IMG/VR virus record: IMGVR_UViG_3300019378_000003
From: a virus
Taxonomy: Duplodnaviria > Heunggongvirae > Uroviricota > Caudoviricetes
Reading direction: 5' to 3' (one strand)
DNA: 64,000 nt
Under the pieces are notes generated by a model. The model was not told where the DNA came from. It made no database searches and saw nothing but the letters and a program-made list of their open reading frames with translations. This document shows, piece by piece, positions 1-64,000 of the stretch (within the stretch, counting starts at the first letter, position 1; each line of letters starts with the position of its first letter). Made by a program: the position numbers and the translations under genes.

Positions 1-702
1 TTTCAGATCACGGGCTTTTTCCAAAATCTTAATTAACGTCAAATCACCATACTCGTTGTGAGGAATGCGCACCAATGGCACTCCAATGTCCATACACCAC
101 TCGGTTTTAATTTTGTCTCTTTCTTGCTGATGTACAAAAGTTTCTTCTCCACCCCAAATTTTCACTGGCGCGGCATGCTGATAACCATCGAATTCAATGA
201 CAAAAGCTAATCCTTCTTTTCCAAATACAGCAAAATCAAAAGCGTATCTCTGTAATCCTTCAAAACGATATTGTTCTTGAAAATTCAATCCACCCGCTTG
301 AAGCAATTCACGTATTTTAATTTCGCCTCTCGATGAATGATGACAAGCTACACAAGTATTCTGTCCACTCTTTAGATGATCTGCCTGAATCTGTTTTTCT
401 AAGCCACATCTCACGCAACGACATTTCCAATAACATACATGACTACGATTAATATATCCGATTCGCTCTAATACTTCGAAATCGCCATATTTATCTCCCA
501 CTTCTACTTTCTTGCGTTTGCGCAGTCCAAGAGAACAAGGTTTACAGGAAATTGCCGTTTGACCATTAAGCTTATCAATACGTACACTTACAGTATTACC
601 ACAAAGTTCACATTTACATAAAAAATACTTATTTCCATACTAGGCCGTTTTCACTGGATCCGGCCCTAACACTGTTAAAAATCCACTTTTCTTACCAACC
701 AT
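1..702 (-). CDS. Zinc-finger protein with C-terminal Vsr/DUF559-like (restriction-endonuclease-fold) domain; putative homing endonuclease. Truncated at the window edge (C-terminus missing).
   Basis: Minus-strand ATG at 700-702 reads MVGKKSGFLTVLGP... and has one in-frame TAG. It has several CxxC/CxC clusters, then ...RGEIKIRELLQAGGLNF...YAFDFAVFGKEGLAFVIEFDGYQH..., matching the R.DF...E.DG.QH signature of Vsr-like DUF559 nucleases. It is a paralog of the 5863-6219 gene. Confidence 0.5.
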
Positions 703-1093
703 TACAACCTCCAAATTCTGGACACCACATTACACATTGTCCGTCCGGTCCTTCACATCCAAGAGCCTCAATCGGCAAATCATGGTTTTTGCAAAATTTC
801 TCATACTCGCCCCATCCGCAATTCCATAATACATGCTTCGAAACAAATTCATTTTCGGCACGTCTATAAGCATCCTTCTCTTCTTGTGTAGAAGGACGAA
901 TATTCGGGTCTTTTGGCTCATGATACTTAATAGTCGTAGAGCCATCTGGATTTGTTGTCCATGTAGTAATATTCTTATACCACTCCGAATCTTTCTTAAA
1001 AGGATTTTCAAGAGTAGTAGTTCTGTCCCATTCTTCTCTAGCATGAAATACTACCGCATTCACGCCACTAACTACAATAGGTTTAAAAGACAT
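692..1093 (-). CDS. Hypothetical Cys-rich protein, 133 aa.
   Basis: Uninterrupted ORF ending in TAA. C-terminus is CGWGEYEKFCKNH...GCEGPDGQCVMWCPEFGGCNGW. No homology recognised. Confidence 0.45.
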   Translation of the reverse strand: MSFKPIVVSGVNAVVFHAREEWDRTTTLENPFKKDSEWYKNITTWTTNPDGSTTIKYHEPKDPNIRPSTQEEKDAYRRAENEFVSKHVLWNCGWGEYEKFCKNHDLPIEALGCEGPDGQCVMWCPEFGGCNGW

Positions 1094-1412
1094 CTATATC
1101 GTAATCCCCTCTCACGGCAACCCAATCGCCGACATTAACATGCATTGTCTGCCACTCGTGAAGCCGAACTTCTCTCCACTTGCCGTCTCGCTCAATTCGA
1201 ATATACCAATAGCCCGGCTTATCAACCATTCTGTGGCCATCTGCCATGGTGATAATTTCTCTGGGGTGATACTGCTCCAAGACAACCTCACCTGTAGACA
1301 GGCGTGGGTCATAATTGGATAAATCACCTATCGCAAAAGTAAGGAGAGTGGCTAACATAATCGCCACGACAACCATAAAAACTGGTACAAAAATTTTACT
1401 TGTACGGCTCAT
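1083..1412 (-). CDS. Small membrane-anchored protein (N-terminal TM helix, ~80-aa C-terminal domain).
   Basis: ATG at 1410-1412 (minus) sits after an AAGGAGG-like RBS. The protein reads MSRTSKIFVPVFMVVVAIMLATLLTFAIG..., then ...DGKWREVRLHEWQTMHVNVGDWVAVRGDY. It ends in TAA. Confidence 0.45.
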   Translation of the reverse strand: MSRTSKIFVPVFMVVVAIMLATLLTFAIGDLSNYDPRLSTGEVVLEQYHPREIITMADGHRMVDKPGYWYIRIERDGKWREVRLHEWQTMHVNVGDWVAVRGDYDIDVF

Positions 1413-1731
1413 TCTATGCGTATCCTCCTTGGTAGTCCTGCCAGATACCTTCGTCGCCAAAATACATTACAGCATCTTTCATATTATATCTATCGCCGAC
1501 CCAAAAAGTATACCACTGAGCCGGGCTTACATATTTGGTCCAACGGCAACCATCAAGGTCATCAATGACAAACCAGTAAACGCCACCATGATTCTGACCA
1601 TATTCATCAATATAGCCAGTTACCATACCCTTGTCTACGATAACGCCAGTGTCATTGCTACTACCAACAAGCAAACCACAAACTCCCACAAAAATACAAA
1701 TCAGGCCTACAATTAAAACTACCCATTTCAT
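1396..1731 (-). CDS. Small membrane-anchored protein, paralog of the 1083-1412 gene.
   Basis: ATG at 1729-1731 (minus) is preceded by AAGAGG. The protein reads MKWVVLIVGLICIFVGVCGLL..., then ...DGCRWTKYVSPAQWYTFWVGDRYNM (same DG.WR...W...VGD pattern). A TAG at 1414-1416 is read through to TAA at 1396. Confidence 0.4.
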
Positions 1732-1763
1732 AGTATTTACCTCTTGTTTCATTTTCTAAATAT

Positions 1764-1792
1764 ATTATATCAAAATTTTTTAAAATTTTCAA
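1764..1792 (-). promoter_or_regulatory. Leftward sigma70-like promoter (TTGAAA-N17-TATAAT on the minus strand).
   Basis: The reverse complement of 1787-1792 is TTGAAA and of 1764-1769 is TATAAT, 17 nt apart, immediately upstream of the leftward gene start at 1731. Confidence 0.4.
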
Positions 1793-1803
1793 ATTGAAGA
1801 TTC

Positions 1804-1832
1804 TTGACACGAGAAAAAATTTTTGTTATAAT
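1804..1832 (+). promoter_or_regulatory. Strong consensus sigma70 promoter, TTGACA-N17-TATAAT.
   Basis: 1804-1809 is TTGACA, followed by the 17-nt spacer cgagaaaaaatttttgt, then 1827-1832 TATAAT. GAAGGAGG follows at 1842-1849. This implies a very short (~10 nt) leader for the first rightward gene. Confidence 0.65.
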
Positions 1833-1849
1833 AATACTAACGAAGGAGG

Positions 1850-2920
1850 TTGATTATTATAATCAAGTTAGATTATACGATCGAGTCTCCGGAAGAGCGT
1901 AATAAATTAGTAGAACAGATTTTAGCTGAAACTCCCGACCCGAGTGAACAGTATCTTGAAATTCTTGCTGATTATTTAGTTCTTTGTATGGAGAAGCAAG
2001 AGCGTAGAGAGAGAAAGATTCTTACGGATAATAGAATGGCTACTATTAATAAACGTGAGACATCTTTTGAAGGTCTTATCGGGCAGTTAGAAAATGGCGA
2101 AGATGGTATTTACAATTTAGTAACGAACGATAAAAATATTATATTTCAACCTAAAGTAACTATTACAAAACAAGATATTGAAGAAATTGCGCCTTTACGA
2201 CAACTTAAAGAATCAATAGCTAGATGGGAAGAGTTGTCAAAGACTGCTACTGGACGCGCCGCGTTTATCGCGAAATCTACACTCATTGAATTACGTAAGG
2301 ATTAGTATATTATAAAAAATGCTTATCGTAAACCAATTGTTTTTACTCGATTAACACGAAACACAAGCACTGGAGTGTCGCTCCCCTGGGATGAGTGGAT
2401 TGATGAGAATGGAGATATACAATATTCCGGTCTTTCTTTTTTGAATCCCGATATTATTAGTTTAATTTTATGTAATTATTCAAAACTAAAAGAAGATAGT
2501 TGGGATTAGTTCCAAGGGGATACTTGGTACATGATGCTGGATTTTGATAATATTGCCGAAAAAGCATTAGCAAGTTTCCCTATGTATCGCCGCATCGTTG
2601 AATACAAGGTCGATGGATTGTCCAATCTGACTATTCAAAAAGCAATAGAAGAAGAATTTGGCTTCACCCATTCCATTGAATACATTAGCTCTTTATGGCG
2701 TAATAAAATCCCAAAACTAATTGCTTCTGCCGCAACCGATGAATGGCTCCTTTGGTATTATACTGAAAAAGAACGTGGCCAATGGAAGCGCTGTACTCGC
2801 TGTGGTCAAGTTAAGTTAGCCCATTCACGCTTTTTTTCCATAAATAAAACATCTAAAGATGGATGGTATAGTTTATGTAAGAAATGCCGCAACTCCAAAA
2901 ATCGTAAAAAGGAGGGCTAA
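1850..2920 (+). CDS. Hypothetical protein with C-terminal Cys4 zinc ribbon, 356 aa, 2 in-frame TAG.
   Basis: Single frame-2 reading frame from TTG 1850 to TAA 2918-2920, through TAGs at 2303 and 2513. C-terminus reads CTRCGQVKLAHSRFF...SLCKKCRNSKNRKKEG. The start is uncertain: the RBS abuts the TTG, and the next in-frame ATG is at 1988. Confidence 0.45.
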
Positions 2921-2923
2921 TTT

Positions 2924-4105
2924 ATGGCAGTTGGCAATAATACTTATTACTGTAAAACTTGTAATAGAACTATGGATGAAACTTAGTTCTATACTTCAAG
3001 AAGATTAGACCGTTATCCAAATGATGGTAAGATGCCCGAATGTAAAAAGTGTCTTACTCGCCATGTGGATAATTGGAAACCTGAAACTTTTAAATGGATT
3101 CTTGAAGAAATTGATGTTCCCTACATTGAAGAAGAATGGACCAAATTAATGAGTAAATACTGCACTGACCCTTCCAAGGTCACTGGTATGACAATTCTTG
3201 GTCGCTATCTTTCTAAAATGAAATTGACCCAATTTGAAAATTATCGTTGGGCTGATACAGAAACTATTTAGGCTCGTTTAAATGCTAGTAAAGCCGAAGT
3301 AATGACTCGCCAAGGTTATTCAACAGAAGAAATTGAGGCAGCCATTGCGGCAGGCAATGGTATTGAAAAACCTGAAGGTTGGGACACTTCGCCATCGGCG
3401 GTAGATGCTCCACCTCCAATTGATGCTTTTGAACCAGTTGATTTTAATGATGACCTTACAGAAGAAGATAGAAAGTATCTTGCTATCAAGTGGGGAAAAA
3501 CTTACAAACCCTATGAATGGGTTCAATTAGAAAAATATTATCAAGAAATGATGGCATCTTTTGATATTCAAACGCCATCTCATGAAGATTATTTAAAACT
3601 TATTTGTAAAACTTCTATTAAGGCGCATCAACTTATTGACTTAGGAGACATTGAAGGCTTCCAAAAGATGTCTAAAGTTTATGATGCTTTAATGAAATCT
3701 GCTAAATTTACAGCAGTATAGAATAAAGCTGAATCTGGTGAGTTTGTAAATTCTATTTCTGAATTGGTTCTCTTGTGCGAGAAAGAGGAAGGATGCATTC
3801 CTCGTTTCTATACAGATAAACCAAAAGATAGAGTAGATGAAACACTTGCCGATTTGCGTGGCTATACTAATACTCTTGTTACCGAAGAAATGAATTTGGG
3901 TAATCTTATTGAATCTGCTTTGAAAGCACTACAGCGAGAAGCTGAACGTGAAGAAGATGAAGATATTGATGACGATGATGAAATTTTTGATATGGATAAT
4001 ATTGATGATTTAAAAGATAGCGATTTTGAAGAACATTACGACTTTTTGGACGATGAAGCCGAAGCTGACTTCCTTGATATGCAAGATATATTAGAGGAGG
4101 AATGA
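2924..4105 (+). CDS. Putative terminase small subunit. Zinc-ribbon N-terminus, acidic C-terminus, 393 aa, 4 in-frame TAG.
   Basis: ATG 2924 to TGA 4103-4105, followed at once by TAA and the terL ATG (tgaTAAatg). N-terminus reads YYCKTCNRTMDE...MPECKKCLTRH. The C-terminus is an extremely acidic tail. The call rests on position directly upstream of terL. Confidence 0.35.
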
Positions 4106-4108
4106 TAA

Positions 4109-5851
4109 ATGGCTTTATAGGATTTATTAAACCTTTCACAAGATAGATAGAAAATTGGATTATCAGAAGAACGAGTAAGGGCTATTATTCCTGTTGCTCG
4201 CGACTATATTTCTTACTGGCGTGAATATCCAGATATGTTCGTCGACTTTATGGCGGGTAAGTGGCAAGCCAACCCGCCTAAAGAGACGCTTAATCTATTC
4301 TTCTACCAGCGAGTATTTTTGAGAGCCGCTATGCGTTATAAATACGTATATGCGGTTTTTCCGCGTGCTTATTCTAAATCTTTCCTTGCCGTTTTGATTC
4401 TTATGACTCGTGCCGTTTTATATGCCGGCTCTAAGTTATTTGTAACATCTGGTGGTAAGGAACAGGCTTCTGGTATTCTAAAAGAAAAAGTATAGGAAAT
4501 TTGTACTTTGGTGCCGGGCTTCGCAAAAGAGATTGATTGGGGCCGTGGTAAAACTTTGGAAGGTAAGGATTATTGTAAGTATATTTTTAAAAGTGGTTCT
4601 TATATTGATAACTTGGGCGCTTCTGAAAAATCAAGAGGTAAGCGTCGTCATGGCGGACTCGTTGAAGAGTGCGTTGGTGTCGACGGAACTATTTTGAACG
4701 AAGTTATTATTCCAGTTATGAACGTTTCTCGAAGATTGCCCGATGGCACTTCTGATGATAATGAAGTTCTTAATAAGAGCCAAATCTTTGTTACGACCGC
4801 AGGTTGGAAGAATACTTTTGCTTATGATAAACTTATTCAAATGCTAGTTGGTTAGATTACACAGCCTGAAAAGTTCTGTATTATGGGTGGTACTTGGCGT
4901 ATTCCTGTTCTTATGAAATTACTTGATAAGAACTTTGTGCGCGACTTGAAATTGGACGGTACATTTAATGAGTCCTCTTTTGAACGTGAATATGAATCTA
5001 AATGGTCTGGTACTATCGAAGATGCATTCTTCCGTGCAGAACAATTTGACCGCAACCGCATTCTACGTCAGCCTGAATATGAATATTCCGGACGTTCAAT
5101 TAAATCGGCATATTATGTTCTGTCTGTTGACGTTGGCCGAAAAGGTTGCGATACGGTAGTTTGTGTATTTAAAGTAACACCTTAGACTGCCGGTGTGTCT
5201 ATTAAAACATTGGTAAACATTTATACACTTCACAATGAACACTTTGAAGATTAGGCTATTGCACTCAAAAAACTTTATTATAAATATAAGGCGCGTCGTA
5301 TTGTTATTGACGCCAATGGTCTTGGTATTGGTCTTGTCGACTATATGGTAAAATCTTAGATGGACCCAGATACGAATGATATTTATCCTGACTTTGGTGT
5401 AGAAAATGATCCCGATGCTGAATATAAAAAGTTCCGCACAGATGCGTGTGAATATGATGCTATGTATTTGATTAAAGCTAATGCGCCAATCAATACTGAA
5501 GCTCATGCCAATGCGTAGACGCAACTTTCCTCTGGTAAAGTAAAAATGTTAATAGATGAACGTGTGGCCAAAGTAAAATTGCTTGGAACTAAACGCGGTC
5601 AAGAAATGAAGCCTGAAGAAAGGGCGGAATATCTTAAACCATTTACCCTTACCTCCATATTGAAAGAGGAAATGATGAATTTGCGTGAAGAAAATGAAGG
5701 CGTAAATATCATCTTAAAGCAAGCGAATAAAGGTATAAAAAAGGATAAATTTTCTGCTTTTGAATATGGTTTATACTATATTAAATAGGAAGAAGATAGT
5801 AAAAAGCGTAAACGAAAAGGAAAAATATCTGATTTTATGTTTATGAATTAA
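4109..5851 (+). CDS. terL: Terminase large subunit, 580 aa, ~9 in-frame TAG.
   Basis: Six track ORFs (4235, 4508, 4883, 5546...) are all in frame 2 and separated only by TAG. The gene ends in TAA at 5849-5851, followed by AAGGAGG plus ATG. ATPase-like N-terminus reads ...FLRAAMRYKYVYAVFPRAYSKSFLAVLILMTRAV...LFVTSGG. RNaseH-like nuclease region reads ...YYVLSVDVGRKGCDTVVCVFKV...RRIVIDANGLGIGLVDYM. Confidence 0.8.
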
Positions 5852-5862
5852 GGAGGTCCCTC

Positions 5863-6219
5863 ATGAGAGCATCACGAGGAGAAATTAAAATTCAAGAGAT
5901 ACTCCAATAGTCTGGCTTGCGATTTACAATGGAACAGTCATTTGAGGGACTGAATAGTTCTAATGGTCGCCCATTGCGTTTTGACTTTTGCGTTTATGAT
6001 GATGATGGCAATATTGATTTTTTAATTGAATATCAAGGTAAGCAACATTATGAGCCAAGTCAAAAATTTGGAGGCAAGAAGGGTTTCTATTAGTAGCAGT
6101 TTAATGATAATAAGAAGCGTCGCTTTTGTGCATTGAATGAAATTACTTTAGTTGAAATTCCATACACAGAAGAGAATCTTATTTCATACGACTATATTTT
6201 AGAAAAAGCTGGTTATTGA
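5863..6219 (+). CDS. Small Vsr/DUF559-like endonuclease (homing-endonuclease-like), 118 aa, 3 in-frame TAG.
   Basis: GGAGG at 5852-5856, then ATG 5863 to TGA 6217-6219. Reads RGEIKIQEILQQSGLRF...RPLRFDFCVYDDDGNIDFLIEYQGKQHY, the same signature and a clear paralog of the nuclease domain in the 1-702 gene. It is inserted between terL and portal. Confidence 0.5.
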
Positions 6220-6232
6220 GGAGGTGTGAAAA

Positions 6233-7831
6233 TTGCGAAGAAGATAGGATGAAATCCGAGCAAAAGGATTTTAGATGACACCTCGCCCAATAGACTATGA
6301 AGGCCCCATGTCTTCCATGGATTTCGCCAAGATTAGAGTTGGTCTTTAGACTCTTGATGATGCTATTTTGGATCTTGGTAGTTTAAAAAAGGGTAATGTC
6401 CGTTATACAAATAAGAATACAATTCTTAAGGCTTTGGCCGAAAGAGATTATCCATTGCTACGAGAGATTTCAGAATACTGGTTTGAAAACAGTGGTATTT
6501 ATGAACGTCTTTGTAAGTATTTTGCTTATCTATATAGATATGACTGGTATGTTGTTCCTTATGTTGAGGATGACAGCATTAAAGAAGATAAAATACTTGC
6601 TGAATTTAGTAAAGTGCTAAATTATATGGACGCTTCAAATATAAAATACATGTGTGGTAATATTGCCCTTGAAGTCGTAAAGAATGGCTGTTATTATGGC
6701 TATATTGTAGACAGCGAAGGTGGTATTACTATTTAGCAATTGCCGATTGGATATTGCCGCAGTAGATACTTTGTTGGCAATCAGCCCGCAGTTGAATTTA
6801 ATATGAAATTCTTCGACGATAAATTTCCAAACCTTGAATATCGCATGCGCGTATTGAAAATGTTCCCGCCAGAATTTGCTAAGGGTTATGTTCTTTATAA
6901 AAAGGGTAAACTCAAGGATGAAGATGGAACAGGTTCTGATGGATGGTATCTATTAGACCCAGCTTGTGCGATTAAGTTAAATATTTGCGGCACTGACTAT
7001 CCTATGTTGGTTAATGCGATTCCATCTCTTTTGGATTTGGATGCCGCGCAGGATTTAGATCGTCGTAAGACAATGCAGAAACTTCTCAAAATTATTATTC
7101 AAAAATTGCCGCTTGACAAGAATGGCGATTTGATTTTCGACGTTGATGAAGCAAAAGACATTCATAATAATGCCGTTCAAATGTTAAAGAAGGCAGTTGG
7201 TGTTGACGTTCTTACTACTTTTGCTGATGTAGAAGTTGCCGATTTGGCTGATAAGAATACTACAACTTCAACTGACGATTTGAATAAGGTTGAACGTACT
7301 GTTTATAATGCTCTTGGCGTTTCACAGAATCTTTTCAATACTGATGGTAATATCGCTCTTGAAAAGTCTATTCTTAACGACGAAGCATCTATGAGAAGTC
7401 TTATTTTACAGTTCTAGAATCTTTTAAATAAGATTGTTAGACATAAATTCCCTGGGAAGAAGAAATATAATTTCCGCGTCTTTATGTTGGAGACGACAGT
7501 CTACAACTACATCGAGCTTGCGAAGATGTATAAAGAGCAGGTTACTATTGGTTATTCCAAGATGTTGCCACAAATTGCTATGGGACATTCCCAGAGTGCA
7601 GTTATTGCTAATGCTCATTTTGAAAATGAAATTCTACATCTTTATGAAATTATGATTCCTCCTATGATGTCTTCCACTATGAAAGGTGAGGACATTTTAG
7701 GGCAAAAAGGTCAGGGGAAAAATTAGGTAAATTAGGCACAGTCTACTGAACAATCAAAAGGTGGACGTCCTGAAAAGCCGGATGGTCAAAAATCTGAAAA
7801 GACCATTCAAAATAAGGAGTCAGCCAGCTGA
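6233..7831 (+). CDS. Portal protein (candidate), ~532 aa, ~7 in-frame TAG.
   Basis: TTG 6233 lies 8 nt after GGAGG (an alternative start is ATG 6275). Track ORFs 6368, 6740 and 7484 are all frame 2. The gene ends at TGA 7829-7831. Size, position after terL and the acidic LDLDAAQDLD... segment fit a portal. Confidence 0.55.
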
Positions 7832-7854
7832 TGGCTGAGGGAGGAAGTTAGATA

Positions 7855-9255
7855 ATGCATATTAGTATTCCAGTCGAACATACTATTGAATTGCTTAACT
7901 TCACTCCCATAAACCCCCTTATTTCCAAGTGCGAAATTAAGGTGTGTTATGTGGGAGAAGACCCTAATAGAAACCGTAGTATTATTACTAAGGCGGTAGC
8001 CACAGATATGGCTAAGACCTTGCCGGGTTCGCCAATTGTAGGTTACTATAATGAGGCGAAAGGTGACTTCGAGGAACACAATCGTATGATTGATGTTTCT
8101 AATGGAAAATTTAATATTATCGATACTACCCGCCCATATGGTTTTGTTGATTTAGGGGCTAAAGTCTGGTTCCAAAAATTCTTGGATGATGGAATAGAGC
8201 ATGAGTATCTTATGACCGAAGGTTATATTTGGTCTGATATTTATCCAGAATCTAAGCGGATAGTTGAAAAAGGAAATAACCAGTCTATGGAACTTCATAA
8301 TAAACTAACCAAAGGAACTTGGACGACTGATGATAATGGAATGCCAAAGTTTTTCATTATCAACGAAGCAATTATCTCAAAACTTTGTATTCTTGGAGAA
8401 GACGTCGAACCTTGTTTCGAGGGTGCTGGTATTGCCGCACAATTCTCCATTGATGGGGACTTTAAAGCTAAGCTTTTCTCCATGATTGAGGAATTGAAGA
8501 CAGCTTTACAAGAAGGAGGAGCTACTCATATGGAAAAGAATGAGAACATCATGATTGAGAACGAAAATCAGGAAACTGAAATCGTCCTTGATAATCAGGA
8601 TGAATTCAAGAAAAAGTCCAAAGAGGAAGAGGAAGAAGAAGAAGAAAAGAAACCTCCTTTCCCTCCAAAGAAGGACGATGAATCCGAAGGCAAGTCTGAA
8701 GAGTCTAAAGAAGACGATGAAGATGATGACGAGGATAAGAAAAAGAAGAAAAAGATGAATCATGCTAAGGAAAATGAAGAGGAAGACGAGGAAAAGTGCC
8801 CTGATTGTGGCAAGCCAAAGTCTGAATGTACTTGTGAAGAAGATAAGAAAAAGAAGTACAACCTTGAAGAGATTCCTGAGTATGTAGAACTCGCTAAGGA
8901 ATATGCACTCGCAACTGCTCGTGTAGCAGAGCTTGAAGCTGAAATTGCTCCTTTGCGTGAGTTCAAAACTGCCGCTGATAAGAAAGAAAAGGAAAATATG
9001 ATTAATAGTTTCTATATGCTTTCTGATGAAGATAAGGCAGATGTTTTGGCCAACATTGATACATACAGCTTGGATGATATTGAAGCAAAGTTGGCAATTC
9101 TATGTGTTCGTAACAAGGTAAGCTTTAGCCTTGACGAAGATAATAAAGAAGAAGCTGAAGCAAGTCTTATTTATAATGTGACTGCTGAAGACGGCAATGA
9201 CAATGCACCAGCTTGGATTAAAGCTGTGCGTGATACTGCCAAAAACATGATTTAA
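7855..9255 (+). CDS. Head morphogenesis protein, possibly a protease/scaffold-type. 466 aa, no TAG.
   Basis: GGAGG then ATG 7855, ending at TAA 9253-9255. It has a globular N-terminal ~240 aa, an extreme E/K/D low-complexity block (EEEEEEEEKKPPFPPKKDDESEGKSEESKEDDEDDDEDKKKKKK), a CPDCGKPKSECTCEE motif, and a coiled-coil C-terminus (ELEAEIAPLREFK...). Confidence 0.4.
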   Translation: MHISIPVEHTIELLNFTPINPLISKCEIKVCYVGEDPNRNRSIITKAVATDMAKTLPGSPIVGYYNEAKGDFEEHNRMIDVSNGKFNIIDTTRPYGFVDLGAKVWFQKFLDDGIEHEYLMTEGYIWSDIYPESKRIVEKGNNQSMELHNKLTKGTWTTDDNGMPKFFIINEAIISKLCILGEDVEPCFEGAGIAAQFSIDGDFKAKLFSMIEELKTALQEGGATHMEKNENIMIENENQETEIVLDNQDEFKKKSKEEEEEEEEKKPPFPPKKDDESEGKSEESKEDDEDDDEDKKKKKKMNHAKENEEEDEEKCPDCGKPKSECTCEEDKKKKYNLEEIPEYVELAKEYALATARVAELEAEIAPLREFKTAADKKEKENMINSFYMLSDEDKADVLANIDTYSLDDIEAKLAILCVRNKVSFSLDEDNKEEAEASLIYNVTAEDGNDNAPAWIKAVRDTAKNMI

Positions 9256-9273
9256 TTAAGGAGGAAGCTTAAA

Positions 9274-9963
9274 ATGGCTTTTAAGAGTTTATCACAGGCC
9301 AAGATGGTTAAGCGTGGTTTTGGCCAGGTTGAACCCAATCACCTTAGCGCACGCTTTACTGGTGAAATTTACGGCCAGCTCCCAGCAAAGGCTGATATCG
9401 AAGTCCTTGAGCAGGGTCAGTTCGTAAAGTATAATTATGCTGCTGGTGTTGTTGATTTCGAGGGTCCCGGTGAGTGGATGCTTGTTAACAACGAAATTAA
9501 GATTTATCGTGATCATCAGACTGATGAAGATTTCGCTATGATTAAGCGCGATTATAATGCTTATGTTTATAGCCCAATCGGTCAGAATTCTGACGGTTCT
9601 ATGGCAGAAGCCGATCTTACTAAGAATTTCTCTCAAGAGAAGTATCCTTATGACGGCGATCTTCCACGTCTCCCAATTGGTCCTTCCTACGAGCGCGAAG
9701 TTCTTGAAGTTCCCGCTTACATGAAGGCTGGCGAAGTCATGGTTCCACGTGTATGGAAGACCCATGAAGGCGATATCTTTACCACTAACATGGTTCAGGC
9801 TACTTTTGATGAAGTTAAAGTTGGCGATTTCCTTAAGATTGGCGAACAGGGCATTTTGACTCCTGGCGGCGATATTGAGGCTGACAAGATGGTATGGCAG
9901 ATTGTTAAGAAGTACACCCTTCCTGACCTTCAGCCTGCTGTTAAGGTAATGCGCGTTAAGTAA
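9274..9963 (+). CDS. Hypothetical head protein, 229 aa, no TAG.
   Basis: AAGGAGG then ATG 9274, ending at TAA. It lies between the scaffold-like gene and the capsid candidate. Confidence 0.4.
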   Translation: MAFKSLSQAKMVKRGFGQVEPNHLSARFTGEIYGQLPAKADIEVLEQGQFVKYNYAAGVVDFEGPGEWMLVNNEIKIYRDHQTDEDFAMIKRDYNAYVYSPIGQNSDGSMAEADLTKNFSQEKYPYDGDLPRLPIGPSYEREVLEVPAYMKAGEVMVPRVWKTHEGDIFTTNMVQATFDEVKVGDFLKIGEQGILTPGGDIEADKMVWQIVKKYTLPDLQPAVKVMRVK

Positions 9964-9987
9964 TTTAGGAAAGGAGAGTATATAGCT

Positions 9988-11031
9988 ATGTTAGAAAGAA
10001 ATGAACTTTTGAAATTGATGCAGGCTACTGCTAAAGCTGATCGCTCCAATCCTGTTGCTTACAGCTTTAACGGTGAGAACCTTTCTTACGAGGCTCTTAA
10101 TGAGACTCTTCGTAAGGAATTGAATGAGTACGCTGGTACTTATGCACTTTATCGTGAAAATAAGAATATGATTTTCTCCCTTATCGAGGAGACTATTGAC
10201 CTTGTTCTTCCCAAGAAGGTTATGGAAAACTATGGTCAGTTTGCAGAAACCAAAGTTTACAAGCAGGGCGACAAGCCTATCTTTACCGTGAAGGGCAACT
10301 ACCACAATCGTGCCAAGCAGTTCATTACCAAGGTTGGCTTGAATGGTATTTACGAAGTCTTCAAGCTTGGTAAAGAGCGTCCTTTCGAACTTCAGACCAG
10401 CGCTATCGGCGGAGCCGCAGCAATTGGTTTCGAAGAGTTCCTTGATGGTCGTGTTGACTTTGCAGAAGTTACCAAGATCGTTATGGAAGGTATGGATGAA
10501 CTTATCTATCGTGAGATTGCTAAGGCTCTTATGAGCTCTATCAATCAGCTTCCTCGTGCAAATCAGGTTGCCGCAGCTGGCTTTGATGAGGCTGCTTTCG
10601 ACCGTTTGTTGAGCGTTGCTTCCGCATACGGCACTCCTTCCATCTATTGTACCTATGAGTTTGCTGTTAAGATGATTCCTGCTGAAGGCTGGATCTCTGA
10701 CGCTATGCGTGATGAGAAGTGGGCAAAGGGCTACTTCGCAAACTACAAGGGCTATCGCGTTGTAATTCTTCCTCAGGCTTTCGAGGATGAAACCAACGAG
10801 AAGAAGATGGTTGATCCTGGTTATGTTTGGATTCTTCCTACCGGCCACGACAAGCCCGTTAAGGTTGCTTTCGAAGGCGATACTTTGGTTCAGGAAATGC
10901 ATACCCATGACCGTAGCCGTGAAATCCAGGTTTACAAGAAAGTTGGCGTTGGCGTAATTACCAGCCCTGACATTTGCGTATATCAGGATACCGAGCTTCT
11001 TGGTCAGATGGACGTTGTTCGCGCTATCTAA
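9988..11031 (+). CDS. Major capsid protein (candidate), 347 aa, no TAG.
   Basis: AAAGGAG then ATG 9988, ending at TAA, followed by a strong intrinsic terminator. The call rests on size, position, TAG-free coding and the terminator. No motif was verified. Confidence 0.45.
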   Translation: MLERNELLKLMQATAKADRSNPVAYSFNGENLSYEALNETLRKELNEYAGTYALYRENKNMIFSLIEETIDLVLPKKVMENYGQFAETKVYKQGDKPIFTVKGNYHNRAKQFITKVGLNGIYEVFKLGKERPFELQTSAIGGAAAIGFEEFLDGRVDFAEVTKIVMEGMDELIYREIAKALMSSINQLPRANQVAAAGFDEAAFDRLLSVASAYGTPSIYCTYEFAVKMIPAEGWISDAMRDEKWAKGYFANYKGYRVVILPQAFEDETNEKKMVDPGYVWILPTGHDKPVKVAFEGDTLVQEMHTHDRSREIQVYKKVGVGVITSPDICVYQDTELLGQMDVVRAI

Positions 11032-11054
11032 TGAATAGAGGTTTATAAATACTG

Positions 11055-11086
11055 AGGGTGGGTCTAGCACCCACCCTTATTTTTTG
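11055..11086 (+). terminator. Rho-independent terminator.
   Basis: GGGTGGGT-ctagc-ACCCACCC hairpin followed by TTATTTTTT. Confidence 0.7.
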
Positions 11087-11105
11087 AGAAAAAGGAGTTT
11101 GTACT

Positions 11106-11675
11106 ATGGAAAATATTAACAAGGTTGCGGTAAAAAACCGCAGTAATTCTACTGTCGTATATTCTATCCCTGAGATGAATATCCGTCGTGAGTACGCACC
11201 CGGCGAGACTAAGAAAATCGCCAAAGAAGAAATTGAGGCACTTACTTATCGTTCTGGTGGTGCGAATTTAATTCAACGCTTTTTGGTTGTAGACCAAGAG
11301 ACACTTAATGATATCTCTATGAATGTTGAGCCTGAATATTGGCTTGATGATGAAGGCGTAAAGAAACTTCTTACTGAAGGTTCTCTTGATGCTTTCTTGG
11401 ATTGTTTGGATTTTGCACCTGCCGGTGTAATTGACCTTGTTAAGAAGCATGCTGTTGCGCTACCTCTTAACGATGTAGAAAAGCGTAAGGCTTTAAAGAA
11501 AGCTACTGGCTTCGATGTAGATACCATTCTGCGCAATAAGCAGTTGGCTGAAGAAGAAGATAGCAAGATTGAACCCGCCGCTCCACAGCGTCGCGTAAAG
11601 CCTGCGGCAACAGAAGGCCGTAGAACAACTCCCCAATACAAGGTTGTATCAGTACAAAAGCCAGAAGGAGAGTAA
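11106..11675 (+). CDS. Hypothetical protein, 189 aa, no TAG.
   Basis: AAAAGGAG then ATG 11106, ending at TAA 11673-11675. Confidence 0.4.
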   Translation: MENINKVAVKNRSNSTVVYSIPEMNIRREYAPGETKKIAKEEIEALTYRSGGANLIQRFLVVDQETLNDISMNVEPEYWLDDEGVKKLLTEGSLDAFLDCLDFAPAGVIDLVKKHAVALPLNDVEKRKALKKATGFDVDTILRNKQLAEEEDSKIEPAAPQRRVKPAATEGRRTTPQYKVVSVQKPEGE

Positions 11676-11680
11676 TCAAT

Positions 11681-12151
11681 ATGGCGACATCCTTTGAAAC
11701 TATTACAAATAAGTTTCTCGGTAAAATTACCGATGATATGTATTTAGAACTCACCCCAGAAGATACTTTGAGAGACGCTAAATCATTTCTATTGGATGCC
11801 ATTCCTTATTTTGAATTTCCTCGTTTTGCTTTGTATGATTACAACGTAGAGTTGGAAGAATATAATATAGATTTAACCGACGAGGAAATTAACATTCTTG
11901 CTTTGTTGATGAAAACAGCATGGCTTGAACGTTAGATAAATTCTGTTGAACACACTCGAATGAAATATTCCGGCTCTGATTTTAAAATGACCTCTCAAGC
12001 CAACCATTTGTCGAAGCTTTTGCAGTTGAAATCAGAGAATGTTCGTGAGTCTACTCACGCACAGCGTCTTTACAAAAGACGTAAGTTTAATGAAGACGGA
12101 ACGGTTTCTTCAAACTGGTCATGTTTGTTGGATACCAGCGCTATTGAATGA
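11681..12151 (+). CDS. Head-tail connector/adaptor candidate, 156 aa, 1 in-frame TAG.
   Basis: GAAGGAGAG then ATG 11681. Track ORFs 11681 and 11960 are in the same frame, separated by a TAG at 11933. The gene ends at TGA 12149-12151, overlapping the next start (ATGA). Function is positional only. Confidence 0.35.
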
Positions 12152-12450
12152 TTACTACTTATGGTGGCAATTTTCAAGAGGAACTAATTCGAGTGGATTT
12201 ACGCAGACTCATTAATCAGACTTGGAAGTTACTTCCAATGAAAGAAAATAATGAGGACTGGCAAAAATAGTTAGATACAGTCTTAAATGAATTATATGGT
12301 TTGCATGAGATCTTTGGCGGTCAACTCAACTTTCTCGTCTTGCTTTCTAAGCTTGAGGGATTGCCGCAAATCGATAATTTTATGTCTTATAGAGTAATCG
12401 TGTTCGGAGCAATTTCTTTGCTTACTGAACTGATGAACGGATTGAATTAA
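12148..12450 (+). CDS. Hypothetical head-tail joining protein, 100 aa, 1 in-frame TAG.
   Basis: ATG 12148 overlaps the upstream TGA. The gene ends at TAA 12448-12450, overlapping the next ATG (TAATG). It is invisible in the standard-code ORF track because of the TAG at 12268. Confidence 0.35.
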
Positions 12451-13394
12451 TGGAAAATTTGAATCTGTTAAAATTGCGTGCGAAGCATGCCAATAATGAT
12501 CGCCAGCATGATCGCATGGTTAAAGATAAATTGCGTTCTCTTCATCGCGCTTTATTATATTCTTATCAAACAGCGTGGATTAAAAAAGATGGAGTAGAAG
12601 ACGCAGACTATGTTCGTGCTTTAATCAATCCTGATAAAGTAAAATTCGATTATGATGAAAAAATTGTATCAGTCGAATACGAACATGGCTTTGGACCTGG
12701 AGACACTTTTGAATGGAAAAATACTGGAACGCACTGGATTATTCTTAAACAAGAGATGACTGAAGTTGCTTACTTCCGTGGTAATGTCCGTAGATGTCAA
12801 GAACTTTTAATTACTGATCCTGAAACTGGTGATAAAGTTAGCATTTGGGCAGCAGTGCGTGGTCCTGTTGAAACTAAATTAAATACAATTCAAAAAGCGG
12901 GATTAGTAGCCAATGTGCCGAATATGACACTACAATTGTATATTCCGAAAACGGAATAGAATATGCGTTTATTTGAACGATATGTTACTTTTGAATTTGG
13001 TGGACGTTTTTGGCAGATTGTTGCTCCTGATACTATTAGTACTCCAGGAATCATCGAAATTCCTGCTGTTGAAGACTATGAATGTCATCACAGCGATTTA
13101 TTGGTGGAAGTGGTAGATCCTAATCCTCCAGTTGAAGAATATGAAGATACTATTGAAGGCGAAACTTTTGTAAAGCCTTTAGAGCAATCTATTTATACTG
13201 TAACATCTTATAATCCTAATCTTAATTGGGTTGTAACTTTAGCATCAGACAATAAAGATGTTGAAGATACAGTTGAATGGGAAATTCGAGAAGATGGTTC
13301 AATTGCTGTTACTTGGATTTCAATGGTTAGTGGATCTTATGTATTAAAATATGGAGATCTTGAAAAGACCATTATTGTATAGTCACTGTTCTAA
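12450..13394 (+). CDS. Hypothetical head-tail joining protein, 314 aa, 2 in-frame TAG.
   Basis: Track ORFs 12450-12959 and 12963-13382 are in the same frame, separated only by a TAG at 12957. A further TAG at 13380 is read through to TAA 13392-13394. Confidence 0.4.
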
Positions 13395-13405
13395 GGAGGG
13401 ATAAA

Positions 13406-14149
13406 ATGAACCCTCTAATGTTAATGACTGGTGTTGATATTCCATTTCCAGAAATTTAGATGGCTGTTCATTAGCCAACAATTCTAGAAATCTCATATAT
13501 TGGAGAATTGAATTATTTTGCGGGCCTTCAATTATTATGTATTGATAAAAATACATTAGTGTTAAGTTCTGCAGAGGACAATTCTAGATTAGGTTCTATG
13601 AGTAATTTTTAGATATTTATGACAATGATGACTGAACAACAACCTGGCATGGAGGACAAAAAGGCACAAGTTATTTAGGTTTTTGAATTACTCTTCCCAG
13701 GCTATCGTGTTCAGTTTACTCCAAGATGCCTATTTTTTAATAATGGCCAAGGTTCGTCTTTCACTCTTGATGATGTAACTTTTGAGAAATTTCAAGAAAT
13801 ACTTAAACCGCAAGTTTCTATTTTTAAAGGTGCTGATGGTGGTTATAATCCCGTTGGTAGAAAAGCATAGGAAATTGCGAATAAGTTAATGAAGGGTAAA
13901 CAAAAGGTTGCTGAATTGAAAGGTGAAACTCGTAATCAAGGTGGCATTTTGTCTAGATATGTTTCTATTCTCACAATAGGTCTAAATACCATGTCATTTT
14001 AGGACTGTTTGAATTTGACTGTCTATCAAATGTTTGATCTGGTTGAAAGATACGGCCTATATGTCTCGTGGGATTTAGATATAAAGTCTCGGTTAGCTGG
14101 TGGCAAGCCAGAGGATAAACCCGATGACTGGATGAAAAATATACATTGA
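13406..14149 (+). CDS. Hypothetical tail-proximal protein, 247 aa, several in-frame TAG.
   Basis: AAGGAGGG then ATG 13406 in frame 2, ending at TGA 14147-14149. There is no track ORF because of the TAG density. Confidence 0.35.
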
Positions 14150-14171
14150 TTATTAAAGGAGGAAACAACCA

Positions 14172-15233
14172 ATGAAATTTGGCGTACGCGAAATTTGTGA
14201 CGTAGTATTACGTCGTAAGGCCGCTGGTTGGTTCGGTAAGCTTTATTTGGAAAAGGACATGCCTGTTCTTTTCTTTGATACTTTGAAGACCTCTAACCTT
14301 GAAGGCGCAGCTACTACTGTTTATGCTCAGGGTGGTAAAGGTAATCCTCGTCTTGTTGCTTGGGAAGGTGACCGTACCGTTACTTTCACTATGGAAGACG
14401 CATTGATTAGTCCTCAGAGCTTCTCTATTCTTTCTGGTGCTGGTTTCATGGATGCTTCTAGTGAAAAAGCTATCTATGTTCACCAGACCGGTCAGCTTGA
14501 AATTAGTACTGATGGCAATTTGAATTTTGAAACCAAGCCTTCTGCTGGTGAAGCTGGTAAGTTTGCAGATATGTATTTGATGCTTTTGGATGAATATGGT
14601 AATATTAATACTAACTTCATGCCTATTATGATTAAGCCTGAAGGCCGTAGTGATAATGAACCTGGTGTTTATGCAGAATCTTATCCTGTAAATGGCGAAG
14701 GCGAAAGTCTTGTTAATAAGATTAAGGCTTTCATTGTAGATTATAATGAACGTAATAAAACTGTAAATGGTTTTAAGCCATTAGAGTATACTGTTAATGA
14801 AACTCTTATCAAGCCTACTGAAGATGCCTCTGTTGAAGAAATTGCTGCTTACAATAAGGCTAAAGCTAATAACATCGTTATTGGACCTGGTACTGTAGTT
14901 TTTGTTGACTATTATGTAAAGGCTGACACTGGTGTTAAGCAGATTGATATCGAAGCTGATAAGTTTGGTGGATCTTACTATCTTGAAGCTTCTACCTTGT
15001 TCCGTGATCAGGGTACTGGTGAAGACCATCCTGCAGAGTTCGTTATCCCGAACTGCAAGGTTCAGTCTAACTTTACCTTCACCATGGCTCCTTCCGGAGA
15101 TCCTTCTACTTTCACCTTCACAATGGACGCTTTCCCGGACTATACTAAGTTTGATCGCACTAAGAAGGTTCTTGCCGCACTTCAGATTGTTGAAGACAAG
15201 GCTGGCTTCGGCGCTCTTACTGCCAAAGCTTAA
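14172..15233 (+). CDS. Major tail (tube) protein candidate, 353 aa, no TAG.
   Basis: AAAGGAGG then ATG 14172, ending at TAA, followed by a strong terminator. The gene is TAG-free and lies upstream of the tape-measure region. Confidence 0.45.
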   Translation: MKFGVREICDVVLRRKAAGWFGKLYLEKDMPVLFFDTLKTSNLEGAATTVYAQGGKGNPRLVAWEGDRTVTFTMEDALISPQSFSILSGAGFMDASSEKAIYVHQTGQLEISTDGNLNFETKPSAGEAGKFADMYLMLLDEYGNINTNFMPIMIKPEGRSDNEPGVYAESYPVNGEGESLVNKIKAFIVDYNERNKTVNGFKPLEYTVNETLIKPTEDASVEEIAAYNKAKANNIVIGPGTVVFVDYYVKADTGVKQIDIEADKFGGSYYLEASTLFRDQGTGEDHPAEFVIPNCKVQSNFTFTMAPSGDPSTFTFTMDAFPDYTKFDRTKKVLAALQIVEDKAGFGALTAKA

Positions 15234-15251
15234 TTTTTAAACGTCAATATA

Positions 15252-15289
15252 GGGAGATACTAACTTTCGTTAGTATCTCCCTTTTTTTT
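15252..15289 (+). terminator. Rho-independent terminator.
   Basis: GGGAGATACTAAC-tttc-GTTAGTATCTCCC hairpin followed by T8. Confidence 0.75.
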
Positions 15290-15317
15290 ATTATATAGAT
15301 AAAAAGGAGATGCTTAT

Positions 15318-15851
15318 ATGCGAGTAGGACAAAATTATTTTCCAAAATCTAGTTTTTTATCAATTGATAAAAATTTAGCATTAATTGTTAATAAAATGCT
15401 AGAAAATCAAAGATTATGTAAATTATTATATTATACGTAGCGAGACTGTTTAAAAGCGGAAAATTTAACGCCCAAAGAAAAATTAAGTTTAATTGATAAT
15501 TAGATTAAAATTACTCCATATTTACCTATTGATTCAGATTGTCCTATATATGTTGTAATAACTTTTAATAGATTTTTACCAAATTATAAAAATCCTGAGT
15601 TCCGTGATTTTAATATAAAAATTGATATTATTTGTCATCCTGATCATTGGCATTTAGGTAATTTTGCTTTGCGCCCATATAAAATAGCTGGTGAAATTGA
15701 TGCTATGTTAAATAAAACTAAATTAACGGGTATCGGTGAAGTAGAGTTTCAAGGTGCAGACGATTTATTATTAAATGAATAGTTGTGTGGACTTACATTA
15801 ATTTATCGTACAGTTTAGGGTGTTGAAGATTAGATTAATCCATTGTCGTAA
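15318..15851 (+). CDS. Hypothetical protein, 177 aa, 5 in-frame TAG. Sits in the AT-rich island.
   Basis: GGAG then ATG 15318, ending at TAA 15849-15851. Reads ...PIYVVITFNRFLPNYKNPEFRDFNIKIDIICHPDHWHLGNFALRPYKIAGEIDAML... Confidence 0.35.
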
Positions 15852-15866
15852 GGAGGTGCCATAAAA

Positions 15867-17108
15867 ATGGCAGGTAGTGTATTTGGAGTTTCTGTTGAAG
15901 AAGCATTTGTAAGAAGTGGTACTGCAGAAGCTATAAAAGATAACCTTACTTCAATGAATGAAGTAAATAGAAGAATATTAAATAATAGTTGTACTATTTT
16001 AGATAATACTTTAAATGAAATTACTATACTTAAAGAATAGTTTATAGGGGAAAATCGTTTATCTAAAGAATATTCTAGAAGAATAGCAACTCGTAAAAAA
16101 GATTCGACAAAAGTAGAATATGGAAGAAAGTTATCAGAATTATTACTTTTAACAAAAAGTCATAAAGCTAAATTAAATCAAAAAATTATTTATGCATTTA
16201 AATTAGAACATAAAATTTTAGATATTTTATCAAACAATTAGACATAGACTGCTTTATTTTCAATATATTTTTATGGTGAAAATCCACAAGAGATTATGCG
16301 TGGAGAAATTAAAACTTCAGATTTATATAATTCAAAATATTTATATATTGATAATGCTGGTAACATTAAATTATCTGCTAAAGTTATTTAGGCAGAAGGA
16401 TTATTTTCAAAAATAACATCTTCTCGCTCTGTAAATGGAGCAATTTCTGATGTAGTTTGGGATGAGATGTTAGCAGCAGATTTAGAGGCATTAGTAGATG
16501 AAACATATAGTTTTTTAAAAGACGTATAGAATAAATATCAAGAAATAAAAGATACTGCATCTAAAAAGCATTTAGGTAATGAATTAGATGCATTACATGA
16601 TGTAACTCGAAAATTTTCAGAAGAATCAAATGCCATTATGTCATTAATTGAAGAAAAATAGGCTGCAATGTATAATTATTTATTCTATGATTAGGGGAAA
16701 AAACCTGCAGGTCGCTTAAACAGAGGTCATTTGGCAGAAGCTTATGAACATATTTATCAAGCAAGATTGGCGGGTCGTGAAGTACCATCAGCTTATGAAG
16801 CATTACAACGTTCATTGGGCGATGATCCATGGTATATCGGTGGTGACGTAGGCAATGTATAGGTTAAAGCTTTTTTTGACAATAATGATCGTCATATCGC
16901 TAGTTATACAAGTATTATATCTTTAGGAAAAACTTTGGTGCAAGTTGTGAAAAATACTGTTAATGCTTTGCAAGAAATTGCTACCGCAGGAACAGAAAGA
17001 ATATTATTAAAATAGCAATCAAATTTTAATAAAGCAAATAAAGTATTAGAGCAATGCACCAGAAAAGAAATTGAGACTATGATGAAAAATAATTTAAAAC
17101 AATCTTGA
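15867..17108 (+). CDS. Hypothetical protein, ~413 aa, ~12 in-frame TAG. Sits in the AT-rich island.
   Basis: AAGGAGG then ATG 15867, in one frame to TGA 17106-17108. The end of the gene overlaps the -35 box of the downstream promoter. I recognise no domain. Confidence 0.35.
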
Positions 17109-17133
17109 CAGATAAAAAATTTTTTGTTATAAT
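17105..17133 (+). promoter_or_regulatory. Consensus sigma70 promoter, TTGACA-N17-TATAAT. Second copy of the motif seen at 1804.
   Basis: 17105-17110 is TTGACA, followed by the spacer gataaaaaattttttgt, then 17128-17133 TATAAT. AAAGGAG and TTG 17166 follow. Confidence 0.6.
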
Positions 17134-17165
17134 ATAATCATTGAAGAGAAAAAGGAGTGAAAATT

Positions 17166-17690
17166 TTGGCTAAAATTTCATTAAGTAAAATTACTCCAAT
17201 TAAAATTGTTGCGCCCGTATTGGTATAGATTTGTGAACAAGATGTAGAAATTATACAATATTTACCCGTACAAGAAAAATTGGCAATGATTGAACGCATT
17301 CTAAATTGGAGTATTGACACTACTGGAGTGTTAAATCCGGTAAAATTAGAAGTATATTCAGTATTAGAAATCATTTCTACTTATACAAATATTAATATTA
17401 CTGATAAGATGATGGAGAATGCTCCAAAAACTTATGATAGTTTAATGATTAATGGCGTAATTGATAAAATTATTGAAAATATTCCAGAAGATGAATATAA
17501 TGCTATTTTTGACGCTATCGAAGAATGTGCTGAAAATATTGTATCTTATTTAAATTCTTTTGCCGGTATGATGAAAACAGTCACTGATAATTATGATGCA
17601 GAAAAAATGAATGTAGAAGGTTTAATGAATGATCTAGGAGAACTTGGAAAAGATAGTTTAGTTAAAGATGTTCTTGAAAAAATTGGTTAA
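17166..17690 (+). CDS. Acidic small protein, possible tail assembly chaperone. 174 aa, 1 in-frame TAG.
   Basis: TTG 17166 is in frame with track ORF 17280-17690, through a TAG at 17226. The gene ends at TAA. The protein is acidic and lies immediately upstream of the tape-measure gene. Confidence 0.35.
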
Positions 17691-17726
17691 GTGATTTATT
17701 ATAAAAATTAAGAATTATAGAATCCC

Positions 17727-17765
17727 AAAGGAAAGATGTAAGTGAATACATCTTTCCTTTTTTTA
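17727..17765 (+). terminator. Rho-independent terminator or attenuator between the chaperone-like gene and the tape-measure gene.
   Basis: Perfect 14-bp stem AAAGGAAAGATGTA-agtgaa-TACATCTTTCCTTT followed by TTTT. Confidence 0.7.
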
Positions 17766-17787
17766 TAGAGAGAAAGGAGTTTACAGT

Positions 17788-20700
17788 ATGGCTCAAGGAA
17801 CTACTTAGTGGACTTTGTAGATTAGTGCTGACACTAGTCGAGCTAAAAAAGATATTAATAATTTAGTATAGAGCTTAAATAAAGTTAATACACTAAATTT
17901 AGATTAGCTCGGTATGTCCACACAAATTCGTGAGGCTGCGACTGCTGCGCAATAGTTAAAATTGCATTTATAGGCAGCAACTAATGTCAATACTGGTCAA
18001 TTAAATCTTGTAGAATTTAATAAAAGTATTTAGCAATCAGGATAGTCAATGGCATCGCTTATGGCTACTTTGGCTCAAGGTGGTTAGACTGGTCAACAGG
18101 CATTCCAATAGATGGCAACTACTATTGCAAATACTTAGGTGCCGATAAAACAAACAAATAAATTATTATCTAATATGATGACAACTCTTAAAAATACTGT
18201 TAAGTGGGAATTGTCATCTATGTTTATTCGTGGTTTACGCACTTCAATCACTGGCGCTATTGGATATGTTAAAGATTTAAATGGTGCTTTAAATGATATC
18301 CGTATTGTTACAGGTAAAAGTGTTGAAGAAATGGCTCGTTTTACTGATCAGGCGCGTGCTGCGGCGAGGGAATTATCAACCACAACTAAAGCATTCACTG
18401 ACGCTTCTTTGATTTATTTCCAATAGGGTGACTCGATGGAAATGGCTGCTAAGAAAGCGGCGATTACTATTAAAGCAGCAAATGCCTCTTTTGGATCTAC
18501 GGCTTCTGAAATGGCAGAACATTTAACTGCTGTTTGGAATTCTTATCAAGTTGGCGCAGAAGAGTTAGAACATTATGTTGATATAATGGCGAAGCTTGGT
18601 GCGAACACTGCAACCAGTATGGAAGAAATTGCTACTTCAATGCAAAAAGTTGCTGCTACTGCGAATACTGTTGGCGTTTCTATGGAACAAGTTTCTTCGA
18701 TTATTGCCACGGTATCTTCTGTTACTCGCGAATCTGCAGAATCAATTGGTACTTCTTTTAAAACAATTTTTGCTCGTATTGGTGACTTAAAATTAGGAGA
18801 GACTCTTGAAGACGGTGTAGATCTTGGACAAGTATCTTCTGTTTTAGATAAAATTGGAGTTTCTATTTTAGATGCCAATGGGCAAATGCGAGACATGGGC
18901 GCAATCGTTGAAGATTTAATGGGAAAATGGCAGACTATGACTCGAGCAGAGCAAACTGCTGTGGCATAGGTTGTAGCTGGTAAGCGTCAATATACTCAAT
19001 TAATTGCTTTAATGGAAAATGATGAAGCGTATAAAAAAAATAAAAGTTTAGCAGAGAATTCTGATGGTGCACTGCAAGGAATGCAAGATATTCATGCTGA
19101 AAGTGCTGAAGCTGCAGCTGCGCGCACGAAAGAATCTATTTAGACTTTATATAGTACGCTTTTAAATGATAAAGCTTTGATTGGTTTTTAGAAAACAATT
19201 AAAGGTATTGTTGATAATGTTACTAATTTAGCTAAATCATTAGGTGGTCTTAAAGGCATAGTAGGAGCAGTTGGTGCGATTTTAATGCGTACATTTAGTG
19301 GAAAAATTGCTTCTACTATTAAATCAATGGGTGCTGGTATAGCTACTTTTATGACAAATGGTTCATATAAATAGTAGTATTTACAGACTTTAGAGAGGAC
19401 TAATAGTGAATTATCAAATAGTCGCAGTTGGGGAGATACAGCTTCTTTATAGGCTACTAGCAAATTAATTGACTTAAAAAGCAAATTGCTTAATATGGAA
19501 AATTCTTTAACAACAGCACAAGCTCAGCAAATGCAGTTAGCTTTAAGTGGAGCAAGCGAACAAATTGGTACTTTAAATTAGTTAGAACAAGAATACTTAG
19601 ATGTCAAAAGAGCAATTGAATCTGGTACTAGCAGTATGGCTGGTTGGGCAGCGCAAACTTATTAGGTTAAATAGAAACATAATACGGTAAACATGACATT
19701 TAACAAATAGCTTGCAGCACAAATGAGTAGTTAGCATTTTATGAAGGGATCAGGCGACAATAGAATGTCTGCAGGAGGATTCTTTTCTGAGAATGCAATA
19801 CTTAAGGCTAATAATGGGGCGACTGCTGCGAATATGTTGCCACAAATTAATTAGTTAAATCAAATTTCGTCTATTGGACAACAAACTGCCAGAGCTTTAG
19901 AGTAGATTTAGAATCCAGCAAAATTGACTGAATAGGAATTTGCCAAAATTACACAATAGGTTGAGCAGATGAAAGCTGCTTTAAAAGGTACCGCTCGAGC
20001 AAATGCTTTAGATGGAATTACAGCAGAAACATTAAGAACAAAAGAAGGTATTAAATAGTTAAGTGACGCAATTACTTTATTAAATGAAAAATCTCAAACT
20101 GATTTTAATGGATTTACTACGGCTTTTAGGGCGGCATTGAACGCTATGCCTGATGGTGCCTTGAAAACTAGATTAAGTACTTTATTTGATGAATTTTTGA
20201 AAGATTCTGATCATGGTGCAGAAGCACTCTAGCGCTTTAGGTTACAAGCTGAGGCAGTAATGGGTAGTTTGAGTGGTACTGAATCTGCGTTAGATAAACT
20301 AAATGGAAAAATGAATCAAGCCTTTGGTGCGATTAGCAAAGGTGTTGGTACTGCAATGAGTGCAGTATCTGGATTTAATATGCTATCTTAGAGTACTTAG
20401 CAATTAGCCTCTGGTAGCGATAATTTAAGTAGTAATATCGCGACATTGTTGAGTGGTTTAATGATGATTATTTCCATTGCACCTGCTATTGGTACAGCAT
20501 TGACTACTGCGATGGGCCCAATCGGTTGGATTATTGGTGCAATTGCGGCGATTGGTGTTGCAGTTGCGGCAGTTACTGTTGGTATTAGTAAAGCTAGAAA
20601 AGAAGCGTATCAAGCTAAACAAGAATCTAAATTAGAAAAAATTTAGGAAGAAAATGAAATACAAAATGAAGAAGTAAATAATAATCATAATTTAATTAAA

Positions 20701-23700
20701 AGTTATAATGATTTATACGCAACTTATTTAGAAACTGGCGAAGGACAAGAAGAACTTGCTGCGAGCGCAAGAGCATTAGCGGATGCTTATGGATTAGTTG
20801 GCGCGAATGTATTAATCGCAAGCGGTAATTTTAAAGAGTTTAATAATTAGCTTGCTTAGCATATGGGTTTTGATCAAGAATTAAGTTATTATCGTAGACA
20901 AAAAAATACTTTAATCGGTGCTTTTGCTGATAATAGTAAAAATTCAGTTTATTAGATGAATGATTCTAATATCATGGAATTTGAAGGAGAACTAAGTCCA
21001 ACATATTCAGGACCAATGGTTGGTAGTTCTTTATATACTAGCGTGCCGAGTGAAACAGATCCATAGGTAGAACGTACTGTAGCTACGGGAGTTACTTCAT
21101 ATTATGATGCTGCGCAATAGGCTTTGGCTCTTGATCCATCTTTATTTTTAACATATGAAGGTCCTACTTCACAAGTTAAACAATATTATTCTCCTTTGGG
21201 CTGGTCGGCGAGAAATAAAAATCCCACAGGAAGACGTGTAAGTGCTGAACAGGCAGGAAATATTTATGGCTATTATGATACAATGTTTGCAGGCAATAAA
21301 GATTATGCTGATGAAGCTTTTATCGCTGTAATGAATCAAGCGCGAGACAAAGAAGGAAATCCGCTTAATATAGACTGGTAGAGTATTATTGATACAGCAT
21401 GGAATAATGATCAAGATATAGGAGAAGCTATCACAGCAGCATTAATAGAACAAAATCCTGATTGGGAAAGTGTAATATAGCTAAGCGCTTTTGAGTATGT
21501 TGATGATGGATTATCTTATGGAAGCGTTAATACAGAATTAGCTGATGTAGTAAATAAATGGAATACTAAATTTACTGACGCTTTTTTTGGTGAAAATGGT
21601 TTATTCGGACAAACAGATTATTTGCACGAAGTTCTAGGAGAAGATTTGTCGTTAGATTGGTCTTCTTTAACTGGAGAAGAAAAAGTTAAAAAATTTACAC
21701 AAATCGCGGATTCAATTGATGCTATTGATGTTGAACTGGAAGACGTAAAGCTTAAAATGAGTGAATATGACGAAAACAGTCCTGAGTATATGATGCTTGA
21801 AGATTATTATAATTATTTGCAAGGTGTATAGACTACTTTTAAAGATATTATTAATTATGATGATTATATAGCTGACGGTTCGACAGTAGCAGAAGCTATT
21901 GCCGAGATCGAAGAAGTTGAATCAATGGAAGCAAAAATTATAGCATTAAAAGCTTCTATGGGACAGTTTATGGGTCAATCAGAAGACACCATGGGATTTA
22001 ATGCATTTTTTGATGGGGTAAATAGAATGGAAGATGCTATTGATTCAACAGCGGCGTCATATGAAGAATTACAATAGTATTTAGAACAAGAAAACGGACA
22101 ATTTGTCAAAGATGCTGAAGGTAATTATAAAATATAGGCTGGAATGGAAAAAGAGTATGCTGCAGCACGAAGCAAATTAGCATCATAGTTATTATTAGAT
22201 TACACTGCATTTGATGATTATGTTTATATGTATCAAGATTTGATATCTTTATTTGATAATCAAAATGAAATTGATATTGCGGCGAATTTTTTAGATATTT
22301 TTGATATTAATTCAGTAGAAGAAGTTGACACTGCTTTTTATTATGAATTATAGCAATTCATTCAGAGAGATGCAGAAATGGCAAAGGGTATGTTGACAGC
22401 ATATCAAAATCAAAGATAGATATGGCTTAATTAGGGTTTTAATAATGACGAAATTTAGGAAAAAACACAATAGTGGTTTGATGATATTGGTGAAGAAGTA
22501 TTAGGTAAAATGATAATAGCAAATCAAGACACAGCCGCTTTTAATGCAGCAAATAAAATGAGCAATTCTGCACAAACTTGGGCTAAAGAGTTTAAAGACA
22601 ACGACGGAGAAATGTCAATTGATGAAGCAACAGATATGTACAAATAGTATGCTGAATATCAAAAAGAATTTGAGGAACACGACTTAGGTGTAATTAAATC
22701 TTGGGATGAATTTGTTGCGATGGATTATACCGAACGAGCCGCATATTTAGCAACATTAGCAGAACAATCTGAAGATAATGCTGAGCGATTAGCAGAAATA
22801 GCATTAGCTTCTGCTAGCGATGTTCGTGCGGCGTGGGAAGCGGAACATGGATATAATAGAGATTCATTTGAAACATTTCGCACAGGATATAATCAATATG
22901 CCGCAGCAGTAGCTGAAGATGGCTATAATGTAACATATGATACTGTTGATGGAAATACTGTTGCAGTAGTAAAAGATACAGATGGTCATATTATTGATGA
23001 AGATACCTTCCGTCAAAATACTGGATATACTTTTAGTGATGCAATTCAATATTAGGGAGCTTCTTCTTTAATTGCTGCAGGTAGTCAAGTTTATCTTGAG
23101 GAAGATAATGCTATAGCGACAGTTGAAGCTTTAAAATTAGTTTCTGATGGTGTTCTTACTGCGGAGGAAAAAATGACTGCAGCTTCTGACGCAGTTGCAG
23201 CTTTATCCAAAGGCTTAGAACATTTTAATGAGACAGGTCAAATTAGTGTTGAAGTATTTAAAACATTAGGCAAACTGGGAATTCAGGTTAATAAAGATGA
23301 TATAAAAAATATTCAAGATTTTATTAAATTGATGAATCAGGCGCGTTAGAAAGGTCAATAGGCTGTTGATAGTCAAATTGCTGAATATAATAAATCTTAT
23401 GCATAGCAATATGGTGCTTTTAATGTAAATTAGACTTGGGATATGTCTTTAGTTGAGACAAATGCAAACTATAAAGCACGTTATGATGCTTGGGCAAAAA
23501 TTATGGATTTAATGACTCAAGTAGAAGGTATAGATGCTGAAATTAATAATGCTAATGCTCAAATAACACAATAGCAAATTGATTTATTTGATGCATAGAT
23601 GGCATCTTTACAATAGTCTAGAGATGAATTACAAAAAACTGCAGAAGCGATGAAAGAAGCTGCGGATATTTTATCGGGTGCTATTGAAGATGGTTCTTTG

Positions 23701-26700
23701 TCTTTTGCTGATTAGGTTAAATTAGATGCAGCTGGAATTGCTGCATGGGAAGAAGGCGCTACTTATGCTGAAAGGATTGAAGCTGCTGCATTTGGTGCTG
23801 CAAAAGCAACTAATTAGGCGATGACAAATCAATTAGATTTAAATACTGCTATTGATTAGGCTGAATCATTATTTAATATTTATACTAATTTAACTAGTGG
23901 AAACATAACTTTAAAAGATAGTTCATTATTTGATTCTTCTGATAGTCTTATTTCTTGGTTAATGGATCCTCAATTTGATGCATCAGGTTTAAGCGATGGA
24001 GCAAAAAATGCGATTATTGAAGCAGATAAAATTGTTCGATAGACTTTAGATGTAAATACAGCGACTACAGGACAATATTGGAAAGCGATGCAAGATTAGC
24101 TTAAGATTATGGACCAAGAAGGAGCAGAAGCTTTAGCTTTAATTATGGCTGAAGGTAAAGACAGTATTGTTTCTTTATATAGTGAATTAGGATAGCATGA
24201 AGCAGATTTGGCAAATCAATTTGTTGAAGATTGGATGAATGCATTTTAGACTGTCGCTGATATGCGTAAATCTATTTTAATGGGTGAAGATATTAGTGAT
24301 GATTTAACTTCTAGCTTTGATAATTTTAATCAAATTGCAAATCAATATTCGGGCGGTGGTGCGGCTCTTGTAGCAGACCAATTAAGTGGTAATTTAGATT
24401 TAGCTAAATTAACTCTTCCCGATCCAGATAAAATGGTTGAAGGTATTCGTGATGCTCGCGGTCTTGGTAAAAATGATACTATTTTTACTACAGATTCTTA
24501 TGGCACAAAACATGCATCTACTTGGTGGGAAGATATTGGTGCACGAATGGGTATGGACCGTAATGCAACCAAAGCAGATGGTACGGCCATGTATGCAGAA
24601 GGTGCAGACGGTGATGCGGAATACGTAAAGGCAGTACAAGAAAGAATCACTCCATAGTTAGAGACTTTACTTAAAGGTTATGATTTAACTGGTACAGATT
24701 TTGAGACTATTGGTGATGTTATTTTAGGATATTTTGCAGGAGCGCCAGAAGCAATTGCTATATTAAATGATGCTGCGAATAAAACTTATGAAAATTCAGA
24801 AGCTTATGGTGAATATCTTGAAAAGGAAAATATTTTAAGAGAAGCAGAAGCAGCATATTAGACAGAGGTTGAAGAACAACAAAAAATTCAAGATGAAGCT
24901 CTTGGCTTTGCAGATGCAACAGAAGCTATTCATGCTTTAGCTCCAGAGGATCGTGATGCGGCTAGTATTGCATCTATTTTAGAATAGCAAGGTATTACTT
25001 AGGATGATTATATTGCTGCTCTTCAAGAAAAAGGTTATGATGTTTCTAGTTTAGAAGATATCGCAGGATTGAGTAATGATGCATTATTAGGTGCGGAAGA
25101 TGCTTTTTAGACTGATGCTACTGAAGCAGGTGCTATTATTATTTCTGCTGGCGAAGCTTTTAAAGCAATTGTAACCGGAGAGGGAGCATTAGGTGAAGAT
25201 GGTACTGGTATTACTCTTGGCGATACAACTTTTACAGAAGGTGCTGGATTCGCTGAAACTAGTGATGCAGTATAGCCAATGATGGAAACTGTTACCGAAA
25301 ATACTGAAGCACAAACTGTTTTAGCAGAAGGAATTTCAACAGTTGATCCTAGAGAAGATTGGGAAACTGAAATGGGACATTTTGGTTTAGATGCTAAAGA
25401 AGTAGATGAACTGGGTGATTCAATTCAAAAAATGGCTAAAGAATCTGAATTGCTTGGAGATAATTTAGAGACTGATGCTGAAGCAGCGGATAAAGTCGCA
25501 AAAACTTTTAAGCGTTATAATAAAGCTGTTGATCAAGTTGCAGATAGTTATGATGATTGGAAGAAGGCTTTAAAAGGTAATAATATTGATGAATAGGCTA
25601 AAGCATTAAAAGAAATGGATAAAGCTTTTTCAGATATGCTTGATTTAGATTATGATAGCTTATCAGATGATTTTGTCCAAAATGCAGAAAATCTAGAATT
25701 AATGAAAGAAGCTGCAGAAGGCAATGAAGAAGCTTTTGATTAGTTGCAAGCAAAAGCAGCGGCAGATTTTATTATTGAAGGACAAGTTCAAACAGAATTT
25801 GATCAAGAATCATTTGATGCTGCGGCCATGGAATTGGCAACTGCTTATGATGATTTGCCAATTGGAGAACCAATTACACTTGGTGAAAACACTAATGTAA
25901 GCCCTGCTTTCTGGGCAGCGTGCGAACAAATTTTACAAGGTTTTGCAGCAACTGCAGCGGGTGCAGCGCAAGCAGAATAGGCTTTTGCTTCTCTGGGATA
26001 TGACGCAGAAGTAGAAGTTGTTCCACAAGAAACTCCTGGATATTCTATTTCTTATCCAGTATTTACACAAGGTCCTTCTGTTGATGTTGGTGGTCCTGGG
26101 CAAACTATGGCTACGGTTGAAGCTTCTACTGCTACTATTGACGTTCCTGGTTATACGCAAAATGTTTTAGCTATTAAATCTATTACCCCAAATGGCGCAG
26201 GCTTTGGCGGAAATGTCAGAGGCGGCGGTGGAGGAGGAGGTGGAGGTGGAGGAGGAGGCTCCAAAAAGTCCACTCATGATAAACGTAAAGCTCCAGAACG
26301 GTATCATGAAAATACTAAAAATTATGATCGAATTTCTGAAGCACTTGAAAAAGTAAATAAAGCTAAAGATAGAGCTTTTGGTAAATCTTATCTTAAAAAT
26401 CTCGAGAAAGAAAGAGAATTATTAAATGCTCAAGTAAACCTCCTTAAACAAAAAGAAGATGAAATTCAAAATTATTATGATGAAGATTTAACTAATCTTC
26501 AAAATGAACTTAATGCTTTAATGGGTGTATTAGGTGGAGAAAATATTGCATTAGATATTGATCCTAATACTTTAAATATTAATAACTGGGAAGAAATTGA
26601 AGCTAAAATTACTGAATTATATAATAAAAAAGCTGATTTAAAAATGTCTGATGAAGAATGGGAAAAAATTACAGAGCAATTAGAAAAATATGAAGAAATG

Positions 26701-29175
26701 AGAGATCAATACGAAGAGACTGTTGCTCTTCTTGCTGAGAACGGTTTAACTATTGAAGATCTTTTAAATCAAATGTCCGAGCTTGCTCTTGAAGAAATTA
26801 CTTATAAAGTTGAATATCAAGTTGAATTAAATGACGCAGATTTAGAACTTCTTGAATATTATCAGGAAGTTTTTGAAGATGACTTAGGAAGCGCAAGTGA
26901 ATTAATGGCCAATCTTTCTAATTAGGCAGGAATTGCTCAAAGTAATTTAAGCATTTTGGAAACTGGATTAAACGAGCTTAATGCGGCTTATGCAGCTGGT
27001 GAAATTAATGCAGCAGATTATCAAGAAGGTATTGCAGATATTAATAGTCAAATGATAGATTAGTTAAGTGAATTGCATGATATTCAAGATGAAATTGCAG
27101 AATTGTATGCTGATACTCTGGATATGGCTCAAGATGAAATGGATGCTCATTTAGACCATTTAGATCATATTGCAGATGTTATGGAGCATTATGCAGAAAT
27201 TTTCGATTTAATGGGTCAAGGTACAGGTCGAGCTTATAAGAATTCTTTGATGGATATTTAGATTGCCGCGAATAAAGAATCATTAACTGCATAGTCAGAT
27301 TTGTTTAATGAATTACTTGAACGCAAAAAAGAATTTGAAGCAAATATAGATGAAAATGGTAATTTCTCCACAGAACTTGAATAGCAACAATATGAAGCAT
27401 TACTTGAAACCTTAACAGAAGTTCATGGCAATATGATGGATGCTGTTGCAGAAGGCATGGATCTTCTTGCTGCAAAATATGAAAATACTATTGAAAAGAT
27501 TTTTGAAGATTTTGAAGAAAGAATGCTTGGTGCCAATCAGTCAATAGCTGATGTGGCAGATAAGTATGAATACTATCAAGAAACTCAAAATCGTCAATTA
27601 AGTGCGGCGCAAGAACTTTATGAAATGTCTAAATTAAATCGTTAGATAGAGCAATCTATTGAAGATAGTACCACCAAAGCTAATAAATAGATCCTTAAAG
27701 ATTTACAAGCTCAAATTAATGCAAGAGCAGAATTGAAAGATATGACTGAATATGATATTGAAATGATGAACTTACAATATCAATTAGTATTAAAACAAAT
27801 GGCTCTTGAAGATGCTCAAAATGCAAAGAGTGTAGTAAGACTTACTCGCGATAATGATGGTAATTATGCTTATCAGTATACTGCTGATGATGAAAAAGTT
27901 GCTTCTGCATATCAAGAATATGAAGATGTATTACAACAAATTAATGATCTTGCTTCTGGACGAGTTGGAGAACTTGAATAGGCAATGTTGGATGCACAGC
28001 AAGAATATGCTGATGCCGCAAAAGAAATTGCTTTGGATATGACTTTAACTGAAACCGAGCGTCAAGCAAAATTAGAAGAATTGGCTAAGAGATATGAAGA
28101 AACTTTACTTTATATCCAAGAAGAATATGGCTACGCTACGAGCGATTTAAAGAATAATTTGGCAACTACTTCAGATTGGTATAATACTACTCTGATAGAA
28201 GACAGTAATGCTGCGCAAGAACAAGTAGCAGATATGATTAAAAATGCTGAAACTTGGGCACAAGAATATGCTAATATGTTAACTGGTGAAAATGGTTCTG
28301 TTCTAAGCACTTGGAAAGATTATGCTGATGCTATTGCTACAATGTCTGAATTTATGGAAACTGCCTTAACAGAAGAAGGTATGAATAATTATCAAGCTGC
28401 CGCAGAGGCTGCAGGTCAAGCTGCCGCGGATGTAGTAACTATGCTTGGTGATGAATTAACAGATATTAATGCTGTAACACAAGCTTGGAAAGACTAGGCT
28501 GCTGCGATGGACGAAGCAATTAAACGTTATGAAACTTTGGCCGCAAAGATGAATGATGTTATGCGCATGCTTGCTGAATTGGAAGAGGCTAAAGGGCCTG
28601 CATTAGGAGATGCTTCTAGTAATACTTCTGATGATGGTAAAGATGTTTCTTTCGCTGATCCTGAAATTCTTGCAGCAGTATTTGGAGAAGAACTTGCTTC
28701 TCAATATACTGAAGGCAAAATTACTTAGGATTAGTTACTTGCAGAAATTATTGGCACAGTAGATAAAACGCAAGTTCAATGGGATGATTTAGAAGATGCC
28801 ATGTAGGTATTGTGGGAATATCAATTAGACAAAGATAAAGATGAAACTAATGAAGAATATAAAAAAGCAAAAGAATTAATTGATGCCACTGGATTGAATT
28901 TAGAAGAAATTTGGGCATAGCTTGAAGCGCAAACGTAGGCTGAAATGGCGAGTATGTCTTCTTGGGCTATGGCATAGACTTTGATTAAAGATTCTACAGT
29001 TAATTATAATACTACTTAGAATATTACAATGACAAATGAATTCCCGAACGTTGAAAGTATAGAAGATATTAAATAGGCATTTGAAGAATTATTCTTATAT
29101 GCTTCTTAGTATGTTGATAGCGATAAAGCTAAAAAAACTTCTGCTAGTGGCGGAGGTGGAGGAGGAGGGCATTAA
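17788..29175 (+). CDS. Tail tape measure protein, 3795 aa. About 100 in-frame TAG, all in one frame.
   Basis: Sixteen track ORFs from 18139 to 28728 all share frame 1. The checked junctions contain only TAG. The gene starts at AGAAAGGAG plus ATG 17788 and ends at TAA 29173-29175 inside a terminator hairpin. The N-terminal ~400 aa match the TP901-family tape-measure core (...GKSVEEMARFTDQARAAARELSTT...SIGTSFKTIFARIGDL...). A hydrophobic segment lies at 20446-20560. A Gly13 run lies at 26218-26260. Confidence 0.8.
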
Positions 29176-29190
29176 GCCCTCCTTTTTTTT
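29164..29190 (+). terminator. Rho-independent terminator containing the tape-measure stop codon.
   Basis: GGAGGGC-attaa-GCCCTCC hairpin followed by T8. Confidence 0.7.
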
Positions 29191-29266
29191 ATTGGGTAAT
29201 AACCTATAATTTATTTTAGATAATCTTTACGAAAATTAGAGTTATTGAGTAAAAGGAGATGAAATT

Positions 29267-32200
29267 GTGAATAAAGATACTATAAAATCTGCAGTTTTAG
29301 ATAGTATAGCATTAGTTGCCAATAAAACGGCATCTAATCTTGCTTTTGATAAAACAATAGAATGCAGAGTAGTTAGTGTCGAAAAAAAAGAATTTGGCAT
29401 TTACATGGTTGAATCTGATGAAGCTAAATTCGAAGCATATGCAACTGGCACTAATACTTATTATGCAAATGATATAGTTTATGTCACAATTCCAGGTGGA
29501 GATTTTAAACGACAAAAATTTATTATAGGTCGTAAAACTGATGAAAATGATGCAAGTTCAGTTTATAATTTGAAATTTCCATTTGATGATTTTATTAAAC
29601 TAACACAAATTGATTTAACTACTATTGAAGAAGCGAAAGCTTTAGCAGAATTAAATTATAATAATACTGTTGATAATATTAATAGTAAATCTCATATTAT
29701 GGATTTTGGCTAGGCTCAAGAAGCATTAAAAAAAGCAGAAGAAGACTATAAGGCTTAGCTAGAATATATTGATAAAACGTATGAAGTACAATCTCCTGTA
29801 GATACTGGTTTTTTGGCGAATTATAGTCAAGATAATAATATTCATATTTATGGAGTAAATTTTGTACAACCTATTGTAGGAATGTCTAAACTTGGTATTG
29901 AATTAGAAGTATAGACATTGTTAGGAGATTTCCATCCTATTAATGGTTTATATGGATTATAGATTGATGTACATGGTATTATAGGTCCTACAGAAGAAGT
30001 GGAATCTTATGAACTTACTGAATCTTTTTTATTTTCTAATAAAGATATGTATGGTAATTCATATGCATATTATAATCCTTATATTCAGTAGAAAGTATTA
30101 GATATTTCTAATTTTAAAGAAGTTCATTCTGTAAATATTTTCTTTGTATAGGATTGCATGTTTTATGATGAAGAAGGTAAATTAATCCCTTATGAAAAAG
30201 ATGAAATTGATGAAGTTACAGGAGAACATGAGAGAGGTTTCTTACCGAAAAATATTTTCTTAACTAATTTTAAGGCTTATTTTGGTTTAGCTGGTTCAGA
30301 ACTTAATGAAGAAAAATTATATCTTTATACTTATGATCCATTATGGTTTAATAAAGATAGTGAAGGATATAATGAAAAAACTTTACGTTTTCAGTGGGTT
30401 CATATTAAAGACGATAAGAGCGGCACTATATTGTTTAGTAAACCAGAAGATATTGATACTTTTAATAATGCATTAAGAAAAGAAATTTTCGGTGAAAATA
30501 ATGATCATCCAACTAATGAGCAATTAATTGCTTATGAGAATAGAAAATTATAGATTTGTTGGTATATTGAAGATTTAGATGAAATTGCTTCAGCGGATGA
30601 AATAGCTGAGAGTTTAGGTTCTTTATATGCTGGCAATAGATGGAAAGTAATTACTGATAATAAGGCTGAAGCTTTAGATGAATATGGCAATCCAAAAGTT
30701 GGTTATTATTATGATAGTGGTTTCCCTAAAGGCTCTAATTCTTCAGTCTTTGAATATAGTATTAATTTTAATAATTTTAATCGCGACGAAAAAAATCCCA
30801 CGATTTATACATATGCAAGATGTAAATATAAAGTAGCAGTTATTTTTGGTACTAATAAATATTTTTCATCTGAATTAACTTTCAAAAATTTTGCATCTTT
30901 AAATGGAACGGTTGAAGAGGGGCATACTGAAAATGCCGATATTATTTTTAGATGTTTTTCTGGTAGACGCTCTGAAGATGGTAAATATACAATTGAATGG
31001 GACGATAATTCTTCTATTGGTCGTTTTTATGTTTATGACGAAAATGACAATATTTTAATGGACAGTGATGGAAGACGTTTTTCTGACATTACTTATTATA
31101 TGCAACTTTGGCATAGAGATCCAGATTATCCGCAGAATTATATTCCATTAATGTATGAAAAATATGATAATTCTGAAGATGCTGAAGATGGACATCAAAT
31201 TACTAATATTAATTTTACTACAAAATGGTCTTTCTTTGATAATAGTACAATGTTGCGCAGTAGCAATACTCCTAATCTTACCGACGAAGAAGTTTAGGCT
31301 TTTGTTGAATTGCTCGGAATGCCAAATGTTGTAAAGAAAGAAGTTACCACTGAAAACGGTACTGAATTAATAATAGATTTTGATGACCCAGATATTAAAG
31401 CTTTACGAGAAATTACTCGAAGTTTTACGATTGAAGATCATTTATATTCTTATAAAAAGAATAATGAAGTAGTAGCAATTGTAGACAAAAATCATCAAAA
31501 ATATTATGCGCATAAAGATTTTCAGTTTGGTCGAGCAAATTCTCAAGGTACTGAATATACAGCTACAATTGTTTTGAAAAAAGTCGGCAATATTGAAGGT
31601 GCTGATACACAATTAGTTTCTGGAAAAAGATTTAGCTTAGAATGTTAGATTTATGACAAAGATCATAAATTAGCTAGATTTGACCATGAGATACAATACG
31701 ATTGGCAATTATTGAATGAAGAACAATGTTATATTAAAGTCGATAATAATAATGCTGGAGCTATTTATTCAGGTACTTGGTATAATTTTAAAGAAGACAA
31801 AAAAACACCAAATGCGGCACCTGCTTTTAAAGTAACAATTAAGAAAGCAGGAGAGCATGATATTTATGCAAAACGTGGTTTCTTGGCAGGACCTGAAAAA
31901 CTTAATAATGTTCCATATGTCGCTATTATACCAGAGCGAGTAGAATATCGATCTGACGGCAGTCATCCTTATTATTATAATAACTGGTTCACTGTTTATG
32001 AAGCAGGAACCAATAAACAATTATATACTGATTGGACTATCAATAAGGATTTAAGCACTCCACATAGTTATATTACTCAAAAGGACGATAAATTAGTTGT
32101 AGTTCATACTGATATTATACCAGATGGAGCGATAATTCCAAAACATATTCCTGCAAAAACAGTTACTGAAAATAATGAAGAAGATACTGAAATTTCAGCA

Positions 32201-35200
32201 GAACATAATGATTATAAATTTGAAATGCAAGAATGGGGCAGTATTGGATTCTTGTGGGATAACCGTTTTGAAAATACAGTTTTATAGCTAGAAGGTAATT
32301 GTAAAGGATAGGTAATACGGCAAGCAATTGTCTTTGATTAGAATGTATATCCTTCATCTCTTGTTAATACTTGGGATGGAGTTGCTCTTTCTGTTGATGA
32401 AGCTACTGGCTCTATTTTAGCAAATCGTATTGCGACAGGTACTAAAGATAATAGCGGTAGATTTACTGGTATTATGATGGGTGATTGGTCAGCATATGGT
32501 GATGAGTCTGTTGATATTGCTGGTATTTATGGTTTTGAAAATGGTCAAGAGACTTTTGGATTTTTGAAAGATGGTTCTGGATTTATTGGTGCTGCTGGCG
32601 CAGGTTAGATTCGATTTGATGGCCGAAATGCCATGATTGCCAGCGCATTAAAAAATGAATTTGGAACTCCCTCTTGTTATATTAATCTTAATCCTGCTAG
32701 AGTTGGTAATCCTAATTCTGTTTTAAATAGTGATAGTCAATATTTCTTATATTGTGAAACTGATAGAGCAAAAGATGCAGAAGTGGGATTAGATTAGTCT
32801 TGGGTTAATAAATTTTTTAAGAAAAAACGCAAAGTCGATGCTGATGGTAATTATATTACAGATGAATTTGATCAGTATGTTTACGAAGAAAATGATAAAG
32901 ATTATTTCATTGTTGACCCTACTCGTGGTGTATTAACTACTGGTGGTATTATTGCCAGATACGGTTATATTGGTGACTGGCTTATTGATAAAGGTGGTTT
33001 ATCATGGTATTCAGAATAGGGCTTGACAAAAGAAAATTTTTATGATACAATATATTTTGGAAATTGGACTAGAAATCCTTATTGTATTATGTATCGTGAA
33101 GAATACGAAAAAGAAAAAGAAGATACTTATAAATCAATAAAAAATACTTATGATAAAAAACGAGAAGAATTAACTAAATAGTATGAAGAAGATTTAAAGA
33201 AAATTAAAATGACTGGTACAATTAAAGATGCTTAGGAGCTAGAAAAATAGTATAAAAAATCTTTAGATGAATTAAATACAGAAGAGAATAATGAGTAGAG
33301 TGCTGCATTAGAAGCTTTTACTAAAGAGAGTAAATATCAACAATATTTAATGTCTGCTGGACGATTAAATTAGAATCGATTTAATTATGCTAATAAAGGT
33401 GTAATGAATTTTGGTGTAACTGCAGATGGATATTTATTTAGCCAGTCTGGTCGCATCGGTGGTTGGATTATTGGTGCAGACACTTTAACTTCTGCTAAAA
33501 CAAGTGAAATTGTTGATGATTAGGGAAATATTATATCTGTTCCTGCGGTTGAATTGAATGGTGTTGAAGGAACCGCGACATTTGGAGTTATTAACTCTGC
33601 AGGTCAAATGCAAGGTCAAGTTAATTTGGCGGGCTATTAGATGATTGGATAGAGTGATAATACTTCTTATGCTAATTTATTAAGTACTACCTCTATTAGA
33701 ACCTTAGATAATAGCAAAGCAGATTCTTTTAACTTTAAAATGACGTTAATTAGTAACGGTAATGTAGATGAAGATTAGTTTGTAATTTCTGAGAAATATG
33801 CTGTTACAGCCGTAGAATATTAGTATGGAGAAAGTGATAACGAAACTATTTCTCCTACAGCTTGGGTTTAGGATTATATTGGAAACTCATTAAATAATAT
33901 TGCAGTAAGAGGAAATCCTAAAAAATTCTTATGGGTGAAACAAATTTTTACGATATAGCCTATGGAAGGAAAATCTTTTCCGTTAGAAACTGATGCAATT
34001 TGTCTTGGAGAAAAAGTTAATGAAGAAATTTATTATAATGGGAAAGTAGAGCAATGTTATTTAAAATTAAAAGCTATTGAAATGTAGTATAATATTGTTG
34101 CAGAAAATGAATCGATTGATGTAAATTCTACTTCTTGGAAAACAATTGATGAACTTAAAAATAAAGATGAGAAAATTGCAATCACTAAAACAACACCAAA
34201 AATTATTACTAAATTAATTATATCATCTGTAGAGCATACTGTTGTCGATGAATCTAGTAAAGAACAATCTAAATTAGATTTTACTTATAATATTGGCATT
34301 ACAAGTGCAACATTTGAATTATTTAATACTGATAATGCTTCTGGAAATATTGGCAAAACAGAGGATATTGCAATAAAGGGTGACACTTCAACTTTATCAG
34401 GAGAGACAGGACAAACTTTTCAAATAGGACATTTTATGGCCAATAGTAAAGTAAAATTTGAATAGTTACACACTTGGTCTCTTCTTGAAGAACAAAAAGG
34501 TTATTCATTAGGAATGTCCTTACAAACAGGAGAAGGAAATTCTTATATTGTTAAAACTGATGAATCCACTGGCGACACTACGGAAGAATATAATACAACT
34601 AAATTTTATATTTTCCTTGCTCCAACAATGGCACGATTAGCGAATAGATTTGCTTCACTTGGCACATATGCAAATCCATGGGATTATATATATGCTGGTA
34701 CCTCAATATTTATTAATGGCGATGCAGCTGCAACTTAGCGATGGGCAGAAGATAATATTAGATAGCCTTTGTGGAATAAAATTGTTGCAGTAAACAATTT
34801 GGCATCTACAGCTTATAAGAAAGCAAAAGACGCTGCGAGCAGAGCTCATTAGGCGGCAAACACTGCAAATGAAGCATTGAAATAGACTTTTGTTAGTGCT
34901 AAATTTAATATGACTGGCGGAGGATATGGAAAACAATTAGTATTAATTCGAAAAAATGGAGCGACTTTAACCCTCGCTCCTGTCGCATCGCTTATACATA
35001 AACATACTCCCACTGTAACATGTTCTGAATCTAATGGCGAGATTACAATTAAAGTTTCTTTAAGCAATACTTCAATGAATGGTGAGGGCTCTGATTCTTT
35101 TAATATGGCCAGTACCGCTTTTTTCAGGAAACATGCATATGCTTCAGGAGGTAAACTTGATAAAGGCGGTCTCAATGGAGGATATACTGAAAGATATCGT

Positions 35201-35383
35201 AATATTACTGTTTCTGCGATACTGGCCGAAGATGGAACTACATTGGTTGAAAAATAGACTTATGATTGCCCAGATTATGGTAATGGATATAATAAAGGTT
35301 ATGAGACAGGCTACGAAGCAGGAAAAAAAGCTGGCTATAGTTTAGGGTATTCCGATGGACTCGCTGATGCTCGCGGAGCTTAA
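29267..35383 (+). CDS. Giant tail/baseplate protein, 2038 aa, many in-frame TAG.
   Basis: GGAG then GTG 29267. Track ORFs 29267, 30158, 31058, 31310, 31712, 34514 and 34910 are all frame 2. I translated 32288-33070 by hand and found TAG only, no TAA or TGA. The gene ends at TAA 35381-35383. Confidence 0.6.
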
Positions 35384-35410
35384 TAATATATTATAAAGGA
35401 GAAAAAGGAT

Positions 35411-35797
35411 ATGACTTTAACTTATATGCAACTTTCATCTATTCTTGAGGCTCTTAAAGAGCTTCAAGAAATGAAGATGTCATTTAAACTTAGTTTAATT
35501 ATTGCTAAGAATATTGAAATGCTTGAAAAAGAAGAAGAATTTTATATTCGTCAAGAGCAAGAATTTGCAACGAAATATTTGCAGAAAGATGAACAAGGAA
35601 ATTTTATTCAAAGTTCTGCGAATACTTTTCAAATTATTCCAGAATTACTAGATGAATGCATGGAAGCTCGTAAAGAACTTGACAGTTTTACAGTAGATGT
35701 AAATTTGCATTTAATTCCAGTAAGTTTAATTGAGAATATGGATTTTACTCCTGCTCAAGTGAAAGGATTAACTTTAATTATTAACGAGGAGGAATAA
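35411..35797 (+). CDS. Small acidic hypothetical protein, 128 aa, no TAG.
   Basis: AAAGGAG then ATG 35411, ending at TAA. Confidence 0.4.
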   Translation: MTLTYMQLSSILEALKELQEMKMSFKLSLIIAKNIEMLEKEEEFYIRQEQEFATKYLQKDEQGNFIQSSANTFQIIPELLDECMEARKELDSFTVDVNLHLIPVSLIENMDFTPAQVKGLTLIINEEE

Positions 35798-35798
35798 T

Positions 35799-38700
35799 AT
35801 GGCTCGTTTATATCCACCTAGCGTGGCGGGCACATTACCATCTTGTTATAATTATCCAGAGGGGATTGTCACTTTGACAATCCCCTTTTCTATGAATAAG
35901 ACGGTAGCGGCACGCGCAATTAGTAGTTTTAGAGTAAGAATTAAAACAACTTCGACTGATAGAGTAATTGCTGATTGGCCTGAAAGTAGAGGTGCGGCAA
36001 CACTTGATGATATTAATCCAGTATTAACAACTCAAATACCAACTGCATATATTCCTCAACTACGAGTCGGCAATTATTATAAAGTATAGATTGCTTATGT
36101 TGATAGTGAAGGAGTTATTGGGTATTATTCTTCTCTAAGTATTATTAAATATACAGGTAAACCAACAGTTCGTATTGCCGATTTATCTATTTCATATACT
36201 AATTTAGATATGACGGCGTATGTTGGTGAATATTTTAATCAAGAAGATCCAACTGAAATTGTATATCAATATAAGTTTTTATTATATAATGATGCAGGAG
36301 CGATTATTGAAAATTCTGGTTGGCGTATTCATAATAGTTATGAAGATGAACAGGCTGGTCAATCACGAGATACTTATGTTCTCAAAACTGCTCTTGAATT
36401 AACTAAAACTTACAGAATTCAATATTGTATTATTACAAATAATAATTTAGAATTACATTCACCTCGTTATATGATTTGCCAATCAGATTCAATTGAACCA
36501 TAGCTTAAAGCTAAAATTTTTACAACGACTGATTATGATAATGGTTCAGTAACAATTACTTTATTAGGTGATTTAATTGATGAGGACGGCAAAGAAGAAG
36601 TAGCAACAGGTACTTTCTTAATTTAGCGTTCATCTTCTTCTGATAATTTTACATCTTGGGTAGATGTATTAAATTTTAAATTAACAGGTGAATTCCCTTC
36701 AAATTTTGTCTTTCATGATTTTACTGTTGAGTAGGGAGAAACTTATCGATATTCATTATAGCAATACAATGATTATGGTATTTATTCTCGCCGAATTTTA
36801 GCAGAAGATATTTATGTTGCTTTTGAAGATGCATTTTTATTTGACGGCAAACGGCAATTAAGAATTCGTTATAATCCTAAAATTGCTTCTTTTAAAACTA
36901 CATTATTAGATTCTAAAAAGAATACAATTGGCGGAAAATTTCCTACCTTTTTTAGAAACGGTAATGTTGAATATAAAGAATTTTCTATTTCGGGTTTAGT
37001 TACTTATTTTATGGATAATGATGAATTCTTTTTTAAGAAAGATGAAATAGGATTTGGTGGCTGGGAAAATACTACCGATATTATTGACGCCAATATTTAT
37101 CTTGAGCGACAATTTAAATTAGCAGTATTAGATTGGCTTAATAATGGAGAAGTAAAACTTTTTAGGTCCCCGCAAGAAGGTAATTATATTGTTCGTTTAA
37201 TGAATACGACTTTAGCTCCAAATGATTCTTTAAGTCGTATGCTTCATACTTTTACCTGCTAGGCTAGTGAAATTGCAGATTTTAATACAGAAAATCTGAC
37301 TAAATATAATTTAATTCAAACTGTTCTTGAGCCTGTACCTGAAATGAGATGGCGTTCTATTAATCTTGCTTAGTGGTTAAATGAACGTATTACTCTTCTT
37401 TCAAAAGATCCTAATTATAAAGGTGTAGGTCGCAATGAATTAGTACAGTAGGCTCGTAGAGATATACGAAATGGCACTCATGATTTAGCAGAAGGTAAAC
37501 CTATTTATTATATTAAAGTTGAAGATGTTCCGTCTGGCACTAAACTTTTATTGGGGCATCAAGAAATTTTAATTGGCGCGACAGGTTATTATGAAGCTTT
37601 TTATGAAGAGCCAATGTATAATTTGCGAGTAAGTTCTATTAATGTAGATGAGTCAAATGAATCGGCGGTTCCTGAATCTGTGTATGAGGGAATGAATGGT
37701 ACTATTACATATGGTACTATGTCTACAGCCACTAATACTTTTGATACAGTTACTTCTGTAAAAGTAAGAGACGTTCCTTGCAGACAATTCTTTGGCCCGC
37801 AAGAAAATCTATTGGCAGAATGGAACGATATTCGCTTAGAAGTTTAGCGTGTTTATTATGCTCGTTTCGTCGCACGGCATTTAGAAGAATTAGTATTACC
37901 TCTTGATACTACTATTGAAACTTTAAATGCAGTAATAGAATTATTTTCAAAACCTGATGCAAAAAATAAAGTATATTATTATACTGAAGATATTATAACA
38001 ACACCTACTCAAGAATATGATACAAATAAAGATCCAATTGTAGTTGAGCCACAGACTTTAAAAGTATATTATTTATATTATTATAATGGCCATTATTTGG
38101 TTCCTGTTGGGCCTGGATAGACTCAATTTACTGATGAATTTGGTAGCCGGATAGATGAAGAAGGTAATGTTATACAGACTTATGCGGGAAAAGATTTAAT
38201 TTTGTTAACTTCTGCTCAAGCAAAATATGCAGAAAGATATGCGGAAGGTTTGTGGAATTCTTTAACTCCATATTATGTATATTATACGAAAGAAGTTAAT
38301 AAAGATAATTCTCCTGAAGGGAAAGAACCTAATTTATCTGACGGCTTAATTGATTGGAAATATACATATTATATGTTGGGTGAGACCGAAAATGGAACTA
38401 GTTTAATTCAATTAGAAAATTATGATACTACAGTAAAATATCATAAGTCTATAATTAACGTTGCTGATATTGATGAATATTATATTCCAGATTTGGATTA
38501 TGTTCCAGATGATATTAGTATTGGCAGTGGTGTATATGCCGAAATTGGTTTACAATATCGAATGATTAGTTATTATTATGAACAATATCTTAGTGATCCT
38601 AAAGTTAATGACAGTAAATTGCAATGGTTAGAGGCAGAAGAAGCATATAGAACTGGTGTATTAAAAATGATTTAGGCTACTAATTAGACTGAACCATCTC

Positions 38701-38975
38701 GAAATACTGTTCTAGAAACCGTTAGTCCTTGTTATTATTTTGACACAGAAGAAGTTGATTTAAGACTAATCGAAGATATAGACAGACCCGAATATAAGAA
38801 TCGTTCTGTCCCAATTTATTATTATTCTTCTCAAGTTGGAGAAGCTCCTAATTATAGTATTATAGAACCCAATTATAATATTGCTGATTTAAAAGCAAGA
38901 CGTGATGAAACTTATGCAATTTTTGTTGCAGAACTTGAAGCATATAAAGAACATGAGGAGGCTGACTTAGTATGA
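35799..38975 (+). CDS. Tail/baseplate structural protein, 1058 aa, many in-frame TAG.
   Basis: Track ORFs 35799, 36210, 37011, 37551 and 38202 are all frame 0. The gene ends at TGA 38973-38975, overlapping the next ATG (ATGA). Confidence 0.55.
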
Positions 38976-41458
38976 TATATGATAATCATTTCTTAAAACA
39001 ACTTGATGAATGGCCTCAACGTGAAGTATTTGCTAAAATTGTTTCTTTAAGTTGGGATGAAAGTCCAAGAGAAGAAATTGAAGGTTATATTACAGGAGGA
39101 TCCATTAATGTAGATGGATCCTCCGCTCTACGTCGAACTTGCAGTCTGACTATGATAACAGACACTCCTCGTATTAATGAATTATATTGGGCATTAGAAA
39201 CTAAATTTCAAGTTTTTATTGGATTAAAGAATTTTGTTAATTCTGATTACGATGATATTATTTGGTTTCCTCAAGGTATCTATGTTATTACTTCATATAG
39301 CCAAACTTTAAATACTCAAGGTTATACTATTCAAATTTAGGGTAAAGATAAAATGTGTCTACTCGATGGCTCAATCGGTGGAAATATTCCTGCCGACCAC
39401 GATTTTGGAAAAATTGATACGTTAACTGGCTATGATGAAAATGGTAATGCAATTATTGAAACTGAAGATATTTTAATTTATGATATAGTTCGAGAAGCAG
39501 TACATGTATATGCCAAAGAACCTTATGAAAAAATTATTATAAATGATTTAGAAGATTGTTCCGTTATGCTTTTAGCATATAAAGCAAAAAATATTAAATT
39601 ATTTATTTATAATGTTTATAAGACAGAAGGTGCAGATGATTATATTACCAATATGACATTTGAAGGTCATTCTAGTTTGGCGACTGAACTAGCGAAATAT
39701 TTAGATGGACAAGATTTTGAATATAATGGTAAATGGTATAAATTAATTAAAACTGTAGGCTTTAATGATACTGCTGGTTATCAATTAACTGATCTTACAT
39801 ATGCAGGTGATTTAATTTGCGCAGCAGGAAGTTCTATAACTTCTATGTTAGATAAAGTCGCAGGCATGCTCGGTGAATTTGAATATTTTTATGATTTAGA
39901 CGGCAGATTTGTTTTTTAGCGCAAGAAAATTTACGCAAATATTACTTGGACAAATTAGATGAAAACGGCAGATTCTGAAATTTATTATGATACTCTTGCT
40001 AATTCGTCTGCAAATATGTATGAGTTTACAAGTGGTCAATTAGTTGAATCTTTTGCCAATAAACCTCAAGTAAATATGATTAAAAATGATTTTACTATTT
40101 GGGGCGAAAGAGTTGCTTCCAGCGGTGTAACAATACCTATTCATATGCGTTATGCTATTGATGTAAAACCTGATAAATATTTTTCTTTAATTGATGGTTT
40201 ATGGTATTATGCAATGACTGAATAGCAATGTCAAGACACTCATTTTTTACCTGTGTTTCCTGAAGGAAAAGCACCATCTTTAACTTATGAAGAAACTCGT
40301 AATGGAGAAAAAGTATAGGTTAAAAAAGAATGGTATGATAATTCTTATTACACTACACATCCTTTTGGTACCCCTACTTGGTCAGATTATAATAAAGATG
40401 CTATTTATACTGATTGGCGTGAATTAATTTATAAAATGGCATTAGATTATATGAAACGAGATACATATTTAAAAAATATAGAAAAATATGATATTCTTGA
40501 AAAAAAATTAACAGATTAGAAAACTGATATTGAGGCTTATAAAAAAGAATTATAGGCTTTAAGTAATTTATGTGATATATATGCAGATACTATTACCGAT
40601 GAAAAAATTCGTGAATAGAATGGTGTTAAATTACCTGATTGGATATAGACTTTAACAGATACTGCAGTATATAAACAAGATAAATTAAATGAATTATAGT
40701 GGTTAAATGAAACAGAAATTATTAAGTAGAATTATATAATTTGGGAACAAGATAATCATATTGACATTAGTAATTATATGACTTATTTTTATGATATGCT
40801 TGAATATTGGCCTCGTATTTATAGTTTAGGTAATTATGGTTAGTTTATAGATCACGAGACAGAAAAATATTTCGTAGGATGGCATCCAGATTATTTTTCT
40901 ATTGCTGAATAGTCTATGAAAAAAGCAGATGAATCTATGTATACTTATTATTATCTATTTATGAATTAGCCAGAAGCAATTGTTTTTTGGATTGATTTCC
41001 AAGATACAGAGTCTTATCTCGGCAAGTATTCAGTAGAATTAATAGGTAGACGGACTAATACCGTTAAAGATACCAATATAAAAGCGATATTTTTTAGAGA
41101 GACTCCAAATGTGTTATTTACAAATCCTTATGATGAAGAAACATATAGACCTACTAATATGAGTTATGAAAAATTAAACTTATCTGTTGGTATGGCAAAT
41201 TATTTTGTTATGAGTTTTCAAGGTAAAAGCGCAGAAGAAACTATGAATGAAAAAATTTATAATCATACTTACTATCAAGAAAGTATTACTGTAAATGTAG
41301 TTCCTGTATATTATCTTGAGCCGAATAGACGTATTCGTGTATTTGATGCTTCATCAGGAATTAATGGAGAATATATAATTAAATCATTTTCTTTATAGCT
41401 TGCGCATGATGGCATGATGTCTATTAATGCGACGAAAGCAGAAGAAAATATCTTATAA
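38972..41458 (+). CDS. Tail structural protein, 828 aa, ~25 in-frame TAG.
   Basis: Track ORFs 38972, 39353, 39959 and 41111 are all frame 2. I translated 40226-41111 by hand and found only TAG. The gene ends at TAA 41456-41458. Confidence 0.55.
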
Positions 41459-41472
41459 GGAGGAAAAGGAGT

Positions 41473-41811
41473 ATGGCTAAAACTGTAGGACAGCTTAGAT
41501 ATTATGGAGAAAAAGATCCTCGTAATTTTCCTGCTGGGTTAGGTTCAGTGCATTTGTATAATGGTAATGCTCTAAAAGATTATTATCCGATTACTCAATT
41601 AGGTATTTAGACTGTGCCAGGAGCAAAATTAACTCTTAATAAAGATAAAATTCCTGTTATCATAGGAGTAACAGGTATTTATGAGTTAAATATTGATGGT
41701 TTAGCTCAAATTACTGATGTTAGTTTTGCTGCTGAAACTTTAAATTTAATTAAAGACCCAAGCAATAATTTTTATTTAATTATTGATTTTATTTCAGATA
41801 AGGAGGGCTAA
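41473..41811 (+). CDS. Small tail protein, 112 aa, 1 in-frame TAG. Paralog of the 46447-46731 gene.
   Basis: AAGGAG then ATG 41473, ending at TAA. Reads ...VIIGVTGIYELNIDGL..., compared with ...LRIGATGIYELDRTV... in the paralog. Confidence 0.4.
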
Positions 41812-41813
41812 TT

Positions 41814-44800
41814 ATGGGATTTTATGGTAATATATAGAACTCTAATAAAACAGCCTTCACTTTTGATTTAATCTATCATTCTCGTTTGACTATGGTAAAT
41901 CATGCAAATGATGATGGTGTATTTTTAGGTCGTTATGTTTTAGTTGATTATGATGAAACTGCTGTGCTCGCTTATTACAACAGTACAGATAAATGGTTTT
42001 ACAATGATAAAAGTTTATTGCTGCCCCATAAAATTTTAAACCCAAAATTTAATATTATTTATGAAGTAGCTAACGAAGATTATCCTGTAGACCAACCACG
42101 GTTTTTCTATTATCGTCCAAAAGGATTTTATGAAGAAAATTCTCCTGCTCAATTTGAGCCTATTTCTATAAAAATTACCGACGGCACAGGTGATGCAATA
42201 GATGCAGTATCTATCTCTCCATATGCTGTTAGTCATACATTAGATGTACGTGAATTCGGTCGTGGTTATGATTCTACTGTATGGTAGAAAGTATTTGATA
42301 ATGGAAAATATAAATATGTTTTAGTAGCAGAATTAAATGCTAAAGTACCTAACTTTAGATTAATTGCCGATCATCCTACTGAAACTCCTGTGGCACCATA
42401 TTTTGATCGAGATTCAACGACCATGGATTATTATTTGCATCTATCTTCTTCTTATGGCAATCGAGTAAAAGCTGTTAAAGATAATAATTTAAAAGATCGT
42501 TCAGACGAGAAAATGACTCGTTATGATATTTCTTATGATTATACAGATGAATCTAATCCAACCTGGTCTGAAAAATCTAATGAGTATGATGCAGATATTT
42601 ATTATAATAAAGCTGGTTTTAATCCTAAACTTCGCACTTATGTTGAAGGAGATAAAAGTTTAAACACTATTAATTATGATAGAGTTAGTAGTGAAAAACG
42701 TTATGGATATCAAGATGGTCCTATTTATCAAGAAGGAAAAACTTATCCTGATACTTATGAATGGTATTTTAGATTACCAGTTATTGGAAATGCTATTTGT
42801 TCTTTGTGGGATAGTATTTATGGATATAATCCTAAAGGCATCCGCTATCATAATCTTGCTCAAAAAGATAGTGATTCTCTTAATAATTTAGTAACATATG
42901 ATACTGAAACATTATATGGTACTTTAAATAGAGTTAGAGATTTAATGGGTCATGAATTTTTACCTGTTTCAGTAGCTCAATAGTTAGCAGAATCAGAAAC
43001 TGTTGAAGGTAAAATAATATATTACTTAGCTGAGGGTAAAGGCAATACTACTTATAATCCAAATAATCAATATCAAGTTACAGATATTGAAACAGTTGGT
43101 AGTTTGGCTATTGATACTAAGTTAAAAGTTGATACAGTCACCGATACTCAATTATAGTATATCGCAAAAGATGTATTATATTATGATGCAGAAGACAAGG
43201 GTCCAATTAAATCTTATTATTATTTTGCTTATAGTCCTATTTTTAAATCTATTAAAGATGATAATATTGAACTAAAAGATGGAAAACTCCCAGATGGTGA
43301 ATATTATTTTAAAATGGGTGAAGAATATATTTATGCTAATCCAGAATTATATAATTCTACAGATGCGAATGGTGTAATTGTATCGCCAAATTATGATCAT
43401 TACTATAGACGCGTAGATCGTTGGGTGTTAACAGAATTAGAACAAGGGATCCCAGAAGATACAATCCATGGTTTAATTCTTAAATTGCATAAATTAATTG
43501 GTACTGGTGATGTAGACACGAGAGATAAAAATACTTTAATTGGTGCAATGCATCGTATTGAAGATATTGTATCTAATATTAATTTACGTTTAGCTCCTGG
43601 CCGTATGCTTCATACCAACTCTGATACTGGTGTAATTGAAACCACAGATACTTATTTCCCAAGTGCAGATTGGGATAAAGATGAATTATTAGCTGGAGAT
43701 GGTTCTTGGGTTAGTCGTTTTGCTTCTGTAAAAGTTCGAGAGAATTCTACAAATGCGAACAGAAAAATACCCAAGGTTGTTGAATTCCAGACGACGGGTG
43801 CCGCGACCGGTGACGCGCCGGCGGTTTTAAAGAATTTACAAGCTGAATTGGTGTCTGATAATCAACGTACCAATGACGGCACTAATCTTGTCTATAACCA
43901 AAATCATGACCCCAATACTCTTATATTGGCCACTCGTGATAAATGGATTAAGCTTCACCCAGATGCTAATGATGATAGTATTGAATTTGAACATACTCAG
44001 TCTCCTCTTGTAACAAGATTGAGTTATGAAGTATTAAATACTCCCGGTTCAATGAGTGTTATTACGGCTCCTGAGGCAGATGTAAATAGTTCTGTAAATA
44101 CTGCTAATTTTAAAGCAGGAGTTTCTGGCACTGAATTATCATTAATTCCAGATAGTGATACATCTATTATTTATGATGGAGACGATGCAGATAAAAATGA
44201 TAATCGTTTAACCATTCCATATATTACTGTAGATAACGCTGGTCATATAATTGCGGCGAGCACTAAGAATTATAATATTCCTCATGGTTTTAAGAAGGTT
44301 AGAACTACAGAGATTCTTGATACTAATGAATCTGTTTCTCTTGATTAGGCTGGCATTTCAATTGCAGAATCTATCGTAGATACTTTAAATATTGCACCAC
44401 GCAATCGATGGATTGATATTGCAACTGAAAATACTAATGATGCAGAGGGTGCAGCAGAAGATAAAATTACTTTTAGCCATAGATTAGTTCCAACTGATCC
44501 AGAAGATGATACCATAATTCCTACTTTAAATACTACTGTAACTTTAAATGGTGAACGTAGAACTAAAAGTTCTGATATTCCTACAGTTTATCGTTATGGT
44601 TTACCGTAGGATAAAACTGTAACAGATCTTGATGGGGAGTTTAATGGTGGTAGTGGTGCAGCGAATGAAGTAGCGAATACTTTTAATGTTCCATATATTG
44701 AAGTCGATAGAGCAGGACACGTTGTAGCAGCTGAAACTCATATTGTAACTTTACCAGAAAATTTTGAAACTATTACAGTAATAAAACAGAATGAAAGTAC

Positions 44801-46385
44801 ATCAACAGAAGCAGATGTTTTAGAAAATGATGCTATTATTACTGCAGATTCTTTAGCAGATAATTTAACACTAAAAACTGTCAACAGATGGATTGGTATT
44901 GGTTTAACTGATCAGAATAATGACGATATTCTTACTTTCGGTCATAGGTTATCAGATATTAAAAATGATACACCTCGTGTATTAAATGGCGCTCGTAAAG
45001 CACATAGTAAATATACTAATGTACAGCGTTATGGTTTGCCTTAGAGCAAATCTGTTACATTATTAGATCAAGACAATGGACAAGAGCTTGCAAATACATT
45101 TAATGTTCCATATTTTGAAATCGATGAAGCTGGACATATGGTATATGCAGAAACAAATACTGTAACATTACCAGAAAATTTTGAAACTATTACAATAGCA
45201 AAAGCATCAGATAATTTAAGTGAAGAATATGCCACTGAAGATACAAACACAAAAGCTGGCGCCACGATGGATGAATATGCTACTGCGAATATTATTAAAG
45301 CAGATAGTTTAAGTGACAATCTTACTTTTAATACTGGGAATAAATGGATTCGTTTAGCAGGAACAGATGAAAACGCAACGGATGATATTATAACAATTAG
45401 TCATGAAATACATAATATCCGCTCTTCTACTAGCGAAGAAGATATGGATACAGAAGCTAATAAAAAAGATCAATTTACTACTTAGGTTGTAGAATGGGAC
45501 AATGCTGGACATATTATTTCACATGACACCAAGACTTGGACTCTACCGAATAGTATTCGTAATATTACAGTTGGTATAAATTCTGATAACTCCTCTAACG
45601 CTGAAGTTAACGATTCTACAGTAACTGTTCAAGCAGACACAACTTTTGATACAGTTAATTTTAATGCTTCTAATAAATGGATTAGACTTACCGCAAATGA
45701 TACTAATAATACTATTACAGTAGGTCATCTTGCTCAAAGTACAGCTGGTTCTTATCCGAAGAAAGACACGGAAATAGAATTTTCTGAATTTGGCAGTAAA
45801 GTAACTTTATAGGGATATGCCATTGATGAGGCCGGTCATATTATTGACTATCCTACTTATACATTAGCAATACCCAAAGGTTCTTATAGTGAAAATGGAG
45901 GCACTGAAGGGGCGAATGTGCTTACTTCTCTCGCTTTTGTTGATACAACTGGAACTTTAACTGGCACTAAAGTAAATATTGGCACTTTAAAATTAGCAGA
46001 ATATGAATTAGGTACTGATGTTAGTGCTATTGCAGCAACAGATTAGTTAAATAAAGCATTAAGTAAATTACAAGCCTAGATTAATGCTCATAAAACAAAT
46101 ACTGATAATCCTCATAATGTTACTGCAGAACAAGTTGGTTTAGGAAATGTTACTAATGAAAGTAAAGCTACTATGTTTGCAAGTGCTGCTTTAACAGGAG
46201 AACCTACGGCTCCAACAGCTGCAGCAGGTACAGATACAATGTAGATTGCTACTACAGCTTTTGTAACAACCGCAGTAACAACATTAAGTAGTAATGTTTA
46301 TACACAACAACAAGTCGATGAAAAAATCGCAAGTGCTCTTAGAGAATTTGCTGAAACTTATGGACTTACCGTTCCTACAACTTAA
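41814..46385 (+). CDS. Tail fiber with at least 5 internal ~110-aa repeats and a collar-type C-terminal motif. 1523 aa.
   Basis: AGGAGGG then ATG 41814. Track ORFs 41886, 42390, 43314 and 45138 are all frame 0. The gene ends at TAA 46383-46385, followed by a terminator. Repeat cores read NVPYIEVDRAGHVVAAETHIVTLPENFETITV, NVPYFEIDEAGHMVYAETNTVTLPENFETITI and TIPYITVDNAGHIIAASTKNYNIPHGF..., among others. The C-terminus reads ...NVTNESKATMFASAALTGEPTAPTAAAGTDTMQIATTAFV. Confidence 0.55.
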
Positions 46386-46396
46386 TACATAAACAA

Positions 46397-46428
46397 AAGG
46401 GCAGATTTATTCTGCCCTTTATTTTTTG
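46397..46428 (+). terminator. Rho-independent terminator.
   Basis: AAGGGCAG-atttatt-CTGCCCTT hairpin followed by TATTTTTTG. Confidence 0.65.
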
Positions 46429-46446
46429 AGTAAAGGAGAAATAACA

Positions 46447-46731
46447 ATGGTTAATAGTCATGGTTATTATTCTGGCCATGTTGGTCAGCTTGACGCAGAA
46501 TTTGCTGCTAATCAAGATCTTATTACACTAATTCGTGAAAAGCATAAGCTTTATGACTTTAAAGGTTTGGTAAAGCTTGGCATTCAAGCTCCTATCGGCA
46601 CAAAGTTTGTTATCAATGGACAGACTTTGCGTATTGGCGCAACCGGTATTTACGAATTAGACCGCACTGTTAGCGTTAAAGAACTTTATTTCGTTGAAGA
46701 TACTGAAGCTTTAGTGGACTATGTTTATTAA
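46447..46731 (+). CDS. Small tail protein, 94 aa, no TAG. Paralog of the 41473-41811 gene.
   Basis: AAAGGAG then ATG 46447, ending at TAA. Confidence 0.4.
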   Translation: MVNSHGYYSGHVGQLDAEFAANQDLITLIREKHKLYDFKGLVKLGIQAPIGTKFVINGQTLRIGATGIYELDRTVSVKELYFVEDTEALVDYVY

Positions 46732-46787
46732 TCTACTCGAACTTCTTTTGAAATTATAAGACGACCACAGGAAGGAGTTTGTTGAGT

Positions 46788-47117
46788 ATGGCAAGCTTTT
46801 ATGGAGGCGTTGGCATATCAGGTGGCTCCGGTGGAGGTTCCTCAGGAGTTGGAATCGCAACCATTGAATTTGATGAAAATCGCAACTTAATTATCTATCT
46901 TTCTGATGGAACCAAGAAAAATCTTGGTATTATTGATGGTGCGACTTATACACCAAAAGTGGTTGACGGAGTAATTTCCTGGACCAACGATTAGGATTTA
47001 GAGAATCCTGATTCATATGATATCACCGCAGGACTCGATGGAGGAGAATACTGGGAAGGTGTTACTTCTGAATCAGAACAACCCGCGGATGATAATCAAT
47101 ATTGGGAATCAATATAA
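46788..47117 (+). CDS. Small Gly-rich protein, ~109 aa, 1 in-frame TAG.
   Basis: GGAG then ATG 46788 (the track's TTG 46779 is too close to the RBS). A TAG at 46992 is read through to TAA 47115-47117. N-terminus is GGVGISGGSGGGSSGVG. Confidence 0.35.
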
Positions 47118-47140
47118 TTATTTGAAGGGGTGAAAAATAA

Positions 47141-48373
47141 ATGGCTAAAATTCCTGTAGTATTTAAGTACGGTACTAGAGCTCAATATGACGCTTTAGCT
47201 ACTAAGGATGAACATGCTCTTTATTTCTTAACTGACACTGGCGAAATTTATCGTGGTGCTGTTAATCTTGCCCGCGGCAGTCACTTTGAAGGTGAACTTA
47301 CTGTTGATGACGCAGATGATATGGCCGTTATCGCACGTGTATTGAACGGTCAACCCGCAGTCCAAGATGATATTTTTGTCGTAAAATCTCTTATCGCAGA
47401 TGGTAAGTATTCATATACTTCCTATATCTATGATGAGAATGGAAATTGGAAGGCCATGGACGGCAATTATAGTGCCAAAAATGTTTATTTCCACAATGAC
47501 TTAACTGCTACTGCTCCTATTGGTGTTGTAACCATTCCGGAGACTGGTAGTGCTACTATTAAAGCTGAAGGCAAGAGCCTTCATGATGTTCTTGTAAGCA
47601 TTCTCGCTGAAGAGCTTCAGCCCGAAGCTACTGCTCCAACAGTATCTGTTACTTCTTCCACTAGAGGTTCTTATGAAGTTGGTAGTGTTATTACTCCAAA
47701 ATGGAGCGCAACTTTAAATCCAGGTTCTTATACTTATGGACCTGAAACTGGTATTGTAGCTACCTCTTGGACTATTACTGATAACGCAAGTACTCCTCAT
47801 GCTTCTAGCGAAGCATCTGGATCTTTTGCTGATGTAACAGCTGAAGATGGTAAGAGTTATGTTATTAGCGCAACTGCTACATATGATGCTGGTGCAGAGC
47901 CTGTGACCAATATGGGTAATCCAGCGGAAGAGGGAATTCAAATTCCTGAGGGTGCAGCAACAGGTAAAGTAACTGTTGTTAGTTCTTACCGCAATTCTTT
48001 CTATGGTGTATATACATCTAAGGAAGTAGATGGTGTACAAACTGGTTCCACTTCTGATTCTATCCGTACACTTAAAGCAAGTAATAAAGCATTGGCTAAT
48101 GGCGGTAGCTTTGATATCGCAATTCCTGCTGATGCACAGCGTGTTGTGATTGCTTATCCAGCAACCTTGAAAGACTTAGATCAAGTATTAGATGTTAATG
48201 ACTCTAATGCTAATATCGTTAGTGCTTTCACCAAAGAAGATGGTACAGCAAAAGCTACAATTCAAGTTGCTGGCGCTAATGGATATAATCCTATTGATTA
48301 TAAAGTATTTAGCACAGACTTTGCTGGCGCTTATGGCGCAACAAATACTTTCAAAGTAAAAATTAAGGCGTAA
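47141..48373 (+). CDS. Tail fiber/receptor-binding protein, 410 aa, no TAG.
   Basis: N-terminus reads MAKIPVVFKYGTRAQYDALATKDEHALYFLTDTGEIYRG, the fiber-anchor motif shared with the 50014, 51765 and 59000 genes. Confidence 0.5.
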   Translation: MAKIPVVFKYGTRAQYDALATKDEHALYFLTDTGEIYRGAVNLARGSHFEGELTVDDADDMAVIARVLNGQPAVQDDIFVVKSLIADGKYSYTSYIYDENGNWKAMDGNYSAKNVYFHNDLTATAPIGVVTIPETGSATIKAEGKSLHDVLVSILAEELQPEATAPTVSVTSSTRGSYEVGSVITPKWSATLNPGSYTYGPETGIVATSWTITDNASTPHASSEASGSFADVTAEDGKSYVISATATYDAGAEPVTNMGNPAEEGIQIPEGAATGKVTVVSSYRNSFYGVYTSKEVDGVQTGSTSDSIRTLKASNKALANGGSFDIAIPADAQRVVIAYPATLKDLDQVLDVNDSNANIVSAFTKEDGTAKATIQVAGANGYNPIDYKVFSTDFAGAYGATNTFKVKIKA

Positions 48374-48387
48374 GGAGGAAGAGAGTT

Positions 48388-49983
48388 ATGGCTTTAAACT
48401 TTGGTAAAGGTAATAGAAGTATAGCTTTCGCCCCGACTGCGGCATTCCCGCTTAACGCGAATAGCTATTTTGAAAGTTATGACCTCGCTCTTGCTGCTGC
48501 GTTAACCGCAAAGCCAGCAGGCGACACTACTACTAAATATTATTTCGGCCAAGAAATTGCTGTTGCCGAAATGGTAGATAACGTACCTTAGAGTGCGAAA
48601 TTATATATCATCGCTCCTGAAGCTCAAGAAGATGGTTCTGTTGTAGGAACTCTTCAAGAGGTTGGCTCTGCCACTGACGGCGATGGTAAATCTATTGAAC
48701 TTGTCGAAGGCGTTCTTTCTGTAAAGGATTTCGGCAAGCGTTTTTATAAATACATCGCAGCTACAGAAACTGAAGAAGCTAAATATGAACTTGTTGAAGT
48801 TTCTGAAAGCAACCCTTGGAAATCCGGTTTACAACCTCGCATTGATGCCGAAGGTAATATCGCTTGGTACGAACCCAATCCTACTACTATTGAAGGAGTA
48901 CAAGATTAGGTAACTGGTATTCAAGGCGATGTCGAATAGGCTCAACAAGATATTGACGCAGTTGAAGAAAACCTCGTAAAAGCTGAAGAGAAAATTGATT
49001 CTATCAATGATACTCTTTATGGCACCGACGGTGAAGAAGCTGTCGAAGGTCTTGTTGATAAAGTAGCAACTCTTGAAAGTGAAATGGATGCTGTTCAAGG
49101 AGCTATTGAAAATACCTATACAAAAGAAGAAGTTGATGGTCTTGTAAGTGGAGTATTCCATTTTAAGGGCGAAGCCGAAAGTGTTGATGCACTTCCTGCT
49201 GCTTCTGCTGAAAATGTAGGTCATGTATATCAAGTTGGTGATCTTGAATATGCTAGCAATGGTGAAGAGTGGGTTGAACTTGGTTTCGTTGTTGATTTAA
49301 GTTCTTATGCGACTAAGACTTATGTTGATGATGAAGTTAAAGAAGTTCAAGATGCTCTTGATATTGCTGAAGGTATTATTGAAGGACATACTTCTGATAT
49401 CGAAGAAATTAATGGTGCTATCGAGCGTATCGATGGCGAAATTGATGTTCTTGAAGAAGCTGATAGAGGATTTACTTCTCAATTTGAAACCGTAAATGGC
49501 AAGATTGAAGCCCTTGAAACTGCGGATGAAACATTTACTTCTCAATTTGAAACTGTAAATGGTAAAATTGAGGCTCTTGAAGCTGCAGATATTGCTTTTG
49601 ATACTAAAGTTGGTTCTCTTGAAACTACACTTGGTAATATAAATTCTAGAGTTGGCGCTCCTTCTGAAGGTTCTACAATTACTGTATTGTTCCCAGCTGT
49701 TGAATCTTTACAGAATAGAATTAATGATTTAGAAATTAATTCTGGCGCTGGCGAATTAAATATTATTAATGGTATTACCATTAATGGAACTGCTCTTACT
49801 CCAGACGGTTCAAAAAATGTTGCTCTTCCAATTTTTGATGGCTCCAATATTGGTCTTGTACCTGTTGTTGGTGATGATATTGTTACTGCCACTTCTTTCT
49901 TGTCCGCAGAAGGCGCATGGATTGATGTCGCTTCTATGATTGATAATAAGATCGATGAGGCATTAACTTGGGAAGAAATTTAA
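48388..49983 (+). CDS. Coiled-coil fiber protein, 531 aa, 3 in-frame TAG.
   Basis: AAGGAGG then ATG 48388. Track ORFs 48388 and 49084 are in the same frame. The gene ends at TAA. It contains a perfect 20-aa (60-nt) tandem repeat, GFTSQFETVNGKIEALE(T/A)AD. Confidence 0.5.
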
Positions 49984-50013
49984 AAATAAAAAAGAAAAAG
50001 GGGATATTTAACT

Positions 50014-51687
50014 ATGGCTTTAACTGATAGCATTCGTTTTAGATAGGGTAGTTTAGCCTCCCTCGTTAATCAGTCTGTTGTTAATGGTTCTTTATGGTTC
50101 ACCACTGACGAAGGTGCAATTTATTTAGACGTTAATGGTAGCCGTGTTCGCTTCGGTGATTTTGTAACTGTTGCTAACGTTGCTTCTCTTCCTACTGCAG
50201 GTCATGCTTATGAATCTGCTCTTTACTATGCAAAAGCTGAAAATGTTCTTGCTCGTTGGGATAAAGCCTCTAGCAAGTGGGTTCAGCTTAATGCTGCTGG
50301 CTTAACCAAGGTTAATGTTACTGGTGGTGGCAATGTTCTTGCTGGTGCCACTACAACTGTTGACCCTGAAACTGGTGCAAAGGTTCTTACCTTTACCACT
50401 CAGAATGTTGCAACTTCTGAAGAACTCGGCACTATGCAGACTCGCGTTTCCACTCTTGAAACCAAGATGGAAGGCGTTCAGGCTGACATTACAACTTTAA
50501 AGGGCACAGGCGAAGGTTCTGTTGCTAAGGCTGTTGCTGATGCTAAGGCAGACCTTCAGGCAAAAATTGATGCAGTTGATGCTCTTGCTGATCAAGGTAT
50601 CGCAGATGCTGCTGCTGCAAAAACTTATGCAGAAGGCGTTCAGAGCAACTTAAATGCTACTAATCTTCGCATGGATACTGCTGAAGCTGATATTGATGCT
50701 TTACAGACAGCTATTGGCGAAGGTGGCAGTGTTGACGAGAGGATTGAAGATCTAAAAGAAGAAATCCTTGGTGATGCTAATAGTGCAGCAGGCTCTGCGA
50801 CTGTTTCTGGTGCTAATAAAGCCGCCGCAGCCGCACAAGCCGCCGCAGATGCTGCACAACAAGCTGCTGATGATGCTCAGGCAGATGCCGATGCTAACGC
50901 AGGTGAAATCAGCGGTCTTAAGACTCGTATGGACGGAGCAGAAGCTGATATCGACGATCTTCAGGCTGCTGTTAATACCTTAAATGGTGATGACAAGACT
51001 GAAGGTTCTGTAGATTATAAAGTAGCTCAGGAAGTTGCTAAAATCTTAAATGATAACGACGCTTCTGATATTGACACTCTTGAAGAAATTGCTGCTTGGA
51101 TTAAGAATGATACCGCAGGTGTTGGTTCTCTTGTAAGCCGTCTTGATGCCGTTGAATCTAAGAACAATTCTCAAGATACTTTAATTGAAGGCTTAGATGC
51201 TGAAATCGATGCTAACAAACAGGCTGCCGAAAAGGCCGTTTCTGATCTTGAAGAAGCACTTATTGGTGATGCTGAGACCTATACCGATCTTGGCAAGGCT
51301 GAAGATGCTATTATCGCAGCTAAGGCTCAGGCTGATAAAGGCGTTGCTGACGCAGCTGCTGCTTCTGCAGCCGCCGCCCAGGTTCAGACTAATTTAAATG
51401 CAACTAATGGTCGTGTAGAAGGCGCAGAAGCTGATATCGATGACCTTCAGGCCCGCATGACTCAGGCAGAAGCTGATATTGACGCTCTTGAAGCTGCTGA
51501 TACTACTATCCGTGGCGAATTCGCAGCTGCTGATACTGCACTTAAGAATGAACTTAAAGGCGATGCCACCACTTATACCGATCTTGGCAAAGCAGAAGAC
51601 GCTATCCAGGCTAACACTGGTTCTATCAATACTATCAATACCAACATTGAAGCTATCAATGCTGTTTTGACTTGGGATACTTTTTAA
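50014..51687 (+). CDS. Coiled-coil tail fiber, 557 aa, 1 in-frame TAG.
   Basis: ATG 50014 is in frame with track ORF 50434, through a TAG at 50041. N-terminal motif reads ...GSLWFTTDEGAIYLDVNGSRVRFGD. It has repeated AEADID(A/D)LQ heptad blocks. The gene ends at TAA, followed by a terminator. Confidence 0.5.
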
Positions 51688-51695
51688 TTAATAAG

Positions 51696-51735
51696 AAAGG
51701 CGGATATTAACTAATAATATCCGCCTTTATTTTTA
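51696..51735 (+). terminator. Rho-independent terminator.
   Basis: AAAGGCGGATATTA-actaa-TAATATCCGCCTTT hairpin followed by ATTTTTAT. Confidence 0.7.
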
Positions 51736-51764
51736 TATAAATAAGAAAAAAAGGAGGACTCTAA

Positions 51765-54700
51765 ATGGGCATTATGGATTCTCCAGTAAGATTTTTCAAA
51801 GGCTCTAAATCTGCCATTGACAATTTTTAGGGAATTGAAGATGGAAGATTGTTTTTTGCGACAGATACAAAATAGATAATGCTTGACTGTAATTTTACAG
51901 ACAGCGAAGCAAATAACTATAATAAGAGAATTACTTTTGGTGGGTCTACTGGTATTCACTATGCAAATCGCACTTTCACAGAAGATGAAATTGCAGCTGA
52001 TTTGTATGTCTTTTCCATTTTAGATGGTCATATCGATCAAGAAGGAGAAGAACTTCCTGAGATTGATGATCTAATTTTGAACGTAAAAGATGGCTCATTT
52101 TATCGTGTCACAAGACGAGATGAAACAGAGCTTACTGTAGAAGCTACTAAATTGACAATTTCCGGTTCTGGTGGCGGCGGTGGAACCGATGGTGGCGGTG
52201 GATATATTTCACGTACGCTATTATCTGATCGTACCTTATATGCCACTAAAACTTCTGCGAATATTCAAATGAAATATACTTGTTATTCTACTGCAGATGG
52301 CGCAAGTATTCGTGCTACAGTGTATGTTGGTACGGGCAGTGGCAGAAAACAAGTTGATTATTTCCCAGAAGTTAGCCAAGAAGAACCCAATATCGTTAAC
52401 ATTGCGGAATATATGTCTACTTTAAAATTGAATGCCGCCAACACAATTACCATTCAATTAGAAGATGATTATGAAAATTCCATTTCAGTATCTTGTACTG
52501 TATATGTTTATGATATGTATGTTACTCTTGTTGGTAGTAGCATGATTTTACCCCAAGAGAACGATTTTACTTTCCAGGTTCGTCCATATGGAGGCCAAGA
52601 ATTATCTAATCGCGCATTAGTATATGAATTGCGTCAAGCAGGTAGTGATTCTGTTATTGCGAAAGAAATTGAATATACCACTGCTGACAATGGCTCTTCT
52701 GCGAATAAAACTATTAAAAAGCAAGAGCATGGCGAATATACTTTAACTGTATATTTACAAGGTTAGATTCCTAAATCTGAAGAGTATTTAACTTCTCCTC
52801 CTATTCAAATCGAAATTCCATTTTATAATGCGAATGCTTCTTCTCCTCTAATTACTGCCACTTCAGGTATTACTTCTGCCACACAGTACGATAAAATTAA
52901 AATCGATTACATGATTACATATGGAGCAACAAGTACTTCATACGTTAAATTGTTAGCAGAATATGATGAAGGCTTTGGCTCTCGCGTAGTCGGAGAAGAA
53001 ATGATTGTTGAAATCAATAATAAGGAATTCTATAATTGGAATGTAACTTTTGATAAAGCTGCAACTTATTATTTATCAATTATTTATTTGGATTCAAACC
53101 AAAATGAAACCGATTATGCCAAAATCTTTACTCCAATTATTGTTGAATCTTTTGATGAAGAAGTTCCAGTAATCAATACTGCTGATCCATCATTAATGTT
53201 ATACTTCACCTCTAAAGGTAAGTCTAATAATAGCCAAGATAAAGATACTTGGGTTTCTAAGTATTATGGTGGAGAAGTAAAAGCACAATTTTCTAACTTT
53301 AACTGGAACACTAATGGTTGGATTGAAGGCCCAGACGGTTTAGGTTTACATCTTACCAATGGCGCAAAAGTAGTTATTCCTTATTCTCCATTTAAACCTG
53401 ATAGTAACGGTTTGGGTGCAGAAAATTTAGGTCGTACTATTGAATTAGATTTCAAGATTTCTAATGTGCGCGATGAAATGGCTCCTGGTATTCAATGCCG
53501 TTCTTACTATACAGCTGAATTAGATGATGGCACCAAAGAAGAAATTACCCAAGTAGGTTTTTAGATTTATGGTAATAAGAGTCAGATGAACTCTGCTTAG
53601 GTAAAATCTAAAATTACTGATATGAGTGGATGGACTACGATGTTCAAAGCAGGAACACGTATTCATTTAACCTATGTTATTAATAGTGTAAATGATACTC
53701 CTCCTCGTATTTTTTATACTTTCTTAAATGGTGTTACTTCTTCTCTATCTGCTTATACAGAAACAGACCAATTTATTGACTTATCTGAAGATAAAGATAA
53801 AAATATTTTCGATTCTGAATTTATTTTTGATTCTTCATATATGGATATTGATATTTATTCAATTAGAGTTTATCAATCTTCATTGAGACCAAATGATGTT
53901 CTTCGTAACTGCATCGCAGATAAATCTTCTGCTACTGACGCAGCAGCAGAATGGAAATAGAATGATGTTTTAACTACCTTCGAAGATAGAACAACTGGTA
54001 TTGACCTTGAAGAAGTTATAAAGCTTGGCAATATTCCTTATATGGTATTTTATGATGGTCGTGATACCGGTAGTAAGAAAGATGAAGGCTGGGAAGACCC
54101 TGATTTTGAAGACGGCGAATTCCCGACTTCTGATGAATCTAGATTGCCAACTGGTAAAAAGGACTTCCGTCACATGGAAATGTATTATGTTGACCCAATT
54201 CGTGGTGAAAAATATAATATTGGTACTCCTGATAGTCCAGTAATTGTTACTTGCTACGCTCAAGGTACTTCCTCTCTGGAATATCCTGTCAAGAACTTGC
54301 GTATTTATTTCCGCAAGAAGGATGACGGCAATCACCCGAATCAAATTGCTAAATATTCTTTAGAAGATAAACTTCCCGCTGTTAACTTGTTTACTTTAAA
54401 AGCAGACTACATGGAATCTGCTAGTGCTCATAATACTGGTACTGCTAATATTTTGGATGAACTTTATAATTCAATTGGATTAAAGAGTCCTGCTGCGGCA
54501 GCTTATCCAGATAATAGAATTGTAACTGCGATTTTGGGACATCCTATTGTTTGTTTCTATAAGCCATATAAAGCAAGTGCAGAATTCCCGGATCGTTATC
54601 AATATATAGGTCGTTATAATTTTAATTTAGATAAAGCTACTCATGAATTATTCGGTTTTGAATCCGAAATGGAGGCATATGGTTCCCAGAAGAAACCTTG

Positions 54701-57700
54701 GGGCTATTTACAGAATGCGGATGGCTCTTTAAGAGACGGTTTTAATACAGCTCTTGAATTTACCGATGGAAAAGTATATTATTCTGAACCTAACTTAGAA
54801 TCCACTAAAATTGAATTCACTCAAGCTACAGAAGAAGACCGCGAAAAGGCATTTGGTAAGCAAGCTGCTATTGGCCCAATGTATGAATATAAGAGCGCAG
54901 AAGAAGGCGTTACTTGTGTTCAATGTTGGGAGTTCTTAAATAATACTAGTCCATTAGTTGGATTTAGAGAATATTGGGATGAAGAAGTAGATAAAGTTGA
55001 AATAACTCATAAAGATGATACCGGAAAAACTGTAGTAGATCATGCTCCTTATGCTGACTGGACAGGCGCTTTTGAATCTCGTTATCCAGAACATGAAGAG
55101 GAAGCTTCAACTGATAAACGTACTTTAGCAAGAATGTTAAACTGGGTTGCATCTACTAATAGACATCCTGACGTTGTAGCAAAAGAATTAGCAGAACAGG
55201 GAAAAGATACTTCTCCTGAAGCTATTAAAGCAGAACAAGAAGCCAGATTAAATAAATTTAATTTAGAATTTGCTGAATATTTTGTTCCAGATTTTGTTGC
55301 TTTCTATTATGTCATTACAGAGTTTCTTCTTATGATTGACTCTCGTGCTAAGAACATGATGATGGCATGTTTTGATGCCGATCCAGAAAATAATACTGGA
55401 CATTGGATGCCTATTTTCTATGATATGGACACAATGCTTGGTGTTGATAACTCTGGTAACTTACGTTTCCCATATAGCCAAGAGGATAATCAACTTGATA
55501 CTTTTAATGCCGCAGGTACTTATGATGCTACTCAATATAGTGTATTGTGGTGTAATTATCGAGATGCTCGTTTTGGCGATATTAAAGCTATGTATCAAAA
55601 ATTACGCAAAGGTGGAGTATTTAATTATAATCGTCTTTTAAGAGCTTATAACGCTGATCAAGCAGACGCTTGGCAAGAAGTTTATATTAACGAAGACGCC
55701 GATTATAAATACATTGATCCTCTTGTTAGCGGATATGAAGTTTGGTTCGATCCAGAAGGCAATATTATTACTGCTGAAGAAGCAGCAAAAATTGAAGGCG
55801 CTAAGAAGAAGAGTGCTGCAAACTATTTATATGCCGCTCAAGGTACTCGTTCGCAGCATCGTAATTATTGGTTAGAAAAGCGCTTTAATTATTTAGATTC
55901 TAAATATAATTATTCTCAAGAGGTATTAGGCTCTTCTGCAGGTTCTGGTTTGAACTTCCGTTTGAATTCTGACCTAGCACAAGGCGCAGGTAAGCCCAAG
56001 TTCTCTGGTGACTTTGATTTCATTTCATTAGCAGACCAATATGTAACTGTTGACTATGCTCAAGGAAATATTGTTGGTCCTGTTCGAATTTATGCAAATC
56101 AGCCTTATCATGTTGATAGTCCTTTTGAGACATCGACTGACCAAGAAATGTATATCTATGGTCTTGATGATATTGTTGAACTGGGTGACCTTTCTACCAA
56201 ATACTTTAATAAGTTCCAGTTAAATAAGGCAACAAAATTACGTAAATTAATTCTTGGTTCTCACGAAGGTAATTTCAGTAATCCGAACCTTGGTACGGCA
56301 AATATTTTTAATATTGGTGAGAAGGGAGCAAATGTTCCATTCCTAGAGGAAATTAATATTGAAAATTGTTCCGGTATTAAAGATGCTTTGGATTTGTCTG
56401 CTTGTCCTTATTTACAAAAAGTATATGCAAAAGGCTCAGCAATTACTACTGTAAATTTCTATCCCGGTGGAAACTTATAGCACATAGAATTGCCATCTTC
56501 CACTACTGCTCTCTCCTTGAACGGCCAATTGTTCTTTAATACTAAAGATCATCCTGAAAATTTGAGCATTGAGAGCTATCGTAGATTAGCAAAAATGCAT
56601 ATTACTAATTGTCCTCTTGTTGATTCTAAGACTTTGTTTAAGAATACTATTTATACTGCTAGTTCAGGTAATGATGTTAGCTCTCTTTTAAATATTCGCT
56701 TAGATGATTTAGATTGGACTTTTGACGTAGATGAATGCGTATTTAAAGATAATGTTTTAACTAATATTCCACTATTAGATATTTTGGTCACTTTAAATGG
56801 TCTAAATACTGCAGGTAACAATATTACAAGAGCAGATATGAATAATGACTATTTGGCAGGAACTATCACTATTCTTAATGGCAATAATTATGGTATTAAT
56901 GAATTGACACTATATGAAAAGTATAGTATTTTATTCCCTAATTTACAATTTAAGTATACAGAAAATAATTATTGTACAAAAGCCTATTCTATTAATATTA
57001 ATAATGCTCAATCACAAATTCTTTATTCTTATTCAAAGAAAATTAAAGCTACTGATATTGCTACATATAGTGAGAATTTAGAATCTTGGTTCACTCCAGT
57101 TGTTTTAGAGTATAATGAGATTGTAGATGAAGTAACAGGTGAAGTTTCTCGTGTTCCAAAAAATTATGACGAAACAAATCATTTGCCTCCTCTTGTAAAA
57201 CAATCTACAGCACAGTATATTTATGATTTCCGTGGCTGGGGATTAGAGAAGCCATTAGATTTCTCTGAACGTGATTATACTTCTGACGAGAGAGAACAAG
57301 CTATTGCAGATTCTCTCGCAATTAAAGTATCTTATACTATTGATGAAGATAATAATTATACCTATACCGCAGAAAAAGTTAATGGTTTTGAATTGAACAT
57401 AGATGCATTTGGTACTGACCAAGAAATTAATTTTTATCCAGTTTACGCCGCAGATTTGAACACTCATATTGTTCGTTTCTACGATGGTATAAATAGTGAG
57501 CCATTAAAGGTTGAGCGTGTAAAATATGGTTAGTCAGCGACTCCTCCTCAGAATCCGCAGAAACTTGAATTGCCCGAAAACGATAAGACAGTTGCTTACT
57601 CTTATCCTTTTATTGGTTATAATCTTCCTTACGACAATATTGTTATGGAGCTTAATACCATCGCCCAATATGGTACAAAGAAACCTTTATCCAAAATGAC

Positions 57701-58760
57701 AGGCGATGAAATTAGTCGAGATTACTTCAAACCTGCGAGTGTTAGTGAAGGTGTAGATTATCTTACCAGTGATGAAATCGCTATTGGTATTAAACCTGAC
57801 TTTGCAGACGAGGCTATTATTATTCCTTCTACTTATGACGGAAAACCTGTTGGTCTAGTTAGAGTAGAGTATGGCGACTAGCAACCTAAGAACTTACGTC
57901 GTATTTTCTTCGAAGAAGGAAATACAATTAAGGTTATCGGCAATAATTTTATGGCAGAAAACAAGAATATTGAATTCTGTGATTTGTCTGCTCTTGGCTC
58001 ATTATCACTTATCGGTATTCAAGCTTTTATGAATTGTTTTAATTTAACATTTAAGTCACTGCCGAATAGCGTTACAAAAATTGACACTAATGCTTTTGCT
58101 TATTGCTCTTCAATTAATTTTTCTGCTTTACCTGATAAGTTAGAATCATTAGGTCCTAATGCATTTAGGTCTTGTGAATCTTTAGGAGAAATTACAATTA
58201 ATAATACTTAGCTCACACAAATCCCTGATTACGCTTTTGAACGTTGTACTAATCTTAAGATCAAGGGCGAAACTATCAATTGTTTAGTTACTACAATTGG
58301 TTAGTATTCATTTGATTATTGTAGTAATTTAGTTTTGAATTTTGATATTGATTCTACTAATAGACTATCTACAATTAAAGATTTTGGCTTCGGTCATACT
58401 CCAATGTTAAATATCAATAATTTCCCAAGCAATCTTACTTCTATCGGCACTTCAGGTATGAGTTCTGTAAATGGTGCTGGAGGCTTGTTGACAGCTAATG
58501 TAATTCCTAAGACTGTTACCTCAATCGGTGGTGGCGCATTTATGTTTAGAAAATTGGCAGATGAAAATCTTGGTATCCTTATTATCGAAAATCCAAATAT
58601 TATTTTAGCAGATAGTGCTTTCTCATATTTGTCAGGGGTAAAGGAAATTTGGGTTCCAAAATCTGTTGATTTAAATAGTGCTCCTTGGAATTCTGAAACT
58701 TGTTTTGGATGTACTCAATCCTCTCCTGGTGTTATTATAAAACACAATCCTAATGGCTAA
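51765..58760 (+). CDS. Giant tail fiber/receptor-binding protein, 2331 aa. Central CotH-like region, C-terminal BspA-type leucine-rich repeats.
   Basis: AAGGAGG then ATG 51765. Nine track ORFs (51879...58335) are all frame 0. I checked every junction (52766, 53564, 53960, 56480, 57533, 57881, 58211) and found TAG only. The gene ends at TAA 58758-58760. N-terminal anchor motif reads FKGSKSAIDNFQGIEDGRLFFATDTKQIMLD. The LRR region reads ...IGIQAFMNCFNLTFKSLPNSVTKIDTNAFAYCSSINFSALPDKLESLGPNAFRSCESLGEITI... Confidence 0.6.
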
Positions 58761-58775
58761 TGAAGAGGTATTATT

Positions 58776-59000
58776 ATGAAAAAAGTTATATTATATCAAT
58801 ATGTAAATGATAACAATGAAGTGGTAGTAACTACTGAGCCGATGTCAGAAACATCGGCTCAGATCTTCTATCTTTTAACTGCGGACGAAGGTTATTATTT
58901 ATATAATAAAAAATTACATCATAAAAGGAAGTCTACAATTACTTCCGATTATCTTGCAGATAATTGGGAAGAATTAAAATAGAAAGAAGGAAATGAGTAA
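58776..59000 (+). CDS. Small hypothetical protein, 74 aa, 1 in-frame TAG.
   Basis: ATG 58776, ending at TAA 58998-59000, which overlaps the next ATG. Confidence 0.35.
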
Positions 59001-60349
59001 TGGCTATTATAGCTTCTGAACATGTATTAGGTCTTGCGATGGGCCAAGAGGCGAAATTAACTACGCCTGGCACTACGGGTTATTTAACCCCCAAGGCTGG
59101 TATGATGTACATTACAACAGATACTCATAAATTATTTGTTGATACTGTTGATGGTACTCGTATTGCGATTAAATCTCCTGAAGCTGCGAAAGTAACTAAT
59201 GCTTTTACTATTAAGGTTGGAGGCACTGCTTTAGGATCTGCCTTTAATGGTTCTGCTGCTAAAACAGTTAATTTTGTTGCTGGTACAAACATGCAGCTTG
59301 TTCCATCTAATAATAATACAATTACAATTAATAATACTTTGTCTATTCCAACCTCTTTGAAAAATCCTTATGCTTTAACATGGGGAAATAAATCTTATGA
59401 TGGTTCTGCTGCGAAAGAAATTACTTTAGAAGATTTCGGTATTACCAATGTTCTTCACTTCTTGGGAACTACTACTGATACTAATGTTGTAGACAACGGT
59501 ACCACCAAGACTATTACTATTGGTGGCGCTTCTGTTACTGCAGTTTCTGGTGATATCGTAATTAGAGACAATGTTGAATATATCTGGACGGGAACCGCTT
59601 GGGAAAAGCTTGGAGACGAAAATCTTTGGGTTCCAAATACTCGCACTGTTAGTGCTGGTTCTGGATTAACTGGTGGCGGAGCATTATCTGGCAATCTTAC
59701 TATTTCTCACGCTACTTATAATTGCACCCATCCAACCAGTGGCGATTTTGTGTCAAGTATTGCTGAAACCAATGGTCATGTTACAGGATATACCAAGACT
59801 AGCTGGTCTAGCGTAAGAAAAACTTTAGCTTTAAAAATTAATGGCACTGCTCAAACTACTTATGATCCATTTGGCTCAGCAAATCAAAGCTTTAATGTTC
59901 CTGTAATGACTGCAGGAGATTCTTCCAAGGCAAGTACAATTGGTTTAGTTCCAGCCGCAGCTGCAGGAGCGACTACTCGTTTCTTATGCGCCGATGCTAC
60001 TTGGCACTCTCTTGTAGCGGGTACCGGTATTAGTGTTAATGGATTAACTATTAGTAATGCTGGCGTACGTAGTATCACTAAAAAGTCTAATGGTGTACTT
60101 ACAATTGCTACTGGAGAGGCTTCTGGTGATATTACAGTTTATAGCTTACCAGCAGCAACTACTAGCGCTCTTGGTGGTGTAAAAGTTGGTAACAATATTT
60201 CTGTAGATAGTGGTGTAATCAGCCTTACCGCAAATAATGTGAAAAATGCATTGGGTGTTGCTACAGCTAGCGCAGATGGTTATTTACAAAAAACTGATTT
60301 TGCTCTATTCACAGAAGCTCATGATTCTATTGTTTGGGGTACTTTCTAA
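59000..60349 (+). CDS. Tail fiber protein, 449 aa, no TAG.
   Basis: N-terminal motif reads ...GYLTPKAGMMYITTDTHKLFVDTVDGTRIAI. The protein is Gly/Thr/Ser-rich and beta-rich. C-terminus is ...SADGYLQKTDFALFTEAHDSIVWGTF. It ends at TAA, followed by a terminator. Confidence 0.5.
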   Translation: MAIIASEHVLGLAMGQEAKLTTPGTTGYLTPKAGMMYITTDTHKLFVDTVDGTRIAIKSPEAAKVTNAFTIKVGGTALGSAFNGSAAKTVNFVAGTNMQLVPSNNNTITINNTLSIPTSLKNPYALTWGNKSYDGSAAKEITLEDFGITNVLHFLGTTTDTNVVDNGTTKTITIGGASVTAVSGDIVIRDNVEYIWTGTAWEKLGDENLWVPNTRTVSAGSGLTGGGALSGNLTISHATYNCTHPTSGDFVSSIAETNGHVTGYTKTSWSSVRKTLALKINGTAQTTYDPFGSANQSFNVPVMTAGDSSKASTIGLVPAAAAGATTRFLCADATWHSLVAGTGISVNGLTISNAGVRSITKKSNGVLTIATGEASGDITVYSLPAATTSALGGVKVGNNISVDSGVISLTANNVKNALGVATASADGYLQKTDFALFTEAHDSIVWGTF

Positions 60350-60403
60350 TTGGTCCGTCTAAATTAAATAATCTAAATTGCTTTCTATATTATTTAGAGC
60401 ATC

Positions 60404-60440
60404 GGGAGGAGTCTATTTCTGGGCTCCTCCCATTTTTTTA
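60404..60440 (+). terminator. Rho-independent terminator.
   Basis: GGGAGGAG-(12-nt loop)-CTCCTCCC hairpin followed by ATTTTTTT. Confidence 0.55.
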
Positions 60441-60459
60441 TTATAAAGGAGATTTGATT

Positions 60460-60927
60460 ATGCCAAACATTATTTTTGAGAATGGCGGTCATTTAAGAAC
60501 GACTCAATGTTCTGCAGATGAAGTATATGGTATTGAATCTCTTCAAATTTACATTCCTACTATTTATAATAATTCTCAAATTTTCCTTATGCTCAAGAAT
60601 AAGTAGAATTTATATGAAATAGTAGAATTAGTAAAAAGCAAAAGAGAAAAAAACCATATCATTTGTAAGATTGCCGCAGGTTAGAATTTTAGAGTTTCTA
60701 ATGATTTAATGACTTTGGCAATCTTAATTCTTGATCCAGTAAAAAATATATTTGAATTTAGTAAGGAAATTGAAATTAATCTTACAACTGATAAATATAT
60801 TATGGCGCGGCAAATTCAATTAGCGGCGCAATTAGGATCACAAGTTTAGGCTTATTATCAAAAGATAGTAGAGCTTACTGAAGAAAATAAAAAAATATAT
60901 GAATAGATGAAAGGGGTACATATATAA
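60460..60927 (+). CDS. Hypothetical protein, 155 aa, 4 in-frame TAG.
   Basis: AAAGGAG then ATG 60460, in one frame to TAA 60925-60927 (TAATGA overlap with the next gene). The track ORF 60334-60606 is a 5'-overextended fragment of this gene. Confidence 0.4.
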
Positions 60928-62627
60928 TGATAGTAAGAGTTCCTTCTTATACTGAAGATGCTATCTTGCATGGTGAATATCAAAAATTATTTGCCGCAGC
61001 AGAAAAGAAAACAGACCCAGGTACAACTATTACTAGTTTACCAGAATATTTTAATGCCCTTCAAAAAGATGCCAATTTGCGTGGTATTGGACGTTTTGCT
61101 CGTATTCCTCTTGATGAAGATTTATTTTTAGTAAATTTAAATGATCGTTCTATTACTGTTCCTCCACATTTCCAAAAATATGGTGTTGCAGTTAATGGAG
61201 ATCATCTTGCTGAATTCTTATTCTTCCGTGTTGATAGATATTTTGATCAAATGGATTTATCTGAATGTGAATGTCGTATTGAATGGATGACTGCAGGAAA
61301 TAAACCATTGGCGGCTTATACACCAGCACATGCTATTGATTTAGTGTTTGAAGCTCCAATTGATCCTTCCATTAATCCCAAGCCTACTCATGGCGATATT
61401 ATTTATGCTGATGATAGTGAAAATGAAGAAGACCGTGAAAATGGAGATAGAAGTGCAATTATTTTTGGATGGCCTTTAGATAATCAATTTACTTCTGAAG
61501 TTGGCGATGCTAAATTTGCAATTCGTTTTGTTTAGTATGATGTCAATGAAAAAGATGGAACTAAAGAAATTGTTTTCAATCTTTTAACTTCTCCTGCTAC
61601 TGTGAAAATTCTTCCAAAACTTCCTATTGATTCTGAAATGCTAGAAATGGTAGATTATAGTGCTACTTTGGCTTCTCGTCCTGTATATTCTGGTTTAATT
61701 AATAGCACTGGTCTTAAACCTGTTATTACTTCTTATAGCTGGGCTGAAAAAGCTTATGAAAATTTGGAAGAAAATGGTCAAGTAACATTAAGTGTTACGG
61801 CGACTGACCCAGATCCTTCTAAACATCCTTTAACTTATCAGTGGTTTAAAGATTCAAAATCACTTTCAGGAGAGACACAATCTTCATATGTTGCCACTGA
61901 GGCTGGATTGTATCATGTTGTTGTTATGAATGCCGTAGAGGATGAAGAAGGCAATCAAATCAGTACGACTAGTATTGCTACTAATCCTTGTTTAATTCCT
62001 AGTGCAGGCAAAATTGCTATTGATTATGAAGGTTATCCATTACAGCTATTTTCTAGCGGTGAATATGCAACTTCTGAAATTAAAGTTAAATTTGTTCCTG
62101 CTCTTGAGGCAGATCATAATCTTGGAAAGATTAATTATTCTTGGGCCGAAGATGGTATTGAGATAAATACTGGTGCAGTTGAAAAAGCAGGAGATTTCTA
62201 TTGGGAAGTTCCATTGACAATTGAAAATATGGCTCATGGTAATTTTGTTTTAAATGCTACTCATGTATTAAATAAAACAGAATCTGCTACGGTAGAGAGT
62301 AAAATGATTGAAATTCGTCCTGCCGCACAACAACCAGAAGAAGTTGTAATTAGTGCAAATGAAGACCGTTCTATTTTTGAATGTTCTTGCGTTGTACCTG
62401 GCAATGATGATTTACAGTATACTTGGTCTTATACTAAATCTGAAGGTACTTTGATTTCTATTTCTTCCGGTTGGGGAAATGAAAAAACTATTTCTATAGA
62501 AGCTATTGAAGCAAAACTTGGACGTGAAATAAAAGCTAAAGAAGCTTTACATGTTGCAGTGCGTCAAATTCGTTTTAATAATGAAGCAAATGCAAGTACA
62601 ACTGCTAGCGCCAGTTTTAATCTTTAA
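60927..62627 (+). CDS. Virion protein, 566 aa, 1 in-frame TAG. N-terminal domain is paralogous to the 62657 gene.
   Basis: Track ORFs 60927 and 61602 are in the same frame, separated by a TAG at 61533. The gene ends at TAA. Reads ...GDHLAEFLFFRVDRYFDQMDLSECECRIEWMTAGNKP...FAIRFV. Confidence 0.45.
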
Positions 62628-62656
62628 GATTAGTTTCATAAAACAGGAGGTATAAT

Positions 62657-63283
62657 ATGAGTTATTATCTCGCTAATTCTTATTATAATGCTCTGTTGGA
62701 TATATAGAATAATTCAGGTACATAGCTTTTAAAGTTTGATTTAACAGACGAAGAAGATATGATAAAACCTCTTATTGAAATTGATCTAAATAAACGCTTA
62801 ATTATTTTACCTCCTGAATATGATCCTGAGCAAGGTGGTTTTTTAAGCCTAGAAAGTGATCATTTAGCAGAGTATTTATATTTTGTAGTAGATCGTTATT
62901 ACGAAGATATGGATTTATTTCAAACTGCTATTGTGGTAGAATATATTAATGCTGCAGATAAGCCGGAATCTCGAATATTTCCGGTCATGTTAAAAGATAT
63001 TACTACTATGCCAGGCAAAATTATTTTTGCCTGGCATATCGGCAATGAAGCTACAAAAGCGGCTGGCATGATTAAATTTGCAGTACGTTTTTATTTAGTT
63101 CATCCGACAGAGGCTAAATTTGAATATAATTTAAATATTTAGTCTTCACAGAGTGAAATTAAAAAAAGTTTAGGGCATATAGACTGGGAAGAAGAATATG
63201 CCGATATTTTTGATCCTTCTACTCTTGAGATTATTTTATCTGGTATTGAAATGGCCAGACATGTATATTGGACAGATGTTTAA
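62657..63283 (+). CDS. Virion protein, 208 aa, 3 in-frame TAG. Paralog of the N-terminus of the 60927 gene.
   Basis: AGGAGG then ATG 62657, in frame with track ORF 62759, ending at TAA 63281-63283. Reads ...SDHLAEYLYFVVDRYYEDMDLFQTAIVVEYINAADKP...FAVRFY. Confidence 0.45.
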
Positions 63284-63310
63284 TTTTTAGAGAAAAAGGA
63301 GTTTTTTTAT

Positions 63311-64000
63311 ATGGCTCATAAAATATTGATAGGTAATGATGGAACTTACGGGTCTCCTGTTACACATTCAGATTTTGTATTTTTTGATGATGGTGAAAGC
63401 CTTACTGAAAAAATGGATGTGTATAATATTTATATTAATGATTTAATGTATCCTGTGGGTCGTATTCTTGAAACCACAGGAAATTTTAATCCAAATGGGC
63501 ATTATCCTGGTGTGTGGCGTTTATTAGAAAAAAATCATACTGTCATTAGTGCGGGTTCAATTGCATTATAGGGGAAGAAAGAAAGTCCTATGGAATTATT
63601 TCTTCCTGATGGATCAGTATGGGATTTAATTTATCATCATGAAATTGCAGGTGGATATTGGGCATCCACTGCCGATTGCTTAGATTTTGATTTAAATGCT
63701 ACAAAACAAAAATTTGGAAAAATGAAATATGTAAATAATTATTATAATGCCAATGATACATTAGAATTTTTAATGGTATATAATGTTCCTTATGGAGGCG
63801 GAGTCTCTGGTGCAGTAACTAATATGGGGCGTTGGGTACAGCATGCTTCTCCTTTTTCGGCAGGTAATGCCCATAGGTCCGCGGCATGGGATAAACCTGC
63901 TACTGTTGATGGTTATAATGCAACAACCACATTTACGGCGGCAGATGGTACGATTGTTACAAATACCGATATTAATGCTGGTTTATATGTACCATGGACG
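63311..64000 (+). CDS. Hypothetical protein, partial (runs off the window end), at least 1 in-frame TAG.
   Basis: AAAGGAG then ATG 63311. A TAG at 63569 is read through, and the frame stays open to position 64000. Confidence 0.35.

What the first reader, a model, noticed from the sequence alone, without database searches (positions are those of the whole stretch)
47141..60349. A battery of at least four distinct fibers sharing one N-terminal anchor motif.
The 47141 gene reads ...HALYFLTDTGEIYRG. The 50014 gene reads ...GSLWFTTDEGAIYLD. The 51765 gene reads ...GRLFFATDTKQIMLD. The 59000 gene reads ...GMMYITTDTHKLFVD. All share the short hydrophobic-x-(F/Y/I)-x-TD(T/E)-x-x-(I/L) anchor at residues ~20-45. 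Their distal parts are completely different: a globular 410-aa domain, two coiled-coil stalks, LRR plus CotH, and a Gly/Thr-rich beta-rich protein. Together with the repeat-rich 41814 fiber, this implies a virion displaying several receptor-binding specificities. The fiber genes sit in separate terminator-delimited units, which points to modular exchange.
Basis: seen in the sequence. Interest (0 to 1): 0.6.

Follow-up and report, generated by a model that had tools for sequence, protein, structure and literature searches.

The report
Phage fibre genes sharing one N-terminal module
Four neighbouring fibre-like genes of a gut phage that reads TAG as glutamine start with the same ~45-residue module, a widespread swappable N-terminal cassette of phage fibres, so this is a real but fairly ordinary example of modular receptor-binding proteins.

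Summary
Read with TAG = Gln, genes 47141, 50014, 51765 and 59000 each begin with a ~45-aa module (strand, short helix, hairpin "ΦxΦxTD[TE]xxΦ"). The motif occurs four times in all six frames, always at residues 27-36 (0.14 expected). A profile separates these four (E 1e-20 to 2e-11) from everything else in the window (next E 0.38).

The module is not private to this phage. An exhaustive search found 4,321 protein clusters, almost all carrying it at residues 1-50, on bodies of 54-2,562 aa. Pfam covers part of it as PF24243. On orthologues of the 47141 body it is replaced, at one junction, by the Mtd_N domain (PF18454). A close relative has 96-98% identical baseplate proteins but fibres only 45-81% identical.

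The best reading is an exchangeable N-terminal trimerisation and attachment adaptor on several virion fibres. Docking itself is inferred, not shown.

- Terminators delimit two multi-gene units, not single genes.
- The "globular" 410-aa protein is a string of Ig/PKD-like domains.
- CotH is unsupported.
- Only one coiled-coil stalk carries the motif.

New here: a conserved C-terminal W-x-x-Φ tail on five fibre-region proteins.

The parts
47141..48373 (+). Gene 47141 (410 aa). N-module at aa 1-46 (nt 47141-47278), then a small alpha/beta domain, then a string of Ig/PKD-like beta-sandwich domains.
50014..51687 (+). Gene 50014 (557 aa, 1 TAG). N-module at aa 1-46 (nt 50014-50151), a long Ala-rich coiled coil, and the C-terminal tail LTWDTF.
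   Evidence: Profile E 3.1e-18. Only coiled-coil Pfam and NCBIfam hits. 20% Ala. Tail.
51765..58760 (+). Gene 51765 (2331 aa, 11 in-frame TAG). N-module at aa 1-48 (nt 51765-51908), a large uncharacterised body, and a BspA-type LRR at aa 2058-2189.
   Evidence: Profile E 3.6e-14. The phrog_14959 alignment (aa 274-1651) spans the TAG at nt 56478, and LRR_5 (90.9 bits) lies downstream of it in the same frame. Orthologues are called as 2474 and 2359 aa.
59000..60349 (+). Gene 59000 (449 aa). Divergent N-module at aa 1-58 (nt 59000-59173), a Gly/Thr-rich body, and the C-terminal tail IVWGTF.
   Evidence: Profile E 2e-11. 13 full-length orthologues all end in W[GSD][TS]F. Weak PF11133 head-fibre hit of 17.8 bits, below the 24.6 cut-off. 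G 10.9% and T 14.7%.
48388..49983 (+). Gene 48388 (531 aa). Coiled-coil fibre without the N-module, with its own N-terminal domain and the tail LTWEEI.
   Evidence: No profile hit. Its N-terminal 120 aa are 87-100% identical to L003 against 56% overall. Tail.
46788..47117 (+). Gene 46788 (109 aa). Small protein starting 'MASFYGG' and ending in the tail QYWESI, directly upstream of 47141.
   Evidence: 94% identical in L022.
41814..46385 (+). Gene 41814 (1523 aa). Repeat-rich fibre without the N-module. A conserved N-terminal part of ~340 aa is followed by a variable distal part.
   Evidence: DNA identity to L022 is 91.8% up to nt 42827 and then collapses. Protein windows. C-terminal PHROG tail-fibre hits.
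46447..46731 (+). Gene 46447 (94 aa). Paralogue of 41473-41811 (112 aa). Each of the two precedes an 'FYG'-type gene.
   Evidence: BLASTP E 9e-8. 98% identical in L022.
46396..46420 (+). Terminator-like hairpin with a T-run after gene 41814.
51696..51728 (+). Terminator-like hairpin with a T-run after gene 50014.
60404..60431 (+). Terminator-like hairpin with a T-run after gene 59000.
62657..63283 (+). Gene 62657 (208 aa). Ends in the tail VYWTDV. Its N-terminal domain is paralogous to that of 60927-62627.
   Evidence: BLASTP E 9e-17.

Best explanation
The window is the late structural arm of a large gut siphophage that reads TAG as glutamine, of the phAss-like 'code 15' clade. Downstream of the tape measure and baseplate genes lies a cluster of fibre-like genes. 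Four of them (47141, 50014, 51765, 59000) begin with the same self-contained ~45-residue module: a strand, a short helix and a beta-hairpin.

I propose that this module is an exchangeable N-terminal adaptor. It would nucleate the oligomer, probably a trimer, and plug otherwise unrelated distal bodies into the virion. The bodies are an Ig/PKD-like adhesin string, a fibritin-like coiled coil, a 2331-aa LRR-bearing giant and a Gly/Thr-rich head-fibre-like protein. The particle would then display several binding specificities. Host range would evolve by swapping or diverging the bodies while the chassis stays constant.

Shown here:
- The module is shared and statistically real.
- It is N-terminal in thousands of protein families.
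- It is interchangeable with Mtd_N.
- The fibres are hypervariable next to a conserved baseplate.

Inferred:
- Trimerisation and physical docking.
- The docking partner.
- That all four proteins are in the virion.
For: 1. Motif statistics and profile separation.

2. An exhaustive HMM search found 4,321 cluster representatives at E <= 1e-3 and 469 at E <= 1e-10. In nearly all of the best 150 the module sits at residues 1-50, in proteins of 54-2,562 aa.

3. The attached bodies include PTR, YadA_head, Phage_fiber_2, Gp10_C, LRR_5, GDSL and head-fibre domains.

4. Of the top 120 homologues of the 47141 body, 79 carry this module and 41 carry Pfam Mtd_N (PF18454). The switch occurs at one junction, just before 'HYEG'. 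PF11133 head-fibre proteins likewise occur with either PF24243 or PF18454.

5. Mtd is a trimeric receptor-binding protein that sits at the ends of tail fibres (PMC2408619).

6. A bridging sequence, 'IIKIKRGLSKNLSQANLQEGEMAFTTDTKKLY', is annotated Mtd_N and aligns with the window-type module.

7. hhalign of the two module types gives an in-register alignment over 40 columns, P = 0.005.

9. In other large phage contigs, 2-3 adjacent genes carry the module.

10. Relative L022 has baseplate and small proteins 94-98% identical, but fibres only 81, 70, 54 and 45% identical. A sharp DNA breakpoint lies at nt ~42827 inside 41814. The gene order is kept in L003, L022 and L024.
Against: - There is no direct evidence of docking, of trimerisation, or of presence in virions.
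- No PDB sequence match is significant.
- Pfam's own Mtd_N model hits none of the four.
- The hhalign probability is only 7%.
- Between the window and L022 the baseplate is nearly identical, yet the first 40 aa of 50014 and 51765 are only 65% and 47% identical. That is hard to square with one tight sequence-specific socket.
- The PF24243 motif lies at the C-terminal end of other proteins, for example the sub-threshold match to 9d93 'tail collar fibers gp4' aa 335-353 of 356. It also occurs as an internal repeat. It may therefore be a generic structural hairpin.
- The 47141 body is Ig/PKD-like, as in decoration proteins. Its homologue in Faecalibacterium phage FP_Brigit lies between terminase and portal.
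- The more distant relatives EF1 and phAss-1 lack the module in the regions examined.
Confidence: 0.6

Rival explanations
1. The module is only a folding or oligomerisation nucleus, a generic capping hairpin. It carries no docking information, and attachment is provided by other parts or other proteins.
For: - It resembles collagen XV/XVIII trimerisation domains.
- The motif also occurs at C-termini and as internal repeats in other proteins.
- The N-modules of 50014 and 51765 diverge although the baseplate is conserved.
- About 100-aa proteins consist of little more than the module.
Against: - In nearly all of the best 150 matches, out of 4,321 families found, the module is strictly N-terminal.
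- It is exchanged as a unit with Mtd_N at a fixed junction on the same body. This fits an address or adaptor function better than a mere folding aid.
- Several paralogues sit in one genome.
Confidence: 0.2
2. The proteins are virion appendages but not all are tail fibres. Some are head fibres or tail-tube or capsid decoration adhesins. The module would then dock at different, non-baseplate sites.
For: - 59000 and its relatives share sequence with PF11133 phi29-type head-fibre proteins.
- FP_Brigit gp26 lies between TerL and portal.
- 60927 has Ig and Hoc-like hits.
Against: - All the genes lie downstream of the tape measure and baseplate genes, in tail-tip position, with conserved synteny.
- PF24243 is described as a tail domain.
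- The PF11133 score of 59000 is below the curated cut-off.
Confidence: 0.25
3. Head-to-tail connector code. The C-terminal W-x-x-Phi tail of one fibre-region protein docks on the N-module of the protein encoded by the next gene, building branched or chained fibres.
For: - The tail is found on 5 window proteins against 0.10 expected (P 8.5e-8). All five are in the fibre region.
- It is conserved in orthologues that are only 41-55% identical.
- Genes ending in the tail directly precede N-module genes in 18 of 31 cases, against 9 of 97 for other genes (odds ratio 13.5, p 8e-8).
Against: - The loci are related to each other and fibre genes cluster anyway, so the adjacency test is not independent.
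- Only 2 of 98 long N-module proteins from the global search carry the tail.
- No structural test was possible.
Confidence: 0.1
4. The similarity is chance or compositional.
For: The motif is short and was defined after the fact. The 47141/59000 pair alone is weak (z 2.1).
Against: - Four of four occurrences fall at the same N-terminal position, with 0.14 expected.
- Profile E-values reach 1e-20, with a clean gap to the next ORF.
- There are thousands of external members.
Confidence: 0.01

Closest known systems
Mtd_N (Pfam PF18454), the N-terminal domain of the Bordetella phage BPP-1 major tropism determinant. It is also found on many 'hyaluronidase'-named phage fibres.
   Same: - A ~45-aa domain at the extreme N-terminus of phage receptor-binding or fibre proteins.
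- The same pattern: strand-x-(R/K)xG, then a short helix, then a hairpin with TDT/DLD followed by a Gly.
- It occupies the identical slot on orthologues of the 47141 body and on head-fibre-like proteins.
- Mtd trimers sit at the ends of tail fibres (PMC2408619).
   Different: - The Pfam Mtd_N model does not hit the window proteins.
- Profile-profile support is only marginal (P 0.005, probability 7%).
- The window type has 'ALYFxTDTGEIY' where Mtd_N has 'GEPxFDxDxGxLKxGDG'.
Pfam PF24243 Phage_tail_C ('Phage tail tip domain', 26-position model)
   Same: - 47141 aa 9-31 passes the curated cut-off.
- Many homologues carry it in the precomputed annotation.
- The L003 orthologue of 50014 scores 23.4 bits against the 23.7 cut-off.
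   Different: - The model covers only half of the module.
- It is named for a C-terminal position, whereas here the module is N-terminal.
- Three of the four window copies are not detected by it.
Multi-receptor-binding-protein phages with shared N-terminal adaptor regions: CBA120 TSP1-4, G7C gp63.1/gp66, Klebsiella phiK64-1 and SP6/K1-5. This comparison rests on my own knowledge.
   Same: - Several different distal specificities are encoded side by side.
- Conserved N-terminal parts contrast with variable distal parts.
- Fibres are hypervariable between close relatives.
   Different: - Those systems use T4 gp10-like or T7 gp17-like adaptor domains and are mostly tailspike depolymerases of Gram-negative hosts.
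- No Pfam hit to a gp10-like domain was found in the window fibres.
- Here the adaptor is a 45-aa module on a TAG-recoded gut siphophage, probably of Clostridia.
T4 fibritin (wac). This comparison rests on my own knowledge.
   Same: 50014 and 48388 each have an N-terminal attachment region, then a long segmented coiled coil, then a short conserved C-terminal element containing Trp.
   Different: - There is no sequence similarity.
- The C-terminal element here is 4-6 residues (W-x-x-Phi), not a 27-aa foldon.
phAss-1 / Phassvirus-like 'Caudoviricetes code 15 clade' (PMC10607447)
   Same: - TAG is recoded to Gln in late genes.
- A gut origin.
- A very long tape measure protein (3149-3209 aa there, 3795 aa here).
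- The major capsid protein is 51% identical.
   Different: phAss-1 has a single receptor-binding fibre with pectate-lyase domains. [quoted passage not shown]

Membership tests
Pfam PF24243 Phage_tail_C | Score at or above the curated gathering cut-off (23.7 bits). | tested here: met
   47141 scores 27.8-29.8 bits at aa 9-31. This holds for 47141 only.
Pfam PF24243 Phage_tail_C | The same cut-off for the other three genes (50014, 51765, 59000). | tested here: not met
   No hit even at E <= 10. The L003 orthologue of 50014 reaches 23.4 bits, just under the cut-off.
Pfam PF18454 Mtd_N | A match to the Pfam model. | tested here: not met
   No hit for any of the four N-termini.
Pfam PF18454 Mtd_N | Profile-profile or structural similarity to Mtd N-terminal domains. 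| tested here: inconclusive
   - hhalign against the single Mtd sequence gives probability 1.4%.
- Against 29 Mtd_N-type N-termini it is in register over 40 columns, P 0.005, probability 7%.
Pfam PF18454 Mtd_N | Occupies the N-terminal slot of receptor-binding or fibre proteins, giving functional equivalence. | tested here: met
   Of 120 homologues of the 47141 body, 41 carry PF18454 in place of the module, with the same junction. PF11133 proteins occur with either domain.
Branched multi-tailspike systems (CBA120 / G7C type) | A T4 gp10-like adaptor domain in one of the receptor-binding proteins. | tested here: not met
   There are no Pfam hits to gp10-like domains in 41814, 47141, 48388, 50014, 51765, 59000 or 60927. 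Structure-level similarity was not tested.
   - No Pfam hit at E <= 10 on aa ~780-1480.
- None in NCBIfam.
- No PDB sequence hit at E <= 1.
- Orthologues list only LRR_5 in their precomputed Pfam hits.
- A fold comparison was not done.
BspA-type leucine-rich repeat (Pfam PF13306 LRR_5) | Score above the cut-off of 27.7 bits. | tested here: met
   51765 aa 2058-2189 scores 90.9 bits.
phi29-type head fibre (Pfam PF11133) | Score above the cut-off of 24.6 bits. | tested here: not met
   59000 scores 17.8 bits at aa 376-416. Many partial homologues do carry PF11133.
TAG-to-Gln recoded 'code 15' Caudoviricetes (phAss-like) | In-frame TAG in late genes at positions that are Gln or TAG in relatives. 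| tested here: met
   The clade is described in PMC10607447.
TAG-to-Gln recoded 'code 15' Caudoviricetes (phAss-like) | A suppressor tRNA(CTA) encoded by the phage. | tested here: not met
   No tRNA lies in the 64-kb window. The rest of the genome is not available, so absence from the phage cannot be concluded.

The most novel reading that the evidence does not exclude
The fibre cluster may use a two-tag assembly code: the N-terminal module and a C-terminal W-x-x-Phi-COOH tail. The tail of one protein would insert into the N-module of the protein encoded by the next gene, giving the chains 46788 to 47141, and 48388 to 50014 to 51765. The virion would then carry daisy-chained or branched composite fibres built from interchangeable parts. 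That would be a connector system not described for any phage.
Probability: 0.1. Interest if true: 0.75.

Novelty: new member of a known kind. Interest (0 to 1): 0.42.

Why it matters
Gut phages of Clostridia are mostly uncultured, and their host-recognition machinery is unannotated. All the proteins here are 'hypothetical', and PHROGs gives no function.

Recognising a ~45-aa N-terminal cassette helps in three ways:
- It marks fibre or receptor-binding genes in thousands of phage protein families.
- It is interchangeable with Mtd_N, which gives a simple handle for finding receptor-binding proteins in metagenomes.
- It defines natural junctions for engineering chimeric fibres, and it predicts that this lineage carries several specificities at once.

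The principle itself, a conserved N-terminal adaptor with variable distal bodies, is well established. The gain is therefore annotation and a testable docking hypothesis rather than a new mechanism.

Tried and rejected
**Searches that found nothing useful**
- PDB profile searches with 4- and 23-sequence N-module alignments gave nothing significant.
- PHROGs gave only 'unknown function' or coiled-coil noise for the fibres and baseplate proteins.
- NCBIfam gave nothing.
- Foldseek of the full 47141 model against the PDB gave only weak Ig-like hits with TM ~0.15.
- Three literature searches, for 'tail collar fibers gp4', for the same phrase with cryo-EM, and for the Pfam accessions, were unproductive. 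The term 'Mtd_N' matched 'mtDNA'.

**Tests that failed or were inconclusive**
- hhalign against the single Mtd sequence failed.
- CotH for 51765 was tested with Pfam at E <= 10, NCBIfam, a PDB sequence search and the orthologues' precomputed Pfam hits. All were negative.

**Searches limited by the tools**
- A word-indexed protein search with the short profile returned only proteins of 35-104 aa, which is uninformative about architectures. I replaced it with the exhaustive search.
- IMG/VR scans with 59000 and 60927 found no useful relatives.
- Walking along the L003 contig by exact DNA match gained only about 1 kb.

**Hypothesis rejected**
- The idea that the module is universal in the clade was rejected. 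It is absent from the tail region of Enterococcus phage EF1 and from the phAss-1 regions examined.

Full report
**Genetic code and gene models**

With the standard bacterial code the region is broken into fragments.

- Every in-frame stop is TAG.
- Treating TAG as sense doubles the residues in long ORFs. It yields a compact, all-plus-strand late operon.
- Of 43 TAG codons in the window's fibre and baseplate genes, 21 align to TAG and 5 to Gln in relatives.
- The major capsid protein is 51% identical to that of phAss-1. phAss-1 belongs to the gut 'Caudoviricetes code 15 clade', where TAG to Gln recoding and 3,150-aa tape measures were described (PMC10607447).
- No tRNA lies in the window.

The gene map in the region of interest is:

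| Gene | Length | Note |
|---|---|---|
| 38972-41458 | 828 aa | baseplate or tail protein |
| 41473-41811 | 112 aa | small protein |
| 41814-46385 | 1523 aa | repeat-rich fibre |
| 46447-46731 | 94 aa | small protein |
| 46788-47117 | 109 aa | small protein |
| 47141-48373 | 410 aa | N-module gene |
| 48388-49983 | 531 aa | coiled-coil fibre |
| 50014-51687 | 557 aa | N-module gene |
| 51765-58760 | 2331 aa | N-module gene |
| 58776-59000 | 74 aa | small protein |
| 59000-60349 | 449 aa | N-module gene |
| 60460-60927 | 155 aa | |
| 60927-62627 | 566 aa | |
| 62657-63283 | 208 aa | |

Gene 51765 does not stop at the TAG at nt 56478. A PHROG alignment spans that position. A strong BspA-type LRR lies downstream in the same frame. 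The orthologues are called as 2474 and 2359 aa.

**The observation**

Each occurrence is at residues 27-36 of one of the four named genes. Shuffled proteins give 0.14 expected.

Local alignment of the first 60 residues gives z = 11.5, 6.9, 6.4, 4.7, 4.7 and 2.1 for the six pairs.

I then built a profile from the window copies plus copies from 15 IMG/VR loci. It scores the four genes at E 1.4e-20 to 2e-11, and the next window ORF at 0.38. Genes 48388, 41814 and 46788 do not carry the module.

The 59000 copy is the most divergent, but its orthologues show canonical versions.

**What the four proteins are**

- **50014.** It is a 20%-Ala coiled coil.
- **51765.** It has an uncharacterised body (phrog_14959 and phrog_24896, unknown function) and a C-terminal LRR_5. 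The CotH claim finds no support in Pfam at E <= 10, NCBIfam, PDB sequences or the orthologues' precomputed Pfam hits.
- **59000.** It is Gly/Thr-rich and has 13 full-length orthologues. It shares segments with proteins annotated as phi29-type head fibre (PF11133).

**The module as a family**

Pfam recognises residues 9-31 of 47141 as PF24243 ('Phage tail tip domain'), above the cut-off. It does not recognise the other three copies.

An exhaustive HMMER search of 1.84 billion cluster representatives used a 31-sequence profile.

- It found 4,321 families at E <= 1e-3 and 469 at E <= 1e-10.
- In almost all of the best 150 the match covers residues 1-50, in proteins of 54 to 2,562 aa.
- A few proteins carry the hairpin as an internal repeat.
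- Many proteins of about 100 aa are little more than the module.

Among 70 long members the attached domains include phage tail repeat (PTR), YadA head, phage fibre repeat, Gp10_C, LRR_5, GDSL lipase and head fibre.

**Exchange with Mtd_N**

- Among the 120 best homologues of the 47141 body, 79 start with this module. Another 41 start with Pfam Mtd_N (PF18454), for example 'IQVRRDTTANW..VPAAGEPCFDLELGTLKIGDG'. In both groups the common body begins at 'HYEG'. One of these proteins is named 'hyaluronidase' by nr.
- Head-fibre-like relatives of 59000 likewise occur with either PF24243 or PF18454. One Mtd_N-annotated N-terminus, 'IIKIKRGLSKNLSQANLQEGEMAFTTDTKKLY', bridges the two patterns.
- Profile-profile comparison of the two types is in register over 40 columns, but only marginal (P 0.005, probability 7%).

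Homology with Mtd_N is therefore plausible but not established. Functional equivalence of the slot is well supported. Mtd trimers sit at the ends of tail fibres (PMC2408619).

**Synteny and mosaicism**

Three relatives keep the gene order:
- L003, a 173-kb IMG/VR contig
- L022, an ENA contig
- L024, a Logan contig

Identity between the window and L022:

| Protein | Identity to L022 |
|---|---|
| 38972 (baseplate) | 96% |
| small proteins | 94-98% |
| 41814 | 53% (first ~200 aa 90-100%) |
| 47141 | 81% |
| 48388 | 70% |
| 50014 | 54% |
| 51765 | 45% |

At the DNA level, identity is 91.8% from nt 36948 to 42827 and then collapses inside 41814.

However, the N-modules of 50014 and 51765 are themselves only 65% and 47% identical between these two phages. 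This argues against a single tight socket.

In other large phage contigs, 2-3 adjacent genes carry the module. It was not found in the EF1 tail region or in the phAss-1 regions examined.

The 47141 family occurs in genomes and MAGs of gut Clostridia. Among cultured phages it occurs in only one, Faecalibacterium phage FP_Brigit gp26. That gene lies between terminase and portal and has a different N-terminus.

**Transcription units**

Convincing hairpin plus T-run terminators on the plus strand lie only at three places:
- after 41814 (46396-46420)
- after 50014 (51696-51728)
- after 59000 (60404-60431)

Most other intergenic gaps are 14-30 nt. The units are therefore 46447-51687 and 51765-60349, each holding two N-module genes. 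There is no terminator per fibre gene.

**A second shared element**

Five proteins end in W-x-x-[FILVM]-COOH. All lie between 46.8 and 63.3 kb.

| Gene | C-terminal residues |
|---|---|
| 46788 | QYWESI |
| 48388 | LTWEEI |
| 50014 | LTWDTF |
| 59000 | IVWGTF |
| 62657 | VYWTDV |

- The expectation is 0.10 (P 8.5e-8). No other ORF in any frame has this ending.
- The tail is conserved in distant orthologues.
- Genes ending in the tail directly precede N-module genes more often than expected, with odds ratio 13.5. The loci are not independent, though.
- Only 2 of 98 long N-module proteins from the global search have the tail.

This is the basis of the speculative 'connector code' reading.

**Mechanism and verdict**

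The best-supported reading (confidence about 0.6) is that the module is an exchangeable N-terminal oligomerisation and attachment adaptor. It would be related to, or convergent with, Mtd_N. It places several unrelated binding bodies on one virion.

The rivals are:
- a purely structural nucleus with no docking role
- appendages that sit on the head or tail tube rather than on the baseplate
- a head-to-tail connector code

Shared-adaptor, multi-receptor-binding-protein architectures are well known, and the module is already partly in Pfam. This is therefore a new member of a known kind, in a poorly annotated TAG-recoded gut phage lineage. Interest is moderate.

Noticed in passing
window 46788-63283: C-termini at nt 47097-47114, 49963-49980, 51667-51684, 60329-60346 and 63263-63280: Five fibre-region proteins end in W-x-x-[FILVM]-COOH. 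The expectation is 0.10, and no other ORF in six frames has this ending. The tail is conserved in orthologues that are only 41-55% identical. Genes with the tail tend to sit directly upstream of N-module genes.
   Followed up: partly
window 1988-63283 (whole window): TAG is used as a sense codon in most late genes, for example 92 TAGs in the 17788-29175 gene. Genes 47141 and 59000 have none. No suppressor tRNA lies in the window.
   Followed up: partly
window 17788-29175 and 29405-35383: A 3795-aa tape-measure-like protein would imply a very long tail. It is followed by a 1992-aa protein with no PHROG hit at all.
   Followed up: no
window 47363-47464, 49216-49284, 50197-50292, 59546-59617: A second short motif of the type 'GD.V.....E.IWTG..WE.LGD' recurs in 47141, 48388, 50014 and 59000. 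It reminds me of the fibritin foldon. It is conserved in distant relatives of 59000. In the 47141 model it forms the small domain after the N-module.
   Followed up: partly
window 41473-41811 and 46447-46731; 41814 and 46788 N-termini: Two small paralogous proteins (BLASTP E 9e-8, motif 'GIQ..G.KF.ING...IGATGIYEL') each precede a gene whose product starts M[GA]sFYG. A similar 'IGATGYYE' stretch lies in the 1058-aa protein 35799-38975. This may be another adaptor-and-socket pair.
   Followed up: partly
window 60927-62627 and 62657-63283: These two proteins share an N-terminal domain (BLASTP E 9e-17). 60927 also has Ig and Hoc-like segments. This is another paralogous set downstream of the finding.
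   Followed up: no
window ~42827 (inside gene 41814): There is a sharp recombination-like breakpoint. DNA identity to relative L022 is 91.8% from nt 36948 to 42827 and then collapses to 68-78% or nothing. It returns to ~80% at nt 46360.
   Followed up: yes
window 48388-48750 against L003 11266-11630: The N-terminal ~120 aa of 48388 are 87-100% identical to the L003 homologue, although the neighbouring genes are only 33-62% identical. This is the most conserved piece of the fibre cluster. It is either a strongly constrained attachment domain or a recent exchange.
   Followed up: partly
proteins P0247 and P0287; P0021, P0025 and others: The N-module hairpin occurs as 3 internal repeats in some large proteins. 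It also occurs as the main content of complete ~100-aa proteins ('MALFKPFRGSR..HDGYAYFC.DDGSFHIDY') on 155-190-kb contigs.
   Followed up: no
L045 6509-8098 (Faecalibacterium phage FP_Brigit gp26): The only cultured-phage homologue of the 47141 body lies between the terminase large subunit and the portal, not in the tail module. It carries a different, coiled-coil-like N-terminus.
   Followed up: partly
window 46396-46420 and 51696-51728: Both hairpins score as terminators on both strands, with T-runs on either side, although all genes here are on the plus strand.
   Followed up: no

Follow-up and report, generated by a model that had tools for sequence, protein, structure and literature searches.

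What kind of protein is encoded by a long, TAG-interrupted frame at the fibre end of a phage tail module, and what a kinase-like fold might be doing inside it, are the questions raised by this locus. It lies in a 64,000-nucleotide stretch of viral DNA (64 kb, hereafter the window), where a sequence-only reading had proposed a giant recoded fibre with a CotH-like centre and a C-terminus of BspA-type leucine-rich repeats (LRRs). Our analysis favors, with a probability of roughly 0.7 for the whole reading, a single giant modular tail fibre (a receptor-binding protein), the product of a TAG-recoded siphovirus that belongs with the phAss-1-related phages of the human gut and probably infects a Firmicute. 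From N- to C-terminus, the fibre would consist of a virion-attachment domain, a Gly hinge, β-rich and possible lectin-like domains, a CotH-type domain, further β/LRR-like shaft domains, and a distal BspA-type LRR_5 solenoid (Table 1).

Table 1. Features of the fibre gene and its neighbors (window positions; residues numbered with TAG as sense).
Feature	Residues	Nucleotides	Strand	Basis or remark
Three upstream fibre-like genes		47141-48373, 48388-49983, 50014-51687	+	Gene context, within 47141..51687
Complete fibre gene	1-2331	51765..58760	+	2,331 codons plus TAA; 11 in-frame TAG as sense; continuity with PHROG 14959 and P0001
N-terminal domain	1-133	51765..52163	+	Motif common to neighboring fibre genes; presumed virion-attachment end
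Gly-rich hinge SGSGGGGGTDGGGGY	134-148	52164..52208	+	Direct sequence reading
Possible ConA/Laminin_G_3-like lectin domain	about 471-732	53175..53960	+	Weak assignment
CotH-type atypical kinase-fold domain	827-1231	54243..55457	+	hhalign, Foldseek; 9/16 family members match PF08757
N-lobe strand V842-K843 (YPVKNLRIYF)	842-843	54288..54293	+	V842 opposite the CotH-invariant Lys (hhalign)
Catalytic-loop equivalent D1192-S-R-A-K-N1197	1192-1197	55338..55355	+	Aligned to CotH D-x4-N; B. subtilis D228
Metal-binding motif equivalent D1220-M-D1222-T-M-L-G1226	1220-1226	55422..55442	+	CotH PWD-x-D...G; B. subtilis D251
Divergent distal tip	about 1983-2331	57711..58757	+	Identity drop against P0001
BspA-type leucine-rich repeats (LRR_5), 9-10 units	2055 to about 2300	57927..58664	+	PF13306
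Downstream fibre-like gene		59000..60349	+	N-terminal motif copy, looser

With TAG read as sense, the region forms a single forward-strand frame that opens with the ATG at 51765, closes with the TAA at 58758-58760, and encodes 2,331 aa, as the sequence-only reading had claimed. All 11 in-frame stops are TAG (codons 22, 37, 334, 600, 612, 732, 1572, 1923, 2039, 2149, and 2180; nucleotides 51828, 51873, 52764, 53562, 53598, 53958, 56478, 57531, 57879, 58209, and 58302), and neither TAA nor TGA occurs inside the frame. A match to PHROG 14959 runs unbroken over aa 274-1651 with five of the TAGs inside it (E=5.6e-100), and the closest relative, P0001, places sense residues opposite TAG 1572 and TAG 1923 in an uninterrupted alignment. 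The recoding extends over the entire window: once TAG is sense, the summed ORF length rises from 17,436 to 26,784 aa, ORFs of 3,809, 2,331, and 2,044 codons emerge, and the portal, terminase-like, and tape-measure genes are likewise found to be broken by TAG alone. Residues aligned to the fibre TAG codons vary (Q, K, R, T, I, and others); by analogy with phAss-1, a TAG-to-Gln siphovirus with a tape measure of about 3,150 aa (PMC10607447), the codon is most likely read as glutamine.

The alternative is that the TAGs are true stops, so that the region encodes a string of smaller proteins and the 2,331-aa product is an artefact of forced read-through. Standard-code ORF calling does yield pieces of 295, 217, 112, 812, and 347 aa, among others, and no suppressor tRNA was found in the 64-kb window. 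Suppressor tRNA genes are, however, absent from some recoded phages, and the phAss-1 relatives use TAG as Gln (PMC10607447). Set against 11 interruptions that are all TAG and all in one frame, against single HMM and homolog alignments that cross them, and against structural genes elsewhere in the window that are interrupted in the same way, a series of true stops is extremely improbable. The single recoded ORF also carries a lesson for annotation, as standard-code calling splits the fibre gene into at least 10 fragments.

The surroundings of the gene are those of a tail module. A portal was recognized by its match to phrog_2739 (E=9e-81), a virion structural protein was also matched, and the tape-measure protein (3,795 aa) matches PF10145 (E=3.8e-29). 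The portal is related to those of MT836163, phAss-1, and Enterococcus phages; at the nucleotide level, no relatives were found in the phage collection searched. Gene order runs from the tape measure through tail/baseplate-like genes, including those at 38972 and 41814 with tail or tail-fibre PHROG matches, to a cluster of fibre genes in which an N-terminal motif is shared; two genes of the cluster (48388 and 50014) encode coiled-coil fibres. This arrangement bears out the fibre context claimed earlier. With its place in the tail module, its fibre-type N-terminus, and its variable distal domain, the protein has the sequence features expected of a tail fibre or receptor-binding protein.

The N-terminal motif, (V/I)xFxxG...G.L(F/Y/W)FxTDxxxI, is present in the fibre and in genes 47141 and 50014, with a looser copy in gene 59000, in agreement with the shared fibre-anchor motif noted from the sequence. 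The copy in gene 47141 matches the Pfam family PF24243, 'Phage tail tip domain' (E=5.2e-7), while the N-terminus of the fibre itself has no Pfam match, and we infer that this domain attaches the protein to the virion. Mtd_N (PF18454), which occurs in distant relatives, was considered for this end and not detected. The motif-bearing domain is followed by the Gly-rich hinge, which confirms the one placed at 52165-52205 in the sequence-only reading; comparable Gly runs follow the N-terminal domains of two relatives (P0086 and P0118). Further along, a possible lectin-like region falls inside the coverage of PHROGs 24896 and 14959 and aligns by BLASTP with the relative P0044 (E=3.6e-21). The slice aa 471-732 has no Pfam match of its own; P0086 and P0118 have sub-threshold Laminin_G_3 matches (E about 1e-4) just upstream of their CotH-like domains, and the region in the fibre likewise lies directly upstream of its CotH-like domain. 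Laminin_G_3 has been reported in the giant CotH-containing class of phage proteins (PMC5758913).

At the opposite end, the claimed BspA-type repeats are confirmed. Pfam LRR_5 (PF13306) matches the full protein at aa 2058-2189 with E=7.5e-26 and a score of 90.9 bits, where the cutoff is 27.7, and the C-terminal slice in three stretches with E=6.1e-27. Units of about 23-26 aa are in register from aa 2055 to about 2300 and conform to the consensus (L/V)xxIxxxAFxxCxxL; a search found 5,787 homologs of the repeats, and a consensus of 34 homologs reads IPNSVTxIGxxAFxxCxxLTS. An AF2 model of the TAG-free last 151 aa (aa 2181-2331; pLDDT 83.9, pTM 0.80) predicts periodic short strands, and its top 15 Foldseek matches in the PDB are all LRR_5-type surface proteins, though only at E=0.04-1.3 and a probability of at most 0.89. 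BspA/TpLRR/PcpA-type surface proteins of gut and oral bacteria (PDB 4FD0, 4FDW, 4FS7, 6MLX, and 4CP6) belong to the same Pfam family, share the unit of about 23 aa with xAFxxCxxL, and are the best fold matches of the modelled tip. They differ in being displayed on a surface anchor (dockerin, T9SS, and similar) instead of a phage fibre, and in their identity of only about 30-38% to the fibre repeats. At that distance, the earlier suggestion that bacterial adhesins were the source of the module, though plausible, over-reaches; the nearest relatives of the tip (63% and 50% identity) are short pieces of metagenomic sequence.

Compared with P0001, the fibre shows 69-96% identity in its upstream part and 33-38% from about aa 1983, and at the position of the tip other relatives bear a DGR-diversified C-type lectin, DUF6273, or a different LRR_5 (their C-terminal ends matching PF13306, PF19789, or a DGR variable repeat, VR). 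So sharp a fall points to an exchangeable receptor-binding module, and the LRR tip is therefore likely to serve in host recognition, in line with the distal binding role originally suggested. The border at about aa 1983, between conserved shaft and divergent tip, offers a defined module edge for host-range engineering.

The CotH assignment of the central region required less direct evidence. No PF08757 match was obtained with the full protein (E up to 1), with aa 746-1410 (E up to 10), or with aa 780-1420, and searches of PDB sequences with the domain, with the relatives P0118 and P0023, with the family profile (A1), and with a core profile (A2) returned no CotH match. Because of this, we base the link on profile-profile comparison, on fold, and on transitive homology. 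First, 9 of 16 diverse family members match PF08757 (best E=5.2e-14), and no other Pfam family is matched; scores above the gathering cutoff (23.8) were obtained for seven homologs, and in a BLASTP alignment to P0023 (E=3e-55) the motif of the fibre falls within the CotH match of that relative. Second, hhalign of the family alignment against 21 bona fide CotH proteins of about 360 aa (A3, assembled by an exhaustive representative search with P0121) gives 95.9% probability and E=5.5e-9 over 213 columns that span both lobes. Finally, an AF2 model of aa 780-1420 (nt 54102-56024) has, as its only significant Foldseek matches in the PDB, the B. cereus CotH structures 5JDA and 5JD9 (E=2.8e-5 and 6.2e-5, probability 1.00, TM 0.57 on target length), followed by non-significant matches to PI3K-type kinases. 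The model has a pTM of 0.73 and core pLDDT above 90; its mean of 66.5 includes 189 residues below 50, mostly in insertions, of which a large one occupies about aa 970-1050.

The motif resembling KN...W.FIPWD.D..FG that the sequence-only reading had pointed to is found at nt 55338-55442 (D1192...G1226) and agrees with the 5JD9 motif NFDGFVHNYALY...IPWDYDATWG. Segments 44-133 and 207-253 of 5JD9 had been recovered with an approximate CotH consensus query and served as reference sequence only; a protein homolog search with a 5JD9 fragment returned short fragments only, and the A1 HMM scored the recovered 5JD9 segments no higher than 200 shuffles of each, so that a direct relation in sequence to the CotH of known structure is not claimed here. 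That the likeness is a chance match of D-x4-N...D-x-D within an unrelated fold is an idea encouraged by the missing direct Pfam and PDB matches of query and family profile. It is hardly credible beside a profile-profile alignment across both lobes, a PDB fold search in which CotH is the sole significant match and other atypical kinases come next, family members for which PF08757 is the sole Pfam family, and structurally similar viral proteins in BFVD that were independently annotated as CotH. The assignment, which the earlier reading had marked as tentative, thus stands on the relatives, the profile alignment, the fold, and the catalytic residues; direct Pfam searches miss the CotH module of this fibre.

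Those BFVD proteins (E=1e-17 to 1e-4, probability 1.00) include gp353 of Bacillus phage G, a 'CotH kinase protein' and 'Spore coat protein' of uncultured Siphoviridae and Myoviridae, and 'Internalin-like' and 'Spore coat protein-like' proteins of the crAss-like phages cr52_1 and cr124_1; several are also annotated as LRR or internalin-like. They are shorter than the fibre (0.7-1.3 kb of protein) and come from unrelated phage lineages. Together with published surveys, in which CotH within phage fibres is a recurrent architecture (PMC5758913; PMC8008677; bioRxiv 2020.04.01.020958; 2024.11.15.621889), they overturn the view that such a domain is unusual in a virion protein. Phage proteins of about 2,000 aa with CotH and Laminin_G were described in surveys of DGRs (PMC5758913; PMC8008677), where the targets have been classed as category f1 (Wu et al., 2018), PC_00012 (Roux et al.), and domain group 3 (Macadangdang et al., 2024), and the giant family has been called 'currently unstudied' (PMC8008677).

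A homolog with known surroundings is the 2,245-aa variable protein of the Bacteroides Hankyphage p00 (BK010646, 31489-38226), whose CotH-like domain was matched by tblastn at 29.7% identity over 79% of the domain (E=5e-16), along with 22 other Bacteroides phage records. Its 6.7-kb ORF, located after the genes for the baseplate hub and minor tail protein, terminates in a DGR variable repeat; another relative (P0016), part of a prophage remnant, is immediately followed by a holin-amidase lysis cassette. Hankyphage-type fibres resemble the fibre studied here in length (about 2,000-2,300 aa), tail-module position, homologous central CotH-like domain, and C-terminal variable ligand-binding module; lectin-like domains, in the present fibre only a possible one, and LRR domains occur in the same proteins. 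They differ in that the variable module is a DGR-diversified C-type-lectin VR instead of a BspA-type LRR_5 solenoid, and in that Hankyphage is a temperate phage of Bacteroides, whereas the present phage is TAG-recoded, phAss-1-related, and probably one of Firmicutes. A DGR at the present locus was considered and rejected for the window, though one may lie beyond its 64 kb: the window holds no direct-repeat pair involving the 3' end of the gene, no TR/VR pair, and no RT-like ORF (three YxDD matches belong to the tape measure, a coiled-coil fibre, and an Ig-like protein), and the C-terminus is LRR_5. The architecture is thus already noted, and this locus adds an LRR_5-tipped copy in a window without a DGR.

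These comparisons also bear on whether the protein is a fibre at all. For CotH-containing DGR targets it has been proposed (bioRxiv 2020.04.01.020958) that the product is a delivered effector kinase, altering host signalling in division, dormancy, or sporulation, and a kinase fold with an intact catalytic loop would suit such a role. Yet the gene sits in a fibre cluster with a common N-terminal motif, a Gly hinge and a long β-rich shaft are part of the protein, its greatest divergence is in the C-terminal binding module, no translocation signal was found, and in the relatives, which adjoin baseplate genes or lysis cassettes, diversification is confined to the ligand-binding tip at the C-terminus. 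An effector is accordingly quite improbable, and a receptor-binding fibre remains the preferred reading.

Within that fibre, the CotH-like module retains the catalytic Asp and Asn and the metal-binding Asp of the kinase fold. The columns of D1192, the loop lysine, and N1197 hold D, K, and N in all 117 relatives that cover them, D1220 and D1222 are present in 115/115, and G1226 in 114/115; the roles of the corresponding B. subtilis residues, D228 and D251, are as given in PMC7821199, citing Nguyen et al., 2016. Bacillus CotH (5JD9/5JDA, PF08757) and the module share the atypical kinase fold, an N-lobe strand PxKxx(Y/L)xI, the catalytic D-x4-N, and the (W/Y)D-x-D...G metal site. Unlike Bacillus CotH, a stand-alone kinase of about 360 aa that targets proteins of the spore coat within the mother cell, the module spans about 600 aa, including large insertions, forms part of a 2,331-aa fibre, falls short of the Pfam threshold, and carries Val where CotH has its invariant, presumably nucleotide-binding Lys (the K of the 'PKKSY' strand). 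That position is R/K in 10 of 16 family members and V/I in 6 of 16, and the adjoining K843 is invariant across the phage family. V842 could impair nucleotide binding.

An extracellular fibre has little access to ATP, with no obvious supply, which counts against an enzymatic role. The module might then be a pseudokinase devoid of catalysis, with a purely structural or adhesive function in the fibre, like the CotH invasins of Mucorales; CotH proteins can indeed be receptor ligands (PMC9973265), and the valine at the lysine position and an N-lobe with large insertions and low-confidence loops would be in keeping with this. Against it, the catalytic Asp and Asn and the DxD site are invariant in 115-117 relatives that are otherwise about 30% identical, a pattern not expected of a mere scaffold; V842 also adjoins the family-invariant K843, and most members have R/K at its position. 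We regard a pure scaffold as possible, though on the unlikely side. The module is a conserved and probably catalytically competent core of the fibre family, and whether it is an active phosphotransferase-type enzyme in this fibre is close to an even bet.

We hypothesize two settings for such an activity. The module may act on a component of the host envelope at adsorption, where it would phosphorylate or cleave a glycopolymer that contains phosphate, for example teichoic acid or capsule. In the other setting, it may act on virion components during ATP-replete assembly, phosphorylating fibre components much as CotH patterns the spore coat. A virion-borne CotH-like enzyme carrying out Mg-dependent phosphoryl transfer on the host envelope or on fibre components is, as a specific proposal, distinctly doubtful; if true, it would represent a new class of tail-fibre catalytic activity, apart from the known depolymerases, esterases, and peptidases. 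The locus provides a clearly delineated non-DGR, LRR-tipped member of a widespread family of giant kinase-fold phage fibres, and the invariance of the catalytic residues in every relative examined sharpens the question of what role a kinase-type site plays in a receptor-binding fibre.

The giant fibre gene is one recoded gene (see table). Read in frame, its 2,332 codons end in TAA and are interrupted by 11 stops, every one of them TAG. Alignments that cross these codons independently support its continuity: PHROG 14959 forms one continuous alignment with residues 274-1651 (E=5.6e-100), PHROG 24896 matches residues 128-968, and the closest relative, the metagenomic protein P0001 (87% identical), carries K and Q at the positions of TAG 1572 and 1923. 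Window-wide, reading TAG as sense raises the summed ORF length from 17,436 to 26,784 aa and yields an unbroken plus-strand block of long genes. TAG density across the window is very uneven, with several TAG-free genes and giant ORFs that hold dozens. Despite this heavy recoding, ARAGORN found no tRNA gene of any kind in the 64-kb window, and the residues aligned with the TAG positions of the fibre protein vary (Q, K, R, T, I and others). The Gly-rich hinge, central motif and C-terminal repeats described in the sequence-only reading all lie where it placed them.

Coordinates of the fibre gene, its parts and other features of the window
Feature	Position (nt)	Strand	Details
Sigma-factor-like gene	1988-2920	+	phrog_5767, E=1.3e-46; C-terminal zinc-ribbon/HNH-like tail
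TAG-free gene	9274-11675		
TAG-free gene	14172-15233		
Tape measure	17788-29175	+	3,795 aa; 92 in-frame TAG (~2.4% of codons)
ORF directly 3' of tape measure	29405-35383	+	1,992 aa; 34 TAG
Fibre gene cluster	46788-60349	+	At least five fibre-like genes
Fibre-like gene 47141	47141-48373	+	TAG-free
Fibre-like gene 48388	48388-49983	+	Acidic coiled coil
Fibre-like gene 50014	50014-51687	+	Acidic coiled coil
Giant fibre gene	51765-58760	+	2,331 aa
Gly-rich hinge	52164-52208		aa 134-148
Central CotH-like motif	55338-55442		
Internal LRR-like stretch	~56202-56864		aa ~1480-1700
C-terminal repeats	from ~57927		
Fibre-like gene 59000	59000-60349	+	TAG-free
Longer gene of adjacent pair	60927-62627	+	Added Ig-like domains
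Shorter gene of adjacent pair	62657-63283	+	

Upstream of the fibre gene, family matches identify a portal protein (phrog_2739, E=9.4e-81), a terminase-like protein, a virion structural protein (phrog_2729) and a sigma-factor-like protein, and genes starting at 38972 and 41814 match tail and tail-fibre PHROGs. The nearest portal relatives belong to MT836163, an uncultured human-faecal phage (56%), and to phage phAss-1 (38%), followed by phages of ~115-140 kb infecting Enterococcus, Lactococcus, Bacillus and Brevibacillus; no nucleotide-level relatives were found in the phage collection. In phAss-1 and related human-gut siphoviruses, TAG encodes Gln and the tape measure is ~3,150 aa long (PMC10607447). 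The 3,795-aa ORF carries the tape-measure signature PF10145 (PhageMin_Tail) at residues 191-396 (E=3.8e-29) and is a tape-measure protein; longer than the 3,149-3,209 aa of the phAss-1 group, it implies a siphovirus tail of exceptional length. A run of 13 Gly occurs within the protein, and its last residues are GGGGGGGH. Judged by position, the 1,992-aa ORF that follows may encode a protein of the distal tail or the hub, or may correspond to the 'unusual' structural protein of 1,665-1,733 aa in phAss-1 phages (PMC10607447). The sigma-factor-like gene lies directly 5' of the terminase-like and portal genes and may be a late-gene regulator heading the TAG-recoded structural block.

The CotH resemblance proposed for the central region was borne out by homologs, by predicted fold and by profile-profile comparison, although the direct Pfam test was negative: a search with PF08757 gave no match to the full protein or to slices of it, even at E<=10, and a sequence search of the PDB with the domain was also without a match. 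The TAG-free segment of residues 733-1571 retrieved 469 relatives, many of them ~30% identical and bearing a precomputed PF08757 match, and seven that were rescanned passed the CotH gathering threshold (E=1.7e-13 to 3.7e-5). In one relative, P0023, the CotH match covers the full model, and within it MVDSRAKNMF...LWYPVFYDLDTAIG lies opposite MIDSRAKNMMM...HWMPIFYDMDTMLG of the fibre protein (BLASTP, E=3e-55). In an alignment of 16 diverse domains of the family (A1), nine members match CotH, the sole Pfam family found there. The AF2 model of residues 780-1420 (pTM 0.73, core pLDDT >90, insertions poor) gave only the B. cereus CotH structures 5JDA and 5JD9 as significant PDB matches (probability 1.00, E=2.8e-5, TM 0.57 on the target), with PI3K-type atypical kinases next and non-significant. 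For comparison with bona fide CotH proteins, genuine 5JD9 segments led to a 98%-identical fragment (P0121), from which an exhaustive representative search recovered diverse ~360-aa CotH proteins, 21 of which were aligned (A3). Between A1 and A3, hhalign returned a probability of 95.9% and E=5.5e-9 over 213 columns spanning both lobes. Family profiles searched against the PDB by sequence did not reach CotH, and the A1 HMM scored 5JD9 fragments no higher than shuffles. Profiles and predicted model together indicate a kinship that is remote, real at the level of profile and fold and invisible in pairwise sequence comparison.

In B. subtilis CotH, substitution of D228 or D251 abolishes activity, according to PMC7821199, which cites Nguyen et al. 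(2016). The 5JD9 counterparts are NFD224GFVHN229 and PWD247YD249ATWG253, likewise spaced 23 residues apart. The hhalign comparison sets D1192 and N1197 of the fibre protein opposite the CotH D-x4-N, and D1220, D1222 and G1226 opposite D-x-D...G; the equivalents of all five are invariant in 16/16 members of A1. Conservation extends to the wider family, with D, K(+4) and N(+5) kept in 117/117 retrieved relatives and the two metal-site Asp in all 115 that cover those columns. Alignment and model show a predicted CotH-type fold whose catalytic loop and metal site are intact. The N-lobe corresponds less clearly: opposite the invariant PKKSY-strand Lys of CotH stands V842, a position occupied by R/K in 10/16 and by V/I in 6/16 relatives, and the adjacent K843 does not vary across the phage family. 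Whether the module is enzymatically active is close to evenly balanced: that D, N and DxD stay strictly invariant among proteins of only ~30% overall identity speaks for selection on catalysis, while the insertions, V842 and the absence of ATP outside the cell weigh against it.

At the C-terminus, the proposed BspA-type leucine-rich repeats correspond to Pfam LRR_5 (PF13306), which matches residues 2058-2189 (E=7.5e-26; 90.9 bits, where the cutoff is 27.7) and, when the C-terminal slice is searched alone, three stretches. The repeats fall into register as nine to ten units, each 23-26 aa long, from residue 2055 to ~2300, and residues 2040-2331 retrieved 5,787 proteins, all LRR_5, so that family membership of the tip is solid at the sequence level. 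Two matches on short contigs cover the whole module (P0284, 63%; P0285, 50%); the rest are ~30-38% identical, some on Mb-scale bacterial contigs and some with dockerin, cohesin or T9SS domains. The family assignment stands; recent capture of the module from a bacterial adhesin is a plausible conjecture. A confident predicted model of the TAG-free last 151 aa (pLDDT 83.9, pTM 0.80) is consistent with an LRR fold: its 15 best PDB matches, although statistically weak (E=0.04-1.3), are all LRR_5-type surface proteins, comprising JCSG structures from Bacteroides, Faecalibacterium and Eubacterium, TpLRR and PcpA. A second, internal LRR-like stretch follows the CotH-like domain (LRKLILGSHEG...EEINIENCSGIKDALDLSACPYLQKVYAKGSAITTV); this slice of the fibre protein had no Pfam match, and the aligned region of P0023 has a sub-threshold LRR_EndoS match (E=0.0014).

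The LRR_5 module is the distal and most divergent part of the protein. Identity to P0001 is 94-96% in conserved parts of the CotH-like domain and 69-93% in the remaining 100-aa bins to about residue 1982, and falls to 33-38% from about residue 1983 into the LRR module. Relatives that share this CotH-like core finish variously in other LRR_5 tips (17 of the best 120 matches), in DUF6273 or, in Bacteroides Hankyphage p00, in a DGR variable repeat; the window itself lacks a DGR, with no TR/VR-like repeat and no RT-like ORF. In p00, the homologous ORF comes after baseplate hub and minor tail genes. A 187.5-kb bacterial contig (ENA ERZ16021021, 10001-15255) encodes a truncated homolog of 1,109 aa (P0016) with CotH-like core and LRR_5 as well as another, small LRR_5 ORF; P0016 lies directly upstream of a holin-amidase cassette made up of Phage_holin_4_1 and an Amidase_2/LysM endolysin. 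The upstream flank holds ordinary bacterial genes (MatE, MerR), and the locus looks like a prophage remnant keeping only the fibre end and lysis cassette. The drop in identity, swapped ends and tail or lysis neighbours are together typical of a receptor-binding fibre whose tip is exchangeable, and we assign this model as a whole a probability of about 0.7. We hypothesize that the N-terminal ~130 aa would anchor the fibre to the tail, that the LRR solenoid would bind the host receptor and set host range, and that the CotH-like module would form a conserved, probably catalytic core with its target either in the host envelope, at adsorption, or among virion components, during assembly.

The gene sits in a cluster whose members 47141, 50014 and 51765 have a common N-terminal motif, with a looser copy in 59000; the copy in 47141 matches PF24243 ('Phage tail tip domain', E=5.2e-7). 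The two coiled-coil fibres contain internal DNA repeats of 63-78 nt (families D1, D3, D5, D6). Such motif sharing suggests several different fibres that could occupy one type of baseplate site. The adjacent pair downstream has a common N-terminal region, LAE(F/Y)L(F/Y)F.VDRY(F/Y)..MDL, and the Ig-like domains of the longer protein match Hoc-like head-decoration PHROGs. A contig with a homologous fibre gene (L002) has the same downstream neighbours, a 612-aa and 208-aa pair.

The sequence-only reading held a CotH domain to be unusual in a virion protein. This is incorrect, since the class is already published and at least 18 phage proteins in BFVD significantly match the model of residues 780-1420, among them Bacillus phage G gp353 and proteins of crAss-like phages; the existing names of several of these read CotH kinase, spore coat protein-like, internalin-like or LRR protein. 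Published accounts describe ~2,000-aa DGR targets with CotH and Laminin_G_3 as main motifs and an inferred phage origin (Wu et al., 2018; PMC5758913), a 2,284-aa viral DGR target with a CotH-like kinase, PC_00012 (Roux et al.; bioRxiv 2020.04.01.020958), and phage fusions of CotH-family kinase domains with hypervariable C-type lectins, termed 'currently unstudied' (Benler et al., 2021; PMC8008677); Macadangdang et al. also treat this class. The kinase-fold core is no more tractable in this uncultured phage than in cultivable relatives. What sets the present protein apart is that three features occur together: an LRR_5 tip without a DGR, the background of a TAG-recoded siphovirus related to phAss-1, and a CotH module so divergent that direct Pfam searches miss it.
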